In this document: positions 1-64,000 of the stretch, piece by piece | How the letters are laid out: each line of letters opens with the position of its first letter | How positions within the stretch are numbered: position 1 is the first letter of the stretch | DNA from: Oligoflexales bacterium | GTDB taxonomy: Bacteria > Bdellovibrionota_B > Oligoflexia > Oligoflexales > Bog-1112 | Length of the DNA stretch: 64,000 nucleotides | Assembly: GCA_045105515.1 (NCBI GenBank) | Contig: JBGCDR010000181.1 | Location: 1-64,000, forward strand | Direction: 5' to 3' | Program-made: the position numbers and the translations under genes | Notes under the pieces: generated by a model | The model's database searches: none | Seen by the model: only the letters and a program-made list of their open reading frames with translations | What the model was told of the DNA's origin: nothing

Positions 1-35
1 TCATACCTTTGCTCATAAGTGAGATTGGCAGACAT
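1..35 (-). CDS. 5' end of a gene running off the window (MSANLTYEQRY...)
   Basis: ATG at 35 on the minus strand preceded by an AAAGGGG SD-like motif; the frame is open to the window edge. Confidence 0.45.
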   Translation of the reverse strand, partial: MSANLTYEQRY

Positions 36-189
36 AAATACCCCTTTCTTGCAAGCAGATTAGCCTCATAGACTAAACTAAATCCGCCTTCCGAAGCGAT
101 GGAATTTTTTCTTCTGCACTTAATCTAGCAATCCGCCTAGTTGATTATATACAAGGATAATAAATTTAATCTAAAATATTCTTAGAACA

Positions 190-226
190 AGATGCCCTAA
201 CCCTCACTTCGTTCAGGGGCACGGAC
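190..226. repeat. Degenerate half copy of a palindromic interspersed repeat
   Basis: AGATGCCCT...CACTTCGTTCAGGGGCACGGAC loosely resembles right arms of the GTCAT/ATGAC repeats elsewhere in the window. Confidence 0.3.
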
Positions 227-278
227 CAGCAGGGATTCACTCTGTTCGGGGGGCTATTAGAACACAACGGAATATAGA

Positions 279-983
279 TTATTGAGCCACGGCAGGTAAG
301 ATTGCGCTAAAATTGGTATCGATCATAAATTGAATACCACTGGTATAAGCAACTCCATCGAATTCACAGTGACCAAAAGCACCTTCAACGACTGAGCTTT
401 GAACCAGTGGATCTCCTTGCTCCGCGTCAAGAAGCACCTTATAAGCAGCAATGCTATCATCTATAGAACTTGCAATATCGGCTCGGTCAACTTCTAAGGT
501 ACTTTGCCAGTGAAGTCTAAATTCTTTAATAGTATCCGGAACAGCAAAGTCAAATTGAGGAGCTCTGCCTCCACACATCATAAAGGCTCCACCATCTTTA
601 TAAAACTGTCCATATAAAGGAACAAAGGCACCAGTCAAGAAATAGGAACCACCTGAGACGCTTGAAAAATAGATTTTTGATAAATCAATATCATATTTGG
701 CCAATAGGTCATCTTGAATAAGTTCATGTAGAAATTGCGAAAAATTTTGTCCATCACGGTTCCAACTCTGGCCGTTATTGGGGGATAATATGGTAACCCC
801 GACTAGATCAAAACGAGTTTCAACATTTGGGAAATCTTGGTAACCACCACCACCATCACCGTGAAGATGAATATGCAGTCCATAAACTTTCGAAGCCGCA
901 TCAGCGGGAGCCATAATCTTATAAGTACTACTTAGATTATTACTCGCTGTAAAAGCTACTTCATTCATTCCTGTGGGGGCCAT
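279..983 (-). CDS. Alpha/beta-hydrolase-fold protein (putative esterase/depolymerase), possibly the C-terminal part of a frameshifted lipoprotein
   Basis: HLHGDGG oxyanion-like motif, SVSGG nucleophile elbow, C-terminal GHC histidine; overlaps the upstream ORF by 23 nt. Confidence 0.6.
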   Translation of the reverse strand: MAPTGMNEVAFTASNNLSSTYKIMAPADAASKVYGLHIHLHGDGGGGYQDFPNVETRFDLVGVTILSPNNGQSWNRDGQNFSQFLHELIQDDLLAKYDIDLSKIYFSSVSGGSYFLTGAFVPLYGQFYKDGGAFMMCGGRAPQFDFAVPDTIKEFRLHWQSTLEVDRADIASSIDDSIAAYKVLLDAEQGDPLVQSSVVEGAFGHCEFDGVAYTSGIQFMIDTNFSAILPAVAQ

Positions 984-1392
984 TAATCCCCTTGGAACTA
1001 ACGACCACAGGTGCCTGCTCTACAATTTCTTCTTCATTTTCATCTTCATCAGCTACTTCTTCCATTTCATCTTCATCAACTTTCATCTCATCGTCAACAG
1101 AGGTATCTTCATCCCCACCTTCTTTTAGGGAAGACATATCATCAAGTTCGTTTTCATCTTGATTATCTGCGGACTCTACAACCCCTGAGCTAATAACGAG
1201 AGGCTCCATATTACTATTGGCCTCCGATTTCTTAGCATTTTGGCTATTGGATTGATTTGCATCAAAGGTTTTGACTTCTTGCCTGTCCCTTGCCTGATAT
1301 TCCCCAAATCCACAATTTGTAATAAAGAAAAGGATTGTAAGCACATTGAAAACATTGTAGTTATTATTTTTTTCCACCCAATTACCCCTCAC
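961..1392 (-). CDS. Putative lipoprotein N-terminus with acidic low-complexity linker
   Basis: Hydrophobic stretch ending FITNC followed by a D/E-rich disordered region. Confidence 0.5.
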   Translation of the reverse strand: MRGNWVEKNNNYNVFNVLTILFFITNCGFGEYQARDRQEVKTFDANQSNSQNAKKSEANSNMEPLVISSGVVESADNQDENELDDMSSLKEGGDEDTSVDDEMKVDEDEMEEVADEDENEEEIVEQAPVVVSSKGINGPHRNE

Positions 1393-1426
1393 ATAATTCT
1401 AAAGCAAAACTTTAGTCTATTTTTAT

Positions 1427-1453
1427 ATATCGGATTTATATGGCATTTCTTTA
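1427..1453 (-). promoter_or_regulatory. Putative sigma28 (FliA) promoter
   Basis: TAAAG-N14-TCCGATAT on the minus strand just upstream of ORF 961..1392. Confidence 0.5.
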
Positions 1454-1540
1454 TTGAGAGGACGATTCTCCAAATATTCTCGGTAATTATTTGTTGATAA
1501 TTTACAAGGGAAACTTGGTACTGGCTTGCAAATAGACCAG

Positions 1541-3334
1541 TTATTCGCTCTGCTGCTCATTAGCCTTAAGCTTATCTTCAACCGCTTTGAAACTTGTATT
1601 TGCGATCTTAATATAGCCTTCTTTATTGGGATGAAAGCAATCAATACCAATAATATCAGGAGTCACTTCAAACTGTGATAATTCACGGGCAATAAAAATT
1701 CTCTTCTGTTCTTTTGGATCTTGAACTTTAGCAACTGCTCTATTGACTCCTTCGATAATTTCATCAATGATATGAGCCTGCGATTCAAGATTTTCCCGAT
1801 TCAGTGCTGCACGCGGACAAAAGACCCAACGGATATCCCCACAGATAAAATCTGCCTTTGATTCTGTTTCCTCATCTAGAATAGAAAATGCTGGGGACGA
1901 ATCATTTAACGATGAAAAAACTTTAGTGATACTTGGTGGGGGGACTAATAAAATTACTGGCTTGCTCTCGAGATTATACAAACTTGTCAAGACTTGTTTA
2001 TAGCAGTCTACAAATACATTTTTATCAAAATTATTCGAGCAAAAATCATTACCACCAATATTGACTACAACGTAATCTGCATGGCTTTTACTCTTTAAAA
2101 ATAAGGGTAACTGAATCTGGAGGACATCTTGAATTTTACTACCACTCATTGCATAGTTTTTTAAGTATTCAACTTTTAGCCTTGCTGCGTGCGAATAACA
2201 GTTTTCATCCATTATTTCACTACACCTTTTTATGGTTTCTCCAGTCGCTGAATATGCGCCATCAAATGATTGGATAATATTTAGATCGGATTTTTTCTGA
2301 TCTCTTTTTGAACTAGTGTCTCCCTGCTGTTTTAAGGCCTCTTCTATTCCTGGATGATATGCAAGCTCTTCTGTAGTTAGTTCCTGGCCCTTTTGATAGG
2401 CTACACCTACCCCAACAGCCATACTGTCTCCGAATACAACCATAGATTGAACAAGTCGCCTATCATCTTGATCCACCTGAATATCAAGGCTTTTAGGTGC
2501 CGCTTTCATTGATTCTTTCGGTGGAGGAACCTCTATTTTAAACTCCTTATCTTGGACCTCTCTCAAAATACCTTTTACCACTACCTTTAGCTTTTCTTTA
2601 TTGCCATCTTTCAAAACATTATCAATTTTCTCATTGATCTTTTCAAATCTCTCTAAAACTTTTTTTACCTGAGAATTTTCTGAAAGTATTTCGATCGAGT
2701 TTGAATCATTGATCAGTTTTTGAATTAAATCGTAAAGACGCTCAATATCATCAATATTAATTTTCATTGACTCTTCAGGTGAAACATCAAAATCTCCATC
2801 GAGATCAAAGCTCTTTAAGCTAAATAGTATCTCAGCAGTTGTGAGTGTAGCTATGTAAATTTCATCTGATTCACCACGATCAGTGATGATTTCTTTTATT
2901 TTTCTAGCAAAATTTATAGTGACAATATCTTCTTTTTTACCGCTAAATAAGGGAAGAAGTTCTTGTATAAGTAAATTTGAGTTAGGGTTTTCGGTCTTAA
3001 ATTTTTCAATTTTTAGAGCTAGATTTACAATATCTACGCCCGCAATATTAGCATAAGTGCTAGAAAATAGATTTAATCTCTGAGGATCAAAATTCACCCC
3101 ATGAGCTAGTTGCTCTAGAGTTTCATCTGAAAAATCTTTCCTCAATAATTTTTCACGTAATCCTTCATCTAAATCTGCAATCAAAAGTAGTAATGCGTCT
3201 TCCGGCTTTTGTTCCTCAAGATACTTTGATACCCTTGCAAGAGAGTTTTTCTTTTGAGTTTTCTCTTCATAGAGATTTTGTTTACATCCTATCAATCCAA
3301 ATACTACTAAAAAACTCAGAACATACCCAATCAT
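1541..3334 (-). CDS. Lipoprotein with N-terminal helical domain and C-terminal SGNH/GDSL hydrolase
   Basis: Lipobox LIGC; SGNH blocks VFGDSM, NYAMSGS, NIGGND, DCFHPN. Confidence 0.8.
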   Translation of the reverse strand: MIGYVLSFLVVFGLIGCKQNLYEEKTQKKNSLARVSKYLEEQKPEDALLLLIADLDEGLREKLLRKDFSDETLEQLAHGVNFDPQRLNLFSSTYANIAGVDIVNLALKIEKFKTENPNSNLLIQELLPLFSGKKEDIVTINFARKIKEIITDRGESDEIYIATLTTAEILFSLKSFDLDGDFDVSPEESMKINIDDIERLYDLIQKLINDSNSIEILSENSQVKKVLERFEKINEKIDNVLKDGNKEKLKVVVKGILREVQDKEFKIEVPPPKESMKAAPKSLDIQVDQDDRRLVQSMVVFGDSMAVGVGVAYQKGQELTTEELAYHPGIEEALKQQGDTSSKRDQKKSDLNIIQSFDGAYSATGETIKRCSEIMDENCYSHAARLKVEYLKNYAMSGSKIQDVLQIQLPLFLKSKSHADYVVVNIGGNDFCSNNFDKNVFVDCYKQVLTSLYNLESKPVILLVPPPSITKVFSSLNDSSPAFSILDEETESKADFICGDIRWVFCPRAALNRENLESQAHIIDEIIEGVNRAVAKVQDPKEQKRIFIARELSQFEVTPDIIGIDCFHPNKEGYIKIANTSFKAVEDKLKANEQQSE

Positions 3335-4731
3335 AAATACACCCCCAATTGAAACGCATAGTGGGTCTCAGGCCTTAGTCCCAGCTCGTTACTTAAATCT
3401 CGGGTGTATCGCGCTATTGAGTATTTAAACTTGCTATGGCTATCTGAAGATATGCCTGATGAAATATAACCATTTAGGACTCCAAGGTTAAAGCAAACGG
3501 TCCAGTCTAAGCATGCTGATGAACCTAAGCGAACTCTACTCCCCAGGCTAAGGTCACTATCATTGCTAATATCCTCTGCTTCAACGCCAAGTTCCATCCG
3601 AAAGCGGTTGAATTTGAATTGGTAACTAGCTCCTAGTTTTTCCAATTGAGGTATAGTTTCAATTTTTTTCCCGCTAGTTATTTCTTTTTTAAGGTGCAAA
3701 TCCGAGACATTTTCAATAGCTCCGGCTAAGCAGATCGAATTTCTAATATAGGTAATGCCGAGATCCATCCCAACCCCGGTACCATCCTGGGTATTTCTTA
3801 AGGATTGGACGTCTTTTATTTTTTCCAAATCTGTAATATCTGCCACATATTGAGAGGTATGCCGATTAATTAGTTTAATGTTTGCTCCAATATTAAAATT
3901 TTCATTTACTGCAGCCCCTGAGGTAAATATAAGACCATTTGTTTTTGAGTAGTCAGCATTTATTGATAATAGCCCTGCGCTATCGTTTTCAATATTTTCT
4001 ATTTCATCGAATGAAGCTATCGCCGAAAGATTCTGGTTTTGAATAAGCCCAATTGCATAGCTTTCACTATAAAAGAGTAATGAGTGGCCAGCGTAAAAGG
4101 CTGCTGGATCACCCCTATTTTCGATAGCATGTTGTGTTCTTGCATCTTCATTATCTTGCTCAAGTAACTCAAGGCCGAATATCGAACTGTCTACGTTAAC
4201 TATATAGAAAATATTCTTTTGATATTTTTCAAGGAATTTTACTGTCTTTACAACTTTTTCATAGCAACTTCGGCTTACATGAATACTATTTGCATCAGCT
4301 GTAAGACATGATCGAATATAATTATATTTTTTTCTTTTAGATATTTTTTCAATCGCATTAATCAATATTTCTTTATTATATTCAAGACAGATCTTAATCA
4401 TACTTTCTTCAGCTATTTTGCTATATGAGGAAAGTCCGGTTTTTTCTACACAATCTATTACACCGCGTCCAACTAGATAAATATTTCGCGACTGTTCAGT
4501 TAATCCTTCAATGTATCTTCTTGAGGTGAGCTCAATATTCGCGGGATTAAAGAAAATAGAATCAGGGGTATCATATTGAGTGATTGTTAATAGGCCACGA
4601 GAATAGTATTTACTATTTTTATATAAGCTTCTATCAAACATGATTCTAGCGTGCAAAGCATCAGCCAAAAAAAAAGTCAATATGAGCGTATATAAATTAA
4701 ATATAGTGATTCTAGTCTCCATTCTTAGCAA
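3331..4731 (-). CDS. Outer-membrane beta-barrel protein, TraF-like/FadL superfamily, with Cys-containing insertion
   Basis: Signal peptide ending ALHA, IFFNPA motif, GVGMDLG strand, amphipathic C-terminal FQLGVYL; 4-nt overlap with the downstream lipoprotein gene. Confidence 0.65.
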   Translation of the reverse strand: MLRMETRITIFNLYTLILTFFLADALHARIMFDRSLYKNSKYYSRGLLTITQYDTPDSIFFNPANIELTSRRYIEGLTEQSRNIYLVGRGVIDCVEKTGLSSYSKIAEESMIKICLEYNKEILINAIEKISKRKKYNYIRSCLTADANSIHVSRSCYEKVVKTVKFLEKYQKNIFYIVNVDSSIFGLELLEQDNEDARTQHAIENRGDPAAFYAGHSLLFYSESYAIGLIQNQNLSAIASFDEIENIENDSAGLLSINADYSKTNGLIFTSGAAVNENFNIGANIKLINRHTSQYVADITDLEKIKDVQSLRNTQDGTGVGMDLGITYIRNSICLAGAIENVSDLHLKKEITSGKKIETIPQLEKLGASYQFKFNRFRMELGVEAEDISNDSDLSLGSRVRLGSSACLDWTVCFNLGVLNGYISSGISSDSHSKFKYSIARYTRDLSNELGLRPETHYAFQLGVYL

Positions 4732-4780
4732 GCTATCCCTAGGGTATAGTCTGGCTAATTGTTTTATTTACCTTAGATAC

Positions 4781-4808
4781 TGATCGGCATCAGCTGATTA
4801 GGCCTTTA
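4781..4808 (-). promoter_or_regulatory. Putative sigma28 promoter
   Basis: TAAAG-N15-GCCGATCA about 50 nt upstream of the barrel gene. Confidence 0.45.
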
Positions 4809-5033
4809 AACTATGACTCAAATTATAGTTAGCTAATTTTTAAGTATTTCTAATTTTATTTTTTATATTAGGTTGTTAATAGATTTTTTGCTTGATTCAT
4901 GCTCTCAATAAAGTCATATAAAAAGCTTCAATTACAGATTATGGCTTATAATATCGATTTGTGTAGATTCCTCTATTACAGTCGAAAAGACTTAGACAGG
5001 AGCAAATCGATGTAAAGAGTTCTGAGATTCCAG

Positions 5034-5152
5034 GCGATTTCCCCGTTACTGTCGAAATGTTGTTGATATTCATAGTTTCATCTCGATCAGAGCAAAGCGA
5101 AGTGGAGAGATCTGGTTTTCCAAAGGAAATTCTCCATTACTATCGAAATGAC
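5034..5152. repeat. Palindromic interspersed repeat (one full copy plus a preceding half copy)
   Basis: TCATCTCGAT...GGAGAGATCT...GAAATTCTCC...ATCGAAATGAC with inverted ends; related copies at 40755-40908 and 56473-56499. Confidence 0.65.
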
Positions 5153-5201
5153 TTCGATAGGCAAAGCGACTTCTTTTTTAAAAAATTTGAGGATAACAAA
5201 G

Positions 5202-6242
5202 ATGATATATATTTTAGTAGTAATGATCTGTACCCTCATAAATGCATGCCTCTCCGCATTTGAGATGGGTTTAGTATCCATCAAACAAGCATCTTTAAAA
5301 CTACTCATAGACAAAGGGTCAAAACAAGCAACTAAACTAATGGATATGCGCGACAATCTAGAAAGTACTCTTTCGACTATCCAAGTAGGTATTACGATTG
5401 TTGCAATTATTAGTGGTACTATCGCTGGCAAACTCACTGACTTGTATGGGAGTCCATATCTAATATCTATTGGAGTTAGTGACACGTTAGCAGAACCCCT
5501 ATCGATGTCTATATTTGTAGTCTTAACAACTTTTATCACAGTGGTTTTTGGCGAACTCGTACCAAAAAGCATTGCTACAAAGTACCCTATGAATGTCTCC
5601 TTCTTTTTTGCAAAGGCAATTAGAACTGCCAATACAGCATTTTTACCTTTAGTTAAAATCTTTGAAGTCACCACTCTTTGCGTTTTGAAAACCTTCGATA
5701 TGATAGGTATGAAATCTAACAGGAAAGACCTTGAAGATGCAGATGATGCTTTCGCAATTCATAATCTTTCAAAAAAACACCGCGAATACGTCTACAATTT
5801 GGTGAACCTTCAAAAAACCTCTCTTGATGATGTGCTAGTAGATTGGACTCATGTAACAAAAATAAATACCCATATGCCTGATGTCGAAGTAGAGAATATC
5901 TTATTAAGTAGCGGTCACACACGGGTTCCAGTTATGGACAAACAAGAAATAAAAGGTCTTCTCAATGCAAAAGAGTTTTTTGCTTCTAGCAGAGGTCAAT
6001 GGCAAGATTTAGTGCACCCTGTACTACTTGTTAACGAAAACGCCTTCCCTCTCAACACATTAAGGCGGTTACAGGCTAAGAAAAGCCACATGGGTATCGT
6101 AGTTTCTATAGACGATAAGTCTCCACTGGGTATTATCACCATTGAAGATATCTTTGAGGAAATTGTTGGAGAAATTTTCGATGAAGATGATAAGTCGAAA
6201 AATAAGACGCAACAATTGAAAAAAAGAGTGCAAAATTCTTAG
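5202..6242 (+). CDS. Hemolysin-family CNNM (DUF21) plus CBS-domain membrane protein (CorC/TlyC-like)
   Basis: SAFEMGLVS, TIQVGIT, VVFGELVPKSIA, GHTRVPV, GIITIEDIFEEIVGEI; start at ATG 5202 after GAGG (ORF open from 5148). Confidence 0.9.
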   Translation: MIYILVVMICTLINACLSAFEMGLVSIKQASLKLLIDKGSKQATKLMDMRDNLESTLSTIQVGITIVAIISGTIAGKLTDLYGSPYLISIGVSDTLAEPLSMSIFVVLTTFITVVFGELVPKSIATKYPMNVSFFFAKAIRTANTAFLPLVKIFEVTTLCVLKTFDMIGMKSNRKDLEDADDAFAIHNLSKKHREYVYNLVNLQKTSLDDVLVDWTHVTKINTHMPDVEVENILLSSGHTRVPVMDKQEIKGLLNAKEFFASSRGQWQDLVHPVLLVNENAFPLNTLRRLQAKKSHMGIVVSIDDKSPLGIITIEDIFEEIVGEIFDEDDKSKNKTQQLKKRVQNS

Positions 6243-6259
6243 ATAAGATAACAAGCTAC

Positions 6260-6958
6260 TTATTTTTTCGAAAAGTCTTTCCCTATCCATACGAGTTTAG
6301 AACTCTTAGAATCTTTTTTATGTGCAACAGGAAAAAAGTATAAGAGCTGACCATTTAACCCTTTGAAATTTTTGTAAGCTACTAAGATTTGCTCGTTGAG
6401 AGGGACTGCTTTAAAAATTGCATTTGATTTAGAAGTTACATTTTCGCTACCTTTCATAAGGACTTTTACCATAATATGGTCTTTTGAGACAACCTTGGCG
6501 ACCGATCCTTTAATTTCCCCACTCTTTGGATCGCGATTAGCAGTACGCGCTCTAACCCCTCCATCAGAGACAGAACTCGCTATATTGATGGCTTTGTTGG
6601 GCCTGATTCGGGCTTTGGAGACTGTTTTTAAAAAATCCGAGTCTTTACCCTTAGTAAAGCTAATTACAACCTTCTTCACATCGCCTGATACCTTAGCTCC
6701 AAATTTCTTGCCAAGGCGTTTCATCAAGGAGCTTTGAATCATCTCGAAAGTCAAACCAACTTCTTTACCACCACTCTTTACAGTTTTACTTGGATCAATC
6801 GTAAAGCTGTAGGTTTTATCTGAATCTTTATTGTAGCTTTTTGCAATATCCGGTTTTAATTTTTTCGTGATTAGAGTTTTTCCCACTCCGGATAAACCTG
6901 TAATCGGGAACATAATCATAAAAAATACGATGGTGACTCTTGATAACATTTCAAACAC
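6260..6958 (-). CDS. Hypothetical secreted basic protein
   Basis: N-terminal hydrophobic segment, Lys-rich, SD AGGAGG. Confidence 0.7.
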   Translation of the reverse strand: MFEMLSRVTIVFFMIMFPITGLSGVGKTLITKKLKPDIAKSYNKDSDKTYSFTIDPSKTVKSGGKEVGLTFEMIQSSLMKRLGKKFGAKVSGDVKKVVISFTKGKDSDFLKTVSKARIRPNKAINIASSVSDGGVRARTANRDPKSGEIKGSVAKVVSKDHIMVKVLMKGSENVTSKSNAIFKAVPLNEQILVAYKNFKGLNGQLLYFFPVAHKKDSKSSKLVWIGKDFSKK

Positions 6959-6971
6959 CTCCTATGAAAAA

Positions 6972-7439
6972 CTATTCTGGGTAAGCTGAATAAGACACAG
7001 CAACGATCTTAGGATCAACGATAATTTTTTTATTAACCATCTTCTTCATTTTCTTCGGTACTTTGAGAAAAAAAGTTTTCTGGCCATCTTCATGTTCAAG
7101 GTAATATGAACTATTAAGCAACTTGAGAACACCAACTGCTGGCTCTCTACCTGAAGATAGTTTCAAAATCTTAAATTCTTTTGAAGCAAAACAGGAGTTT
7201 TTTGCTCCTGCAGAACCCTTCCATTCTCCAGCAACTTCGATTGTCATAGCACTTAAAGTTTGTATCTTGTTGCTTAGATCTGAGTCGCATAAACGGACAG
7301 ATTTATTTGTTTCTTTTGACTCCAAATTTACATACCGACCAGCAGTTGCCTTTGTTATTCGCACAAGTCCACTGACGGTACTTACTGCGTATGAAGGAAG
7401 TGACAATCCACAAAGTAAAAAAAATAAAATCCTATACAT
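6972..7439 (-). CDS. Hypothetical secreted protein
   Basis: Signal peptide ending SYA; SD AAGG; operon spacing. Confidence 0.7.
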   Translation of the reverse strand: MYRILFFLLCGLSLPSYAVSTVSGLVRITKATAGRYVNLESKETNKSVRLCDSDLSNKIQTLSAMTIEVAGEWKGSAGAKNSCFASKEFKILKLSSGREPAVGVLKLLNSSYYLEHEDGQKTFFLKVPKKMKKMVNKKIIVDPKIVAVSYSAYPE

Positions 7440-7476
7440 ACCTTACCTACCTCTCAATTGATTTTGCATTTTTCCT

Positions 7477-9234
7477 TTATTTGAACCTTACAACCGATAC
7501 TCCAGCATTTTCTGCCAATGTTTCTATTTCAATAGAATCATCAGTACTTTGCACTTTGTAAACAAATGGTTTCGTTTGGTAGAGGCTTATTTCAAAGGTT
7601 TCAGAATCGAGACTAGTGGCATTATCAGTGGCGTTTTCAAGCTCACCTCCATTGAATTTATAACCATATTCCTTGCCGGAATCCCCTTGGACATTGTTTA
7701 TATTGGCAATCACATCAGCAGTTTGGTAGCGACTTGCTACATCAAGGCTTGTCCCATCAAGCATCAATGCCCCAATATAATTTCCAACTATTTCTAGCCA
7801 AGAAAAGTCAGTATCAGCATACACAGTTCTGATATTTTTGATTCCTTTGTTCGGTGACTTAATCACATCAGCATAAAACTTTAACCCAGCACTTGCGCTA
7901 AGTGCACCATCTGTATAGCTAATCCCACCTTTCTGACTCATCAAGTAGTGAAGCAAAGACTGGCCTGCAGCCCGTCCATACGAATCTAGGCTTGAGTCTG
8001 AAGAGGTAAGTGCTGCAGACACAAAGAACGGATAGTTACCTGAGTAGCGGTTTTGGAGATAAATACTCGCGTAATTTTCGTAATTACCATCGTTCTTATA
8101 CCCAAATAAGTCCTCTGCAACATGTGCAGCACCCTCATCAATATATAGGTCATCGAGTCCATTCTTATAGTAATAAGAGATCGCATGAGACACTTCATGA
8201 GCTAAGGTTCCCCAATATTGTCTAACATTGGCATCGGTTTCTCCTAATCCCACTCCAGCTAGAGTCTCCGTCATTAATAAAACTGGCCGGCCTGCGCTAA
8301 CAGTCAAATCTTGATTAAAGGCACCAATGATTGAAGTAAGTGCGGAAGAGTGACCTAAACCTACAAGGTCCTCAAAATTAGCAAAGATAAAATAAGGCTT
8401 AAAAGTGATGCCATTTTTAACTGGGAAGGTATCTTCGTAAATCACGTTCTTATAAATGTCGAGAATATTTTTAATGGTCGACTCTAAGACAGTCTTATCA
8501 CTTAGCTTGTCAGAAAGACTATCTGTTACCAAGATCACACAAAAATCATCGTTTTCAATGACTGCTTCAATGCTATCTTGTTCACTAACTTCATCATCAT
8601 CTGTATCAACTCCAACGAAGAGTTCCACATCATCATCAGTGGTTGGACAGCCCTCCATAAGATTGAGGCTTTGGCCCTTCTTAGGTGTAAGACTGGGCTT
8701 AAAACTTGCAATAGAACTCTTAAGAAAAGCAGTCATAGAAGGGGTTGGGTTCAAACTCAGTTGACTTTGATCTTCTTGCTGAAGCTCATCATAGGTATGC
8801 GCTAGGGCCCAGAGTCCGTCATCTTGGGATTCTATTGGCTTCCTACGATTGAATCGATTCATAATCATTCGGTATATTTGACCCATTGATGCAACATCGG
8901 AAGGCTGTAGTAACCTTGCAGAAGATTTTTCTTTGGGTGAGAAACCTCTCAGATTTGCTGAACTCGGCAAAGTTACCGAATATTCACTTTGGCTCGTATC
9001 GCCCCCTTGCACAGTATCAATACTACCCAAGTGATAAGGCATTATTAAATACTCTTGATCCACCTCCGCATTTGCAAAGCTCACTGTTGCTTTACCATCA
9101 CTAAAAGGTTCGACCCATCCGGCTAATGCTGTACTATCACTAGCAGCATCTTCTTCAGAATCCGTGCATGCGGACATACACAGTAAGGACATAAAAATCA
9201 AACCAGTAAGCCTATAAATGAGGAAAATGCGCAT
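7477..9234 (-). CDS. Lipoprotein zinc metallopeptidase (gluzincin, M30-like)
   Basis: Lipobox MSAC; LAHEVSHAI followed by YIDEGAAHVAED. Confidence 0.7.
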   Translation of the reverse strand: MRIFLIYRLTGLIFMSLLCMSACTDSEEDAASDSTALAGWVEPFSDGKATVSFANAEVDQEYLIMPYHLGSIDTVQGGDTSQSEYSVTLPSSANLRGFSPKEKSSARLLQPSDVASMGQIYRMIMNRFNRRKPIESQDDGLWALAHTYDELQQEDQSQLSLNPTPSMTAFLKSSIASFKPSLTPKKGQSLNLMEGCPTTDDDVELFVGVDTDDDEVSEQDSIEAVIENDDFCVILVTDSLSDKLSDKTVLESTIKNILDIYKNVIYEDTFPVKNGITFKPYFIFANFEDLVGLGHSSALTSIIGAFNQDLTVSAGRPVLLMTETLAGVGLGETDANVRQYWGTLAHEVSHAISYYYKNGLDDLYIDEGAAHVAEDLFGYKNDGNYENYASIYLQNRYSGNYPFFVSAALTSSDSSLDSYGRAAGQSLLHYLMSQKGGISYTDGALSASAGLKFYADVIKSPNKGIKNIRTVYADTDFSWLEIVGNYIGALMLDGTSLDVASRYQTADVIANINNVQGDSGKEYGYKFNGGELENATDNATSLDSETFEISLYQTKPFVYKVQSTDDSIEIETLAENAGVSVVRFK

Positions 9235-9490
9235 ACCCTGACCTCGTTATAATTATTCAATAGTAACTATCATAGCCGAGTCTTTTACTGGAGTCATTAT
9301 CGATAGTTATAGACTGCTAAATGGGTCTTTTCACCTAGGTAAAAACCCGAGTTTATTTGTAAAGTGACTTGTAGATTTTGCCTACAGAGTGGATATCCAG
9401 GAGTAATCGTAAAGATTGAGCACAAGCTATTGTATAATGAAAGAGATCAACATGATTCACGGCAATGGACCTGTAGACTGAGGACAGTAA

Positions 9491-10111
9491 ATGAGCAATT
9501 CATTAGATGTAACTTTAAGGGCTACATTTGAAAAGATGCATGTGGTCATCCGGAAAAATGCTAAATTGAAATTGATAGAGTCCTCCAAATATGAAGATAT
9601 CGAGATACAAGAATTCACACCTGAAGACATAGAAAAACTTACTTGGGATCATTGGATCACCAGTATTCAACAGAAGACCGATCTAGGATCTTTTTTATTC
9701 AATGTCCATTTTTTCTCTAAAGCTGCACGAAAAATGGCCGAGCATGCATTTCAATCTTCCACCAAAATGTCCTCAAATTTCTCGCAAGCACTCATACAGG
9801 AATATACCAATATTACTGGTGGAGCCATAAAACAAAGCCTGGTAGCTGCCGGTGCAAAAATCTCTACAGACCTTCTGCAGGTTAATTTACCTGAAAGCAA
9901 GCCTAGCTATGACAAGGTCCATTTCACAGGATGGGAGGATAATCCGAAACTTGATAAATGGAAGTTTAATTTTAAAGACGATGTTATCTACTGCACCTGC
10001 AAAATCGAAATAGCAAATGAAAATGAAATTTTACAACTTCATGAATTAAAATCTATTGATGAACTTCATGAAGAAGAAGATACCGAAGACGGTGATATCG
10101 ACTTTTTATAG
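9491..10111 (+). CDS. CheX/CheC-like phosphatase family protein
   Basis: ExxN motif IQEYTNITGGAIK followed by VNLP; next to CheY. Confidence 0.6.
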   Translation: MSNSLDVTLRATFEKMHVVIRKNAKLKLIESSKYEDIEIQEFTPEDIEKLTWDHWITSIQQKTDLGSFLFNVHFFSKAARKMAEHAFQSSTKMSSNFSQALIQEYTNITGGAIKQSLVAAGAKISTDLLQVNLPESKPSYDKVHFTGWEDNPKLDKWKFNFKDDVIYCTCKIEIANENEILQLHELKSIDELHEEEDTEDGDIDFL

Positions 10112-10144
10112 ACTTTATTAAGTTTAGGTTTTAGCCAACACAGC

Positions 10145-10732
10145 ATGGAAATAAACACTAAACGAGTTTCAGATATTCAAGAAAAAAACCTGCAAGGCCT
10201 TTTGCGGCAAGCTTGTAGGTTACGTCTTTACTCGAGCTTAAAAATCGAGGGTGGCGTAGATGTCGAAGAGCTTAGCAATCCAGATGACTTTCTATATGGG
10301 CAATGGATGTCGGTCATTTTATTATCTGGCCAGGAACTTCAGTGTACTCTTAAAATGCATTATTTTAATGAATCAGCGATGGCACTCAGTTCCCATTCAC
10401 TCGGTTTAGCAAGGGCAAAAATAAAGCCCGGCATGCTGACAGACTATATGCGAGAACTAACCAATTTATTTGCTGGAGAAATAAAATCACAGTTATTTGC
10501 CAATAAGATTCTAGTTGGCATTAGTCTGCCACTCATAACACGAGGCTTCGATGAAATACTCTTTTCAGATAACTTGGGAAAATTTATCGTAAGAGATTAT
10601 TGGAAATTTCTATGGAGCGGTAACGAAATTGTTTTAACGGCTGAGACTGAGGTGTTTCAGCCTGAAATATTTAATTCTGTTACAATTAAAGAGTTCAATG
10701 CTGAAGACGAAGGCGATATTGACTTCTTATAA
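10145..10732 (+). CDS. CheX-like phosphatase family protein
   Basis: MRELTNLFAGEIK...GISLPLITRG, typical of CheX. Confidence 0.7.
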   Translation: MEINTKRVSDIQEKNLQGLLRQACRLRLYSSLKIEGGVDVEELSNPDDFLYGQWMSVILLSGQELQCTLKMHYFNESAMALSSHSLGLARAKIKPGMLTDYMRELTNLFAGEIKSQLFANKILVGISLPLITRGFDEILFSDNLGKFIVRDYWKFLWSGNEIVLTAETEVFQPEIFNSVTIKEFNAEDEGDIDFL

Positions 10733-10751
10733 ACCTTAAGGGAGCCTAACT

Positions 10752-11117
10752 ATGTCAAAAATTTTAATCGTCGATGACTCCGAAACCTTGCGCTTAGAGC
10801 TAAAAACATTTCTCGAAAGCCTTGGTCATTCTGTCGTTGAAGCTGAAAGTGGTCCAGATGGACTTGAAAAAATAAGCCAAAATACGGACGTAAATCTGCT
10901 TATATCTGATTTTAATATGCCGGGTATGGATGGTATCTCAATGTGCAAAAAGATCAAAGATGAAGCGCAATTCGCGAAGCTTCCGATCTTTATGCTAACC
11001 ACTGAATCGACCCCCGAACTTAAAAGTGTAGGCAAGGAAGCAGGTGTGATGGCTTGGATCGTAAAGCCGTTCAGTACTACAAAGCTTAAAACCGTGCTTG
11101 ATAAAATTCTAAAATAG
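10752..11117 (+). CDS. cheY: CheY-like single-domain response regulator
   Basis: ILIVDDS, SDFNMPGMDG, MLTTES, WIVKPF. Confidence 0.85.
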   Translation: MSKILIVDDSETLRLELKTFLESLGHSVVEAESGPDGLEKISQNTDVNLLISDFNMPGMDGISMCKKIKDEAQFAKLPIFMLTTESTPELKSVGKEAGVMAWIVKPFSTTKLKTVLDKILK

Positions 11118-11147
11118 AAGATTTAGGCCGCTTATCCGGGAGACCTA

Positions 11148-12116
11148 ATGACCGATCATTCCGACGAGCGAAGAGAGCTTATCAACCAGCACATGCTAGT
11201 GGCTCAAAATCTACGTGCTAGCCATAAAATTCTTTTTCAAATTGAAAGATCCAAGGCCAATACCGAAACAATGGTCGATTTATTGCCAGACTTCTACTTT
11301 GTTATCGATCAAGGTGGCAGGATTCTAAAAGGCAATATCTCTGGTGCTAAGCTTCTTAAGACTAACACAGATGGGATCATAAACCAGAACGTAGGTCAGC
11401 TTTTTTCTTCTGAATCAAGTAACATATTTTTTAATAAAATAAGCAAGTTATCTGACGCATATAGACGCACCCGCTTAAACAGAAGTGAGAACAAAACGGT
11501 TACCAGCTCATTTGAATTGCCAATTGATGCTGAAGAATACGAAACAAAAAGCATTCATTGGAACTTAAGAATTTTCGAGGGAGTTAGCCTACGCAGAGGT
11601 GCATTGATCTCTATTTTTGGGCGTGACATCACAGAAATTCGCAAGTACGAACAGCAGCTATCTGAAATATTCTCAGCAATCCCTCTCGGGATCATGATGA
11701 TCGACAACAATGGTGATGTAAATGGTCCCTACAGCGCCTATCTAGAATTTTTACTCGAGCAGGAAACCCTTAAAAACAAAAATATTTATGAAGTCTTATT
11801 CGACCCTTCTTCTGAAAATATGACATCAGAAGAAAAAAAAGGGTACCGAGAATTTCAAAACGTATTTGGTGCAGATGAAATTTTTTATAAAGTCGATAAA
11901 AAGCGCTTTCCCAAAGTACTCAAACTCCCTCTAAAAAATGGTTTTCGTTGGCTAGAAGTGACCTATCATCCTATTATTAAGGATGAAATGATAAACAAAG
12001 TGCTCTTAGTATTTAGTGATATATCTCGACAAATGAAGGAGCAAGAAAAAAATAGCAGCCAGTCTGAAGATGATTTGAGCTACCATGAAAAGCAAGGAAT
12101 CATTAAGCGCAGATAA
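11148..12116 (+). CDS. PAS-domain protein (two PAS-like repeats, no kinase output)
   Basis: LLPDFYFVIDQGGRI...GRDITE and AIPLGIMMIDNNG...FSDIS signatures. Confidence 0.7.
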   Translation: MTDHSDERRELINQHMLVAQNLRASHKILFQIERSKANTETMVDLLPDFYFVIDQGGRILKGNISGAKLLKTNTDGIINQNVGQLFSSESSNIFFNKISKLSDAYRRTRLNRSENKTVTSSFELPIDAEEYETKSIHWNLRIFEGVSLRRGALISIFGRDITEIRKYEQQLSEIFSAIPLGIMMIDNNGDVNGPYSAYLEFLLEQETLKNKNIYEVLFDPSSENMTSEEKKGYREFQNVFGADEIFYKVDKKRFPKVLKLPLKNGFRWLEVTYHPIIKDEMINKVLLVFSDISRQMKEQEKNSSQSEDDLSYHEKQGIIKRR

Positions 12117-12120
12117 CAAG

Positions 12121-13227
12121 CTAGCCCTGGTTCTCTAAATAAATTTGATCATAAATACTGAAAAACCTGGTTGCATTATCATTCACCTTAGAATGGTTCT
12201 TGCGAAAAGGATAATGAACTGATTGTAAGAACCCAGGCAGAAATTTTAACCAGTACTCTTCAACCTTTGAGGGTTCCGTTGTTTTAAGTTCGAGGGTGAT
12301 TGTAGGAAGATTTCTTTCGTTTCCCGCATAATTCCCTAAAGATCCTGGGTAGAATGAGTAGTCTACTACTCTGTAATTACGAGTTTTCTTTGAAACTGCG
12401 TAGACAAACTGCTTTGCTTTTTTTTCAATGCGCGATAAATGTACAGGCTTCTGATCACCAGGGCCGTCATAATCAAGAAAGCCTAAAGGAGCATGCACTG
12501 AGAAAATCTTATCTGGCTTGAACTTGTCGATGAGCTTAACTTGGAAAAGGGTCTCAACCTCTGTATTGGGAAAGTATCCCGGAAAATATCTCGCAACTCC
12601 ATTGCGGCGACCCCTCCAAGATTTTCCTGCCTTTTCATACCAATCTAGGGTAAAGAAATTTCGATTTACATCCACAATTCGGTTAGTTCTTAGGGGATAT
12701 TTTTGCAAAAATCCATCAGGATTAACGATAGGTGCGATAATCACTTTAATTCCATGTTTTATATATACGTCTGGATGAGATTGTAAATACCTCGCAAAAC
12801 GGAAAGATAGATGAATTGGTGTTAGCTCGTCCGGGTGGACTCCCCCCATGAAGAGAGTAGTATCCTTCCCGCTACCAAAAGAAGCGTAGATCAGTGGATG
12901 ACCAGCAACCGTTTTAAGATCGGCACGCCATTGAACACCACCACAGGGGTCACCATACCAACCATAACGCTTAAAGACCTGCTTAATATTTGTACAAAAC
13001 TTTTTGATAATCAATGCTTCACGAGGCTGTGCAATAGAATAGTGCGGCATATTGTATGGGGAAATAAATGGTATTTTAGCCAGCCCCCGCTTCAAGGGTA
13101 ATGAAGTGGCGATCATCTGCCCTTTGACCGACCATTCCCAAGTGAAGAACAGAACACCGCCGACAATAAAAAGCTTGGAAGCAATGCCTTTTCTCAGGAA
13201 AAACAAGAGAATCCTACTGCACCGCAC
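12121..13227 (-). CDS. M14 family zinc carboxypeptidase (MpaA-like murein peptide amidase)
   Basis: GGVHPDE, NPDG, DVNRNF, SVHAP, YPGSLG, TLEL motifs. Confidence 0.85.
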   Translation of the reverse strand: MRCSRILLFFLRKGIASKLFIVGGVLFFTWEWSVKGQMIATSLPLKRGLAKIPFISPYNMPHYSIAQPREALIIKKFCTNIKQVFKRYGWYGDPCGGVQWRADLKTVAGHPLIYASFGSGKDTTLFMGGVHPDELTPIHLSFRFARYLQSHPDVYIKHGIKVIIAPIVNPDGFLQKYPLRTNRIVDVNRNFFTLDWYEKAGKSWRGRRNGVARYFPGYFPNTEVETLFQVKLIDKFKPDKIFSVHAPLGFLDYDGPGDQKPVHLSRIEKKAKQFVYAVSKKTRNYRVVDYSFYPGSLGNYAGNERNLPTITLELKTTEPSKVEEYWLKFLPGFLQSVHYPFRKNHSKVNDNATRFFSIYDQIYLENQG

Positions 13228-13535
13228 AAACTGATAATTCGATAAATGAATTGCTTAGTCTCCTTAAAACAGCGATTCCTCTTCAAGTTCCTATATCAAA
13301 TTCTATATTTATTTCTTGAATGACTTAAGCTGTCAATTTGTTCCTAGTTTAATTTACGGAATGGTGAAAGAACTTAATCCCCTTCCATTTATTGGCTTGT
13401 ATCGCCATGAATGTGAGATAACATGAGTATTCCTGTTTTAAGTAAATTTGTGAGCAGCCTCAAGCAGCCAAGTGATATACTTATTAAATATAGCGATTCT
13501 TAGGGATTTTATAGACAAAACAAGTAGGGAAATAG

Positions 13536-14372
13536 ATGTCTAGCAATTACTTTGTTAAGCTTGAGCAATTTGAGGGGCCCCTCGACTTATTGCTGCATTT
13601 GATCCGAATGCATGAGCTAAACATTTTTCAGATTGACTTGTTTATCCTTACTTCTCAATATCTTGATTATCTGCGTCTTATGAAGTTTAGAGACCTTAAA
13701 GATGCCGCTGCATTTATGGAAATGGCAGCAAGCCTTATCGAGATTAAATCGAGCCACCTTTTACCCAATGAGTCCACGAATGAAGGTGAAGAAGGTGACC
13801 TAGCTGAAGAAGAGGATCCCGCTACGATTTTACAAAAGCGCTTATTCGAATATGACACCTTCCGTAAAGCTTCAGAATTTTTGATGGAAAAACCTGTGGG
13901 CGGAGGGCTCATTGCTAGCAGTTCGGAGTGGCGTCGTATAGCCCCATTTTATGATCATTTAGAGTCCCCCTTAAGAGGTGATCCAAGCACCCTATTGGTC
14001 CTCTATGAACAAATGCTTAGCTCGCTTGCGGAAAAGCGTCCTGTGACTGTTAAAGCCGTCACCGAATCGCTCACCGTGGAACACGTTATCTCCAAGCTCA
14101 AGGAGTATGTGGAAAAACTTGGATTTATCATGTTTCAAAAGCTCATGCCCAAAATGGAGTCTCGATACGAGCTAGTTGCAAATATTCTTGCCATTCTGCA
14201 GTTGGTGAGAGACAGAGAGCTCAAACTTTACCAAGAAGAAATGCAGGGGCCAATTTGGTTGTACACCCAGCGCCTTAATGAAAAGGATCTTCCAGATGAG
14301 GCGTTTGAAAATTTCTCTGAAATCCCAAAAAAGAAACCTGAAAAATCAGAGCCCGCACCTAACACCTTATAA
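13536..14372 (+). CDS. scpA: Segregation and condensation protein A
   Basis: FEGPLDLLLHLI, ITS/QYLDYL-type segment, LIEIKSSHLLP; upstream of scpB. Confidence 0.93.
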   Translation: MSSNYFVKLEQFEGPLDLLLHLIRMHELNIFQIDLFILTSQYLDYLRLMKFRDLKDAAAFMEMAASLIEIKSSHLLPNESTNEGEEGDLAEEEDPATILQKRLFEYDTFRKASEFLMEKPVGGGLIASSSEWRRIAPFYDHLESPLRGDPSTLLVLYEQMLSSLAEKRPVTVKAVTESLTVEHVISKLKEYVEKLGFIMFQKLMPKMESRYELVANILAILQLVRDRELKLYQEEMQGPIWLYTQRLNEKDLPDEAFENFSEIPKKKPEKSEPAPNTL

Positions 14373-14391
14373 AACCAAACAAGAGTGAAGT

Positions 14392-15312
14392 ATGACCGGT
14401 ATATTTGACAAAGAAGCGCCACTAACGCCCAAGCCTACTCCTGCTAAAAATGAGGAACCCTCTTCTCTGAATCTCGAAGATTCAGAGGAAAGCTATAGCA
14501 AAAATGCTGAATTCGAAATTGAATTAGAACCCTTTATAAACCCAACTGATGGCGAGCAGCCTGCCTCAAGTATCACCGAAATCGCTCCGCAACAGCTTTC
14601 TCAAGCTGCTGAAGATCCCACAGAAGACGAGCAACTTGTTTTATTTGAGGATGAATTGAATTTGCGCGGAAAGGTAGAGGCTATACTGTTTGCTGCCCCC
14701 ACTCCACTTAAAGCTTCAGAAATTTTTGAGTTAATTCAGGAAGAAGGAATTAATATCAGAGACATCCTTGAAGTGACGGAAAGTCTTCAGCGCTTCTACC
14801 AAGAGAAGGGAGGTGGATTCAAACTGACCCACCAAAAAGGGAAAGGCTATCAGTTTCAAACTGTCACTACTGCATCCTATTTGATGGAACGCCTATTTTC
14901 ACAAAGACCCAGACCCCTTTCGCGTGCAGCTCACGAGACCCTTGCAATTATTGCCTACAGGCAACCCGTAACAAGGGCAGATATCGAATTTATCCGTGGT
15001 GTGGATGCTGGTAGTATTATTAAAAACCTCCTCGAACGGAACCTAATCCAATGCGTTGGAAGAAAGGAAGACTCACCAGGGAAGCCAATGGTTTTTGGCA
15101 CAAGCACAGAGTTCCTCAAAACATACCGTTTGAAGAGTCTTGAAAGCCTTCCTCCACTCGATTCGTTCCAACCAGCCCAAGACGTTATGGAACAAGCACT
15201 CGAAAAAATCGATGCAAAACAGGAGATTGACGTTGAGGCGTTGATTACACAAAAGCCAGATGGTATTCATAAGCCCGTCTCATCTTCCGCAAACGAAGAA
15301 GTCGAAAAATAA
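14392..15312 (+). CDS. scpB: SMC-Scp complex subunit ScpB with acidic N-terminal extension
   Basis: VEAILFAA, LSRAAHETLAIIAYRQPVTRADIEFIRGV. Confidence 0.95.
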   Translation: MTGIFDKEAPLTPKPTPAKNEEPSSLNLEDSEESYSKNAEFEIELEPFINPTDGEQPASSITEIAPQQLSQAAEDPTEDEQLVLFEDELNLRGKVEAILFAAPTPLKASEIFELIQEEGINIRDILEVTESLQRFYQEKGGGFKLTHQKGKGYQFQTVTTASYLMERLFSQRPRPLSRAAHETLAIIAYRQPVTRADIEFIRGVDAGSIIKNLLERNLIQCVGRKEDSPGKPMVFGTSTEFLKTYRLKSLESLPPLDSFQPAQDVMEQALEKIDAKQEIDVEALITQKPDGIHKPVSSSANEEVEK

Positions 15313-15381
15313 TAATACTCTTAAGTTTGTTGTCAGCATCAAGTTAACACATGCTTAATCCTCCATTAAATAGGACAGAAA

Positions 15382-16128
15382 ATGGACGGTATTCGCATAC
15401 AAAAATGGATTTCAGAATTAGGTCTAGCATCTCGCAGAGAAGCTGAAAGATGGATCACTGAAGGTAGGCTAGAAATCAATGAAAAAGTTGCTTCGCTTGG
15501 TGATCGCATTAACCCTGTGGGTGACAGAGTTTTTCTAGACGGCAAAAAACTAGTTGCGAAAACCCCTCCAAAAATTTATTGGATGCTGCACAAACCTAAT
15601 GAAACATTGACATCAACAGCAAGGGATGGAAATAAAGCAAGAATATTTGATCTCCCTAAGCTACAAAAACAGTCTTTTCATATCTTCCCCATAGGTCGCT
15701 TGGACTTTAAAACCGAGGGCCTACTATTACTCACAAATGACGGAGAATTGTGTCATCGTCTTTGTCACCCTAAATACAAGCTCCCTCGCTTCTATCAAGT
15801 CCTAATCAAAGGCAAAGTAACCAGTGAGCAAATAAAACAAATTCGTAAAGGAATAGAGTTAGATGATGGCAAAGTAAGATGTGAGATTGTACCAGCTTAT
15901 GGGGTAAACCTAGGAAAATCAAAGGGGAGTTGGTATTTTGTGACTGTGTACGAAGGTAGAAACAGACTAGTTCGACGAATATTCGAACATTTTGATCACA
16001 AAGTAATTCGACTTGTTCGCTATGGATTCGGTGATTTACGTTTAAGTGCGAGCCTTAAGCCTGGTGATTACAGACAGTTAAGTTCTCAGGAAATCAAATA
16101 TCTCAAGGGTTCTGTACAGATCAATTAA
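15382..16128 (+). CDS. rluB: Ribosomal large subunit pseudouridine synthase (RluB/RsuA family)
   Basis: S4 domain SRREAE, GRLDFKTEGLLLLTNDG, EGRNRLVRR; scpAB-rluB synteny. Confidence 0.88.
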   Translation: MDGIRIQKWISELGLASRREAERWITEGRLEINEKVASLGDRINPVGDRVFLDGKKLVAKTPPKIYWMLHKPNETLTSTARDGNKARIFDLPKLQKQSFHIFPIGRLDFKTEGLLLLTNDGELCHRLCHPKYKLPRFYQVLIKGKVTSEQIKQIRKGIELDDGKVRCEIVPAYGVNLGKSKGSWYFVTVYEGRNRLVRRIFEHFDHKVIRLVRYGFGDLRLSASLKPGDYRQLSSQEIKYLKGSVQIN

Positions 16129-16259
16129 GGCCCAATCAGGCACAAAATTTTGTTAATTTTTCTATTCTCACCTTAAAATTCAACTTACTAAAATAACTGA
16201 GATAATCATAAATAATTGGGTATTAAGATAGGATCTATAGGTGCACCTATTAAAACATA

Positions 16260-16288
16260 TTGAAAAAAATCAAAAAATCGGTTAGATT
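16260..16288 (+). promoter_or_regulatory. Putative sigma70 promoter of the nucleotide transporter gene
   Basis: TTGAAA-N17-TAGATT. Confidence 0.45.
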
Positions 16289-16512
16289 TGCCGCAAAAAT
16301 GAGGAGTAGGTTTTTTCTCACGAATCCAAATTTGGACTACTGCTAAGAATCCAAGATCTAATCTCATTTTTTAAGAAGTAGTTGCTAAACAAGATCGAAT
16401 CGCCTGAGTGAAAATTCCATATCCTTCTTGTTGAACAAATTATCAAATTTATTTTGACTAATATTGGTCTTCGTGACTATCGAAAACATATTTCAAAAAA
16501 GGACTTTAACCT

Positions 16513-18051
16513 ATGAGTTCAAGTAACGCGAGTACTGCAGAGTTCAGTAAATTAAGACAGATTCTGTGGCCTATCCATGGATTCGAAATGAAAAAATTTC
16601 TACCCATGTTCATCATGTTTGGGTGTGTGAGCTTAAACTACAGTTTATTGAGACTAACCAAAGATACCTTAGTTATTAACGCAGCATCTTCTGGAGCTGC
16701 TGTTCTTCCATACTTGAAGCTTTGGTGCACAACACCTGCAGCTATTCTATTTATGATGTTTTACATCAAACTCGCATCTATGCTAAGCCGTAAAAACTTA
16801 TTCTATGCAGCAATGCTTCCATTCCTGCTATTTTTTCTAGTATTTCCATATCTATTATTTCCCAATATCGATGTACTTCACCCAACAAGCTCCGCTGACG
16901 CTCTATTATCTTTCTTACCAGCAGGCCTACATGGACTCGTGGAAGTTTACCGTAACTGGACCTTCTCACTTTTCTACGTAATGGCAGAATTGTGGGGAAG
17001 TATCTGCTTATCTACCCTCTTTTGGGGATGCGCAAACGAAGTTACCAAAGTAAGTGAAGCTAAGCGATTCTATGGCTTCCTTGGAATTGGGGCTAATATC
17101 CCACTTCTTTTTGTTGGTAGCACCGTTAAGGAGATCCTAAGTTTAAACGACTGGGGCGCTTCAATTAGAGTATTAATGGGAATTTGCTTCGTGGTTGCTG
17201 TTTGTGTAATGGCCTTATACTGGTACCTCAATAACGTGGTTATGGAAGATCCTAGATTTAAAATCACTGAAGTTAAGAAGAAAAAGAAAAAAGTAAAAAT
17301 GGGCTTTGCACAAAGCTTAAAAGTTCTTAGCACCTCAAAGTACCTTGCTTGTTTAGCGTTTATGGTACTCGCATATGGTATCTCCGTAAACCTTGTCGAA
17401 GTCTCTTGGAAACAATATGTCAAAGAACTATTCAAAGGTGACAATGCTGGCTATCTCCAGTTCACCAGTAACTGGATGTCTTACACTGGCCTTGCTAGTA
17501 TCATTTTTATGTTATTTGGCACCAGCAACAGTTTACGAATCCTAGGCTGGGGAAAAACTGCACTCATCACTCCCGTCGTCTTGTTCGTCGCATCAGCAGC
17601 TTTCTTCGGCAACCTGATGTTTGAAGATGTCATGATGGGCATCATGGGCACTCTTAGCATGTCTCCTTTGTTTATCGCTTGTTGGATTGGTGGCTTCCAT
17701 AATACCTTCGGGAAAAGCTCCAAGTACTCTTTCTTTGACCCCACCAAAGAAATTGCATACATTCCGCTTGACGAACACACTAAAAAAACTGGTAAAGCAG
17801 CTATCGACGGTGTAGGTGGTCGCCTTGGAAAGTCTGGCGGTGCTGCTATCAACATGATTTTGATCGGATTACTAGGTTCAGTTGAAGCAATCACAAGCTA
17901 CGTTGGCGTGTTTACGCTGATTACTATTGGCTTTTGGATTGTAGCTGCGAATGCTCTTAACAAGCAGTTTATTGCTCTTACTGAAAAACCAGAAACAACA
18001 GAGGCGAACGAGTCTGAAAAATCCTCTGACGCAGTTCCTGCTAAGGCTTAA
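16513..18051 (+). CDS. Nucleotide transporter, NTT/TLC (ATP:ADP antiporter, AAA) family
   Basis: LWPIHGFEMKKFLPM, TKDTLV, AELWGS, FWGCANE, EAKRFY, NLVEVSWK, KYSFFDPTKEIAYIPLD, GKAAIDGVGGRLGKSGG. Confidence 0.95.
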   Translation: MSSSNASTAEFSKLRQILWPIHGFEMKKFLPMFIMFGCVSLNYSLLRLTKDTLVINAASSGAAVLPYLKLWCTTPAAILFMMFYIKLASMLSRKNLFYAAMLPFLLFFLVFPYLLFPNIDVLHPTSSADALLSFLPAGLHGLVEVYRNWTFSLFYVMAELWGSICLSTLFWGCANEVTKVSEAKRFYGFLGIGANIPLLFVGSTVKEILSLNDWGASIRVLMGICFVVAVCVMALYWYLNNVVMEDPRFKITEVKKKKKKVKMGFAQSLKVLSTSKYLACLAFMVLAYGISVNLVEVSWKQYVKELFKGDNAGYLQFTSNWMSYTGLASIIFMLFGTSNSLRILGWGKTALITPVVLFVASAAFFGNLMFEDVMMGIMGTLSMSPLFIACWIGGFHNTFGKSSKYSFFDPTKEIAYIPLDEHTKKTGKAAIDGVGGRLGKSGGAAINMILIGLLGSVEAITSYVGVFTLITIGFWIVAANALNKQFIALTEKPETTEANESEKSSDAVPAKA

Positions 18052-18080
18052 GAAGAGCCCTCATTTCTCAAATCAAAAAT

Positions 18081-18163
18081 GTCATCGCCCCTACCTAGTA
18101 GGGTTAGGCGATCTCCTTCAAGATTACCTAAGCACGGATGCTACGCACCCGCTTGGTAATGAC
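18081..18163. repeat. Palindromic interspersed repeat between convergent genes
   Basis: GTCATCGCC...GGCGATCTC...AGATTACC...GGTAATGAC; same architecture as the other GTCAT...ATGAC elements. Confidence 0.55.
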
Positions 18164-18195
18164 ATGATAAGACCATGATCAAGGTATTGGTCAAT

Positions 18196-19212
18196 TCAAT
18201 TCTTTTTACGGGAAATTTGAACTCCACGGTCAGAACCTTCACCGACCGAAGAAGACTCATAACCAGCATCCACAATCAACTGGTGCTGCAACCTACGTAA
18301 ATAACTATTTCTAGGCTTAAGGCGAAGTTCACCAAGATTTTCATCTTTCTCAAACTTTTCAATAGCTGTCTTTGCTTCAGCTACAGCTTCCTCTTCTTTT
18401 TCAGCAGATGAGCCCTTAGCTCCCGGTTTTTGATCCTTAAATCCTGGTTTTGAACCACTTTTTTCAGACCCGTTAAAACTTTTGGAATCTCTCCTGCCTT
18501 CATTAGACCTATTGGCAGCTTCGCTTTTCTGACCCTTCATACGTGCTGCTTTTTGCAACATGATGGTAAAACGTCCCACTGGAGGCAAGCTTGCTAGATC
18601 ATACTCAACACCTTTAGCCCTCTTGTAAATCCATTCAAGGTAGGACAAGACAAAATGACCATATTGCTCAAAACTTTGTTTTAAAGCATCATCAATACTT
18701 TGCCAAACAGCCTTCTCTTCTTCGCTCTGATCTGCTTTTTGACGATCATGAGGTTTTTTGCCGGTCTTCGCATTGACAAGAGCTTCAAAATCCTGAGTAA
18801 GAAGCACAAATTGGTTCATGGTGTTACCATGAACCTCGTAGTCAAGCGGTTGCTTGCTGGACAAAAGAGGATACTTCTCTTGATACCATACACAAAGACG
18901 CCTGATTAGGTTTACTAAGTCCCCATCGACCACCTCTTGAGAAGAAGGTTTTTCAGCGCCTTCTTCCAAGAAAGCCAAACTTTCGAAATAAGGCCTAACT
19001 AAGGGCCATCTCTTTTCATTGATTTGTTCTTGAAACTGAGCTGGCAAAGACTTAAGGGTTCGGTCTTCTTCTAAGCAGGTAAAAAGAAAGTAATCAAGTG
19101 AAATCTCTTGACCAAGAGATTTCCTATAAATTTCAGTTAGACTAGGCTTTTCTTCTGGAAGATCAACTACTTCTTCTAAACCAAAACTGTCATCAACAGC
19201 ACTTCTTGTCAT
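18196..19212 (-). CDS. Protein with C-terminal R3H single-stranded nucleic-acid-binding domain
   Basis: LKPRNSYLRRLQHQLI...SSSVGEGSDRGVQI. Confidence 0.75.
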   Translation of the reverse strand: MTRSAVDDSFGLEEVVDLPEEKPSLTEIYRKSLGQEISLDYFLFTCLEEDRTLKSLPAQFQEQINEKRWPLVRPYFESLAFLEEGAEKPSSQEVVDGDLVNLIRRLCVWYQEKYPLLSSKQPLDYEVHGNTMNQFVLLTQDFEALVNAKTGKKPHDRQKADQSEEEKAVWQSIDDALKQSFEQYGHFVLSYLEWIYKRAKGVEYDLASLPPVGRFTIMLQKAARMKGQKSEAANRSNEGRRDSKSFNGSEKSGSKPGFKDQKPGAKGSSAEKEEEAVAEAKTAIEKFEKDENLGELRLKPRNSYLRRLQHQLIVDAGYESSSVGEGSDRGVQISRKKN

Positions 19213-19345
19213 ATCGTTCCTATCTTCTTGATGGTAGTTCCCCTATTAGTTTGCCAGTTCTTAAGGCGCAGTTTTTGACACAAGGAAGGCATGAGCAGCG
19301 ACTAGAGATTACTCATTGTAGAACAGCCCCAGGGGTATGCTGTTT

Positions 19346-19651
19346 TTAACAGTTAGTTTGCTCTTGTGCAATATAGGTCAAGTATCCACCTTGCAGAAAA
19401 AATACATCTTGGTCAGTCCAATTAGAGGCAATTTCCGCTGCCTGCATACTACGCATACCGGATCTGCAGTAGAAAATTGTTGGCTTGTTCTTAGGCATTG
19501 CATTTTTTCTAATACCAAAAGTCGAAAGCGGCCAATGCTCACCACCTTGGATGGTGCCGCCCTCTAATTCTTCGGGCTCTCTTACATCAACAAGCAAGGC
19601 TCCGTTACTCATCAGCTTCGAGAGCTGATTGAATGAAATATCTTTACTCAT
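19346..19651 (-). CDS. Rhodanese-like domain protein
   Basis: LVDVREPEE, YCRSGMRS, LQGGY; start at ATG 19651 after GGAGAG. Confidence 0.9.
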   Translation of the reverse strand: MSKDISFNQLSKLMSNGALLVDVREPEELEGGTIQGGEHWPLSTFGIRKNAMPKNKPTIFYCRSGMRSMQAAEIASNWTDQDVFFLQGGYLTYIAQEQTNC

Positions 19652-19816
19652 AGACAACTCTCCCAAAATGTGTCGACCATTTTTTGTGAGTTTTTATTAT
19701 ACCTAATTTTATATTGTCACATGCACCTGAGTCTATTTTCAAATAAAAAAAATAGACCGTGCAATTTTATCAGATATTAAGGCACTTTAACTTGGTAAAA
19801 AAGGGCAAGATTTGGA

Positions 19817-19894
19817 TGGCGTCCCCAGGGGGATTTGAACCCCCGTCGCCGCCGTGAAAGGGCGGTGTCCTGGGCCAGGCTAGACGATAGGGAC
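19817..19894 (-). tRNA. tRNA-Glu (TTC)
   Basis: Reverse complement folds as a cloverleaf: anticodon arm CCGCC-CTTTCAC-GGCGG, GGTTCAAATCC T-arm, encoded CCA. Confidence 0.97.
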
Positions 19895-19906
19895 CTGGTA
19901 ATCTCG

Positions 19907-19982
19907 TGGTGAGCCCACCTGGATTCGAACCAGGGACCCGCACATTAAAAGTGTGCTGCTCTGCCAGCTGAGCTATGAGCCC
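19907..19982 (-). tRNA. tRNA-Lys (TTT)
   Basis: GGGCTCATAGCTCAGCTGG..., anticodon arm GCACA-CTTTTAA-TGTGC, GGTTCGAATCC, encoded CCA. Confidence 0.97.
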
Positions 19983-20003
19983 GTACCACTCGAGATGAAA
20001 GAG

Positions 20004-20032
20004 TTTGTACTGGTACTACGTTCGTATGTCAA
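20004..20032 (-). promoter_or_regulatory. Putative sigma70 promoter of the tRNA-Lys/tRNA-Glu operon
   Basis: TTGACA-N17-TACAAA on the minus strand just upstream of tRNA-Lys. Confidence 0.55.
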
Positions 20033-20258
20033 CGAAATATTTTCACCTCATCCGGCAAGGTGTCATTTTTCAATAAAAAGAAACTCTCCCTTTAAATCCT
20101 ATTGGCCAGAGTGTATCTTAGAGCAGAAATTTCTCAGAAGATCCTATAGGATACGCTTATGCCAATTGCAATTTTATCCTCCCTACCATAAACTTCGCCT
20201 GCTCCTAGACAATTCAGGGAGGCTTTTTTAAATAGGTTCTATCATTAAGGGCAAATTA

Positions 20259-20588
20259 ATGACCGTCGTAATTAAGAAATCCAAAAAATCTTCAACTGCT
20301 GATCTACGCTCTGCCATGACAAAGCTGATATATTTGTTAGAGGGACAAAAAGAGGACGAGGCTGTTGCAGATCTGCGTATTGCCCTATCGGATATAGAAA
20401 AGTACCAAGTAGAATCAGCAGAGTTCCAGGCGGGCTTAAAACTAATCATCGAAGCTTTCGAGGGTGAACACGAGTTAAATGCTTATACCTACAAGCGCGA
20501 TAAAGAAGACCAATGGACAGAGGTGGAAGAACTATACTTGGCTAGCACCAGCGTTCTCAACCTTGTTAGAAGGCTGTTTAAACAATAG
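20259..20588 (+). CDS. Hypothetical helical protein
   Basis: 109-aa ORF with SD AAGGG, co-oriented with cls-recN. Confidence 0.65.
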   Translation: MTVVIKKSKKSSTADLRSAMTKLIYLLEGQKEDEAVADLRIALSDIEKYQVESAEFQAGLKLIIEAFEGEHELNAYTYKRDKEDQWTEVEELYLASTSVLNLVRRLFKQ

Positions 20589-20600
20589 GTCAACACTATA

Positions 20601-22037
20601 GTGCAGGCTGACCCAGCAATCATTGCCATTAGCTTTTTGTTGTACTGCTTAGCCTTTTACAACTGTTATCGTGTACTTGGTGCACGTCATTCTCCTGCAG
20701 CAAGCATTTCTTGGATTTGGGCAAACCTAACACTACCAATCATTGGCGTTCCCGCCTATTGGCTATTTGGCATGGGTAGGCTAAAAAATTATCCAGGCTA
20801 CCCCGAGCCACAGTTAGATAAACCCTCTTCACCAGAACTGAGCAACAACAACTCTGCTATAACTGATTTTTCTAGGATTTTTTCCAAGTTTGGCAATATC
20901 TTTGTTCCTTTTTCCAGCGAAGTCTGCCTTTTAAAAGATGGAACCTCAACATTTTCAGCCATCTTTGAGGCCATTAATACCGGAAAGTCATATATTTTAG
21001 TTCAGTATTACATATTGAGGTCTGACCGGTTAGGCTTGGAATTAAAGGAGTTATTAATTAGCAAGGCAAAAGAGGGACTACAGGTATTCCTCCTTTATGA
21101 CGACATGGGCTCTTTTTGGCTTTCTAAGCAGTATATTAGAGACCTAAGGTTAGCAGGCGTACATACCGCGACTTTTTTGCCCGTCTTTAGTTTAAAACGG
21201 TTTTATTTAATGAATTACCGCAACCACCGCAAACTCGTAGTGGTAGACGGACGAATAGCTTTTACAGGCGGGCTTAATGTCGGTGAAGAATATGCTGCCT
21301 CACGCTTCGGGAGGCATAGATACTGGCGGGACACCCATATGTCCATTACAGGCAAAAGCGTTAGACAACTTGAAGCCATCTTCGTTGGTGATTGGGAATT
21401 CTCAACTGGGAAAAAGATACTTGATAAGCTTGTAAAACCAAGAACTGGAAAAGCAACTAACAAACATCCCACCTCAATTTCTAGCTTTGAACAAAGCATC
21501 CTAGTAGTTCCCTCTGGGCCTTACGATCAAACGAATATAGGTATGCTTCTTTTCATGCAAATCATCCATGGTGCAAAGAAAAAGCTCTGGGTTTCGACCC
21601 CATACTTTGTCCCTGATGAAGCACTACAAAAAGGCCTAGAATTAGCTGTACTTAAAGGGATAGATGTAAAAATTCTTCTCCCAAAGCATTCTGAACAATT
21701 GCTCGTTCATTGGGTTACATTATCTTATGCCGAGCAGATGCAAAGAGCAGGAGTACAAGTTTATCTTTACGAAAAGGGATTTATCCATCAAAAGGTAATC
21801 TTGATTGATGAGGATGTTGCCTTTGTTGGTACAAGCAACTTCGACAACAGAACCTTATATTTGAACTGCGAGTTGATGCTAGGTGTTTTTGGCGAAGATT
21901 TCAATAAGCAAATCAAGTCGATGCTTAATGATGACTTTAAGAGTGCCAAGGTTTTTACACCAAAGAAAGACAGATTGATACGAAAGCTCATTCGCCTACG
22001 AGCAAACGGAGCCCGTTTATTGGCTCCACTACTATAA
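20601..22037 (+). CDS. cls: Cardiolipin synthase
   Basis: Two N-terminal TM helices, two HKD motifs (HRKLVVVD, HQKVILID), TPYFVPD. Confidence 0.92.
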   Translation: MQADPAIIAISFLLYCLAFYNCYRVLGARHSPAASISWIWANLTLPIIGVPAYWLFGMGRLKNYPGYPEPQLDKPSSPELSNNNSAITDFSRIFSKFGNIFVPFSSEVCLLKDGTSTFSAIFEAINTGKSYILVQYYILRSDRLGLELKELLISKAKEGLQVFLLYDDMGSFWLSKQYIRDLRLAGVHTATFLPVFSLKRFYLMNYRNHRKLVVVDGRIAFTGGLNVGEEYAASRFGRHRYWRDTHMSITGKSVRQLEAIFVGDWEFSTGKKILDKLVKPRTGKATNKHPTSISSFEQSILVVPSGPYDQTNIGMLLFMQIIHGAKKKLWVSTPYFVPDEALQKGLELAVLKGIDVKILLPKHSEQLLVHWVTLSYAEQMQRAGVQVYLYEKGFIHQKVILIDEDVAFVGTSNFDNRTLYLNCELMLGVFGEDFNKQIKSMLNDDFKSAKVFTPKKDRLIRKLIRLRANGARLLAPLL

Positions 22038-22068
22038 ATCTCATCCATATTTGCATGAGGATTTTCAC

Positions 22069-23859
22069 ATGTTGACTCGACTTGAAGTTCAGGGCCTTGT
22101 CTTGATCAAGCATATAGAGGTCTCTTTTTCTTCTGGGTTTCACGTAATCACTGGTGAAACAGGAGCGGGAAAGTCTATATTAATAAAAGCCATTCACCTG
22201 CTCCTCGGAGGTAAGGCATCAGCTGATACGATTGCAAAAGGCTGCAAGCAAGCAAGTGCAACGGGAAGTTTTCGTATTCCGAGCTCTCATAAGTGTTTTA
22301 AAGTTTTAGAAAGCTTAGGCGTTCCACAAATAAAGGACGGTGACAACCTATTAGTACGCAGGACTATCACCACAAAAGGACGCTCGTATTGTTGGATCAA
22401 TGATACTCCTTTGACCATCAGTAGTCTGAGGCTTGTTGGTGAGACTCTGATCGATGTTTTTGCCCAACACGACAACCAAAAACTTTTAGATGAAAGTAGC
22501 CACACTCGCCAACTTGACGCATTTATCAAGACAAAAAATTGCTATGAAAACTATCGATCTTCCTACAAAAAAACTGTTGAATATTATTCAACTCTGCAAA
22601 CCCTTGTTATGGACTTAAAGAAAAAGCTCCAGAGTCAAGACTATACCCTATTCAGGCAAAACCAGATGAAAGAATTAAATCCATGCCAGGAAGAGTACCT
22701 TGATTTAATAACTTTTTGTAAAAAAGCAGAAGGCAATTTCCAGAAAAAACAGCACCTACTTGCTGTCGTAAAAACTTTAAATGAGGGCCACGATGGAAAA
22801 TCTCTCAGTCAAGCTCTATGGAGCAGTAAAGACAAGCTCCTAAATACACCTGGCAACTGTGAAAAAAGCAAAAAAATGGGCACTAATATCGAAGAACTAG
22901 CTACTTCCCTGGATGATATTAGTTACGAGTTAGAACAACTCGTTGAAACAATTGGCTTAGACGAAGATAAATTGGAGCAAGCACAGTCACGACTTGCAGA
23001 GTATCAAACATTTATGCGGAAACTTAGTTTTTCGGATATAAAACAACTTTTAGAAGAACAACAAAATATTGAAAGAGAAATCTCATATCTCGAAACTGCT
23101 ACTGAAGGAATTGCGACCGCTCTTAAGCAACTCACCGCTCAATGTAAGAAACTACTACTGGCTGGTGAGCGGTTAAGTAAGGGCAGAAAAGAAGCTGTTG
23201 GTTCGATACGTAAAAAAGTTATTCAAGAATTTGCAGATTTGGGCATGAAAGCAACAAAACTCGATGTGGAATTTATCAATCAAAAGGAAGCTCCACTTAG
23301 TTTAGATCTGAGCATCCTAGGAGATGAATTTTTGCAAGACTATGCTCTTGAGTGGAAATCAATTTGTAAAATTCTATCCAAATTTAAAGAAGAAGGACAA
23401 GAAAAGGTTAGATTTCTCCTTGCAACTAATCCTGGAGAAGATCCGAAGCCGCTAAGCAAAATCGCTTCCGGAGGAGAAGTCTCACGAATTATGCTCGCTT
23501 TGAAGCGAGCGCTCATTGCTGAAGCTGAAACATGTATTTTAGTTTTTGATGAAATTGATACCGGAATATCGGGTAGAGTAGCAGATATGGTTGGCAAAAA
23601 ACTTCGCGAAATGGCAGATGGTGTTCAAATCATCTGTATTTCACATCTTGCTCAAGTTGCTTCCTATGCTCATCATCACCTACAAGTAAGTAAAACCGTA
23701 AGTAAAAATAAAGCAGCGCAGGTAGATCTAAAGACCTTGAATGAACAAGAAAAAGTTGAGGAAATAGCAAGACTACTATCAGGTGATGAGATCACTCAGC
23801 TAAGCCTTGCTAACGCCAAAAGCTTGGTGGAAAGAATTAACGAGTCTACATTGGCGTAA
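22069..23859 (+). CDS. recN: DNA repair protein RecN
   Basis: ITGETGAGKSIL Walker A, ASGGEVSRIMLALK, FDEIDTGISG, CISHLAQVA. Confidence 0.95.
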   Translation: MLTRLEVQGLVLIKHIEVSFSSGFHVITGETGAGKSILIKAIHLLLGGKASADTIAKGCKQASATGSFRIPSSHKCFKVLESLGVPQIKDGDNLLVRRTITTKGRSYCWINDTPLTISSLRLVGETLIDVFAQHDNQKLLDESSHTRQLDAFIKTKNCYENYRSSYKKTVEYYSTLQTLVMDLKKKLQSQDYTLFRQNQMKELNPCQEEYLDLITFCKKAEGNFQKKQHLLAVVKTLNEGHDGKSLSQALWSSKDKLLNTPGNCEKSKKMGTNIEELATSLDDISYELEQLVETIGLDEDKLEQAQSRLAEYQTFMRKLSFSDIKQLLEEQQNIEREISYLETATEGIATALKQLTAQCKKLLLAGERLSKGRKEAVGSIRKKVIQEFADLGMKATKLDVEFINQKEAPLSLDLSILGDEFLQDYALEWKSICKILSKFKEEGQEKVRFLLATNPGEDPKPLSKIASGGEVSRIMLALKRALIAEAETCILVFDEIDTGISGRVADMVGKKLREMADGVQIICISHLAQVASYAHHHLQVSKTVSKNKAAQVDLKTLNEQEKVEEIARLLSGDEITQLSLANAKSLVERINESTLA

Positions 23860-25369
23860 GAGGTCTCAGTAATTCTTCCGAGTGCATTGCTTTTCGTTCC
23901 TGTTTTTCCTTTTGCAAGGAAAACATCCTTTCTGTCTGTTTTGCTTTTTTTTCAGGGAGATAAAATGGAACTTCGATATGAGTAGTCACTCCAGGCTTGA
24001 CGTAAACGGTCTGTTTATATACCTGTCTATCAATATCGGAAATCATTGTATACCGGGTTAAGGAGTAAGCACCTGCTATGAGAGTCATAGTCGTTTCTCG
24101 ATCGGAGCTGATATCATGAGAGTGCCCACTAAACTGTTCACCTAATACCTCTAGTCGTAATAGGTCAGTTAGATACGCAGGCTTGTAATATGGTTTTGGT
24201 GTTATCTTTACTTTGCCTACATATAACTTCAGATTATCTTTCTTAAGTGGTAGTCGATAACGAATTCCTTTAGATCCCTCAATACCAACTTCAATGCTAT
24301 CATTCTTGTAGAGAATCGGCACATCAGAGATGCTCTCAAGAAATGGATATTGCTGACCAGATAAATACAAACTTACTTCTCTCTTACCTAGGCATTCCCA
24401 CTCCCAAGGTGAGCACCCTAAATCCACATGAATGCTTTTCATATTTAGCTGTGAGGTTTGATTTTCAACTAAGTCAACAAAATGATATCGATTTGAGCCA
24501 TCAATTCTGAGCTTCGCTTTACCAGGTAAAACAGGGTAAAAGATATCAACCTCAAGTGAATGATGATCGTTGAGCTCAATGTTAAACGGGTTACCTCTTA
24601 TTTTTGTAAACAAGTCTAGGTCGATCTTAGGAGAAGTGTTTATTTTCAAACCTGCGGGGTGAATTAACCGCGATTCTTTTTCTTTTAGATTTACGAGACT
24701 GTCGGTCCCATTTACATAAACCACATAGGCTCCTGGAAGCAGAAATTGCCATTTACCAAAGGTCTGAGCCTGAGTTATGGATAATAAATCATTGCTTGGA
24801 GATATAAAGTACAAGGAATATGGGCTATTATTTTGAACCCATTTAGCTACCTGAAAAGCTGAAAGCTGGTAAGAAATCACCTTTGGTTTAAGATCTTTAG
24901 TCTGTGGGAAATCTATCTTCAAAGGCAGCATACCTACCAAGAGATCTCTAGCTCCTGAGATCATATGAAAGGAAAACCGGTTAGTGATCTGCTGTTTCAA
25001 ATGTGAACCATCGTAGCGACTACATTGGATAGAAAACAAATCACCCTCTTCCGGGGGATGTGGAGGGATAAACTCGACCTTGTGAGCTACTGTATGAAAA
25101 CGTTCTCCTGGTAAAATTGTCACCGTCTGGTGGGAGCAATCGGCAAGTACCAAATAGCTACCCGGAGATAAGGCTAAGTCCTGATTAAAAAAACCCATAT
25201 GTTCAGCGACATACTGGAGGCTAGAGTCTCCAGCAATGCTATATAATTCATAAGTTCCTTCTGATGGAGCAGAAATATGCAATACCCCTTTTTCCTGAGA
25301 GCGTTGGCACCCAAGAGGAAAAAAAAGGATATAGGTGAGCAGGAGCTTTAGTATTGAATGCAGGTACAC
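23846..25369 (-). CDS. Hypothetical beta-rich lipoprotein
   Basis: Lipobox PLGC; repeated beta-sandwich-like 'L.PG.Y' segments. Confidence 0.65.
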   Translation of the reverse strand: MYLHSILKLLLTYILFFPLGCQRSQEKGVLHISAPSEGTYELYSIAGDSSLQYVAEHMGFFNQDLALSPGSYLVLADCSHQTVTILPGERFHTVAHKVEFIPPHPPEEGDLFSIQCSRYDGSHLKQQITNRFSFHMISGARDLLVGMLPLKIDFPQTKDLKPKVISYQLSAFQVAKWVQNNSPYSLYFISPSNDLLSITQAQTFGKWQFLLPGAYVVYVNGTDSLVNLKEKESRLIHPAGLKINTSPKIDLDLFTKIRGNPFNIELNDHHSLEVDIFYPVLPGKAKLRIDGSNRYHFVDLVENQTSQLNMKSIHVDLGCSPWEWECLGKREVSLYLSGQQYPFLESISDVPILYKNDSIEVGIEGSKGIRYRLPLKKDNLKLYVGKVKITPKPYYKPAYLTDLLRLEVLGEQFSGHSHDISSDRETTMTLIAGAYSLTRYTMISDIDRQVYKQTVYVKPGVTTHIEVPFYLPEKKAKQTERMFSLQKEKQERKAMHSEELLRPLTPM

Positions 25370-25428
25370 GGTTTTGATCTCCCTAATTGCATCTATCTTG
25401 CTGGAAGATCAATTATCTCTATTATTGG

Positions 25429-26175
25429 CTAGAAGGCAAATGTCACATTTCCGCTAAGCTGAGCACTCATTAAAGTTCCGGCTCCCAAATGTAGGCGAGC
25501 TCCAACGGAGAGTTTTTCCATGGCAAGCCAGTCTACCCCTCCCCCAAACACCAAAGCAGCTCCAGTATCTTCTGGCTGCTTTTCATCAGCAAGTCCAATA
25601 ATATCATTCAAATGAATCATGATAATTCCAAGCTCACCGGAAGCAACAGCCGTAAGTCCTTTGCCTAGAGGTAATGACCATCCCCCACCAAATAAATAAG
25701 ACTCAACAACCCCTGTATAAGCCTCGGAGGGTGTCTCCTCATCTAAGTGAGGCGCAACATCCATGGGTGCATAACGAAAAGTGCCTGATAATTCGCCTCC
25801 CACAAGCTGTTTCCCAAGTTTGTAAGTAAGAGTTACATCACTTGATCCACTTGCTCTCCAATGGGCGCTGCCACCTTGAATGTAAGCAAAACCATAGCTA
25901 GTCCCTATGAACAACTTGTCAGCAATATGCTTACTAAGCTTACTTCTGACCATATCTTCCGCAGGTTTTTCACTAACAGTAGGGTCGGCATTATCGATCT
26001 CGGCCCCTGGCACAGAAGGAGGTGCTAGGTCTTGCTCTGGAGCCGAAGATGGAGGAGGAGGAGGAGTTGGAGCTAACTCATTCAGACCTTTTCCCCAGCT
26101 CTGAGAACTAGCTAAACTAACAGCAAGTACCCAGAGGTAACAAAACCTTTGCGGTGGTCTTAGGTTAAACCACAT
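25429..26175 (-). CDS. Small outer-membrane beta-barrel protein with Pro-rich N-terminal linker
   Basis: Signal peptide, poly-Pro linker, alternating beta strands, C-terminal Phe (VTFAF). Confidence 0.65.
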   Translation of the reverse strand: MWFNLRPPQRFCYLWVLAVSLASSQSWGKGLNELAPTPPPPPSSAPEQDLAPPSVPGAEIDNADPTVSEKPAEDMVRSKLSKHIADKLFIGTSYGFAYIQGGSAHWRASGSSDVTLTYKLGKQLVGGELSGTFRYAPMDVAPHLDEETPSEAYTGVVESYLFGGGWSLPLGKGLTAVASGELGIIMIHLNDIIGLADEKQPEDTGAALVFGGGVDWLAMEKLSVGARLHLGAGTLMSAQLSGNVTFAF

Positions 26176-26191
26176 TAGTTAGAACCTCCCA

Positions 26192-27295
26192 TCAAATTAG
26201 TAGTTTTAACTGCATCGTGTAGCGGCGTTCAGCAAGATCATCATGTGTACCTACCACAGGAGCATGGTCCACTGCGTAAGTAGCAAATCTCAAATTAAGT
26301 AAACCAACATCGAATTGAAATCCAGCGGTCAAATAGCCCTCTTTAAGGCCCGTTTGGACTTTAATAATTTCCGAATACCCCCACTCAAGTCCCATATTAA
26401 GCTTATGAGAATAATGAACAGGTTGATTGATCATATGTGCATCAACAGCAGCAAGGACGTACATACGATCAGTTTTTATAGGTTTAATACTAAATCCAGT
26501 ATTTACTGAAGGAAGCCTAGCTTCTGGAGCACCAATGGATGTACTTCCAACATCCATTTTCTCGTAAACAGTGCCTCCAACATCGGTAATACTAAGCCCA
26601 AAAGTAGGTTCCATGGTCTTAATGGGTGTGAACAGCATACCCACATCAGCACCTACACCCGAACCTCCTTCTACAAACCCCTCTAAATCTTCAGGATCAG
26701 TTAAAGCTGAAATGGTTTGGATCGTAAAATTCGCCTTTATACCACCTTTTGCAATAAGCTTTAGCGATCCCCCTATGCTTAGACGATCCTCAAGAAAATT
26801 CATTGCAAAAGATATTGGGGCCACAAGCCTTGGACCAGTTTCAAACTCAATATTTATATTGCTATGGGCTACAAGTGAAAATGGTAGCGATAGACCGACC
26901 CCAAGACCAAAATGCTTAAATATCAGATGAGGAGTGAGGTACCCTGCCATATGATGAATTTTGCCAGTTTGTGCTTGGAAAAGGTCAAGCACATCTGATG
27001 TTTGCTCGAAAGAGCCACTAGGAAGCTCTAGCAATTCATTGATAAAGTCGACGGTGCTCTTACCAATTTCAAGTGCCGGATTCAAAAATTCTCCATCCCA
27101 CTCTTTTAGTCGAGCTAAGCCGGCTGGATTGTAAAATAAAGCGTTATAGTCATCTGCAACAGCAACATAGGCATTCCCCATAGCCAAAGGACGCATGCCA
27201 AAGTGAGTCCATCGCAGCTCTTTTGCGACGAGAGCAGTGCTTGTAAAAAGCACGCAAAGACAAATGAAATACCGCACAGTCTGCCTGCAATCCAT
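26192..27295 (-). CDS. Outer-membrane beta-barrel, TraF-like/FadL superfamily
   Basis: RPLAMGNAYVAVADDYNALFYNPAGLA, GVGADVG; start at ATG 27295 after AGGAG (ORF open from 27358). Confidence 0.8.
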   Translation of the reverse strand: MDCRQTVRYFICLCVLFTSTALVAKELRWTHFGMRPLAMGNAYVAVADDYNALFYNPAGLARLKEWDGEFLNPALEIGKSTVDFINELLELPSGSFEQTSDVLDLFQAQTGKIHHMAGYLTPHLIFKHFGLGVGLSLPFSLVAHSNINIEFETGPRLVAPISFAMNFLEDRLSIGGSLKLIAKGGIKANFTIQTISALTDPEDLEGFVEGGSGVGADVGMLFTPIKTMEPTFGLSITDVGGTVYEKMDVGSTSIGAPEARLPSVNTGFSIKPIKTDRMYVLAAVDAHMINQPVHYSHKLNMGLEWGYSEIIKVQTGLKEGYLTAGFQFDVGLLNLRFATYAVDHAPVVGTHDDLAERRYTMQLKLLI

Positions 27296-27575
27296 TCTTG
27301 TAAGCTCCTGGGTTTGAAAGAAGTTCAAGCGAATCAATCTAACCAACTGCAAAAACACATAATTACTATTGTTGAATTGACCTTCATTGTATCACACTCA
27401 GGATTGGAAAGACTAAGCTAAGGTGTATTGGCGTTACAATTCTTATGAAAAAAAGCTGGCGGCTCACAGCGTTGAACGTGTATAAGTTCAATGCTAATAT
27501 GGGCCAATGCTACTAATTATTAAATTCCCCAATACTAGCTAGATAAAAACTAAAAGGTGCAGGAGCAAGGTCAAA

Positions 27576-28169
27576 ATGACAAAAGCGGATGTGGCTGCAG
27601 AGCGGAAGAATCAAATTGTTAGAGCAACTGTAGATTGCATTGCAAAATACGGGTATCATAATTTCTCAATGCAAGATGTTGCGAGAACTGCTGGAGTAAG
27701 TAAAGGGATTATACATTATTATTTCTTGAATAAAGATGACCTCATGATGTCAGTCTTGGACAAAGTTGCCTCTGATATAGAGCGTGTCCTCCATGCTGAC
27801 ATGGACTCAATTGACAATCCTAAGAAGAAATTAGAAATATTCATTGACATTTGTCTTGACGTTGTCAGAAGCACCAAAGAATACTACCAAGTGAACATGG
27901 ATTTTTGGACTCAAATAAATCAAAAAGAAGAAGTAAGGCAAGTAATTGCGAAACATTATGTTAAATTCAGAGAAACATGCTCGAAAGTAATAATAGAAGG
28001 AATAAAAAAGGGACAATTTGTTTCTGTTGAACCATATGAATACAGTTCCTATATAATAGCAGTTATAGATGGTATCAGCCTTCAGTGGCTATTTGATGAA
28101 AAAGTTTTTAATTACGATAAAATGTCAAAGCAAATCTGTCAGTTAATTATGAGGGGTTTGTTGCCTTAA
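27576..28169 (+). CDS. TetR/AcrR family transcriptional regulator (BetI-like)
   Basis: HTH SMQDVARTAGVSKGIIHYYFLNKDDL; C-terminal AVIDGISLQW. Confidence 0.92.
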   Translation: MTKADVAAERKNQIVRATVDCIAKYGYHNFSMQDVARTAGVSKGIIHYYFLNKDDLMMSVLDKVASDIERVLHADMDSIDNPKKKLEIFIDICLDVVRSTKEYYQVNMDFWTQINQKEEVRQVIAKHYVKFRETCSKVIIEGIKKGQFVSVEPYEYSSYIIAVIDGISLQWLFDEKVFNYDKMSKQICQLIMRGLLP

Positions 28170-28180
28170 ATCCTAACTTA

Positions 28181-29302
28181 ATGAGAAGAACTATGACTTT
28201 TGATGTAAGGGATAAGACTTTGGAGCAGGTCAATTCCATGGTACTAAAAGTCAGAACGAAGGAAGCCCTCAGTGAAGAGGAAATTAGTAATTTTTTAAAC
28301 ACCTTCGAAAGTTACGAATGTTGGACCCCTTATCTGATGTTGTTAAGCTCGAAGCTTGACATATCTGATTCGCCCAATAAAAAAGATTACTATATTTCTT
28401 ATATCAAGACCCAAAACATTCACTTAAAAAATTCATCTGGCGCCTTAAGCATGTGTAAGCGCATGATAAAGGATCTCAACCTGAGTTTTATGGAGTTTTG
28501 GTCTAAGGTGCTTCCAGAGATTTCCTTAAAACAAGACCATGAAAGTAAAGCTGCTTTTCTTAAAACTGCGTCAACCCAATTTAAGACGATACCCGAACAG
28601 GTGGCATGCCTAGAACACCTTGGCATGATCTATGACAAGAAGATCCACCTTGAGCATGAATTACCAGATGTTTACGAAAAGATACTCGAACTGGATCCTA
28701 GCAATGTAAAAGCCCTTAAGTATTTTAAAGCGGTATTCACACAGACAGGTTCCTGGGAAGAAGTGGCTGGAGCATTAGGAAGACTATTGAAAGCTGTAAG
28801 CCACAAAAATGAGGAATACCGGGTTGCCCAAGAGTTGGCAGGAGTTTTTTTATACCAGCTTAACAACCCGCAAAAAGCTATCGACGTGTTAGAAAAGTAC
28901 TGTGCACAGAGCCCACTGGACACTTCCACCATCCACTACGATGCTTATGCTAGCCTTCAGGATTGGTCCGGCTGCTTAAAGGTATTAAACCGCTGTATTT
29001 TAACCACTGAGGAAGATACGGTCCAAGCAACTCTTTACTACCGAATAGGCCAACTTCACGCCCAGCTTGGCAATAATTCCGCAGCAGATTCCAGCCTACA
29101 AAAATCCCTAGAGCTTTGGCCACAATTTTTAGAGCCATTAGAGGAACTCATACACATTGCTGTCGATAAAAAAGATTGGCCTACTTTAAAAAAATACTTA
29201 GAAACTCTCGAAAATCTGATACAAGGGGAAGACCAAAAGCGAAAAGTTGCCTCCCTCATTGACGTCATAAAAGGGTGCCTAGGGAATGAAAAAATCGAAT
29301 GA
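28181..29302 (+). CDS. Tetratricopeptide repeat protein
   Basis: YEKILELDPSNVKAL, LYYRIGQLHAQLG...KSLELWP. Confidence 0.75.
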   Translation: MRRTMTFDVRDKTLEQVNSMVLKVRTKEALSEEEISNFLNTFESYECWTPYLMLLSSKLDISDSPNKKDYYISYIKTQNIHLKNSSGALSMCKRMIKDLNLSFMEFWSKVLPEISLKQDHESKAAFLKTASTQFKTIPEQVACLEHLGMIYDKKIHLEHELPDVYEKILELDPSNVKALKYFKAVFTQTGSWEEVAGALGRLLKAVSHKNEEYRVAQELAGVFLYQLNNPQKAIDVLEKYCAQSPLDTSTIHYDAYASLQDWSGCLKVLNRCILTTEEDTVQATLYYRIGQLHAQLGNNSAADSSLQKSLELWPQFLEPLEELIHIAVDKKDWPTLKKYLETLENLIQGEDQKRKVASLIDVIKGCLGNEKIE

Positions 29303-30332
29303 TATATCCGTCTTAATGAAGTCCTACAAGATTCAATTCGAGCCTATCCCTTTTATTGCCCGTTCCCTAACCGAAAGTTTCCCAAAACGATTTAATACTA
29401 GCAAATTACTGATTAGTGGGCTTTATAAAGTAGTTGGCTCCACCCAAGTCAAATGCGACCAGTACTTTATCAACGCTCCAGAACAGCGCCAAGCATTTAA
29501 TGATTTAAGCCGTTTTGACCCAATCACTGAACTGATTCACATAGACTTTCTTCCTTTTAAACAGTTGCTAAAGCTACTGGAGACATGGAAACAGCCAACC
29601 TCACTTTCGATCTATGATCATCAAGATTACAAAATAGACAAACCTCTGTGTGAGCTAGCACAAGCACTCCACGGAATTTATCCAAATTTGCAGTCCGATC
29701 TTGGGAAACGTTATCTTGACGAATCTTTGAACAGCGACCTTCTCAATAAGCATTTTCCATATACTGATGATGCCTTAGTATTGCAAGAAAGACCGGGAAA
29801 AATGGTCATTTGGAACCCTCGAATGGCTTGCGAACAAGGATTCTCTCAAAAGTACAAAAATGTATCGAGCGAACATGTACAAAAAAAATCGCTAATGAAT
29901 GTTGGAAGAACTCAAGGTTTGGTGAGCATGATTGTTTGGGAAGGGCACGACCATCCGCACACCGTACATAAGCAACTAAGCGCTATGTCTTATAGACTTG
30001 AAGACCATGGATTTGACCTTACAGCACCCGAAAAAATTACTGACAAGATTTGGGATTTTGCCAAATCGATCTTCGCAAACCAAGGTGATAGTAAAGTACA
30101 TATCTACTTATCTTGTCCTTTTCAGACCATCACCAATGCTTTAATGCAGTCCTTTGGAAAAGTTTTATCTGGTAAACCACTTTCTTTCAAGGTTCATGAT
30201 CTTATAACTGGATACAGCCCTAAGCTCTCATTTATGAGTTTTCTATCTTCAATTGAAGAAGCTGCTATTTTCGTAGATTTAAGTGATTTTCCAGAAGTCG
30301 TTTGCGTTGTTGGCCAAAATGAAGGGGGCTGA
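29286..30332 (+). CDS. Hypothetical protein, possibly a highly degenerate thiolase-fold protein
   Basis: 348-aa ORF directly upstream of a FadJ-like gene; only weak pattern similarity to thiolase. Confidence 0.5.
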   Translation: MKKSNDISVLMKSYKIQFEPIPFIARSLTESFPKRFNTSKLLISGLYKVVGSTQVKCDQYFINAPEQRQAFNDLSRFDPITELIHIDFLPFKQLLKLLETWKQPTSLSIYDHQDYKIDKPLCELAQALHGIYPNLQSDLGKRYLDESLNSDLLNKHFPYTDDALVLQERPGKMVIWNPRMACEQGFSQKYKNVSSEHVQKKSLMNVGRTQGLVSMIVWEGHDHPHTVHKQLSAMSYRLEDHGFDLTAPEKITDKIWDFAKSIFANQGDSKVHIYLSCPFQTITNALMQSFGKVLSGKPLSFKVHDLITGYSPKLSFMSFLSSIEEAAIFVDLSDFPEVVCVVGQNEGG

Positions 30333-30334
30333 TT

Positions 30335-32182
30335 TTGGAAAGCTATATTAAAGATGATATCGGGTTCATAAATATCGAACCTCACGCTGACCTAATCAGC
30401 GAAAAAGGTTTTGAATATCTTAAAAATCTTAGATCCGAACTCCTAGAGTTCTCTAAGCAAAAGTTAAGCACTATTTTTTTCATCCAGCTGGAAAAAGTAG
30501 AAGATAATTTGGAGTGCTGGGAAAAAAAAACAAGAAACGATCTTTTGCTACATGATTTATACAAAAAAATTCTATTTCTTAGATCAGTTCTTTATTTTAT
30601 TCATAACAGCGCACAACAATTTATCTATATAGGTGGAGATAGCTGTCTTGGATCTTTTTGGGAACTAGCTTTATGCTGCGATAAACGTATGTGGTTTGCG
30701 GCTGATGGCACTGTAGGATTCCCCGAAATAGATCTAGGATTTTCTCCATTAGGGGGAAGTCTAGAACATCTTGCCGAGGAATCCTCTAGAACCAAGGATC
30801 AATGGTTTGAGCAATCTACCTTGACTCTTACTAGAGCAAAAGAAAAAGGTTTTATAGATTTTTTAGGTGGCTCAACGTTTCATCCCGAGTACGCTATTAA
30901 TTGGGTCAAAGAGAATTCGCAGGGATCAAGTAATAGAAAAGTACAACCGGAAACTAACTTTAAGCCACTTGAGTGGGACAAAATCCAGGAACTAGAAAAA
31001 CAATGGTTAGCTATTAAACGGATCACAAACTTATCTCAGTCATGGGAATATGCCTGGAGTCTCAATAAATCAAAACGCTGGTTCAAAACTTCACAGGAAT
31101 ACGAAAATTTAATCTCTTTTGTCTTAGGTAGATTCATTCTCGCTCCTTCATTAAAAAGGCTTGCAACAAAAGTAGATATTGGCAAATTTCAGGCTGAACA
31201 TATTGATCATAAGGTTGTATATATAGATAGTGAACTGTGGGCACCACCACTCGAAATCTTTGGCTACCTTCTAATGAATCAATATAGGATCGTATTCTTT
31301 GGTGAAAATCCAAAAGTTTTAGCTTCGCTACTTGAACGTATGTTTCTTAAATTAGATCGATTGGAAGATAAACAGCTTTTAAAAAAACTCTGGTCAAAAT
31401 ATGTCAGTTGGTTTCATGGAAACAAAATCGGTCCAAAATCTATCGCAATTAGATGGAACATCGGTGATACCATTGAGATCTTTTTCAACAACAGAACATT
31501 TCATTTCCTCAATTTAGAAAGTAACCTTTTTGATGCCAAAAAAGGTTATATGGAAAGAGTAGCTCCTAGTACTGATCAAATTGAAGAAAAAAGAGTAGAG
31601 GACCTAGTCAATAAAATAAGTTTTGGAGTTATTAAAGAAAAGATTATAGGCAAAGATACTCCTATCAGCAGTTGGATTAGATTAATGATCCTCCAAGAGA
31701 TCATTAAATTAGCAAACAATTTTGAAGGTGAAATTGACAAACTCTTATCTAGTCTGAATCAAAAAGGATGGAGGTTTGCAGGATCTGAAGAAAGATGGGG
31801 TCATTTTCTTCAGACCAGGAGAGGAAGTATTTATCCAGACAAAGGAGTTTGCTTTCCGGGCAAGGATATTTGGAACCTTGGAAGGTGGAAGCAAGTTTAT
31901 ACCCTTCTCCAACCAAAGAAAAAATCCTCTAGATATTGGAACCCTGCAGAAATGGAAGTTCACTTAAGCCTATACTTACTTGCACTTAGTGAGTACTTAT
32001 GTAGAAAAAATTTCTTTCAACATGAAAAACAATCTTTATTACTACTTAGCGAAGCAATTGGCTTTCCCCGAGGCTTAGGAAACCCAAAGGACTATATGCT
32101 GTGCTGGGGAAGAAGAAGGTACAACTTATATAAGAATCGATTTTGGCCTTACTTAGAGAACACAAAAGGAATCAGCCAATGA
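30335..32182 (+). CDS. Divergent FadJ/FadB-like protein: crotonase domain plus degenerate dehydrogenase region
   Basis: CLGSFWELALCCD and VGFPEIDLGFSPLGG crotonase motifs; C-terminal IGFPRGLGNP; no GxGxxG. Confidence 0.6.
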   Translation: MESYIKDDIGFINIEPHADLISEKGFEYLKNLRSELLEFSKQKLSTIFFIQLEKVEDNLECWEKKTRNDLLLHDLYKKILFLRSVLYFIHNSAQQFIYIGGDSCLGSFWELALCCDKRMWFAADGTVGFPEIDLGFSPLGGSLEHLAEESSRTKDQWFEQSTLTLTRAKEKGFIDFLGGSTFHPEYAINWVKENSQGSSNRKVQPETNFKPLEWDKIQELEKQWLAIKRITNLSQSWEYAWSLNKSKRWFKTSQEYENLISFVLGRFILAPSLKRLATKVDIGKFQAEHIDHKVVYIDSELWAPPLEIFGYLLMNQYRIVFFGENPKVLASLLERMFLKLDRLEDKQLLKKLWSKYVSWFHGNKIGPKSIAIRWNIGDTIEIFFNNRTFHFLNLESNLFDAKKGYMERVAPSTDQIEEKRVEDLVNKISFGVIKEKIIGKDTPISSWIRLMILQEIIKLANNFEGEIDKLLSSLNQKGWRFAGSEERWGHFLQTRRGSIYPDKGVCFPGKDIWNLGRWKQVYTLLQPKKKSSRYWNPAEMEVHLSLYLLALSEYLCRKNFFQHEKQSLLLLSEAIGFPRGLGNPKDYMLCWGRRRYNLYKNRFWPYLENTKGISQ

Positions 32183-33063
32183 GCTTTAGAGTAAAATTAG
32201 AGCAATCCATAGAAAAAAAGAACTCCAGTCTATGCATTGGAATAGATCCTCACCAAAATTCATGGCCTCCACTATTCGAAAAAATCGAGCAAGAACAAGG
32301 GCGATTAAAAGCGATTTCATATTGGGCACATAGTACCTTAGAAATTGCAGCTTCAAGAATACCTGCTGTAAAGTTTCAAAGTGCTATGTTTGAATCTTAT
32401 GGATCAGAAGGTTTTCACCTACTCCACGAACTTTGTTTAAAAGCAAAAGAATATGGATTCCATGTTATCCTTGATGCCAAAAGAGCTGATATCTCCTCGA
32501 CCATGGAAGCATATGGAAGAAGCGCCTTCGAAATTTTTCAAGCAGATAGTCTTACAGTTTTACCTTATATGGGTTCAGATATTTTAGTGGCTTTAGCACC
32601 TTGGTTAAGAGATGGAAAAGGTATCTATATTGTCTGGATCAGCTCTAACTCATCAGGTCAGGAAGTACAGCTTCTAGAAACTGCCGACAAAAAAACTACT
32701 GCTCACAGGGTACTAGAATGCTTTGAAGCCCGGTCTGCGGAACTCTCGATAGAGAATTCATTTGGATTGGTTTTAGGGGCAACAATGCTCGACATTCTTA
32801 ATGAGGATCTTTGGAAAAGTGCTCAAACTTACCCTTTGCTTCTCCCGGGACTTGGAGCACAGGGTGCTTCACCTGAGCACCCTAAGATAAAAAGACTTAG
32901 CGAGCTTGGTTCGAACCTCCTCCCCATATCTAGATCCTTGACCGGTATAGGGGACAAGGGAACCGACTTATCTGGTCTGACTACCCTAGATGAGTTTCAA
33001 AGAGCCCTTAACTCAAGAATTAGCAAATATTTAAGGCCACTTACAGTAAAACCTCCCTATTGA
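32179..33063 (+). CDS. pyrF: Orotidine-5'-phosphate decarboxylase
   Basis: LCIGIDP, VKFQSAMFE, ILDAKRADISST, GLVLGAT, LLPGLGAQG; ATGA overlap with the previous gene. Confidence 0.93.
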   Translation: MSFRVKLEQSIEKKNSSLCIGIDPHQNSWPPLFEKIEQEQGRLKAISYWAHSTLEIAASRIPAVKFQSAMFESYGSEGFHLLHELCLKAKEYGFHVILDAKRADISSTMEAYGRSAFEIFQADSLTVLPYMGSDILVALAPWLRDGKGIYIVWISSNSSGQEVQLLETADKKTTAHRVLECFEARSAELSIENSFGLVLGATMLDILNEDLWKSAQTYPLLLPGLGAQGASPEHPKIKRLSELGSNLLPISRSLTGIGDKGTDLSGLTTLDEFQRALNSRISKYLRPLTVKPPY

Positions 33064-33064
33064 G

Positions 33065-33110
33065 TGTCATAAATGCAACACTTCTAGTACATTGTGTCAT
33101 TAGCGCAACA
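33065..33110. promoter_or_regulatory. Tandem enhancer (bEBP UAS)-like sites
   Basis: TGTCATAAATGCAACA (33065-33080) and TGTCATTAGCGCAACA (33095-33110), both TGT-N10-ACA, 30 bp apart. Confidence 0.65.
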
Positions 33111-33272
33111 TTCCTTAACTAAAAGGATTTTCCTCTGAGGGGAATGTTCCGCATTCATCCAAGTGCATGATATTCTTAGATAGGTAGCCAATCTACTGTT
33201 ATTACGTCTAAATATCAAGCTCACTCATGCTGAAGTATTTTGACATTGGTTTCAGCTGGATTCAACAGAACA

Positions 33273-33288
33273 TGGTACGATTATTGCA
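33273..33288 (+). promoter_or_regulatory. Sigma54 (-24/-12) promoter upstream of lpxC
   Basis: TGGTACGATTATTGCA, exact GG-N10-GC spacing. Confidence 0.75.
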
Positions 33289-33437
33289 TTTTATTTATCG
33301 TAGCCCTGAATCCAGTCTTTTTGATAAATATAATCATCTGGAATAATGGGATTTTTTGTGAAGACCTTAGCTTTAGCCTCAAACGTGGCAAGCTCTCCGT
33401 GTCTTTTTTTCATTGGCTCGATTTTAGGTTGGAATGC

Positions 33438-34406
33438 ATGACAAGATTCGACATAAGTAACTATCAAGGCACAATCACCCGTAACATCAGATTTGCTGGA
33501 GTAGGACTTCACACTGGCAAGCTCGTCGAACTTGACGTGTTGCCCGCATCACCAAATACTGGCATCAGATTCATCAGATTGGACGTTCCAAATCCCCAAC
33601 CAATACTTGCACATCCTAACAATATTACATCGACAACTTTATGTACTACCATTGGCAACAGCGATTATTCCATTTCAACAATAGAGCACCTCATGGCTGC
33701 ATTTGCTGGCTTGGGCATTGACAATGCTTTAGTTCAGGTTAACGCTTGCGAGCTTCCTATTCTTGATGGGAGCGCCGCTCCATTCGTAGATAAGTTAAAT
33801 GAGGTGGGGATCCAGATTCAGAGTACAAAGCGTAAAATTATCATCCCAAAACGAGCCATAGAAGTTCAAAATGGTGATCAATTTATGCGTTTGGAGCCAC
33901 TTAGTGACTCTCGTGACGAACAGATCAAAAACCCATATCTTGATATTTCTTGTTCGATAGACTTTCCTTTTAGCAAAGTTATTGGACAGCAAAAAATAGA
34001 GGTTAACTTCTCAAGACGTAATTTTATGGACCTATGTGAAGCGAGAACTTTCTGCCACGTGGATGACGTGTCTATGATGCGGAAAAAAGGTTTGGCTCAA
34101 GGTGGTTCTTTAGATAATGCTGTTGTGGTCAACCATGAAAAAGTTATGAACAATGATGGTTTAAGGTATAACGATGAATTCGTTAGGCACAAACTATTAG
34201 ACTGTATCGGTGACTTAGCCCTGTTAGGAGGCAGGCTCACCGGCAGACTTACTCTTCACAAAGCTGGACATGGCCTACATGCTCAATTCACTAAAAAAGT
34301 ATTGGCTGAAGATACTTGTACCACTGTTCCTAGTAATTTGGATGATAAACGCATCAATGCTGTCGAGGGCATGGGTTTAGCTGCTATGGCAAAAAAACAA
34401 CCATGA
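33438..34406 (+). CDS. lpxC: UDP-3-O-acyl-N-acetylglucosamine deacetylase
   Basis: GVGLHTG, STIEHLMAA, PILDGSA, ARTF, GGSLDNA, EFVRHKLLDCIGDL, GHGLH; start at ATG 33438 (ORF open from 33240). Confidence 0.96.
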   Translation: MTRFDISNYQGTITRNIRFAGVGLHTGKLVELDVLPASPNTGIRFIRLDVPNPQPILAHPNNITSTTLCTTIGNSDYSISTIEHLMAAFAGLGIDNALVQVNACELPILDGSAAPFVDKLNEVGIQIQSTKRKIIIPKRAIEVQNGDQFMRLEPLSDSRDEQIKNPYLDISCSIDFPFSKVIGQQKIEVNFSRRNFMDLCEARTFCHVDDVSMMRKKGLAQGGSLDNAVVVNHEKVMNNDGLRYNDEFVRHKLLDCIGDLALLGGRLTGRLTLHKAGHGLHAQFTKKVLAEDTCTTVPSNLDDKRINAVEGMGLAAMAKKQP

Positions 34407-34416
34407 AGTAAAGTTC

Positions 34417-35400
34417 CTACAAACCTTTGCTTGGTTCTGATTCAATAAGACCATCCAAGATTTTTTTTGCAGGCCCAAACCATTTTTTTTCACCAAGTAA
34501 CCTAAGAATAGTGCCAAGTTTCTGAGTTGAACAGAGGGCTTTTTTCAAACTTTTCCACTCAATCTCCTCAGCAAGGATCTCCATCCAATCTAAACGATCT
34601 GACCTGACTACCAATTTAAGAAGTTTTTCTACGAACTCTTCGTTTTCCTTATATTCAGGTAAAAAAGCCAACATTTCTTCCCAGGCTTTCTTGTGCCAAG
34701 AAAAAAGATAAGGAGCATCTAGTACCACAACAGCCATAAAAAACGATATTTCAGGATTTGAACCCACGACCTTCAAACAACTTTGCAATGAATCAAATGC
34801 CCCTTGATACTTTTTTTCCAACCAAAAAGCCTTTGCAAGTTGAAACCATGCTAATACTTCTTGTTCATCTGCAGCTGTAGCATCTTCCAACACTGGGATC
34901 GCTGCCGCTGACATTCCAGATTCCAGAAGAGCCTGACCCTTGAGAGTTAGGATGGGTGCATAGGATACCTGAACCTGGTCACAAATATCTAAGCATGAAT
35001 CATAGTCATTTTGATTAAAAGCTGACCATGCCGCCAAAAAATAAAAACTAACCAGCCCCGTATTTACTGCAGCTTTCTGCATCAAAAGAAAAAATTCATC
35101 TTCCTTTCCAATAGCAAATGCATCATAACCCCAGCTTGATATAATTTGTGCAAGAGAAACCCCTGAAAAATCAAAGAACCTCTCAATCTCCTGATAATCT
35201 ATGAGAATATTCTCTGACTCTTTTAGCAAGCGTGATAAAGCACTATGCCATATTATTGATGCTTCAGTGGGCCTTAGTGTAAGTGCACGACAAAATTGCC
35301 ATACGATATGCTCTACCGGATCCTCTTCAAATGTGGGATATATATCTGAGTTTTCTTGGTACCATCGACTTAAACTGGGAAATTCGTCAAGATGGGGCAT
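34417..35400 (-). CDS. TPR-containing hypothetical protein
   Basis: Helical repeats (LKGQALLESG, AWFQLAKAFW). Confidence 0.65.
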   Translation of the reverse strand: MPHLDEFPSLSRWYQENSDIYPTFEEDPVEHIVWQFCRALTLRPTEASIIWHSALSRLLKESENILIDYQEIERFFDFSGVSLAQIISSWGYDAFAIGKEDEFFLLMQKAAVNTGLVSFYFLAAWSAFNQNDYDSCLDICDQVQVSYAPILTLKGQALLESGMSAAAIPVLEDATAADEQEVLAWFQLAKAFWLEKKYQGAFDSLQSCLKVVGSNPEISFFMAVVVLDAPYLFSWHKKAWEEMLAFLPEYKENEEFVEKLLKLVVRSDRLDWMEILAEEIEWKSLKKALCSTQKLGTILRLLGEKKWFGPAKKILDGLIESEPSKGL

Positions 35401-35589
35401 AATTAACCTTCGAAAATGTCATTTTCTTTTTCACACTGTTTCAATTAGTCATCTAGCAATTTATCAAATTTTATCACATTTCTCATGTAATCATTAAGTT
35501 TTTATCAGCTGATGTCCGTTGAATTTTCGAATATTTCATTGTAAGAATTTTTTATGTAAAAATGACGTAGCTGCTCAACGAGGATATGG

Positions 35590-36945
35590 ATGGCCTACAA
35601 GATTTTGCTTGGAATCATAATTGGTAGGCTTATTCAAGATCATTATAATATATTGATTGATGTATTTTTCAATAGATGGCCTGCTCCTATGTTTGCCTTC
35701 ATCATCTCTCATATATTGAAGAAGCACAGGTTATTTCATTCCTTTGTTCTTATCTTGTATGGATCCGTTTCTGCTCTAGGCACCCCTCAATTTCAAAACA
35801 CCTCGCTAAACTCTGCAAAGGTAATTTACACAAATATGTTTGGCTTAAGTTCTAAACTAGCAATAGTCCAAAGTGACACGAAAAGATATTTAGTCAAAGG
35901 ATCAAAGCTCCTCCCCAATTTGGAGGGTACAGTTGAACATGGTCAATTCAAGCCTCAATTTCAAATTCCAGGTAAATATCATCCATGGTCAAATGTTCAA
36001 ATTTGGTCAACGAAGCTATCTAGTTTTATCCAAAGACAAATATCTACACTTCCTCATTCAATAAAAACCTGGATAGAGGCGCTTTTACTAGGAAAAGTAG
36101 GCACTATTTCCAAAGATTTGCAAGATGCACTAAAATTCCTCGGGATTTATCATATTGCAATTATTAGTGGGCTCCATCTAAGCATATTGAGTAAACTTCT
36201 AAACCAAGCTCTCTATATGCCAATAAATTTTTTGTATAGCATAAGAGTTTTATCGCCCACTTTGCATATCCTTTCCAAACTATTTTCAGATTTAGTTTTT
36301 TTATTTTTTTTGATTATATATGCAGAGTCATTATGTTTTACGCAACCGATCCAAAGAGCAATAATTCTTTTTGGTATGGGATTAATCCATTCGCTTTTTT
36401 GGGGTAAATCACAGCAATTTAGTCAGATACCTTACTATCTTTGCTGCCAGGCTTTGATATTTCCTTTAGGATTTTTTAGTTTCTCAACCTTCATGAGTTG
36501 GGGAGCGTATTTTGTCGCTGTTTCACCTGAACATCAAATATTTGGTCCGATCATCTGGCAAAAAATAGCAAAACAGCTGCTCCTCACACTGTTATGTTTT
36601 TCTATTTTTGGTGAGCTCAGCCTAGCCGGTATAATCATCAACTTAATTTTAAATTTTTTTCTACCTAGTTTATTGATTAGTGCAATTACACTAATTTTCG
36701 TCACCGGAAATTATTTCCAAATAGAATTGATACTGGTTGAATATCACAAGAAATTTCAAGAAATTTGTATTTACTTATACAATAATTTAGGTAGTTATCA
36801 ATTCTTATATATTAAATTGTATGACTACAGTCTCTTAAGAACGATAGTCGGGCTAGTCGTTAGTTTATGCGTACTCATAATTTACTCAGACAGGTCGATA
36901 AAGAGCGAGCCATACAACAAACTGAATGGACCAAGCCATGCTTAG
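35590..36945 (+). CDS. comEC: ComEC/Rec2 family competence membrane protein (core domain only)
   Basis: ALLLG...LGIYHIAIISGLHLS, PIQRA, multiple TM segments. Confidence 0.75.
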   Translation: MAYKILLGIIIGRLIQDHYNILIDVFFNRWPAPMFAFIISHILKKHRLFHSFVLILYGSVSALGTPQFQNTSLNSAKVIYTNMFGLSSKLAIVQSDTKRYLVKGSKLLPNLEGTVEHGQFKPQFQIPGKYHPWSNVQIWSTKLSSFIQRQISTLPHSIKTWIEALLLGKVGTISKDLQDALKFLGIYHIAIISGLHLSILSKLLNQALYMPINFLYSIRVLSPTLHILSKLFSDLVFLFFLIIYAESLCFTQPIQRAIILFGMGLIHSLFWGKSQQFSQIPYYLCCQALIFPLGFFSFSTFMSWGAYFVAVSPEHQIFGPIIWQKIAKQLLLTLLCFSIFGELSLAGIIINLILNFFLPSLLISAITLIFVTGNYFQIELILVEYHKKFQEICIYLYNNLGSYQFLYIKLYDYSLLRTIVGLVVSLCVLIIYSDRSIKSEPYNKLNGPSHA

Positions 36946-37378
36946 AGATTTAAAAGTACTTATAGTAGAAGATTCCCCGCTAGTGCAAAAACAAATAACC
37001 CTAGCATTTGAAGATGCTGGCTTTGATGTCATCGGAAAAGCTCAAAACGGTGTGGAAGCGCTGATGAAATGCAAGAAAGTTCAACCCGATCTAATAAGTA
37101 TCGATGTCATTATGCCAGAAATGCATGGAATAGATTTGTATAAGCAAATAAAAAAACTGTACCCAGATATAAAGTGCTTATTCATAACCTGTTTACGATC
37201 AGACCAAATCAAGGATGCATTCCCAAATGAAATACAACCTTTCCAATTCCTTGACAAACCAACAAATCCTGAGACTCTATATGCTGCTGTGGAAACTCTC
37301 TACGAAACCCCTACTCAGGAAACTGAGCCAACTAACGATGAAAAAAGCCCAGAGCTCCCGACCCAAGGAGCATCATAA
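36926..37378 (+). CDS. Single-domain response regulator
   Basis: VLIVEDS, AQNGVEA, IDVIMPEMHG, LDKP. Confidence 0.88.
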   Translation: MDQAMLRDLKVLIVEDSPLVQKQITLAFEDAGFDVIGKAQNGVEALMKCKKVQPDLISIDVIMPEMHGIDLYKQIKKLYPDIKCLFITCLRSDQIKDAFPNEIQPFQFLDKPTNPETLYAAVETLYETPTQETEPTNDEKSPELPTQGAS

Positions 37379-38530
37379 CTATTCCGGTGCAGTACCAACA
37401 TCTGGTTTCAATCCTTGTTTTATGAAGGTCGTTCTATTCAAACGATTAGAGGGTGAGCTCGATTTAACAGTTGCCATATAACCACTTAGAAGAGCTACCA
37501 AGAGCGAAAAAAGCCCTACTAAGAGAAAAGCGTTATGCCATACCGCACCAAGAAGGAAGAGTCCAAACGTAGCAATTCCGCAAACAATAGCGTTGATCAA
37601 AAGCTTATCTTTTTTGACTATGGACATTTCGCCTTTTAAAATGCCTCCCGCATAGCCTTCAAGCATCACATTTTTTTCCCTGGCTTTATGGAAATGTTTA
37701 AGCACACTCGCAGGTTGGTATATATACCTAGCATGCCAAAATGGAAGGTGAATCAGTTGGATACCAGCTATTTCTAATTCACTCCTTGTATCGACCAAAA
37801 TTTCAACATTCAGTTTTGCCAGAGCATGGTGGTAGTTTGTCACGTGATTACGGGCCCTCCGTAAGGCCTCTTCCTCTGATACTTGAATAGTTAATATTGG
37901 CAGGCCATTAGCATACTTAAACTCGAAAAATTCGCGAACATCATAGGCGGAAAGCTCATCATCACCTGATTTTGAGGTCTTTATACCTAGGCTAGGATCA
38001 ATCCTACCTCTTGAAAAAGTAGAATCTAAAGGAAAACCATCCCAGTCAACTTCAAGCTGCTCCTTAGGTTCGTGAAGATGAGTCATTCCCCAATTTTCGC
38101 AAAGATTTTTACGGGCTGAAATAGCCCAACGATAGTTTCTCCTAAACTGGCCTTCTTCCATAATATAGTTAGCGCCTAATCCGTGATCTAAGGCAGATTT
38201 TTGGCGTTTTACTAGGCCTTTCCACATGGTATGGGCTTCAAGGGACACAATCCAGAATGGGATGGAAAAACCATTAATATCAGTAATAAAGTATTCTTTG
38301 TCTACATTCTCAGCATGGTGATGAAGGCGTTTGATCCACTCGGTAAAAATTGCCTTTACTTGCCTTTGATCGCAAGAATTAGGAACAATATAGTGATCTG
38401 AATATATTTCCTTTTTCCCGGTTTCCATGGATATTCTAAAGGTTACCGAACAAAAGGGGCACATAAGGAGCTTATCCATCAGGTCATATTGGGAAGGTGC
38501 ATTACAGCTCGGACAGGCTAACTCATGCAT
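37379..38530 (-). CDS. Zinc-ribbon protein with two C-terminal TM helices
   Basis: CPSC...CPFC, IPFWIV, HLPFW; start at ATG 38530 after AAGGAG. Confidence 0.7.
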   Translation of the reverse strand: MHELACPSCNAPSQYDLMDKLLMCPFCSVTFRISMETGKKEIYSDHYIVPNSCDQRQVKAIFTEWIKRLHHHAENVDKEYFITDINGFSIPFWIVSLEAHTMWKGLVKRQKSALDHGLGANYIMEEGQFRRNYRWAISARKNLCENWGMTHLHEPKEQLEVDWDGFPLDSTFSRGRIDPSLGIKTSKSGDDELSAYDVREFFEFKYANGLPILTIQVSEEEALRRARNHVTNYHHALAKLNVEILVDTRSELEIAGIQLIHLPFWHARYIYQPASVLKHFHKAREKNVMLEGYAGGILKGEMSIVKKDKLLINAIVCGIATFGLFLLGAVWHNAFLLVGLFSLLVALLSGYMATVKSSSPSNRLNRTTFIKQGLKPDVGTAPE

Positions 38531-38734
38531 AGGCCGAATCTCCTTAGGGTGTGGTCCACAAGATAATTTTAGCACGCATAGAGTTGACAAGACACGGATC
38601 GGCATTAGTTTGTGGTTATCAGGCAGGCAGGACTGCAGAAGACAGATTTCTTGCAAGCCCTAAAAGCTATAACTAAATGATTTTACTAAATTATTTTATA
38701 TTCAAATAACTCACTCATAGAATGGAGAGAAGGC

Positions 38735-40645
38735 ATGGGAAAGATTATTGGAATTGATTTAGGGACTACTAACTCGGTTGTTTCGGTCTTGGAGCAGGGG
38801 CAAGTTAAAATTATCCCAAATGCCGAAGGACAAAGAACCACCCCTAGTGTGGTTGCTTACACCAAAGATGGCGGAGAAGTTTTAGTTGGTGCTGCAGCAC
38901 GAAGACAAGCCGTAACCAACCCACAAAGAACAGTATTTTCAGCAAAAAGATTTATCGGCTGTAAGTTTACCGAGCGCGAAGATGAATCAAGAAAAGTTCC
39001 TTACACTGTAAAAAGTGGTAACGGAGGAACTGCTGTATTTGATATTGATGGCAAAGATGTCCATCCTACAGAAATTTCTGCGAAAGTTTTAGGCAAGCTT
39101 AAGCAGGCTGCGGAAGATTACCTGGGAGAGGCTGTCACTGAAGCCGTTATTACTGTACCTGCTTATTTCAACGACTCCCAACGGCAAGCAACCAAAGACG
39201 CTGGTAAAATTGCTGGCCTAGACGTTAAGCGGATCGTCGCTGAACCAACTGCAGCAGCCTTAGCTTATGGGATGGACAAGAAACACCACGAAAAAGTCGC
39301 CGTATTTGACTTCGGTGGCGGTACTTTTGATATATCCATCCTTGAAGTGGGTGACAATGTTGTCGAAGTTCTTGCGACCAACGGCGACTCTCACTTAGGT
39401 GGTGATAATGTTGATGAAGTTTTGATTCACTTCTTAGTAGAAACTTTCAAAAAAGACACTGGCATTGATGTCTCAGCAGATCCAATGGCAATGCAACGCC
39501 TAAAAGAGGCAGCAGAAAAAGCAAAGATCGAGCTTTCTTCTTCTGTAACGACTGAAGTGAATCTACCATTCTTAACGGCTGATCAATCTGGCCCTAAGCA
39601 TTTAAACGTATCAATCCAACGATCTGAGTTTGAGAAACTCATTGCCGGCCTGATTGAGAAGACGTTGGAGCCATGCAGAAAGTGTGTCGCCGATGCCGGA
39701 ATTCCTGTATCAGACATCAACGAAATCCTTCTAGTTGGTGGCTCCACTCGTATTCCTTTAGTACAGCAAAAAGTCAAAGAGTTTTTCCAAAAAGAACCCA
39801 ATAAAAGTGTAAACCCAGATGAAGTAGTTGCACACGGTGCTGCAATCCAAGCAGGTATCTTAGGCGGTGATGTAAAAGACATTCTTCTGCTTGACGTTAC
39901 ACCACTATCTCTTGGAATTGAAACTCAAGGTGGTGTTATGACACGCCTCATTGATCGCAACACCACAATCCCTACTAAGAAAAGCCAGGTCTTCTCAACT
40001 GCTGCTGATAACCAAACTTCAGTAGAGATCCTAGTCCTTCAGGGTGAACGCGATATGGCTTCAGACAACCGTAAGATTGGTAGTTTCAGCTTAGTGGATA
40101 TTCCTCCTGCACCACGCGGAGTTCCACAGATCGAAGTAACCTTCGATATTGACGCCAATGCCATCCTTTCTGTCTCTGCTAAAGACATGGGCACAGGAAA
40201 GGAACAAAACATCAAAATTACTGCAGAAACTAAGCTTTCAGACGATGATATCGACAAAATGGTCAAGGAAGGTGAGGCGAACGCTGAAGCCGATAAAGCC
40301 AAAAGAGAAAAAGTTGAAGCCCACAATAACTTGGACTCTATGGTCTACCAGGCTGAGAAGCTTCTAAAAGACAATACCAACTTGCCAAAAGACCTCAAAG
40401 AAGAGGTTGAGTCTGCAATCAACACAGCTAAGTCCAAGCTTGATGGAGACGTACCAACCCTTAAAGCCGCAAAGACTGAGTTTGAAGCTAAGCTCCACAA
40501 ACTTACTGAACATGTTTACAAGCAGGCGGGTGCTCAGCAAGGTCAAGGGGGTCAAACCGGTGATCCTCAGCAGGCACAGACAGAGAACAAGTCTGACGAC
40601 AATGTGGTTGACGCAGAGTTCGAAGAAGGTGATAGCAAAAAATAA
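38735..40645 (+). CDS. dnaK: Chaperone DnaK (Hsp70)
   Basis: [35 protein letters not shown]-terminal VVDAEFEE. Confidence 0.99.
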
Positions 40646-40665
40646 TCTCGTACAACGAGAAGCTC

Positions 40666-40708
40666 AAAAAGCTCCTAGTGCCTCGGTTCTAGGAGCTTTT
40701 TATTTTTA
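40666..40708 (+). terminator. Rho-independent terminator of dnaK
   Basis: AAAAAGCTCCTAG-loop-CTAGGAGCTTTTT followed by ATTTTT. Confidence 0.85.
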
Positions 40709-40754
40709 TAAGACAATTTATAGAGTCTATAAGCATTTGAGCCACATAGAGCTA

Positions 40755-40908
40755 AGATCTCTCCCTTCACTTGCGCTCAGTCGAGATGATAGAGACCTAA
40801 ATCGTTATCTTGAGCAAAGCCAATACGAGAACCCTTCACTGAGTCGAGATGATGGGCTAGAATCTAGATTAGTCAAAATAGTCATCTCGAGCATAGTCGA
40901 GAGATCCC
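40755..40908. repeat. Cluster of palindromic repeat arms
   Basis: AGATCTCTCC...GTCGAGATGAT, ...GAGTCGAGATGAT and GTCATCTCGAGCATAGTCGAGAGATCC. Confidence 0.65.
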
Positions 40909-41005
40909 TCTCGCTTACTGCAGAATCAAGATAACAAACTCAAACCAGGCCAACGAATTTATGTTTTATGGCAGGAACAAATTTTCGGTGAAAAAAGAGA
41001 AAAAT

Positions 41006-41620
41006 TTAAGAATGGACTGCCTGACTCCGATGCACTCCAACTCTGTGAAGCATCTTCGGATGTTTCATAAATGAATTTTTGTTTCTACTTTTAAATTTTT
41101 GCTCCATAGCTTTTTTTGCCTTATGACGTTTCTTATGGAGTTTAAAATCTTTTAGATAATCTTTACGAGCAGCCTCAGCTTCTTCCCATGCATTTGAACT
41201 GGTAACAAATTGATATAGATGCTCGCATTCTTCGCAGGCTTTACTCCCTAGAGCATCCATGGCATCTGCGAATTGTACTCCCCAAACAGCATAAATATCT
41301 TCAGGTTTATCTAGTTTTTCTGCCATCAATGGCAAAACCCAACCAGCATACTCTTCTTTTATCCAACGAAAAGTATAAAAACCTATGTTTGTAAAAGGAG
41401 CAAAACCGAACTTACGGGATTGCTGTCTTGAGTAATCAATTCTATTTTTTTCTTTAAGTAATGCCTTTGCAATCCAACTACCGTCACCAGCCTTTTGATT
41501 GTTAATCATATCCTGGGCAATCTTTTGAAAAGAACTGTTCGGTAATTTGTAGAGGGTACTGCAAGCGAAATCCTTAACCATCTTTGTGGTTTCCCTCAGT
41601 GTCTCTTTATCTCGATGCAT
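41006..41620 (-). CDS. Hypothetical protein
   Basis: 204-aa ORF with SD GAGG; CxxCxH (CEECEH) but no signal peptide. Confidence 0.55.
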   Translation of the reverse strand: MHRDKETLRETTKMVKDFACSTLYKLPNSSFQKIAQDMINNQKAGDGSWIAKALLKEKNRIDYSRQQSRKFGFAPFTNIGFYTFRWIKEEYAGWVLPLMAEKLDKPEDIYAVWGVQFADAMDALGSKACEECEHLYQFVTSSNAWEEAEAARKDYLKDFKLHKKRHKAKKAMEQKFKSRNKNSFMKHPKMLHRVGVHRSQAVHS

Positions 41621-41934
41621 GGTTAATCCTCACTATCATATATAAACTGCAACTCTTTGATTTTAAAAAGCTCAACTTGTGGCCAGTGAAACAAAATTCA
41701 ATTCTGTGGATTTTTCGAAACCAAGCTTGCTTTATCTGAAGCAAAGATTAGCTCTATTTGGCACTTATACACAAGAAAAAACTATGAATCCACCTCTAAA
41801 GAGGCGCCTAAACAAGAATCTCTAAGACAACACGCTGGAATAAAATATTTTTCTTTTCTAGCCCGCCAATACCTTAAGAGCCATATCTTTATATGAAATA
41901 CAGGCAAAAAAGAAAAGCTAAAAGTTATAACATA

Positions 41935-42660
41935 TTAATAAAATGGGTTTTTTTCTGCGGTAAAAGGAACCGTTTCCTGGAGGGGTTTGTGGTAGTTTAT
42001 GCGCATAAATTCTTTAAAATAGTCACTAGTTAAGCAAATTTTCTTTCCGACTCCCTTGGAAATAGCTCCTCCCCAAAACTGGGCTGCAAGTTTATTTGCA
42101 GCTTCATATCGCTCATGATTAACGATGTCAGCTTTATCGAACAGAACACTCCTAAGCTGGTGCAAATGTGGATTACCTTGCTGTTGAAGGAGCATAATCG
42201 CGGAAAACAAAAACTTATCGATTTCTCCTTGCCATTCTAGCTCTAACTGAGACACCTCTCTATTCTGCTGAGCTCTCTGAAATATAAGGTGAAAATGACT
42301 AAGCTCTTCAACTAAAACACAAAAAGCATCAAGGTTTTTATAATTTAAAGATTCTAAAGGATTCTCTGCTAAAACCCGATTTATTAAATCAGTTTCAAAG
42401 TATATTCCCAAAAACAGTTCTGGATCAGAACTCACTTCGCAGGTAGATTCTTGCAAGCAAACTGCAGCTCTAGGAGAGCCTTTCTCAGAAGTATCTAAAC
42501 TAGCAGCTAAATAATCTTTTTCCAACAAAAAATCGGTGGCAGTTGGCGACTCAAAACCATAATAGGAAGTTAAAAAAGACTCCACGTCTTCTAAAAGCTT
42601 GGTAAAACATTTGGATTTAGATGTTGTGGCTTGTTCGCAATTTGTGGTCTCTTCAGCCAT
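41935..42660 (-). CDS. Conserved hypothetical protein with EExxH motif
   Basis: LVEELSHF...ELEWQGEIDKF...RYEAAN; I recall this pattern from deltaproteobacterial hypotheticals paired with the next gene. Confidence 0.65.
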   Translation of the reverse strand: MAEETTNCEQATTSKSKCFTKLLEDVESFLTSYYGFESPTATDFLLEKDYLAASLDTSEKGSPRAAVCLQESTCEVSSDPELFLGIYFETDLINRVLAENPLESLNYKNLDAFCVLVEELSHFHLIFQRAQQNREVSQLELEWQGEIDKFLFSAIMLLQQQGNPHLHQLRSVLFDKADIVNHERYEAANKLAAQFWGGAISKGVGKKICLTSDYFKEFMRINYHKPLQETVPFTAEKNPFY

Positions 42661-42683
42661 TTAAAATCACCTCTTATCTGTGA

Positions 42684-43307
42684 TTACTGTGCCACTTTCA
42701 TATTAACCTGGATTGGCTCTATACCTGACTCTTCCAACTTCTTGCGAAGCCGCTCCGATTGATTTTTAGTCCACCTATCGTACAAGGCAAGTAAGTTAGC
42801 ATTTTCAGAATTTCCCAATAAGTCGGCTACTTCAGCTAAAACTTCGACGAGCATTGGAAAGTTGTCGGATAGAGAATGATAAATTTGAGGGAATCTTTTA
42901 TCTTTAAATCCATCTCTCATAAGCGATGAAACATTATTATAAGCGCTAGAACCAAGAGTAATATAGTAATCTATATCATAAGTCTTGCTGTTAAAAAAGT
43001 CTTGGAAATATCCTGAAACATATAAACTAGTATCACCAAGAACTTTATAAAGTTTAATCTGCTCTTCCTGTTGTGGAGATTCTAATGCTTTTTTAAGTAT
43101 GAGCGCTAAAGGCGTCTCTAAAATATCAATTTCTTCTAAAACAGAATTCATTTTTTCAGGATTTATAAAATCACAAAGTAAGTTTACTAAATAAAACTCT
43201 ATCTCTTCATTTAGTTCTAACTTTTGATTTCCAATTGCACTAGATACTTTTTCCCTAAAAAACTCTGTCGGGTTGATTAATAAACTTACACCTTCTGACA
43301 TATGCAC
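42684..43307 (-). CDS. Conserved hypothetical protein
   Basis: YLVNLL, LGDTSLYVSGYF, YYITLGSSAY, LLALYDRW motifs. Confidence 0.7.
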   Translation of the reverse strand: MHMSEGVSLLINPTEFFREKVSSAIGNQKLELNEEIEFYLVNLLCDFINPEKMNSVLEEIDILETPLALILKKALESPQQEEQIKLYKVLGDTSLYVSGYFQDFFNSKTYDIDYYITLGSSAYNNVSSLMRDGFKDKRFPQIYHSLSDNFPMLVEVLAEVADLLGNSENANLLALYDRWTKNQSERLRKKLEESGIEPIQVNMKVAQ

Positions 43308-43384
43308 CTCTTCTATTGCAAGCTCTCTTCCTCTTCTCAGCCTGTAATTAGGACTAGCGAATAAGGCGGTTTCCAGCTATCATA

Positions 43385-43412
43385 GCTTCGGCAGAACACA
43401 TCGATTTCTTTA
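43385..43412 (-). promoter_or_regulatory. Putative sigma28 promoter
   Basis: TAAAG-N15-GCCGAAGC upstream of the 43307/42660 gene pair. Confidence 0.45.
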
Positions 43413-43584
43413 ACCAAGTTTCATAGCGGAAGAGACTTTACGTCAATAAATTCGACATTTTCAGCTCGTAATAATTTGAAATTAAAAGGTGTTTCGGAAA
43501 TCAACAGTCTCACCTGGAAATTTTTGGTAGACATGAAAAGAACCTCACATAGTATCTCAGATAAAGAAGCATTAAGGTACCCCA

Positions 43585-43953
43585 ATGACTAGACCTCCCC
43601 TCAATGACCAAAAGCGCCAAATTGACCACATGAGCTTGGAAGAAATTGTCCACTTAGCAAATAAAGTGGGTATGGAATACTGCGATGCTAAACGCAAATC
43701 AGAACGCCTCGAATTACTAAAGCCAACACAGCGAGCCAAGGCTATGGAAAAATATGACGACGGCAAAAGAAGTGAAGCAAAAATAAAACGTCTAGCAGAA
43801 GTTGATCAAGAATACATACGTTCTCTTGAAGAACTATCTGAGGCTAAATCCGCTTCAGAGAAACTTCGTCTACGTTATGAGTCTTTTAAAAACCTATTCG
43901 AAGCTCGAAGGAGTATGCTGAGTTACCAGAAAGCCGAAATGAAACTTTTATAA
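43585..43953 (+). CDS. Hypothetical coiled-coil protein
   Basis: 122-aa all-helical ORF with SD AAGG. Confidence 0.7.
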   Translation: MTRPPLNDQKRQIDHMSLEEIVHLANKVGMEYCDAKRKSERLELLKPTQRAKAMEKYDDGKRSEAKIKRLAEVDQEYIRSLEELSEAKSASEKLRLRYESFKNLFEARRSMLSYQKAEMKLL

Positions 43954-44940
43954 ATTTTCTTTCGCATTTCCTCGCTTCTTGCTCTTCCTAAGACTACTAA
44001 TACGTTTTTTTACATCTGTCAGTAAGCTTATATACTCAGGATCTGTAGATGCTTGCCTACGAAATAATTGATAGTGTTTCACTGCTTTTTGTGAGTTAAT
44101 CTTTTCGTATGCTTTTCCTAATAAAAGATGCGTTTCAGTAAGATATGGTCTAATTCTAAGCGCTCTTTCCATATAAGTAATTGCTACTTTGAACTTTTTT
44201 TCTTCGAGGTAACATTTTCCCAACCCCAACAAGGCACCAGCTAATAAAGGTTGCTGTTTCACAGCAAGCTTATATAACTTCATAGCTTTCTTAACTGCAC
44301 CTACCTCAAACATTATGTCACCCTCAACACTATGTAGGTATGCTAGATCAAATTTTTCGGCGTCTTCTTTAGAAGCTCTGATGGTCTTGAGAGCTTCTCG
44401 ATACCTTTTAATTTTTAAATAGGTCCTTGCAATGATTATTGCCGTCTGTGCATCTCGAGGCTCAACTTTTTGGAGTTTACGAGCCGTTTGCAGAGCTTCA
44501 CTGTAGTATCTAATTCTAAAATAGCTCCATGCTAAAGCCTTGAGAGCCTTGCTATCTAAGGATTTTATTTTAAGAGATTTTTGATAGTGAAAGATCGCAT
44601 CAGCATAATTTTCTAATGCTCTATAGGCCTCACCCAGATAAAAATTTGCATCAAAATTATTGCTATACCGATACATTGCTTTATCAAGATATCGGACCGC
44701 ATCCTTATAATTTCCAACTTTTACTAAAACCATTCCCAGGTTTCTATATGCTGTAAAATTTTTAGGTCTAACTGCTATTGATTTTTTATAGCTTTCAATA
44801 GCTTCTCGCAGGAGTCCATCTTTAGCATACTGATTGCCAATTGAAACATAGGTTCTTTTGGAGGTACTCTGACAAGATGAAATCAGAGTCGAAGAAATAA
44901 TAAAAAGAATTAGAACGATATTACCAATTTTTCGATCCAT
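43948..44940 (-). CDS. TPR lipoprotein
   Basis: Lipobox ISSC; many TPRs (AYRNLGMVL, ANFYLGEAY, ALLGLGKCY). Confidence 0.85.
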   Translation of the reverse strand: MDRKIGNIVLILFIISSTLISSCQSTSKRTYVSIGNQYAKDGLLREAIESYKKSIAVRPKNFTAYRNLGMVLVKVGNYKDAVRYLDKAMYRYSNNFDANFYLGEAYRALENYADAIFHYQKSLKIKSLDSKALKALAWSYFRIRYYSEALQTARKLQKVEPRDAQTAIIIARTYLKIKRYREALKTIRASKEDAEKFDLAYLHSVEGDIMFEVGAVKKAMKLYKLAVKQQPLLAGALLGLGKCYLEEKKFKVAITYMERALRIRPYLTETHLLLGKAYEKINSQKAVKHYQLFRRQASTDPEYISLLTDVKKRISSLRKSKKRGNAKENL

Positions 44941-45016
44941 ATGGATAATAGCTCTTGTTACATAGTGTTCTTTTTTTAATATTATAGCTTATTTTCTTGA
45001 GGACGTCAGCCAAGGT

Positions 45017-45427
45017 CTAATCGAGGACATAGTATTCTTCAAACAATGACCAACAACGGCTGTCTTTCGAATAAAAAGATAAGATAATCTGCTTTTCTTG
45101 CCAATCTTTATAGCTTGCAGCATTATAGGTATAATACCTTAAACTTAATGATCCAGACTTTCCTGTTACCATATTATTTGGTACAGGCATGAAATCATCC
45201 AAATAGTAACACTCATTAGGGGTATTTTTCAAAAATGGTAATGCAACTCCTTGATCTGTTAACTTCTTGGTGGAAATCAAGAGTTGGCAAGCTGACAGCA
45301 AGTACAGCGAAACTAGGAGAGCAAATCTAGTGAAGATGTTCATAACCATCCCGCTTACTTTTAGATTACTCATACCCTTATTCCCTGAATTTATTAATAA
45401 CTCCAAAAAACATTCGTCGATCCCCAA
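45017..45427 (-). CDS. Small hypothetical lipoprotein (true start probably near 45343)
   Basis: MNIFTRFALLVSLYLLSAC lipobox. Confidence 0.6.
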   Translation of the reverse strand: MGIDECFLELLINSGNKGMSNLKVSGMVMNIFTRFALLVSLYLLSACQLLISTKKLTDQGVALPFLKNTPNECYYLDDFMPVPNNMVTGKSGSLSLRYYTYNAASYKDWQEKQIILSFYSKDSRCWSLFEEYYVLD

Positions 45428-45463
45428 TTTACCTTTAGGTTATTTTTTATAGGGTACTGTTTT

Positions 45464-46747
45464 ATGAAGATTTTTTTTATTTTTTTGGTTTTTATGCTAA
45501 GTGCTTGCACGATCTTTATTGGCAAAAGGCAATCATTGTGGACCGAGTTAGACAAAACCGAAACAGTTTCCTGTGAGAGCATATCCCCCCCACTCAATCA
45601 CATTGGACTTATGGATGTGATGCTGATCAAAGATAGAAACAGTTCTTCTTTTCTTTTAAAATCAAAATCTCGTTTAAATGAAAACAAATTTTTCACCTAT
45701 AAAATCCCAACAGATGGGAGTATTAATGAAGAGCTCTTCGTACCCGTAAGTTTAAACCCAGAGTCTGAGTGGGCAGGCTCTGGAAAGGGTATATGGGGAA
45801 TGTATGAAAGTACCCTAGAAAATGAAGCACAAAACAAGACCGAGAAGGTACATCTCAAACTTTATTCCGTTAGCAATAATAGGAAATCTGCTAAGAAATT
45901 AGCACCAATTACTCTTAATAGCAATCCTGACAAGATTTTTCTCAAAGAAAGTAGACAGGGACTTTGGTTGGTAGATCAAAAAGATTCGAAATTTAATCTA
46001 CACAATCTTGAATTAGAGACAAATACTGAAAAATATTCAACCCTAAAAATGCAAACAAGTTTCTATGCTAAGCCAAGTCCTTTCACAATCAGATCCGAGG
46101 ATAATGAATATGCTATTTTTCTAGAAGAAACAGGGGGTGACCTCATTGCTGAGGAAGCTGAAGAAGGAGAAATCAACATAGAAGAGTATTTAGAGGCTGA
46201 TGACTTAACAACTCCATCCATAAACCTGGAAACAAATCCAATCACCAATACCTTCAAACTTCAAGCTCTCAACTCCCAGGATGCAACAACGCTCGAGTTA
46301 CCCACCAAACAAGGTATAGAAAATTGGAGTATCCATCCTCATAACTCTGGTTTTTACCTAGCGTACCTTGAAGGGGATTCTTTGATTGGACAAGCGAAAC
46401 TACATATAGCAAATTATCTAATCTCCAATAGTAAACAAGAGCTGGTTTGGTTCAAAACCTTTCCTATGAACCATATTCATGTTGGAGATATTGAATGGAT
46501 AGACCTCAAAAACGGTAAAGTCCAGCTTCATTTTCTTAAATGGTTAGATGGAGAGGCCACCTTGGCTTCTTTTAACCTTGCGCAGACCGAGGTTAATCCT
46601 ATAGAAAATAAAGGTGTCTTTCCAAGTGGAAGTACCTTGATGGGAGTTTTTGCTCCCAAAACGGATAACGATTTATACTATGCCCTGATTCGTTACAGTA
46701 GTGGAGCCTTTTGGCAATTTGACGTATGTCAGCTATACAATGACTGA
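45464..46747 (+). CDS. Hypothetical beta-rich lipoprotein
   Basis: Lipobox MLSAC. Confidence 0.7.
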   Translation: MKIFFIFLVFMLSACTIFIGKRQSLWTELDKTETVSCESISPPLNHIGLMDVMLIKDRNSSSFLLKSKSRLNENKFFTYKIPTDGSINEELFVPVSLNPESEWAGSGKGIWGMYESTLENEAQNKTEKVHLKLYSVSNNRKSAKKLAPITLNSNPDKIFLKESRQGLWLVDQKDSKFNLHNLELETNTEKYSTLKMQTSFYAKPSPFTIRSEDNEYAIFLEETGGDLIAEEAEEGEINIEEYLEADDLTTPSINLETNPITNTFKLQALNSQDATTLELPTKQGIENWSIHPHNSGFYLAYLEGDSLIGQAKLHIANYLISNSKQELVWFKTFPMNHIHVGDIEWIDLKNGKVQLHFLKWLDGEATLASFNLAQTEVNPIENKGVFPSGSTLMGVFAPKTDNDLYYALIRYSSGAFWQFDVCQLYND

Positions 46748-46770
46748 GGGGCCAGCTAAGGATTAGAGAA

Positions 46771-47679
46771 ATGGGATCTTACTCACCCGAAGAGAGGCTC
46801 GCCAGCCTCAATTTTTTAAGTAGCTCAGTTTTTTTTTTCAAAGATATCAAATTAGTACATAGTGTTTTTGCTCTCCCCTTTGCTGCAGTTGCCATGCTAA
46901 TGATACCGCTACCTGATAATTTGCTGCAGATTTCTCCATATTTGCTGGTTTGTATGATTACAGCAAGAAGCTTCGCCATGGGCATGAACAGATATCTGGA
47001 TCGCCATATCGATAAGTTAAATCCGAGGACAGCAGATCGCCTAATCGCAAATGGCACTCTAAGCCCCAAGTTTGGTCTCATGTGGAGCCTGCTTATGGGT
47101 TTGAGCTTCACGATATCTTCGTTTTTGATATCTACCTCGGTAGGCTTTTTAAGTCTACCTCTACTGCTCATTCTTGCAGCATATTCTCTTATGAAGAAAA
47201 TTACATGCTTGACTCATTGGTACCTTGGTTTTTGCCTAGGCCTGGCACCAGTAGCAGTGTGTGTGGCTCTTTCTGGAACTGTAACAATACCGGTCATACT
47301 GATTGGAGTTGCCGTTATGATGTGGACAGCCGGCTTTGATATTCTTTATTCTCTTCAAGATCATAGTTTTGATCTGAATGAAAATTTGCATAGCATTCCT
47401 TCGAAATTTGGCACTAGTGCAGCAGTTTACATAAGCAGGATTTCTTTTTTAGTGATGCTATTGAGCCTCACCCTCTGCGGTATTGAGGCTGAATTTGGCA
47501 CAACTTATTTTCTAGGTTTGGGAGTCATAGCTTTATTCTTAACATATGAACATTGGCTCGTTCGTGATGTACTACAATTTGGACATTCGAAGAATATCAA
47601 TAAAGCCTTCTTTAATGTCAATGCTTGGGTAGGCATTTTGTTTTTCATAGTCGTGCAGCTTGATCGATTTTTAACCTAG
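46771..47679 (+). CDS. UbiA-like polyprenyltransferase (MqnP-type)
   Basis: HSVFALPFA, ARSFAMGMNRYLDRHIDKLNPRT, WTAGFDILYSLQD, AFFNVN. Confidence 0.88.
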   Translation: MGSYSPEERLASLNFLSSSVFFFKDIKLVHSVFALPFAAVAMLMIPLPDNLLQISPYLLVCMITARSFAMGMNRYLDRHIDKLNPRTADRLIANGTLSPKFGLMWSLLMGLSFTISSFLISTSVGFLSLPLLLILAAYSLMKKITCLTHWYLGFCLGLAPVAVCVALSGTVTIPVILIGVAVMMWTAGFDILYSLQDHSFDLNENLHSIPSKFGTSAAVYISRISFLVMLLSLTLCGIEAEFGTTYFLGLGVIALFLTYEHWLVRDVLQFGHSKNINKAFFNVNAWVGILFFIVVQLDRFLT

Positions 47680-47888
47680 AACGATCATGCCTATAATTCT
47701 TCTCAATTAATTACCAGAAAAAACTTCCCAGTTATAAAAGGTCTAAACAACTAAAAGTCTTATCATTATACCAAAATAATGGATTCTTTTTACCTCCGAA
47801 AAATTCACCTATTGAGCAATCAAGCAGATCGCGATAATTTTAATCCTAGGAAACTTACTCCATTCCTAACTATTCAGGCTACGACTAA

Positions 47889-48566
47889 ATGCCAACTGTA
47901 TGGATCTGTGAAAAAATTAAATCCTGGGAACGATCTCTTATCGCAATGCTTTGTTGTAAGTATCCGGTCTTCCTTGTAGATGAGCTAGAAAAACTTATTG
48001 AAGGATTTGCTTTAAGACAAAATCAAGACCTCAAAGGGCACCTCATTATCGATCTAGACTCCTTCGACATCACTTTAAAATGCCTAAGAACACTTATATC
48101 TCCTTTAAAACCAACTGGTTCAACAATTATTCTATCTAAGGAATTTCAAGCTCAGGAAAAGCTTAACACCCCAATATTTTCTGAAAAACCTGAATACCTC
48201 GTAAACACTCTAAATTCTGAAATTGTTCTTACCAGGCTAATAGGAAAATCCACAAGTTCAGAAGCTTCAAATAACGGCTCTATAAGGTATAAAACGATTG
48301 AATTTTCGTTTGAAAAAATGTTTTTGAGATTCCTACCTGATGGAGAGCCAGAAAGTCTACCGCTAAAAGAAGCTAGACTCCTGAGAGTATTGCTTCAAGA
48401 TCCAACAAAGATTTGGACTAGAAACGAGCTTCAACAGGCTGTTTGGGATCGTCTAAAAGTATCTCCTCGTACCATTGATAGTCACATTTCACGGCTGAGA
48501 AAAAAGCTCCACTATTCTGGAATAAACATCGAATCTAAATATGGTGGTGGATATACAATCACTTAG
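47889..48566 (+). CDS. OmpR/PhoB-type winged-helix regulator with degenerate receiver
   Basis: LKEARLLRVL...TRNELQQAVW...RTIDSHISRLRKKL...YGGGY. Confidence 0.8.
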   Translation: MPTVWICEKIKSWERSLIAMLCCKYPVFLVDELEKLIEGFALRQNQDLKGHLIIDLDSFDITLKCLRTLISPLKPTGSTIILSKEFQAQEKLNTPIFSEKPEYLVNTLNSEIVLTRLIGKSTSSEASNNGSIRYKTIEFSFEKMFLRFLPDGEPESLPLKEARLLRVLLQDPTKIWTRNELQQAVWDRLKVSPRTIDSHISRLRKKLHYSGINIESKYGGGYTIT

Positions 48567-48628
48567 TGTGCACTGCAAAGAAACTATGATAATAATAGGC
48601 TATCATAATTAGTCATCTTCGTAGGTCT

Positions 48629-50035
48629 TTGTATATGCTTTATTTCAGACACCTCATTTTTTTTGTCTCCATACAAATACTAGGACTAACTCCATTACCT
48701 TGTTTAGCAAGTCAGGAACTAGACTGGCTCGCTTTCGGCGATATACGCGGCAACATAGAAACATGCGGATGTGACCCAAGAACTGATCTAGGGGGAATTG
48801 AGCGCATTGCGAGTTTAATCGCCCGAGAACGAGCAGTAAATCCTCATATATTAATATTGGATCTCGGCAACAACTTTCACAAAAACGAAGCCATCAAATC
48901 TAAATACTTGGCCCATGGATTAACCCAAATTGGTGCAAGTGCTTCTTTAGTGAACCACGCAGAACTACAAATTAATCCTAGCTTGTGGGGTGATAGGTCA
49001 TTTGTGATTGGTAACTTAAATAAAAAACACAGAGCTTACTCGCAAACCAAACCTTTCATAGTGCATAATAATATTCTCATACTAGGTTATCACTGGGATG
49101 AGGATCATAAAGAATTTCTTGGCCGCTGGAACAAGCATCTATCAAAAACTTACAAAGAATATCTTGATAAATTTCCTAAGCACCAGAAGGTTCTTTTATT
49201 TAGTGGACCTATTTCTGACCTTCACAAAATTGCAACTACTAATTGGTTTAACCTTATAATTAGCAGCAATACAAAGCATGAAGATGAAAAACCGGGTTTT
49301 GAAGAAAAAGAAAATCCAGATAGGCTGCTTAGGTTTGAAAAGCCTTTTGTACGTATGGTCCCGCTTGGAGGTATCGGAGTTTTAAGAGGTGGCAAACTCA
49401 TGCAAAAAGAAGCACCTTCTCTTGCTAAGCTATTTGAATCTTCCTCTGATATGAGTTCTACAGGCTCAGAACTCTCCTTTGGACATAAATTGAATTCAGT
49501 TCCATCTGAAAATTCAGCGCTGAACTCTGTTACTGTTTCATGGTTAGACTACACATTCGACGAGGGTTCACCTCTTAATAACCTTATGCAAGCTTATAAT
49601 GCAGAAACTAAGGAGGTTTTTGAAAAAATTGCTAAATCACGATTAAAAGACCTTCAAAACACGTCTTTTATCGGTGCTAACGCATGTAAAACATGCCATC
49701 CCAAAGCCTTTAAAACATGGGATAAATCAAATCATGCTCATGCTTATGACACTTTGGAAAACGCGGGAAAAGACAAAGACCCTGAATGTGTTTCATGTCA
49801 CGTCCTAGGATTTTCAGAAAAGGGGGGATTTATTTCAAAAAAAGAAAGCCCGCAGTTTGCACATGTCCAATGTGAAAATTGCCATGGCCCAGGCAAAGCT
49901 CACGCTCAAAATCCAAATCAACCCCCAAGCAGTAATCAAGCAAAAAACATCTGTGTCAGCTGTCATCACGTCCCCCACTCTTCAAACTTCGTCTTTGACT
50001 CTTACTGGAAAAAAATTCAGCATGGGCAAAAATAG
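48629..50035 (+). CDS. Exported UshA/5'-nucleotidase-like domain fused to a tetraheme cytochrome c
   Basis: GDIRGNIETCGC...GGIERIA...LDLGN; four CxxCH motifs (CKTCH, CVSCH, CENCH, CVSCH). Confidence 0.8.
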   Translation: MYMLYFRHLIFFVSIQILGLTPLPCLASQELDWLAFGDIRGNIETCGCDPRTDLGGIERIASLIARERAVNPHILILDLGNNFHKNEAIKSKYLAHGLTQIGASASLVNHAELQINPSLWGDRSFVIGNLNKKHRAYSQTKPFIVHNNILILGYHWDEDHKEFLGRWNKHLSKTYKEYLDKFPKHQKVLLFSGPISDLHKIATTNWFNLIISSNTKHEDEKPGFEEKENPDRLLRFEKPFVRMVPLGGIGVLRGGKLMQKEAPSLAKLFESSSDMSSTGSELSFGHKLNSVPSENSALNSVTVSWLDYTFDEGSPLNNLMQAYNAETKEVFEKIAKSRLKDLQNTSFIGANACKTCHPKAFKTWDKSNHAHAYDTLENAGKDKDPECVSCHVLGFSEKGGFISKKESPQFAHVQCENCHGPGKAHAQNPNQPPSSNQAKNICVSCHHVPHSSNFVFDSYWKKIQHGQK

Positions 50036-50090
50036 GCTAGTCAATGCTATAATATGCAAAACGTCTTAAATTAATCTAGTAGGACTACGA

Positions 50091-51020
50091 ATGCCACATC
50101 CCCTCAGTAGAAGAATGGCAGTAAGAATGATTCCATTTGGATTGGTAATTGGGACATGTACAGTCCTTCTCCAATGTTTAAACAATAAGAAAAAGAAAAA
50201 CGATCAAACAGGCGAAGAACTTGAAGAAGGATCAGGTACACCTACCTTCGAACAAGAAAACCCTAAAGAAGAGTTAAAAAAAGAAGACTCCAGTAACAAG
50301 CAAAAAGACAATACACCGAATGTTTTCCAAACTACGAAGCCAAATTGTATTGATGGATCAAACCAAATTGCAATAGATAAAGTACAAGATGCAGAAGAAG
50401 CCTTTGATCCGATCATAAAACTATTCGGGCTCGAAAGTAATGCGATGATAGTAATCGCCCTGCCTAAATACCAGCATAGTAACTTGAAGGATATTTTTTT
50501 GCTAACCAATACGGGGACACTACTAGCTCATAAAGGTATTGGCCAACTCAGTGATATTGATGTAGATAAGACCTTAAAACCCGTCGTATTTGACAACATA
50601 TTCATTGGAAACCATCGACGATTTGCACTTCTTTATCAGACTATAGACAACTTGTATTCAAAACATGTCCTGGGAAAATCCATTCAGTTTGAAACAAATT
50701 TTAATGGAAAGAAAGTCTATGGGCTCACTCCAGTGTCAGTACCAACTCAAGACTATTTCAAATCATATATTAACAACATTGTAGAGCCAATCAAAGAACA
50801 GTTTGATTATCAGCAGGATCAAAATATCCCTATTTTTGCAGGCCTTGATACCAAATTCCATCCTTTAACCTTAGATAAGAATAGCCTAATTACTGACCTA
50901 ATTGGCACGAGCTTGAATACCACAAATGGAGAATTCAAGGATTTCGGTCGGCATAATATGTTTATTCATTACAAATTGGTTGAAGACTTTTATTTAAGAA
51001 CCATAATCAAGATTGTGTGA
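50091..51020 (+). CDS. Hypothetical protein with twin-arginine-like lipoprotein signal
   Basis: SRRMAV...hydrophobic...LLQC. Confidence 0.6.
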   Translation: MPHPLSRRMAVRMIPFGLVIGTCTVLLQCLNNKKKKNDQTGEELEEGSGTPTFEQENPKEELKKEDSSNKQKDNTPNVFQTTKPNCIDGSNQIAIDKVQDAEEAFDPIIKLFGLESNAMIVIALPKYQHSNLKDIFLLTNTGTLLAHKGIGQLSDIDVDKTLKPVVFDNIFIGNHRRFALLYQTIDNLYSKHVLGKSIQFETNFNGKKVYGLTPVSVPTQDYFKSYINNIVEPIKEQFDYQQDQNIPIFAGLDTKFHPLTLDKNSLITDLIGTSLNTTNGEFKDFGRHNMFIHYKLVEDFYLRTIIKIV

Positions 51021-51994
51021 GTTTCTCTATGCCTTCAATATGTAATAGAATTGTATTAGATCGAAGAAAATTTGTATCCTTAGGATCAATGCTAAGTATT
51101 TCAAATTATGTTGCGATTATTGACAAGCTATTTGCAGACAATCATTGCACTAAAATTGACATAAAAAATGATCTATCACCAATTGGTATATTTGATGAAT
51201 CAATTTTTTATTGGATCGATGGAATGCGACCTGGCTCCAGTTCGAATATTGCCTTTTATATCCATCTAAAGCAAACAAATGAGGAATACGTTGAGAGGGT
51301 AGTATTGACCAGTGCGGAAAAAAAAACCCTCGGAGCAAGATACTATGACCCAAAAGCTGCAAACTCAAAAGGCTTTGCTCCCTATATGATCTTCAATCAA
51401 ATTGATCTGAAGTTTAGTAAAAAAATATTCTTGGTGGTACAAGTAAAAACCGGCAACAGTATAAAAATTTACCGCTATACTCTCGATACTACAAAACTAT
51501 CGCAAAGTAAGCTTCACATGGAGAAGCTTCCCCTCGAACTAATGAGCGACTTTAAGGATAAACATGCGGGGCAGTGTTACTCCAGCTATCACTTTCAAGT
51601 CAAAGCTGTGCGAGAACAAATTTGCAATAATCTAGGATTAACAATGCCATGTTTTAATTCTCTTTTTCCTACACCAAAAATAAAATCTATTTCAGAAAAC
51701 TCGCAATTTAGCTTGGATGTATTAAATCGCTACCCAGATATTAGTTCAGAGAACTACATGCGCTACTTTTTTCTAACTGACCCTGTTGGTCGGCACTTGG
51801 CAATCCATAAGAGAAATTATCAGGACAATTATTCCGAACTTATCCCTCTATTTACCTTGTCGAGTGACTTCTGGAAATCAAGATGGGGTGTCGTAGCCGA
51901 AATGGTGCCCAGAATTAATGACTGCCCATACCTTTTATTATTTTCAGAAAACCCTAAGTATGGGATTTTTTACAGCCATATTTGGCTTCGTTAA
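51017..51994 (+). CDS. Hypothetical protein with twin-arginine-like signal
   Basis: DRRKFVSLG; GTGA overlap with the previous gene. Confidence 0.6.
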   Translation: MSFSMPSICNRIVLDRRKFVSLGSMLSISNYVAIIDKLFADNHCTKIDIKNDLSPIGIFDESIFYWIDGMRPGSSSNIAFYIHLKQTNEEYVERVVLTSAEKKTLGARYYDPKAANSKGFAPYMIFNQIDLKFSKKIFLVVQVKTGNSIKIYRYTLDTTKLSQSKLHMEKLPLELMSDFKDKHAGQCYSSYHFQVKAVREQICNNLGLTMPCFNSLFPTPKIKSISENSQFSLDVLNRYPDISSENYMRYFFLTDPVGRHLAIHKRNYQDNYSELIPLFTLSSDFWKSRWGVVAEMVPRINDCPYLLLFSENPKYGIFYSHIWLR

Positions 51995-52274
51995 GATATA
52001 AACAGAACCTCACCTGTAAAAATCAACCAAGAACTTTCATTAATCTAACAAAGTACTAAAATTAATAGTATATTTTCAAGAATTTCTAACAATAACCCCT
52101 CTATTTTGATCATAAAATATAGTGATTAGTCATTTAATATTGGTCTAATAAAGTTTTTTTTGGATCTTTTTCGCGCACATTCCGAAACATATAGTATCAA
52201 ACGGAAATACATCATATTACTAAGAACTCTCATCTTCTCTTTGCTTGAAGATGGGTATTTAGAAGGTCAAAGAA

Positions 52275-52760
52275 ATGGAAACCAACACTAACCCAATAGC
52301 AGTTAGTAACATCAAAATCTTCGAAAATGGTCTTAAAAAGCTAGTAGACGACTTCTTTTCAGATGCCAACCAATCGAAAGAAAAATTGCATACGATGGTC
52401 AATCAAATTAAACAGCTGAATACAGATAATATGTATAAGGATTGCTTTCCTAAAATTTGTAAAAATTGCAGAGAAACTTACAAATGTAAGAATGATTATA
52501 GTGAAAAGACGGTACCACTCCTCCATGAAAATGATGAAATAGGTATGTACGATCAGAAATGTGGATTTATTGAGTATGCGAACTGTAACTGTGGTACTAC
52601 CTTAGTTCTAGTACTACGAAAAATAAGAAATGACTCTAAATTCGGCAGCGAAAAGCGTAGGATTTTCAATAATTGGCTAGAAAGATTAGGCGACCAGTTC
52701 CCGCAAGTAAGGAAAAAAGATTTGAGTGAAATCCTCCGCTTCCTTTACCGGCATGTTTAA
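52275..52760 (+). CDS. Small Cys-motif (putative metal-binding) hypothetical protein
   Basis: FPKICKNC...NCNCGTTL. Confidence 0.6.
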   Translation: METNTNPIAVSNIKIFENGLKKLVDDFFSDANQSKEKLHTMVNQIKQLNTDNMYKDCFPKICKNCRETYKCKNDYSEKTVPLLHENDEIGMYDQKCGFIEYANCNCGTTLVLVLRKIRNDSKFGSEKRRIFNNWLERLGDQFPQVRKKDLSEILRFLYRHV

Positions 52761-52893
52761 TTTATTATTCTTTTTCGAATCCCTCCCTCCTCTTTTAATT
52801 AAATAGAGCATCATATACGTCTAATGCAGGAAGAAGTTTCTTATGCTACGATGGGAAAATCTGCAGGTATTTTCCACTGAAGGAGCCAACCTT

Positions 52894-53880
52894 ATGAGTA
52901 CTCGGCATTTTACGCCTTATCAAAAGATTGCTGCACTATTGCTCTCATTTGGTAAAGACATTGCTGCACAAGTTCTCAAGCAAATGAGCAAGGAAGAGGT
53001 AAAGAAAGTAACTAGAGCTTTGCAAGATTTAGGGCAGATCGAAAAAATTCAGATCGACGAGCTAAGCAATGAATTTTATCAAGTATTGCAAAGTGAAGAT
53101 ATCCACTTAAAAGGAGGAAAAAGAAAGACTATAGAGCTATTAAAACATAGCTTCAAAGGTGAAAAAGGAGAATCTCTTGCCCATGAGATAGAAAACTCTA
53201 ACCCTCAACTTGAAGCAGTAAACCTTGCAACTGCCAAGGTGTTAAGTACTCTAATCAGCAACGAACACCCGCAAACAATTGCTATTGTAATTGCATTTTG
53301 TGATCCAATAAAAGCTGGGCAAGTACTTAAGTTGCTACCAGAGTCCCTTCATAGTGAAGTTTTCATGAGGATAGCAAACCTCGACACAGTTTCTGCTGAA
53401 ATAGTAGAAGAACTTGATGAAACTTTAAAAAAGCAGATTGAAGAACGCAGCCCTGGCAATCAAAGAAAAGTGGGAGGAATCGAACAAATTGTAGGGATGC
53501 TCAACAAACAAGATTCCAAGCAAAGAGAAATATTTCTAATCGGTCTAGAAGAACGAGATCCTCAGCTTGTACAAGCAGTAAGAGAGCGATTATTTACCTT
53601 CAGTCATCTACTTAAGCTATCAGATAAGGATCTACAAAGCGTTTTAAGCCACATCAATCGAGAGCGGTTAAAAGTTGCACTGGCTGGCGAAAGCAGGAAA
53701 CTAGTCGAAAAGTTTATGCTAAACATGTCTAAAAGATCTGCAGAAAGCTTGCATGAAGACCTAGAAAACCGGAAAAAATTAAGAAAATCTGAGGTGGCTC
53801 AAGCACAACAAGAAATTTTAACAAAAATTAAATTATTGGCTGATCAAGGAGTCATCTCACTTTTTGATGAAACCGTCTGA
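52894..53880 (+). CDS. fliG: Flagellar motor switch protein FliG (orphan copy)
   Basis: QKIAALLLS, EHPQTIA, GG hinges, LFTF, MSKRSAESLHEDLE; start at ATG 52894 after AAGGAG. Confidence 0.88.
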   Translation: MSTRHFTPYQKIAALLLSFGKDIAAQVLKQMSKEEVKKVTRALQDLGQIEKIQIDELSNEFYQVLQSEDIHLKGGKRKTIELLKHSFKGEKGESLAHEIENSNPQLEAVNLATAKVLSTLISNEHPQTIAIVIAFCDPIKAGQVLKLLPESLHSEVFMRIANLDTVSAEIVEELDETLKKQIEERSPGNQRKVGGIEQIVGMLNKQDSKQREIFLIGLEERDPQLVQAVRERLFTFSHLLKLSDKDLQSVLSHINRERLKVALAGESRKLVEKFMLNMSKRSAESLHEDLENRKKLRKSEVAQAQQEILTKIKLLADQGVISLFDETV

Positions 53881-53948
53881 AAGGTTTATATTTGGATTCC
53901 ACAAAACTAAATAGCTTTGGCAATTAAAACCTATCTCAGAAAAAATAC

Positions 53949-54245
53949 TTAGTTTTCTTCTGAACCAGCATCAGCTGAAGTTTGAATTTCCTTTCCGGAT
54001 TCACTAGGCAAAGAACCTCCTTTGCTCTCTTTATCCCAATCTCTTTTTGCTTGAGTATAAGAATCCCCTAACCACTTACTTACATGATCTAAGGTAGTAT
54101 GCATCCGACCTGGCTCACATTTCACCGAGAGGGTTCTGCAATTCTCGAGATAGTTCTTCTCGCCCCTAAGCGACAAAGCCACCAAAACAACCAAGGCAAT
54201 ACTTACTACCAATATAAACCAAAAAAAACTCTTAATCTTACCCAT
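53949..54245 (-). CDS. Small membrane-anchored hypothetical protein
   Basis: N-terminal TM helix; SD GGAG. Confidence 0.6.
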   Translation of the reverse strand: MGKIKSFFWFILVVSIALVVLVALSLRGEKNYLENCRTLSVKCEPGRMHTTLDHVSKWLGDSYTQAKRDWDKESKGGSLPSESGKEIQTSADAGSEEN

Positions 54246-54332
54246 TATCTCTCCCTCAAGTAAGGGGCAATCATTGCATGAGCATTACTGTCCAAGCTAT
54301 TAAATCAGTTTTTAAGGATACAAGCAAAGGCC

Positions 54333-56358
<2,026 letters not shown>

Positions 56359-56472
56359 ATCCTCCAGATTAATAATGAATTGCTACCCACAATCAGGGGA
56401 GTTCATGCTATTAAATTCTTGAAATAAGGGAAAGTTGGATGATGGCTACATCAGAATGAATGTGAGCCCAAA

Positions 56473-56499
56473 GTCATCTCGACTTTAAGGAGAGATCTC
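56473..56499. repeat. Half copy of the palindromic repeat
   Basis: GTCATCTCGACTTTAAGGAGAGATCTC matches the left arms at 5078 and 40881. Confidence 0.6.
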
Positions 56500-56506
56500 A
56501 AAGCAG

Positions 56507-57922
56507 CTAAATCAAAGAGCCGGTCAACGCAGTCTTATTTGCCCCATCCACTTTGACCATGGCCAATTCACCCATTAAAGGTCTACGCGAGCGAACGCGA
56601 ATCAATCGAAAATGAGTCGTCCTTCCATAGTAAATACCGGGCTCTTTTAAGCTTTCGTAGAGAAATAACACTTCTCTGTCTTTACCTATCTCTGACTCAT
56701 TTTGAGAAATCGTAATCTCATTTTGCAATTTGTTGAGCCTGGCTAGACGCTCTGCCTTGACTGTTTCAGGAACCTGATCTTTGAACCGAATTGCTGCAGT
56801 ACCTTTACGAGGAGAATACATAAACGCATAAGAAAAGCAGAATTGCACTTTTTCAATCAGGTCTAAGGTAGCCTGGAAGTCTTCCTCTGTCTCTGAAGGA
56901 AATCCAACAATTAAATCTGTTGAAATTGCCATATCGGGAACAGCTTCTCTTAACCAAAGAACCCTTTGCAAGTATTCTTCAACAGTAACTTTACGTTTCA
57001 TAGCACCAAGGATTACGTCACTGCCACTTTGAACAGGAAGATGAAAGTAAGTTCCCAGTTTTCTTTCTTTAGCAAATAGATCAGCTAAAGGTTTTGTTAG
57101 GTCATGAGGATTAGAGGTCGTAAAGCGTAGCCGTTTGAGCTGAGAGATCGAAGCAACTTCTGCTAACAAGTCGACAAAAGGACCTGCAGATGATGGATCT
57201 ATTTGACCATTTTTCTGTAAATCTTGGCCATAGCTATTAACGTTCTGGCCTAAAAGAGTTATTTCCGAAGCTCCGTGAAGAACATGAGCCTTAGCTTTCG
57301 CATAGATAACTTTAGGAGTTTCACTCACTTCCCTTCCGCGAGTAAAAGGCACCACACAGAAGGTACAAAAATTATCACAACCTTGTTGAATGTTTACAAA
57401 GCGTGAAACTTCATTTTTTCCGAAAAGGCTTGGTGTTATGTCTACACTCTGCTGACAAGAAAGATCACCAGTAGGTAAATCGTCATATTTAGGTTTGTTA
57501 AATCCAATTGACATGGCCTGAGAACCACTATCTTGGCGCTGCTTAAGTAAACGCGGAAGCTCGTCTATCTTCCCAGGTCCCATTAGGATATCGATCGTTG
57601 GAGCCTGCTTCAGCAACTTTTTACCTTCAGCTTGAGCCACGCATCCAGCAACAGCAATCTTCAATTCTTTATTTTCTTGTTTTAGCTCCTTCAGAACTCC
57701 CAGGCGACTTACAACTTTATGTCGCGCTTTTTCCCGAATATGACAAGTATTGAGAACAATCAAGTCTGCATCCGAAGGGTCCTCGGTTAGGAGAAAGTCC
57801 TCCTTTTGCATAAGCGCCAGGATTTTTTCACTGTCAGCTACATTCATCTGACAGCCCCACGTTTCAATATGTATGCGTTTAGCTTTTGCTTTTAAAACGG
57901 AATCATCCACTGAATGACTCAT
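56507..57922 (-). CDS. miaB: tRNA-2-methylthio-N6-dimethylallyladenosine synthase
   Basis: TWGCQMN, NTCHIRE, GCVAQ, radical SAM CDNFCTFC, C-terminal TRAM domain. Confidence 0.96.
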   Translation of the reverse strand: MSHSVDDSVLKAKAKRIHIETWGCQMNVADSEKILALMQKEDFLLTEDPSDADLIVLNTCHIREKARHKVVSRLGVLKELKQENKELKIAVAGCVAQAEGKKLLKQAPTIDILMGPGKIDELPRLLKQRQDSGSQAMSIGFNKPKYDDLPTGDLSCQQSVDITPSLFGKNEVSRFVNIQQGCDNFCTFCVVPFTRGREVSETPKVIYAKAKAHVLHGASEITLLGQNVNSYGQDLQKNGQIDPSSAGPFVDLLAEVASISQLKRLRFTTSNPHDLTKPLADLFAKERKLGTYFHLPVQSGSDVILGAMKRKVTVEEYLQRVLWLREAVPDMAISTDLIVGFPSETEEDFQATLDLIEKVQFCFSYAFMYSPRKGTAAIRFKDQVPETVKAERLARLNKLQNEITISQNESEIGKDREVLFLYESLKEPGIYYGRTTHFRLIRVRSRRPLMGELAMVKVDGANKTALTGSLI

Positions 57923-57947
57923 GGCATCTCTTTCTAATTGGAGGAAA

Positions 57948-59507
57948 TTATTTCTTACGATTACGCTTACGACTATTTTTTGCCGCTCGCCTCGCCTTTT
58001 TGACTTTATCTTTGTCTACCCGTTTTAAGGCAGGAGAGCCTCCAGGCAAGTGAGCTCCAGCTCCTTCCATACCACCCATCATACTCGCAAGGCTACCCAT
58101 ATCAGGCATCCCTCCACCGGTAGCCATTTTTCGCATTTGGTTCATTTGAGATAGCTTATTCATTCCAGGGATTTTCCCCATCAAGCCACCCATGTTTTTT
58201 CCTAGGTTGCCCATCATTGAGTGCATGGTCTTAAAGCGCTTAACTAGTTCGCTCACTTCCTTAGCACTACGACCGCTTCCCATTGCTATTCGCTTAGCAC
58301 GGCTCTGGCTCTGATAAAGTAGGTTCGGATTGAGGCGCTCTTTTTCAGTCATAGAGTCAATCATAGCTTTGATACGACCTAGCTCTTTTTCATCCACATT
58401 AACATCTTTAGGAATCATGTTTTGCATGGGGAGCTTTGCCATGATGTCTTTGAGAGGTCCCATTTTTTGAATCATGGAGATCTGCTCATAAAAGTCCCTG
58501 AAATTGAACTGGCCACTCAACATGCGCATAGCTTCTTCTTCGCTATCCCCGTCAGCAACCCTTTCAAAGTCCTCCATCAAGCCAACAATATCACCCAAGC
58601 CAAGAATTCGGCTTGCTAACCCTTCAGGTCTGAATTCTTCAAGTCTCTCAAGGTCCTCTCCTATTCCAAGAAACTTAATAGGAGCACCAGTTACTTCTTT
58701 TATACTTAAGGCAGCACCACCCCTGGCATCGCCATCGAGCTTAGTCATCACGACACCACTCAAGTCGAGCCGTTCGTGAAAAGCTTTAGCAGTTGTGACA
58801 GCATCTTGCCCCATCATTGCATCGCAAACGAGGAGGATATTGTCGGGGTGACATTCAGATTTGATATCAGAAAGCTCATCCATCAACTTGTCATCAATGG
58901 TAAGTCGGCCTGCAGTATCGAAGAGTAATGTATCGCAGTCAAGCTCCATTGCTTTTTGCTTGGCTTTAACACAGATTTCTACTGGAGAGGTGTTTTCCAA
59001 ATGAAATACTGGGACATCAATCCGTTCACCAAGAACTTTTAACTGGTTAACCGCTGCAGGTCGGTAAATATCAGCAGCTACCAGCAAAGGCTTCCTCTTA
59101 TTGCGAATCAAATACTTTGCCAGCTTACCAGTAGTGGTGGTTTTTCCTGTTCCTTGCAATCCAACCATCATAATGGAGGCTGGACGGTTATTCGGAAGAC
59201 TCAAACTAGTATCAACAGGGCCCATCAAGCCCTCTAGCTCTTCCTTACAGATTTTTATGAAATGATCACCTGGGCTTACCTTTAACTTATCGCCACCTTT
59301 CCCTGCCTTTAGAGAAACAACTTCCCCTAAAGACTTCTCTTTAACACGAGAAAGGAAGATTTTTGCAACTGAATACTCCACATCAGCTTCTAGAAGACTT
59401 CGGCGAATATCACCCATTGCCTCGTTGATATTGTCTTCCGATAACTTTGTTTTTCCTTGAAACTTTTCTGTAGCTTTTTTGAATCCATTACTGAGGACGT
59501 CAAGCAT
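57948..59507 (-). CDS. ffh: Signal recognition particle protein
   Basis: GLQGTGKTTT, DTAGR, TKLDGDARGG, Met-rich M domain. Confidence 0.97.
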   Translation of the reverse strand: MLDVLSNGFKKATEKFQGKTKLSEDNINEAMGDIRRSLLEADVEYSVAKIFLSRVKEKSLGEVVSLKAGKGGDKLKVSPGDHFIKICKEELEGLMGPVDTSLSLPNNRPASIMMVGLQGTGKTTTTGKLAKYLIRNKRKPLLVAADIYRPAAVNQLKVLGERIDVPVFHLENTSPVEICVKAKQKAMELDCDTLLFDTAGRLTIDDKLMDELSDIKSECHPDNILLVCDAMMGQDAVTTAKAFHERLDLSGVVMTKLDGDARGGAALSIKEVTGAPIKFLGIGEDLERLEEFRPEGLASRILGLGDIVGLMEDFERVADGDSEEEAMRMLSGQFNFRDFYEQISMIQKMGPLKDIMAKLPMQNMIPKDVNVDEKELGRIKAMIDSMTEKERLNPNLLYQSQSRAKRIAMGSGRSAKEVSELVKRFKTMHSMMGNLGKNMGGLMGKIPGMNKLSQMNQMRKMATGGGMPDMGSLASMMGGMEGAGAHLPGGSPALKRVDKDKVKKARRAAKNSRKRNRKK

Positions 59508-59659
59508 AATTTAAAACTCCCACTTCGGGGCAAAAGATAAAGGCTCCCCATTTTAAACTAGTGCCTATATAACGAATCCGGTATGTCAGTCAATAAATGT
59601 ATTGCAATCGTCTGCAAAAAGATATCAAGTCGCCGATTTTGTAAAATTTTACTCAGAAC

Positions 59660-61150
59660 TTACCAGGTCTTAATTTGGGGCCGAGGCCGCCTATTAGACC
59701 AAGCAAAAGCACCTTTGCTTTGATCTTTCAGCTTTAAAGGGGCCCATCTCTTAGAGCTTGGAGGAAGGTTTACAATAGTATAATTGTACGTTCCCATAGG
59801 AAGATGAAGGACTTTATATCGGCCATTATCAACAACAAAAGAGGTTTCCCCGATTATGCCTTCATAAAGATATGAGGTATGGGATAGGTTATCCATATCT
59901 CCCTCATCACGCAGATAACACCGAATTGGGCGGTTGCCACTGAGTAGCATCAGTGAAGCTAGACTTAAGCTAAGGTTGTCATCATGATAGAGTGGATTCC
60001 AACAACTAGTGCTAGCCCTTAAAGGCAACTCTAACAACTGTAACTTTTCCCGTTCTCCAAGCACGCTGAATGGGTTCATGCTTATTGCCGTCTTTAGAAC
60101 CTGACTAGCCACATCCTGATCCGGCTGAATTTGAACCCATAGCTCTTTTGTTCGGTGAAGAGTTCGAGGAATATGAACCCTTAGCTGACCTAAGCGGTTT
60201 GATTTATCAAGAAGTTTCTGAAAAAAACTCAACTCCCGAGTTGCCTGCTCAATCCCAATTTCTCCCCAACGAAAACTATCTGCTGATGAACTTTGGCATA
60301 AGCCTTTTTGCCAAATTTTGGACCTCATCACAAGCGGCAGCTCCTTAGCATGTGATAAGGAAAGCAAGGAGCAGAATTGCTCCATTTCATCAAACTGGGA
60401 ACGGTTAAGCAATAACTGGGCAAGCTGTTTTGTTATGGTAAGTCTTCTCAGAAATAGATAGGGCTGTCTCTTCCACTTTCGCAAAATATGTTTTTGCATC
60501 TTTTTCAAACGACTAATTGCAGAACCAGCATCTAGAGATGCCAGCTCACAAACAAACCCCTCACCGGCAAGTTCTCTAATCTTACAATCTGGAGCCATTT
60601 CTTCCAAAAGCTGTGTCAACACTTCTCGAAATCCAGTTATAAGTTTATGGTTCGGACTTTTTTGACACAAAAAAGTCCTCAAGGTTGAAACCTGCTCTTT
60701 ATTAGCAGGAATCCAAAATTTATTTTCACCTTCATTAAAATCTACTTCAAACAGTGATTCCGAGCTTGTCTCCAAAGGCCCTAAAATCCTAACGTATTTG
60801 ATCTCGTGCTTCGGTTTTAAAATTAATGGTAAAGTCAGTGAAATAGGGAGGGTTTGTAGGGAGCACCAAGTACGAGGCAAAGGGATTACACTGTAACCTC
60901 CATCCTGAGCAAAAGCAGGATGGACATTGATCTGTGCTTCCAACTGACTAAGCTTGGGAGAATCATTAACCTCAGCCTTAATCTCTATTTTCTGATTTTC
61001 TGATGTAGATGAAATTTTTTGGACCCTGAGCTTATTAGATAAAAGCACAGGCTCTCTCTGAGTAGCAGTACAAGCACCCAAGAAAGTGACGAATACCATC
61101 AGTAATTTAAAAAATTGCGATTTCCTGAACAGCAAGATCAACTTTTTCAT
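59660..61150 (-). CDS. Hypothetical Cys-containing lipoprotein
   Basis: Lipobox FLGAC; start overlaps the tail-tube-like gene by 44 nt. Confidence 0.7.
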   Translation of the reverse strand: MKKLILLFRKSQFFKLLMVFVTFLGACTATQREPVLLSNKLRVQKISSTSENQKIEIKAEVNDSPKLSQLEAQINVHPAFAQDGGYSVIPLPRTWCSLQTLPISLTLPLILKPKHEIKYVRILGPLETSSESLFEVDFNEGENKFWIPANKEQVSTLRTFLCQKSPNHKLITGFREVLTQLLEEMAPDCKIRELAGEGFVCELASLDAGSAISRLKKMQKHILRKWKRQPYLFLRRLTITKQLAQLLLNRSQFDEMEQFCSLLSLSHAKELPLVMRSKIWQKGLCQSSSADSFRWGEIGIEQATRELSFFQKLLDKSNRLGQLRVHIPRTLHRTKELWVQIQPDQDVASQVLKTAISMNPFSVLGEREKLQLLELPLRASTSCWNPLYHDDNLSLSLASLMLLSGNRPIRCYLRDEGDMDNLSHTSYLYEGIIGETSFVVDNGRYKVLHLPMGTYNYTIVNLPPSSKRWAPLKLKDQSKGAFAWSNRRPRPQIKTW

Positions 61151-61592
61151 AAAAACCGCCTATTGCAGGGCCAGCAGCTTCCACTGTCCATGACAAAGGC
61201 TTGCATAGTTTAAGAATATACCGGGACACTTCTTGCCCATCTTCTGTTTTCATAATAAGGCGGATATCGGTCAGACTCGCTCTGGTTTCTGAAGCTTTTT
61301 TTGCCCATAGATATAAAGAAGGATCTGTAACAAAGTCTCTCTTCAAACTCACGCGCGTGAAAGTTTCATCAGCACTTTGTCGCTGAGAAGTGAGGTCTCT
61401 AAGATCGTTGATATGGTCAAAGGTTCCATAGTCAAGACCATCAATCTCTATGTGAGTTTTAGTTTGAAGAGGCGTAAATTTTGCCGACACACCACTTGTG
61501 AGTGAAAAAGCCAAACCTAAAGTAAAGACTACAACCCCAAGCACTGCAAGAACCCAAGAAACGCTCCTTAAACTTTTGTTTTCTCTATGCAC
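61107..61592 (-). CDS. Phage tail-tube (T4 gp19/eCIS tube-like) domain protein with N-terminal signal or TM segment
   Basis: IEIDG...GTF...VSLKRDFVTDPSLYLW...IRLIMKTEDGQEVSRYILKLCKPLSW...EKVDLAVQEI follows the gp19 pattern; N-terminal hydrophobic helix ending VSA. Confidence 0.72.
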   Translation of the reverse strand: MHRENKSLRSVSWVLAVLGVVVFTLGLAFSLTSGVSAKFTPLQTKTHIEIDGLDYGTFDHINDLRDLTSQRQSADETFTRVSLKRDFVTDPSLYLWAKKASETRASLTDIRLIMKTEDGQEVSRYILKLCKPLSWTVEAAGPAIGGFYEKVDLAVQEIAIF

Positions 61593-61725
61593 TACCTGTT
61601 GCCTACTTTCTAATAAATATTGCCTTATTAACTAAAGAATACCACATACACTACAAGCAATCCAACACCACACAGCAGAACGGAATCATCTATATGTATG
61701 GGACGCTCTTTTCCACATGGCCTAC

Positions 61726-61752
61726 GCATCGGTAAAAGTAACACAAGCTTTA
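61726..61752 (-). promoter_or_regulatory. Putative sigma28 promoter
   Basis: TAAAG-N14-ACCGATGC upstream of the tail-tube-like gene. Confidence 0.45.
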
Positions 61753-61872
61753 CCGGGGAAAGGCCTCCCAGATTTCACATAGTATTATAATAAGCTAAAA
61801 AAATAAAAAGAATTCACCAGATTTCAGCCACTACCAAACTAAATTTTAGCAGACATTGGCTTTGGCTTTGCA

Positions 61873-62817
61873 CTAGGATTCTAAAGATTCTTTGATCAAA
61901 TCTTTCAACTCTTGTCTATGTTGACTAGGAAATTCTCGATCAGCAAGAAGAGAGTCTGCCTGACGCCTAAAGGCTTCTTTTTGATCCATAGCTAAATGAG
62001 CTTGGGCAGCATGGGCCTTGAGCTTCCATGGGATATTGGAAAAAGATTTCTCTGCTTCCCAGACAATAGGAGGAATTCTGTCATAATCACCAGCTACCCC
62101 AAGGGCTCCTGTGTACTCTACCAAGAAAGTGGCCTCTCGTTCGCCTGATTGGTAAAAGGGTTCAAGATAGGAAGCCTTAGACTGCTGATTGCTCTGTTCA
62201 TCTAAATCCGCGACAAGCGATTTTCCAGCCCATGAATGTAGGTCATCCGCTCGAGCCCATAGCTCAGCAACATGATCTTGCTCTGCTTCTGATAAATAAG
62301 TATAGAAAAGCTCCCAGAGTGGGAAATGATTAGGACAAGCTTTTAAGCCTGCTTTGATCCACGCAACAGACTCCTCCCATCTCTTGTCGTGATGCATAAT
62401 CTGAACTACGTTTACATAGGGAGCGGGCTCACTGGGATGCAACTTGTGAGCATCAAAAAAACAAAGCTCAGCACGGCTTAGCTCACCGCAGTACATGGCA
62501 GCCAATCCCTCGATATAAAGACCTCGAAAATCTCTTCGTGACCATTGTTGAAGGTTGAGGTCAACAAGCTTAAGTACAAGGATTGAAAGATCCATGCCCA
62601 GGAGTTCATCCATCAGATCAACCATACTTTTTTCATCTGTAACTTGATGGTCTTTCATGTAAGCCAACAAGTAATCAACGAAATCTGTTTTCAGTTCCGC
62701 GACCACAACATCAGTCTTAAACCCTGAATATTCTGACTTAGAAATTCCTAGCCACTGACGCAGTTTTGGCCCCATCGGATAGTGATTCCAAGAGTTTTTT
62801 TCTGAGGGATTCATCAA
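61873..62817 (-). CDS. TPR-containing hypothetical protein
   Basis: [26 protein letters not shown]; 4-nt overlap with aspS. Confidence 0.7.
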
Positions 62818-64000
62818 TCCTCCTGTTTTGGGTCAGCAAGCAAAATCCCTAAGTCATCAAGTGAAGGCTTAGGTACCGGAGATGGAGCCTCTGTCATTAA
62901 ACAGCTCGCTTTTTGAGTTTTTGGAAAAGCGATCACATCTCTGATTGCATCACAGCCTGTTAACAGCATTACAAGTCGGTCTAGTCCGAAAGCAATACCA
63001 CCATGAGGAGGGGCACCAAATTTAAGCGCTTCCAATAAAAATCCAAACTTTTTCTCGGCTTCTTCCGGGGTCATACCTATTGTTGCAAACACCTTAGCCT
63101 GAATCTCAGGTTTGTGTATTCTGATCGAACCGCCCGCAATTTCATAGCCATTACACACAAGATCATATGCTGCAGCACGCACCTTCTGTGGTGCCGTGTC
63201 AAGCAAATGGAGGTCTTCTTCCCTAGGCATACAAAAAGGGTGATGTCGTGCTGACCATTTACCTGTAGTCTCATCCTGTTCCATCAAGGGAAACTCAGTA
63301 ACCCAAAGAAAATTTAAGGTTTCCTTGTTAAACAGTTGCAGTTCTGTACCCAAATGATTTCTAAGAGCGGATAAACTAGCCTTTACAGTTTCATACTTGC
63401 CAGCACCGAACAAGACCAGATCATTAGGCTCGAGTCCAATTTTAGTTTCGAAGCTTTGAACAAATTCATCATTAAAGAACTTGCTTATAGGCGACTGCCA
63501 GCTAGCTATCCCAGTCCCTGTTTTTTTCTTTAGCCAAGCCAAGCCATTTGAGCCATGATGTTTGGCAAGCTCAGTAAGCTCATCAATTTTCTTTCGAGAA
63601 TAGGTTTCCGCAGCATTCTTAACAACTATGGCATTAACAATTCCTCCGGTACTGACAGCATCCCTGAATACTTTGAATTCACAACCCTCAGCCAATGTCG
63701 TAAGATCGTTCAGCTTCAAATCAAAACGAGTATCTGGCTTATCACAACCGTATTCTTCCATTGCTTGTGCATAGGTCATATGAGGAATCTCTGCAACGAC
63801 CTCTTCCTGAAAGAACTCATTAACGAGTTCTTTAGTCAAGGCTGTAACCGTTGCTATAACCTCAGATTCATCTACAAAAGACATCTCACAATCAATCTGT
63901 GTGAACTCAGGCTGCCGGTCTGCACGCAAGTCCTCATCACGAAAGCACTTAACAATCTGGTAATACCTATCAAAACCACTGATCATATATATTTGTTTGA
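62814..64000 (-). CDS. aspS: Aspartate--tRNA ligase (5'-truncated by the window edge)
   Basis: [22 protein letters not shown] insert, [18 protein letters not shown]; frame stays open upstream (KQIYMISG). Confidence 0.97.

Follow-up and report, generated by a model that had tools for sequence, protein, structure and literature searches.

The gene at positions 16513..18051 on the + strand of the window (the whole 64-kb stretch of DNA analysed here) is an open reading frame with an ATG start that encodes a 512-aa nucleotide transporter of the NTT/TLC family (PF03219, TIGR00769, TC 2.A.12). Family membership is given by full-length profile matches above the curated cut-offs, the Pfam TLC profile (PF03219) reaching 558.9 bits (E 1.4e-167, cut-off 21) over residues 7-486 and profile positions 4-491 of 491, and the NCBIfam model TIGR00769 reaching 518.8 bits (cut-off 387.2). 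Neither a HEAT nor a cNMP domain was found in the protein by the Pfam scan, the sole extra match being to DUF443 and under the cut-off. The initial sequence-only reading of this DNA had described a full-length NTT free of such fusions, a description upheld by Pfam, NCBIfam and the single-domain architecture: the gene is an intact, unfused, full-length NTT of the chlamydial type. The four motifs quoted in that reading are all present, namely TKDTLV (49), AELWGS (158), NLVEV (293) and GKSGG (439), with the charged residues K50, E159, E296 and K440. A crude Kyte-Doolittle scan gave about 11-12 hydrophobic stretches, and alignment to solved NTT structures shows homology to 12-helix MFS-type membrane proteins (PDB 9j3n_A, 483.6 bits, E 6.6e-144, residues 9-503; AtNTT1, PDB 9j3j_A, 402.1 bits, E 3.5e-119, residues 24-504); Lin et al. 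reportedly described ATP- and ADP-bound structures in Nature in 2025. Comparison with the ortholog of a same-genus genome (G001) yielded a dN/dS of 0.022 (dN 0.034, dS 1.56), which indicates strong purifying selection and, thus, a functional gene.

Upstream, a rluB-like ORF ends at 16128, leaving a 384-bp intergenic region (16129..16512, + strand) that presumably contains the promoter. Three sigma-70-like matches lie at 16150-16288, and the promoter scan near the gene returned 4 sites in the scanned region against a shuffle mean of 5.2, i.e. no excess. At the gathering threshold, Rfam yielded two tRNAs in the window and nothing else, with no regulatory RNA upstream of the NTT gene. A weak terminator-like hairpin (18045..18059, + strand; a 5-pair stem with 3 G-C pairs and a T-rich tail) lies over the stop codon, and the three terminator-like sites of the NTT region, as compared with 1.7 +/- 1.4 in shuffles, are only suggestive. 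Elsewhere in the window, Pfam identified a pyrF-type OMP-decarboxylase (32143-33063), a ComEC ‘Competence’ domain (35590-36945) and FliG (52843-53880), all three as first read, along with DnaK, Ffh and AspS. The ‘chemotaxis-type genes’ that had also been listed are reduced to two CheY-like receiver proteins (10752-11117 and 36926-37378) and one PAS protein, CheA, CheW and MCP being absent from the 64-kb window in the same scan.

The possibility that the NTT gene entered the metagenome-assembled genome (MAG) through a chimeric contig or chlamydial contamination was taken into account, given that the assembly consists of 461 contigs with 4.83% estimated contamination and exceeds its congener in size (6.29 versus 4.6 Mb). 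However, a 16.9-kb contig of an independent same-genus MAG (‘Oligoflexales bacterium DT_79’, G001:C401) is collinear with positions 5184-18053, i.e. over 12.9 kb including the NTT gene. Furthermore, an NTT homolog at 95% and a DnaK homolog at 96% come from records that give the same longest contig (98752 bp). Because the gene order is common to the two MAGs the contig is not chimeric, and the chimerism that had been named as a threat to the initial reading is ruled out. The GC content at the NTT gene (0.390) also matches that of the window (range 0.344-0.436), each of the six NTT paralogs of the genome has an ortholog in G001, and the closest proteins outside the family are at most 52% identical to the window protein, so that an artefactual origin has a next to negligible probability.

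The four charged residues had been taken to indicate ATP/ADP exchange. This does not hold: the K/E/E/K set is shared by almost every one of the 131 aligned NTTs, whatever the clade sampled; 10-11 of the 11 chlamydial non-NTT1 paralogs and each of the six paralogs of the source genome keep it, the only change being from E to D in two clades. Thus, these residues mark the family rather than the substrate, and they were dropped as a substrate marker. The association of the GKSGG lysine with phosphate was instead borne out, since the available text of PMC2606016 describes the corresponding residue of PamNTT1, K446, as binding the gamma-phosphate or Pi, and equates K527 of AtNTT1 with it. Residue K440 of the window protein corresponds to this AtNTT1 K527. 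The other three conserved charged positions are taken here to be K155, E245 and E385 of AtNTT1.

The phylogenetic position of the protein was established with IQ-TREE on 59 of the 131 aligned rows, picked to cover every clade; loci with an ORF covering <430 profile positions (e.g. L016, L067 and partial neighbour ORFs), 7 duplicates and L069, which lacked a passing ORF, were left out of the trees. The window clade (7 rows; support 100/100) lies inside an NTT1-like clade of 41 rows (UFBoot 96/SH-aLRT 98), apart from the sampled non-NTT1 chlamydial paralogs. The NTT1-like clade contains the best match to the window protein from each sampled chlamydial genome (42-49% identity). In a tree free of characterised proteins, this clade is tied to biochemistry indirectly, by the bit scores to PDB entries and by the known function of chlamydial NTT1. 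The label ‘Chlamydia/Rickettsia-type’ therefore stands for Chlamydia and finds no support for Rickettsia, there being no Rickettsiales record among the best 80 loci and none in the tree. The window clade was also paired with two MAGs, one labelled Legionella and the other Pseudomonadota; these were considered as NTT donors and discarded, the pairing being weak (94/74).

Within the NTT1-like clade the window gene is placed, on alignment and tree, in an Oligoflexales-specific subfamily of 29 members with a fixed altered signature beside the charged residues. D48 is replaced by I, L or V in 28/28 sequences, S322 by M in 26/29, V433 by G in 29/29 and A436 by G in 26/29, and at D48 and V433 the residue types of the window clade are those of non-NTT1 paralog clades. 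With the chlamydial NTT1/Npt1 proteins (PamNTT1; 9j3n/9j3o, ‘ADP,ATP carrier protein 1’) the window protein shares the family, the length class, the clade and the K/E/E/K residues including the Pi/gamma-phosphate lysine, whereas it differs from them by the hydrophobic residue at 48, by M322, G433 and G436 and by changes at half of the clade-specific positions: 13 of the 26 NTT1-specific positions are kept in the window protein and 15/26, by majority, in its clade, as opposed to 21/26 in the clade of a second paralog (C74), a comparison that is partly circular in that the groups were defined from the same tree. Plastid AtNTT1 (9j3j/9j3l/9j3m), which belongs to a eukaryotic organelle and carries a transit peptide, is of the same family and more distant than the chlamydial protein. 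The non-NTT1 chlamydial and rickettsial NTTs have the family and the four charged residues in common with the window protein, the window clade branching apart from the sampled chlamydial ones. The substrate classes of Npt2, PamNTT2-5 and Tlc2-5 comprise NTP/H+ symport, broad NTP exchange and NAD+/ADP. PamNTT4 is one such protein, its substrate class being described in the available text of PMC1951785.

The paralog on contig C74 of the source genome (L001:1408-3018, 537 aa) is 46% identical to the window protein and also falls in the NTT1-like clade. It is closer to the solved carriers (624.6 bits to 9j3n and 501.6 to 9j3j, as compared with 483.6 and 402.1), and is by sequence the more canonical ATP/ADP (NTT1) candidate of the two. 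The view of the window copy as canonical is therefore not sustained. For reference, a Protochlamydia sp. NTT1-like protein scores 650.6 bits to 9j3n and a non-NTT1 paralog encoded alongside it 494.2, which is about equal to the score of the window protein. Cluster look-ups of 10 chlamydial and Endozoicomonas proteins returned generic names only (‘NTP/NDP exchange transporter’, ‘AAA family ATP:ADP antiporter’).

These differences bring forward a serious, if somewhat unlikely, explanation, in which C74 would be the ATP/ADP exchanger and the window subfamily, after a duplication within the Oligoflexales family, would have shifted to GTP, CTP, UTP, dNTPs, NAD or another coupling, supplying building blocks rather than energy. 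The bit scores in favour of C74, the 11 of 26 NTT1-specific columns lost by majority in the window clade, the fixed replacements flanking K50, E296 and K440, and the non-NTT1 residue types at two of them would all be accounted for. A past shift of function also fits the long stem of the window clade (0.57 versus 0.33 for the C74 clade) in combination with the strong purifying selection of the present. Duplication within the family is possible because constraining the three Oligoflexales NTT1-like clades as one was not rejected by the AU test (p-AU 0.843), the constrained tree being ahead of the quick tree by 28 lnL units and, by simple subtraction, behind the careful one by about 3.6. However, the careful free tree keeps the window and C74 clades apart, the window clade is still found within the well-supported NTT1-like clade, and the window-type protein retains 131 of the 170 columns whose conservation among NTT1-like proteins reaches 90% or more. 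Furthermore, of the 7 genomes that hold a window-type NTT three (the source genome G000, G001 and G010) also carry a C74-type copy, whereas the other four (G005, G007, G014 and G015) have no NTT1-like copy besides the window-type gene, which would there have to supply any NTT1 function.

The source organism is an uncultured Oligoflexales bacterium, placed in the Bdellovibrionota/Oligoflexia lineage and represented by a 6.3-Mb MAG (6.29 Mb, 90.9% complete). Its genome encodes six full-length NTT paralogs, 8 flagellin matches, 14 MCP-signal matches, ATP synthase, COX1, citrate synthase, purF and purH, in agreement with the motile and metabolically capable bacterium that the window alone had suggested. 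Strong NTT matches were obtained in 15/15 other genomes of the same family and, across the 131 genomes and 19 families of the phylum sample, elsewhere only in 1/33 genomes of family f19 and in 0/82 genomes of the other 17 families. NTTs classically mark energy and nucleotide parasitism, and most of those known belong either to plastids or to obligate intracellular bacteria whose genomes are reduced. Here, an NTT set is present in every sampled genome of one Bdellovibrionota-related family that still has flagella, chemotaxis and respiration and, in the source genome, purine synthesis. A full-text literature search returned no paper in which NTTs are connected with Oligoflexia, Oligoflexales or Bdellovibrionota. 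Among sequencing runs, no RNA run carrying the window sequence was listed; the only 3 DNA runs that carry it all belong to a single ‘plant metagenome’ study, perhaps the very source of the MAG, and therefore say nothing independent about habitat or expression.

Six NTT genes in a flagellated relative of predatory bacteria point to a host-dependent life stage. The host- or prey-dependent stage proposed at first is strengthened by this paralog number, by the family-wide occurrence of NTTs and by the nucleotide-synthesis genes that were not found in several relatives. For the window protein we infer a substrate, a direction of transport and a type of host: its most likely function, with a probability of roughly one half, would be the import of ATP from a host cell in exchange for ADP (+Pi) during a host-associated stage. 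The protein would be an inner-membrane transporter of the TLC family (TC 2.A.12) descended from the chlamydial NTT1/Npt1 lineage and would act as PamNTT1 does, with one central site alternately accessible across the membrane, ATP being taken up from outside and ADP plus Pi released, K440 of GKSGG touching the gamma-phosphate or Pi, and the exchange being independent of the membrane potential. The six-paralog set would tap the cytosol of a living host cell, most probably a eukaryote, for ATP and other nucleotides, and the host-derived ATP would add to the cell's own synthesis during the host-associated stage. The long stem of the window clade and the fixed changes close to functional residues speak against ATP/ADP import, and a cell equipped with the ATP-synthase, COX1, citrate-synthase and purine genes listed above is in no way forced into energy parasitism.

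The direction of exchange could, in principle, be the opposite, with the bacterium supplying respiratory ATP to its host, as proposed for ‘Candidatus Azoamicus’ in the available texts of PMC7969357 and PMC11549363. An antiporter is reversible in principle, and the genome contains both ATP synthase and a haem-copper oxidase. Outward transport is nevertheless highly improbable, in that PamNTT1 has a strong preference for ATP import and ADP export, independent of the membrane potential (available text of PMC1951785), six paralogs along with the nucleotide-synthesis genes missing from relatives fit import, and a motile cell with a large genome is unlike a reduced ATP-providing endosymbiont.

Predation on bacteria similar to that of BALOs, or scavenging from lysed cells in a free-living organism with no eukaryotic association, would be in line with the lineage and with a large genome endowed with respiration and purine synthesis. 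Many flagellin and MCP genes, of which there are 8 and 14 here, resemble those of attack-phase predators. Few ankyrin-repeat matches were detected in the source genome (4), and its single FHIPEP (FlhA/SctV-type) export gene leaves no second type III apparatus or injectisome detected. On the other hand, 114/115 genomes of the other sampled families of the phylum are without a strong NTT match, and the named non-Oligoflexales holders recovered among the best 80 loci are Chlamydiota, Endozoicomonas and a Legionella-labelled MAG. These lineages are associated with eukaryotic cells. Dead prey would also offer no regenerating pool of ATP. Ankyrin-repeat matches are found in 14/15 family genomes as opposed to 11/25 genomes of other families, and their expansion to 99 in G003 points to eukaryotic hosts. 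Predation or scavenging thus seems quite unlikely, and import of ATP from a living, probably eukaryotic, host is preferred.

At the level of the whole family, a broader scenario can be put forward tentatively, as falling somewhat short of probable. The Oligoflexales family, flagellated and respiring in most members, may be part-way from free-living or predatory life to intracellular nucleotide and energy parasitism of eukaryotes, having gained a set of chlamydia-like NTTs, enlarged it to up to six paralogs and evolved from NTT1 the window subfamily with its remodelled binding centre, while repeatedly losing purine and pyrimidine synthesis in separate genera. Searches for true purF and purH came back empty in 6/15 family members, and those for carB in 8/15. 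In genera g7 and g11 purF and purH lie within about 4 kb of each other, so that their joint absence could reflect one missing contig. The gene for carB was also not found in the source genome, which is not taken as a loss because G001 has it and the MAG is 90.9% complete. Loss of nucleotide synthesis in the order does not require NTTs, since the closed genome G019, of another family, is without purF, purH and carB and also without an NTT. With its own NTT1-derived subfamily this family adds a lineage to those bearing NTTs, and the fixed changes are a clear target for studies of specificity. The bearer of the window protein is a flagellated, respiring Oligoflexales bacterium in the size range of 4.6-6.3 Mb, whereas those of chlamydial NTT1 are obligate intracellular bacteria. 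If host dependence is confirmed, the family would represent a natural series documenting the onset of nucleotide dependence before genome reduction, with members that vary in the presence of purF, purH and carB, in genome size (1.8 to 6.3 Mb) and in the number of full-length NTTs (from one to six).

The NTT gene of the window (16513–18051, + strand) is a single unbroken ORF with an ATG start, encoding a 512-residue protein that matches the Pfam TLC family (PF03219) end to end (residues 7–486 on profile positions 4–491 of 491; 558.9 bits, E = 1.4e-167) with no second domain above the cut-off in the Pfam scan, confirming the full-length NTT without HEAT or cNMP fusion of the sequence-only reading. 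It scores 518.8 bits against the NCBIfam model TIGR00769, 'NTP/NDP exchange transporter' (cut-off, 387.2 bits), and in a PDB sequence comparison it was aligned with the solved 'ADP,ATP carrier protein 1' (9j3n_A, residues 9–503, E = 6.6e-144) and with the chloroplast carrier AtNTT1 (9j3j_A, residues 24–504, E = 3.5e-119). The four motifs quoted for it (TKDTLV, AELWGS, NLVEV and GKSGG) are all present, beginning at residues 49, 158, 293 and 439. The gene is an ordinary member of the well-known NTT family, and what is unusual is its setting and the lineage-specific subfamily to which it belongs.

The local GC content at the gene (0.390) is typical of the window. With respect to its ortholog in G001 (DT_79), a MAG of the same genus, identity is 95% for the protein and 83% for the DNA, with a dN/dS ratio of 0.022 (dN, 0.034; dS, 1.56), and the gene is under strong purifying selection. 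Contig chimerism, a danger foreseen from the sequence, was looked for and is very unlikely, because a 16.9-kb contig of G001 is collinear with window positions 5184–18053, with a common gene order (response regulator, PAS, M14 peptidase, scpA, scpB, rluB, NTT), and because the 95% NTT homolog and the 96% DnaK homolog found in a large protein collection each list 98752 bp as the longest contig. That the gene owes its presence to an artefact, be it chimerism or contamination, is thus exceedingly improbable.

The genome-wide count of NTT paralogs proposed initially gave six full-length TLC genes in the source MAG (G000), on contigs C74, C181 (that of the window), C166, C40, C393 and C190. The other five proteins are 32–46% identical to the window protein and, since each of the six has a close ortholog in the independently obtained G001, their number is not a binning artefact. 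The C74 paralog, which is the most similar to chlamydial NTT1, has atpD on the same contig, and in family f1, to which G000 belongs, the NTT type of C393 occurs in more genomes than any other (12/16, by the 131-row tree). Among 40 relatives of G000, strong TLC matches were found in all 15 other f1 genomes, and only weak ones (best E, 7.3e-9) in 25 genomes of 15 other families of the order. A survey of the phylum (131 genomes including G000, 19 families; strong, E ≤ 1e-40) returned G000, 15/15 other f1 genomes, 1/33 in family f19 and 0/82 in the remaining 17 families, so that among the sampled genomes strong NTT matches are confined to f1 save one f19 genome. Two weak MFS-like matches in G000 (C286, locus L007; C410, locus L008) are of a kind seen inside and outside f1 (approx. 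380–450 residues, partial, E from 1e-4 to 1e-12); these proteins were rejected as NTTs, forming a separate, widespread and distant branch.

Phylogenetic analysis included the six G000 paralogs, 39 further NTT loci from 15 f1 genomes, the best matches from 80 named genomes and 16 strong paralogs (E ≤ 1e-40) from five chlamydial genomes. Incomplete ORFs were dropped, as were 7 duplicates and a locus that gave no passing ORF; the resulting 131 rows were analysed with FastTree and a 59-row subset with IQ-TREE (LG+C20 PMSF), and the two trees agree. The suggested comparison with chlamydial NTTs placed the window protein, for those sampled, inside the NTT1-like clade (41/59 rows; UFBoot 96, SH-aLRT 98 in IQ-TREE), which contains the best match of each sampled chlamydial genome, Endozoicomonas sequences, MAGs bearing Legionella or Pseudomonadales labels, and three groups from Oligoflexales: the C74 type (G000, G001, G006, G010), the window type (G000, G001, G005, G007, G010, G014, G015; support 100/100) and a third type (G008, G009, G011, G013). 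Branching within the NTT1-like clade lacks resolution; forcing the three groups into one clade was not rejected (p-AU 0.843). The other four G000 paralogs lie outside the NTT1-like clade, each with f1 orthologs. The clade is tied to biochemistry indirectly, through bit scores to the solved carriers 9j3n and 9j3j, which are 650.6 and 557.5 for its Protochlamydia sp. member, 624.6 and 501.6 for the C74 paralog, 494.2 and 398.8 for a non-NTT1 Protochlamydia paralog, 483.6 and 402.1 for the window protein, and 387 and 332.9 for the C166 paralog.

The GKSGG lysine had been correctly singled out, K440 being aligned with residue 445 of the Protochlamydia sp. NTT1-like protein. Trentmann et al. 2008 (PMC2606016) showed K446 of Protochlamydia amoebophila NTT1 (PamNTT1), equal to AtNTT1 K527, to be required for ATP and Pi handling and conserved in ATP/ADP transporters. 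The use of the charged residues as a mark of ATP/ADP exchange fails, in that K50, E159, E296 and K440 are retained in every clade of the 131-row alignment, including those of all six G000 paralogs (two of these clades have D for E296) and the chlamydial non-NTT1 paralogs (K50, 10/11; E159, 11/11; E296, 9/11 with D in 2/11; K440, 10/11). These residues are a mark of the NTT family and not of the substrate.

The stem of the window clade (0.57) is the longest of the three Oligoflexales groups (0.33 and 0.34 for the others). A set of 26 discriminating columns was defined by conservation of 90% or more among 74 non-Oligoflexales NTT1-like rows, with the residue shared by no more than 25% of 39 rows of other paralogs; 21 of the columns are kept in the C74 clade, 16 in the third group, 15 in the window clade and 13 in the window protein itself. 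Addition of the best 40 database matches brought the window subfamily to 29 members (FastTree support 1.0), in which the NTT1-like T44 is S (28/28), D48 is I, L or V (28/28), L168 is T (24/29), S322 is M (26/29), V433 is G (29/29) and A436 is G (26/29). Several of these positions are close to K50, E296 or K440, at a distance of two to seven residues, and the subfamily resembles non-NTT1 paralogs at 48 and 433. The pattern is that of a specialised and selected subfamily rather than of a decaying copy, and would be compatible with ATP/ADP or with another cargo. By analogy with PamNTT1, the homology model for the expected action (PMC1951785 and PMC2606016), the protein would carry out electroneutral exchange at one alternating binding centre, with ATP entering and ADP plus Pi leaving, K440 contacting the gamma-phosphate or Pi, and transport being independent of the membrane potential. 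A probability of about 0.5 is given to such PamNTT1-like exchange by the window copy; one argument that NTT1 function is retained is that, of the 7 genomes with a window-type gene, 4 have no other NTT1-like gene. The changed positions and the higher scores of the C74 paralog would also suit a shifted specificity of the window copy with C74 as the energy importer, a less probable but serious alternative. ATP export, opposite in direction to the PamNTT1 reaction, deserves very little credence.

The taxonomic check through DnaK returned, as nearest named relatives, MAGs labelled Deltaproteobacteria, 'Zetaproteobacteria', Oligoflexales and Bdellovibrionota, and Pseudobacteriovorax DnaK is 72% identical to that of the window. 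The G000 assembly (6.29 Mb, 461 contigs; completeness 90.9%, contamination 4.8%) agrees with the picture of a motile, metabolically capable organism, with 8 flagellin-type genes, 14 MCP signalling domains, ATP synthase beta subunit, haem-copper oxidase subunit I, three citrate-synthase-family genes, and true purF and purH (506 and 622.8 bits, respectively). The FHIPEP gene is single, as expected for the export machinery of the flagellum, and no second type III system was detected. A search of G000 for carB found nothing, but G001 has the gene, so that an assembly gap is possible. The genome is large with respect to its congener (4.6 Mb), and two of its citrate synthases score almost alike (450.7 and 425.2 bits); the MAG may include a second strain or contigs of foreign origin.

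The other f1 genomes span 1.8–4.6 Mb against 6.3 Mb for G000. True purF and purH were both not found in 6/15 f1 MAGs (G003, G006, G007, G009, G010, G013), where carB was jointly not found, and carB was not found in 8/15, with the proviso that in MAGs such genes may be unassembled. The G014 carB copy has two stop codons, and pur/carB content differs within genera (G011 versus G013; G007 versus G012/G014), which gives the impression of loss that is recent and repeated, to be weighed against the linkage of purF and purH (approximately 4 kb apart at most) in genera g7 and g11. ATP synthase was found in 13/16 f1 genomes (12/12 of high quality) and FlhA in 10/16. Ankyrin-repeat matches occur in 14/15 f1 genomes versus 11/25 of other families (99 in G003, 15 in G009, 4 in G000). 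Massive Ank_2 expansions in small genomes of the order include G003 (99) and, in family f5, G019 (16) and G034 (88), both closed and NTT-free; G019 is also without purF, purH and carB, a caution against tying such losses to NTTs, and f5 may represent a second lineage associated with hosts independently of NTTs. The data fit an f1 family that exploits the nucleotide pool of another cell and for the most part retains an energy metabolism of its own. The partner is more likely to be a eukaryotic host, since the other named NTT holders among the matches listed are all lineages known as associates of eukaryotic cells, and since ATP would be regenerated in a living host only. Use on bacterial prey or free nucleotides, which these two considerations disfavour, appears improbable.

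A full-text literature search found no paper linking Oligoflexia, Oligoflexales or Bdellovibrionota with NTTs; in PMC11549363 the two sets of terms co-occur in unrelated sentences. PMC10701089 reports Aiptasia amplicon data in which Oligoflexales abundance tracks algal symbiont density, and calls the role of these bacteria a mystery.

Among the neighbours named from the sequence, the pyrF-type OMP decarboxylase, ComEC core, FliG, DnaK, Ffh and AspS were recovered with Pfam; the chemotaxis-type genes of the window amount to two CheY-like receivers and a PAS protein, and nothing beyond these. The ComEC-type protein (35590–36945, +) is 451 residues long and consists of a Competence-domain core alone; Pfam lists nothing further at E ≤ 1e-5, hence no metallo-beta-lactamase domain, and a CheY-like receiver gene (36926–37378) overlaps the end of its gene. 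fliG (52843–53880, +) is isolated, with tgt next on the opposite strand; the ORFs upstream (50091–52760) have no Pfam match and none is FliF-sized, and FlhA and the flagellin genes of G000 are on other contigs. A 468-residue protein with a cytochrome c554/c'-type domain (48629–50035, +; Pfam) is encoded next to an OmpR-type regulator (47889–48566) and two family-less ORFs. Between ffh and aspS (59660–61592 region, −), a small ORF weakly matching the phage T4 gp19 tail tube (PF06841, 26.9 bits, below the cut-off) overlaps a 496-residue family-less ORF. Near the NTT locus, two adjacent tRNA genes (19820–19982, −) lie downstream of a rhodanese gene.
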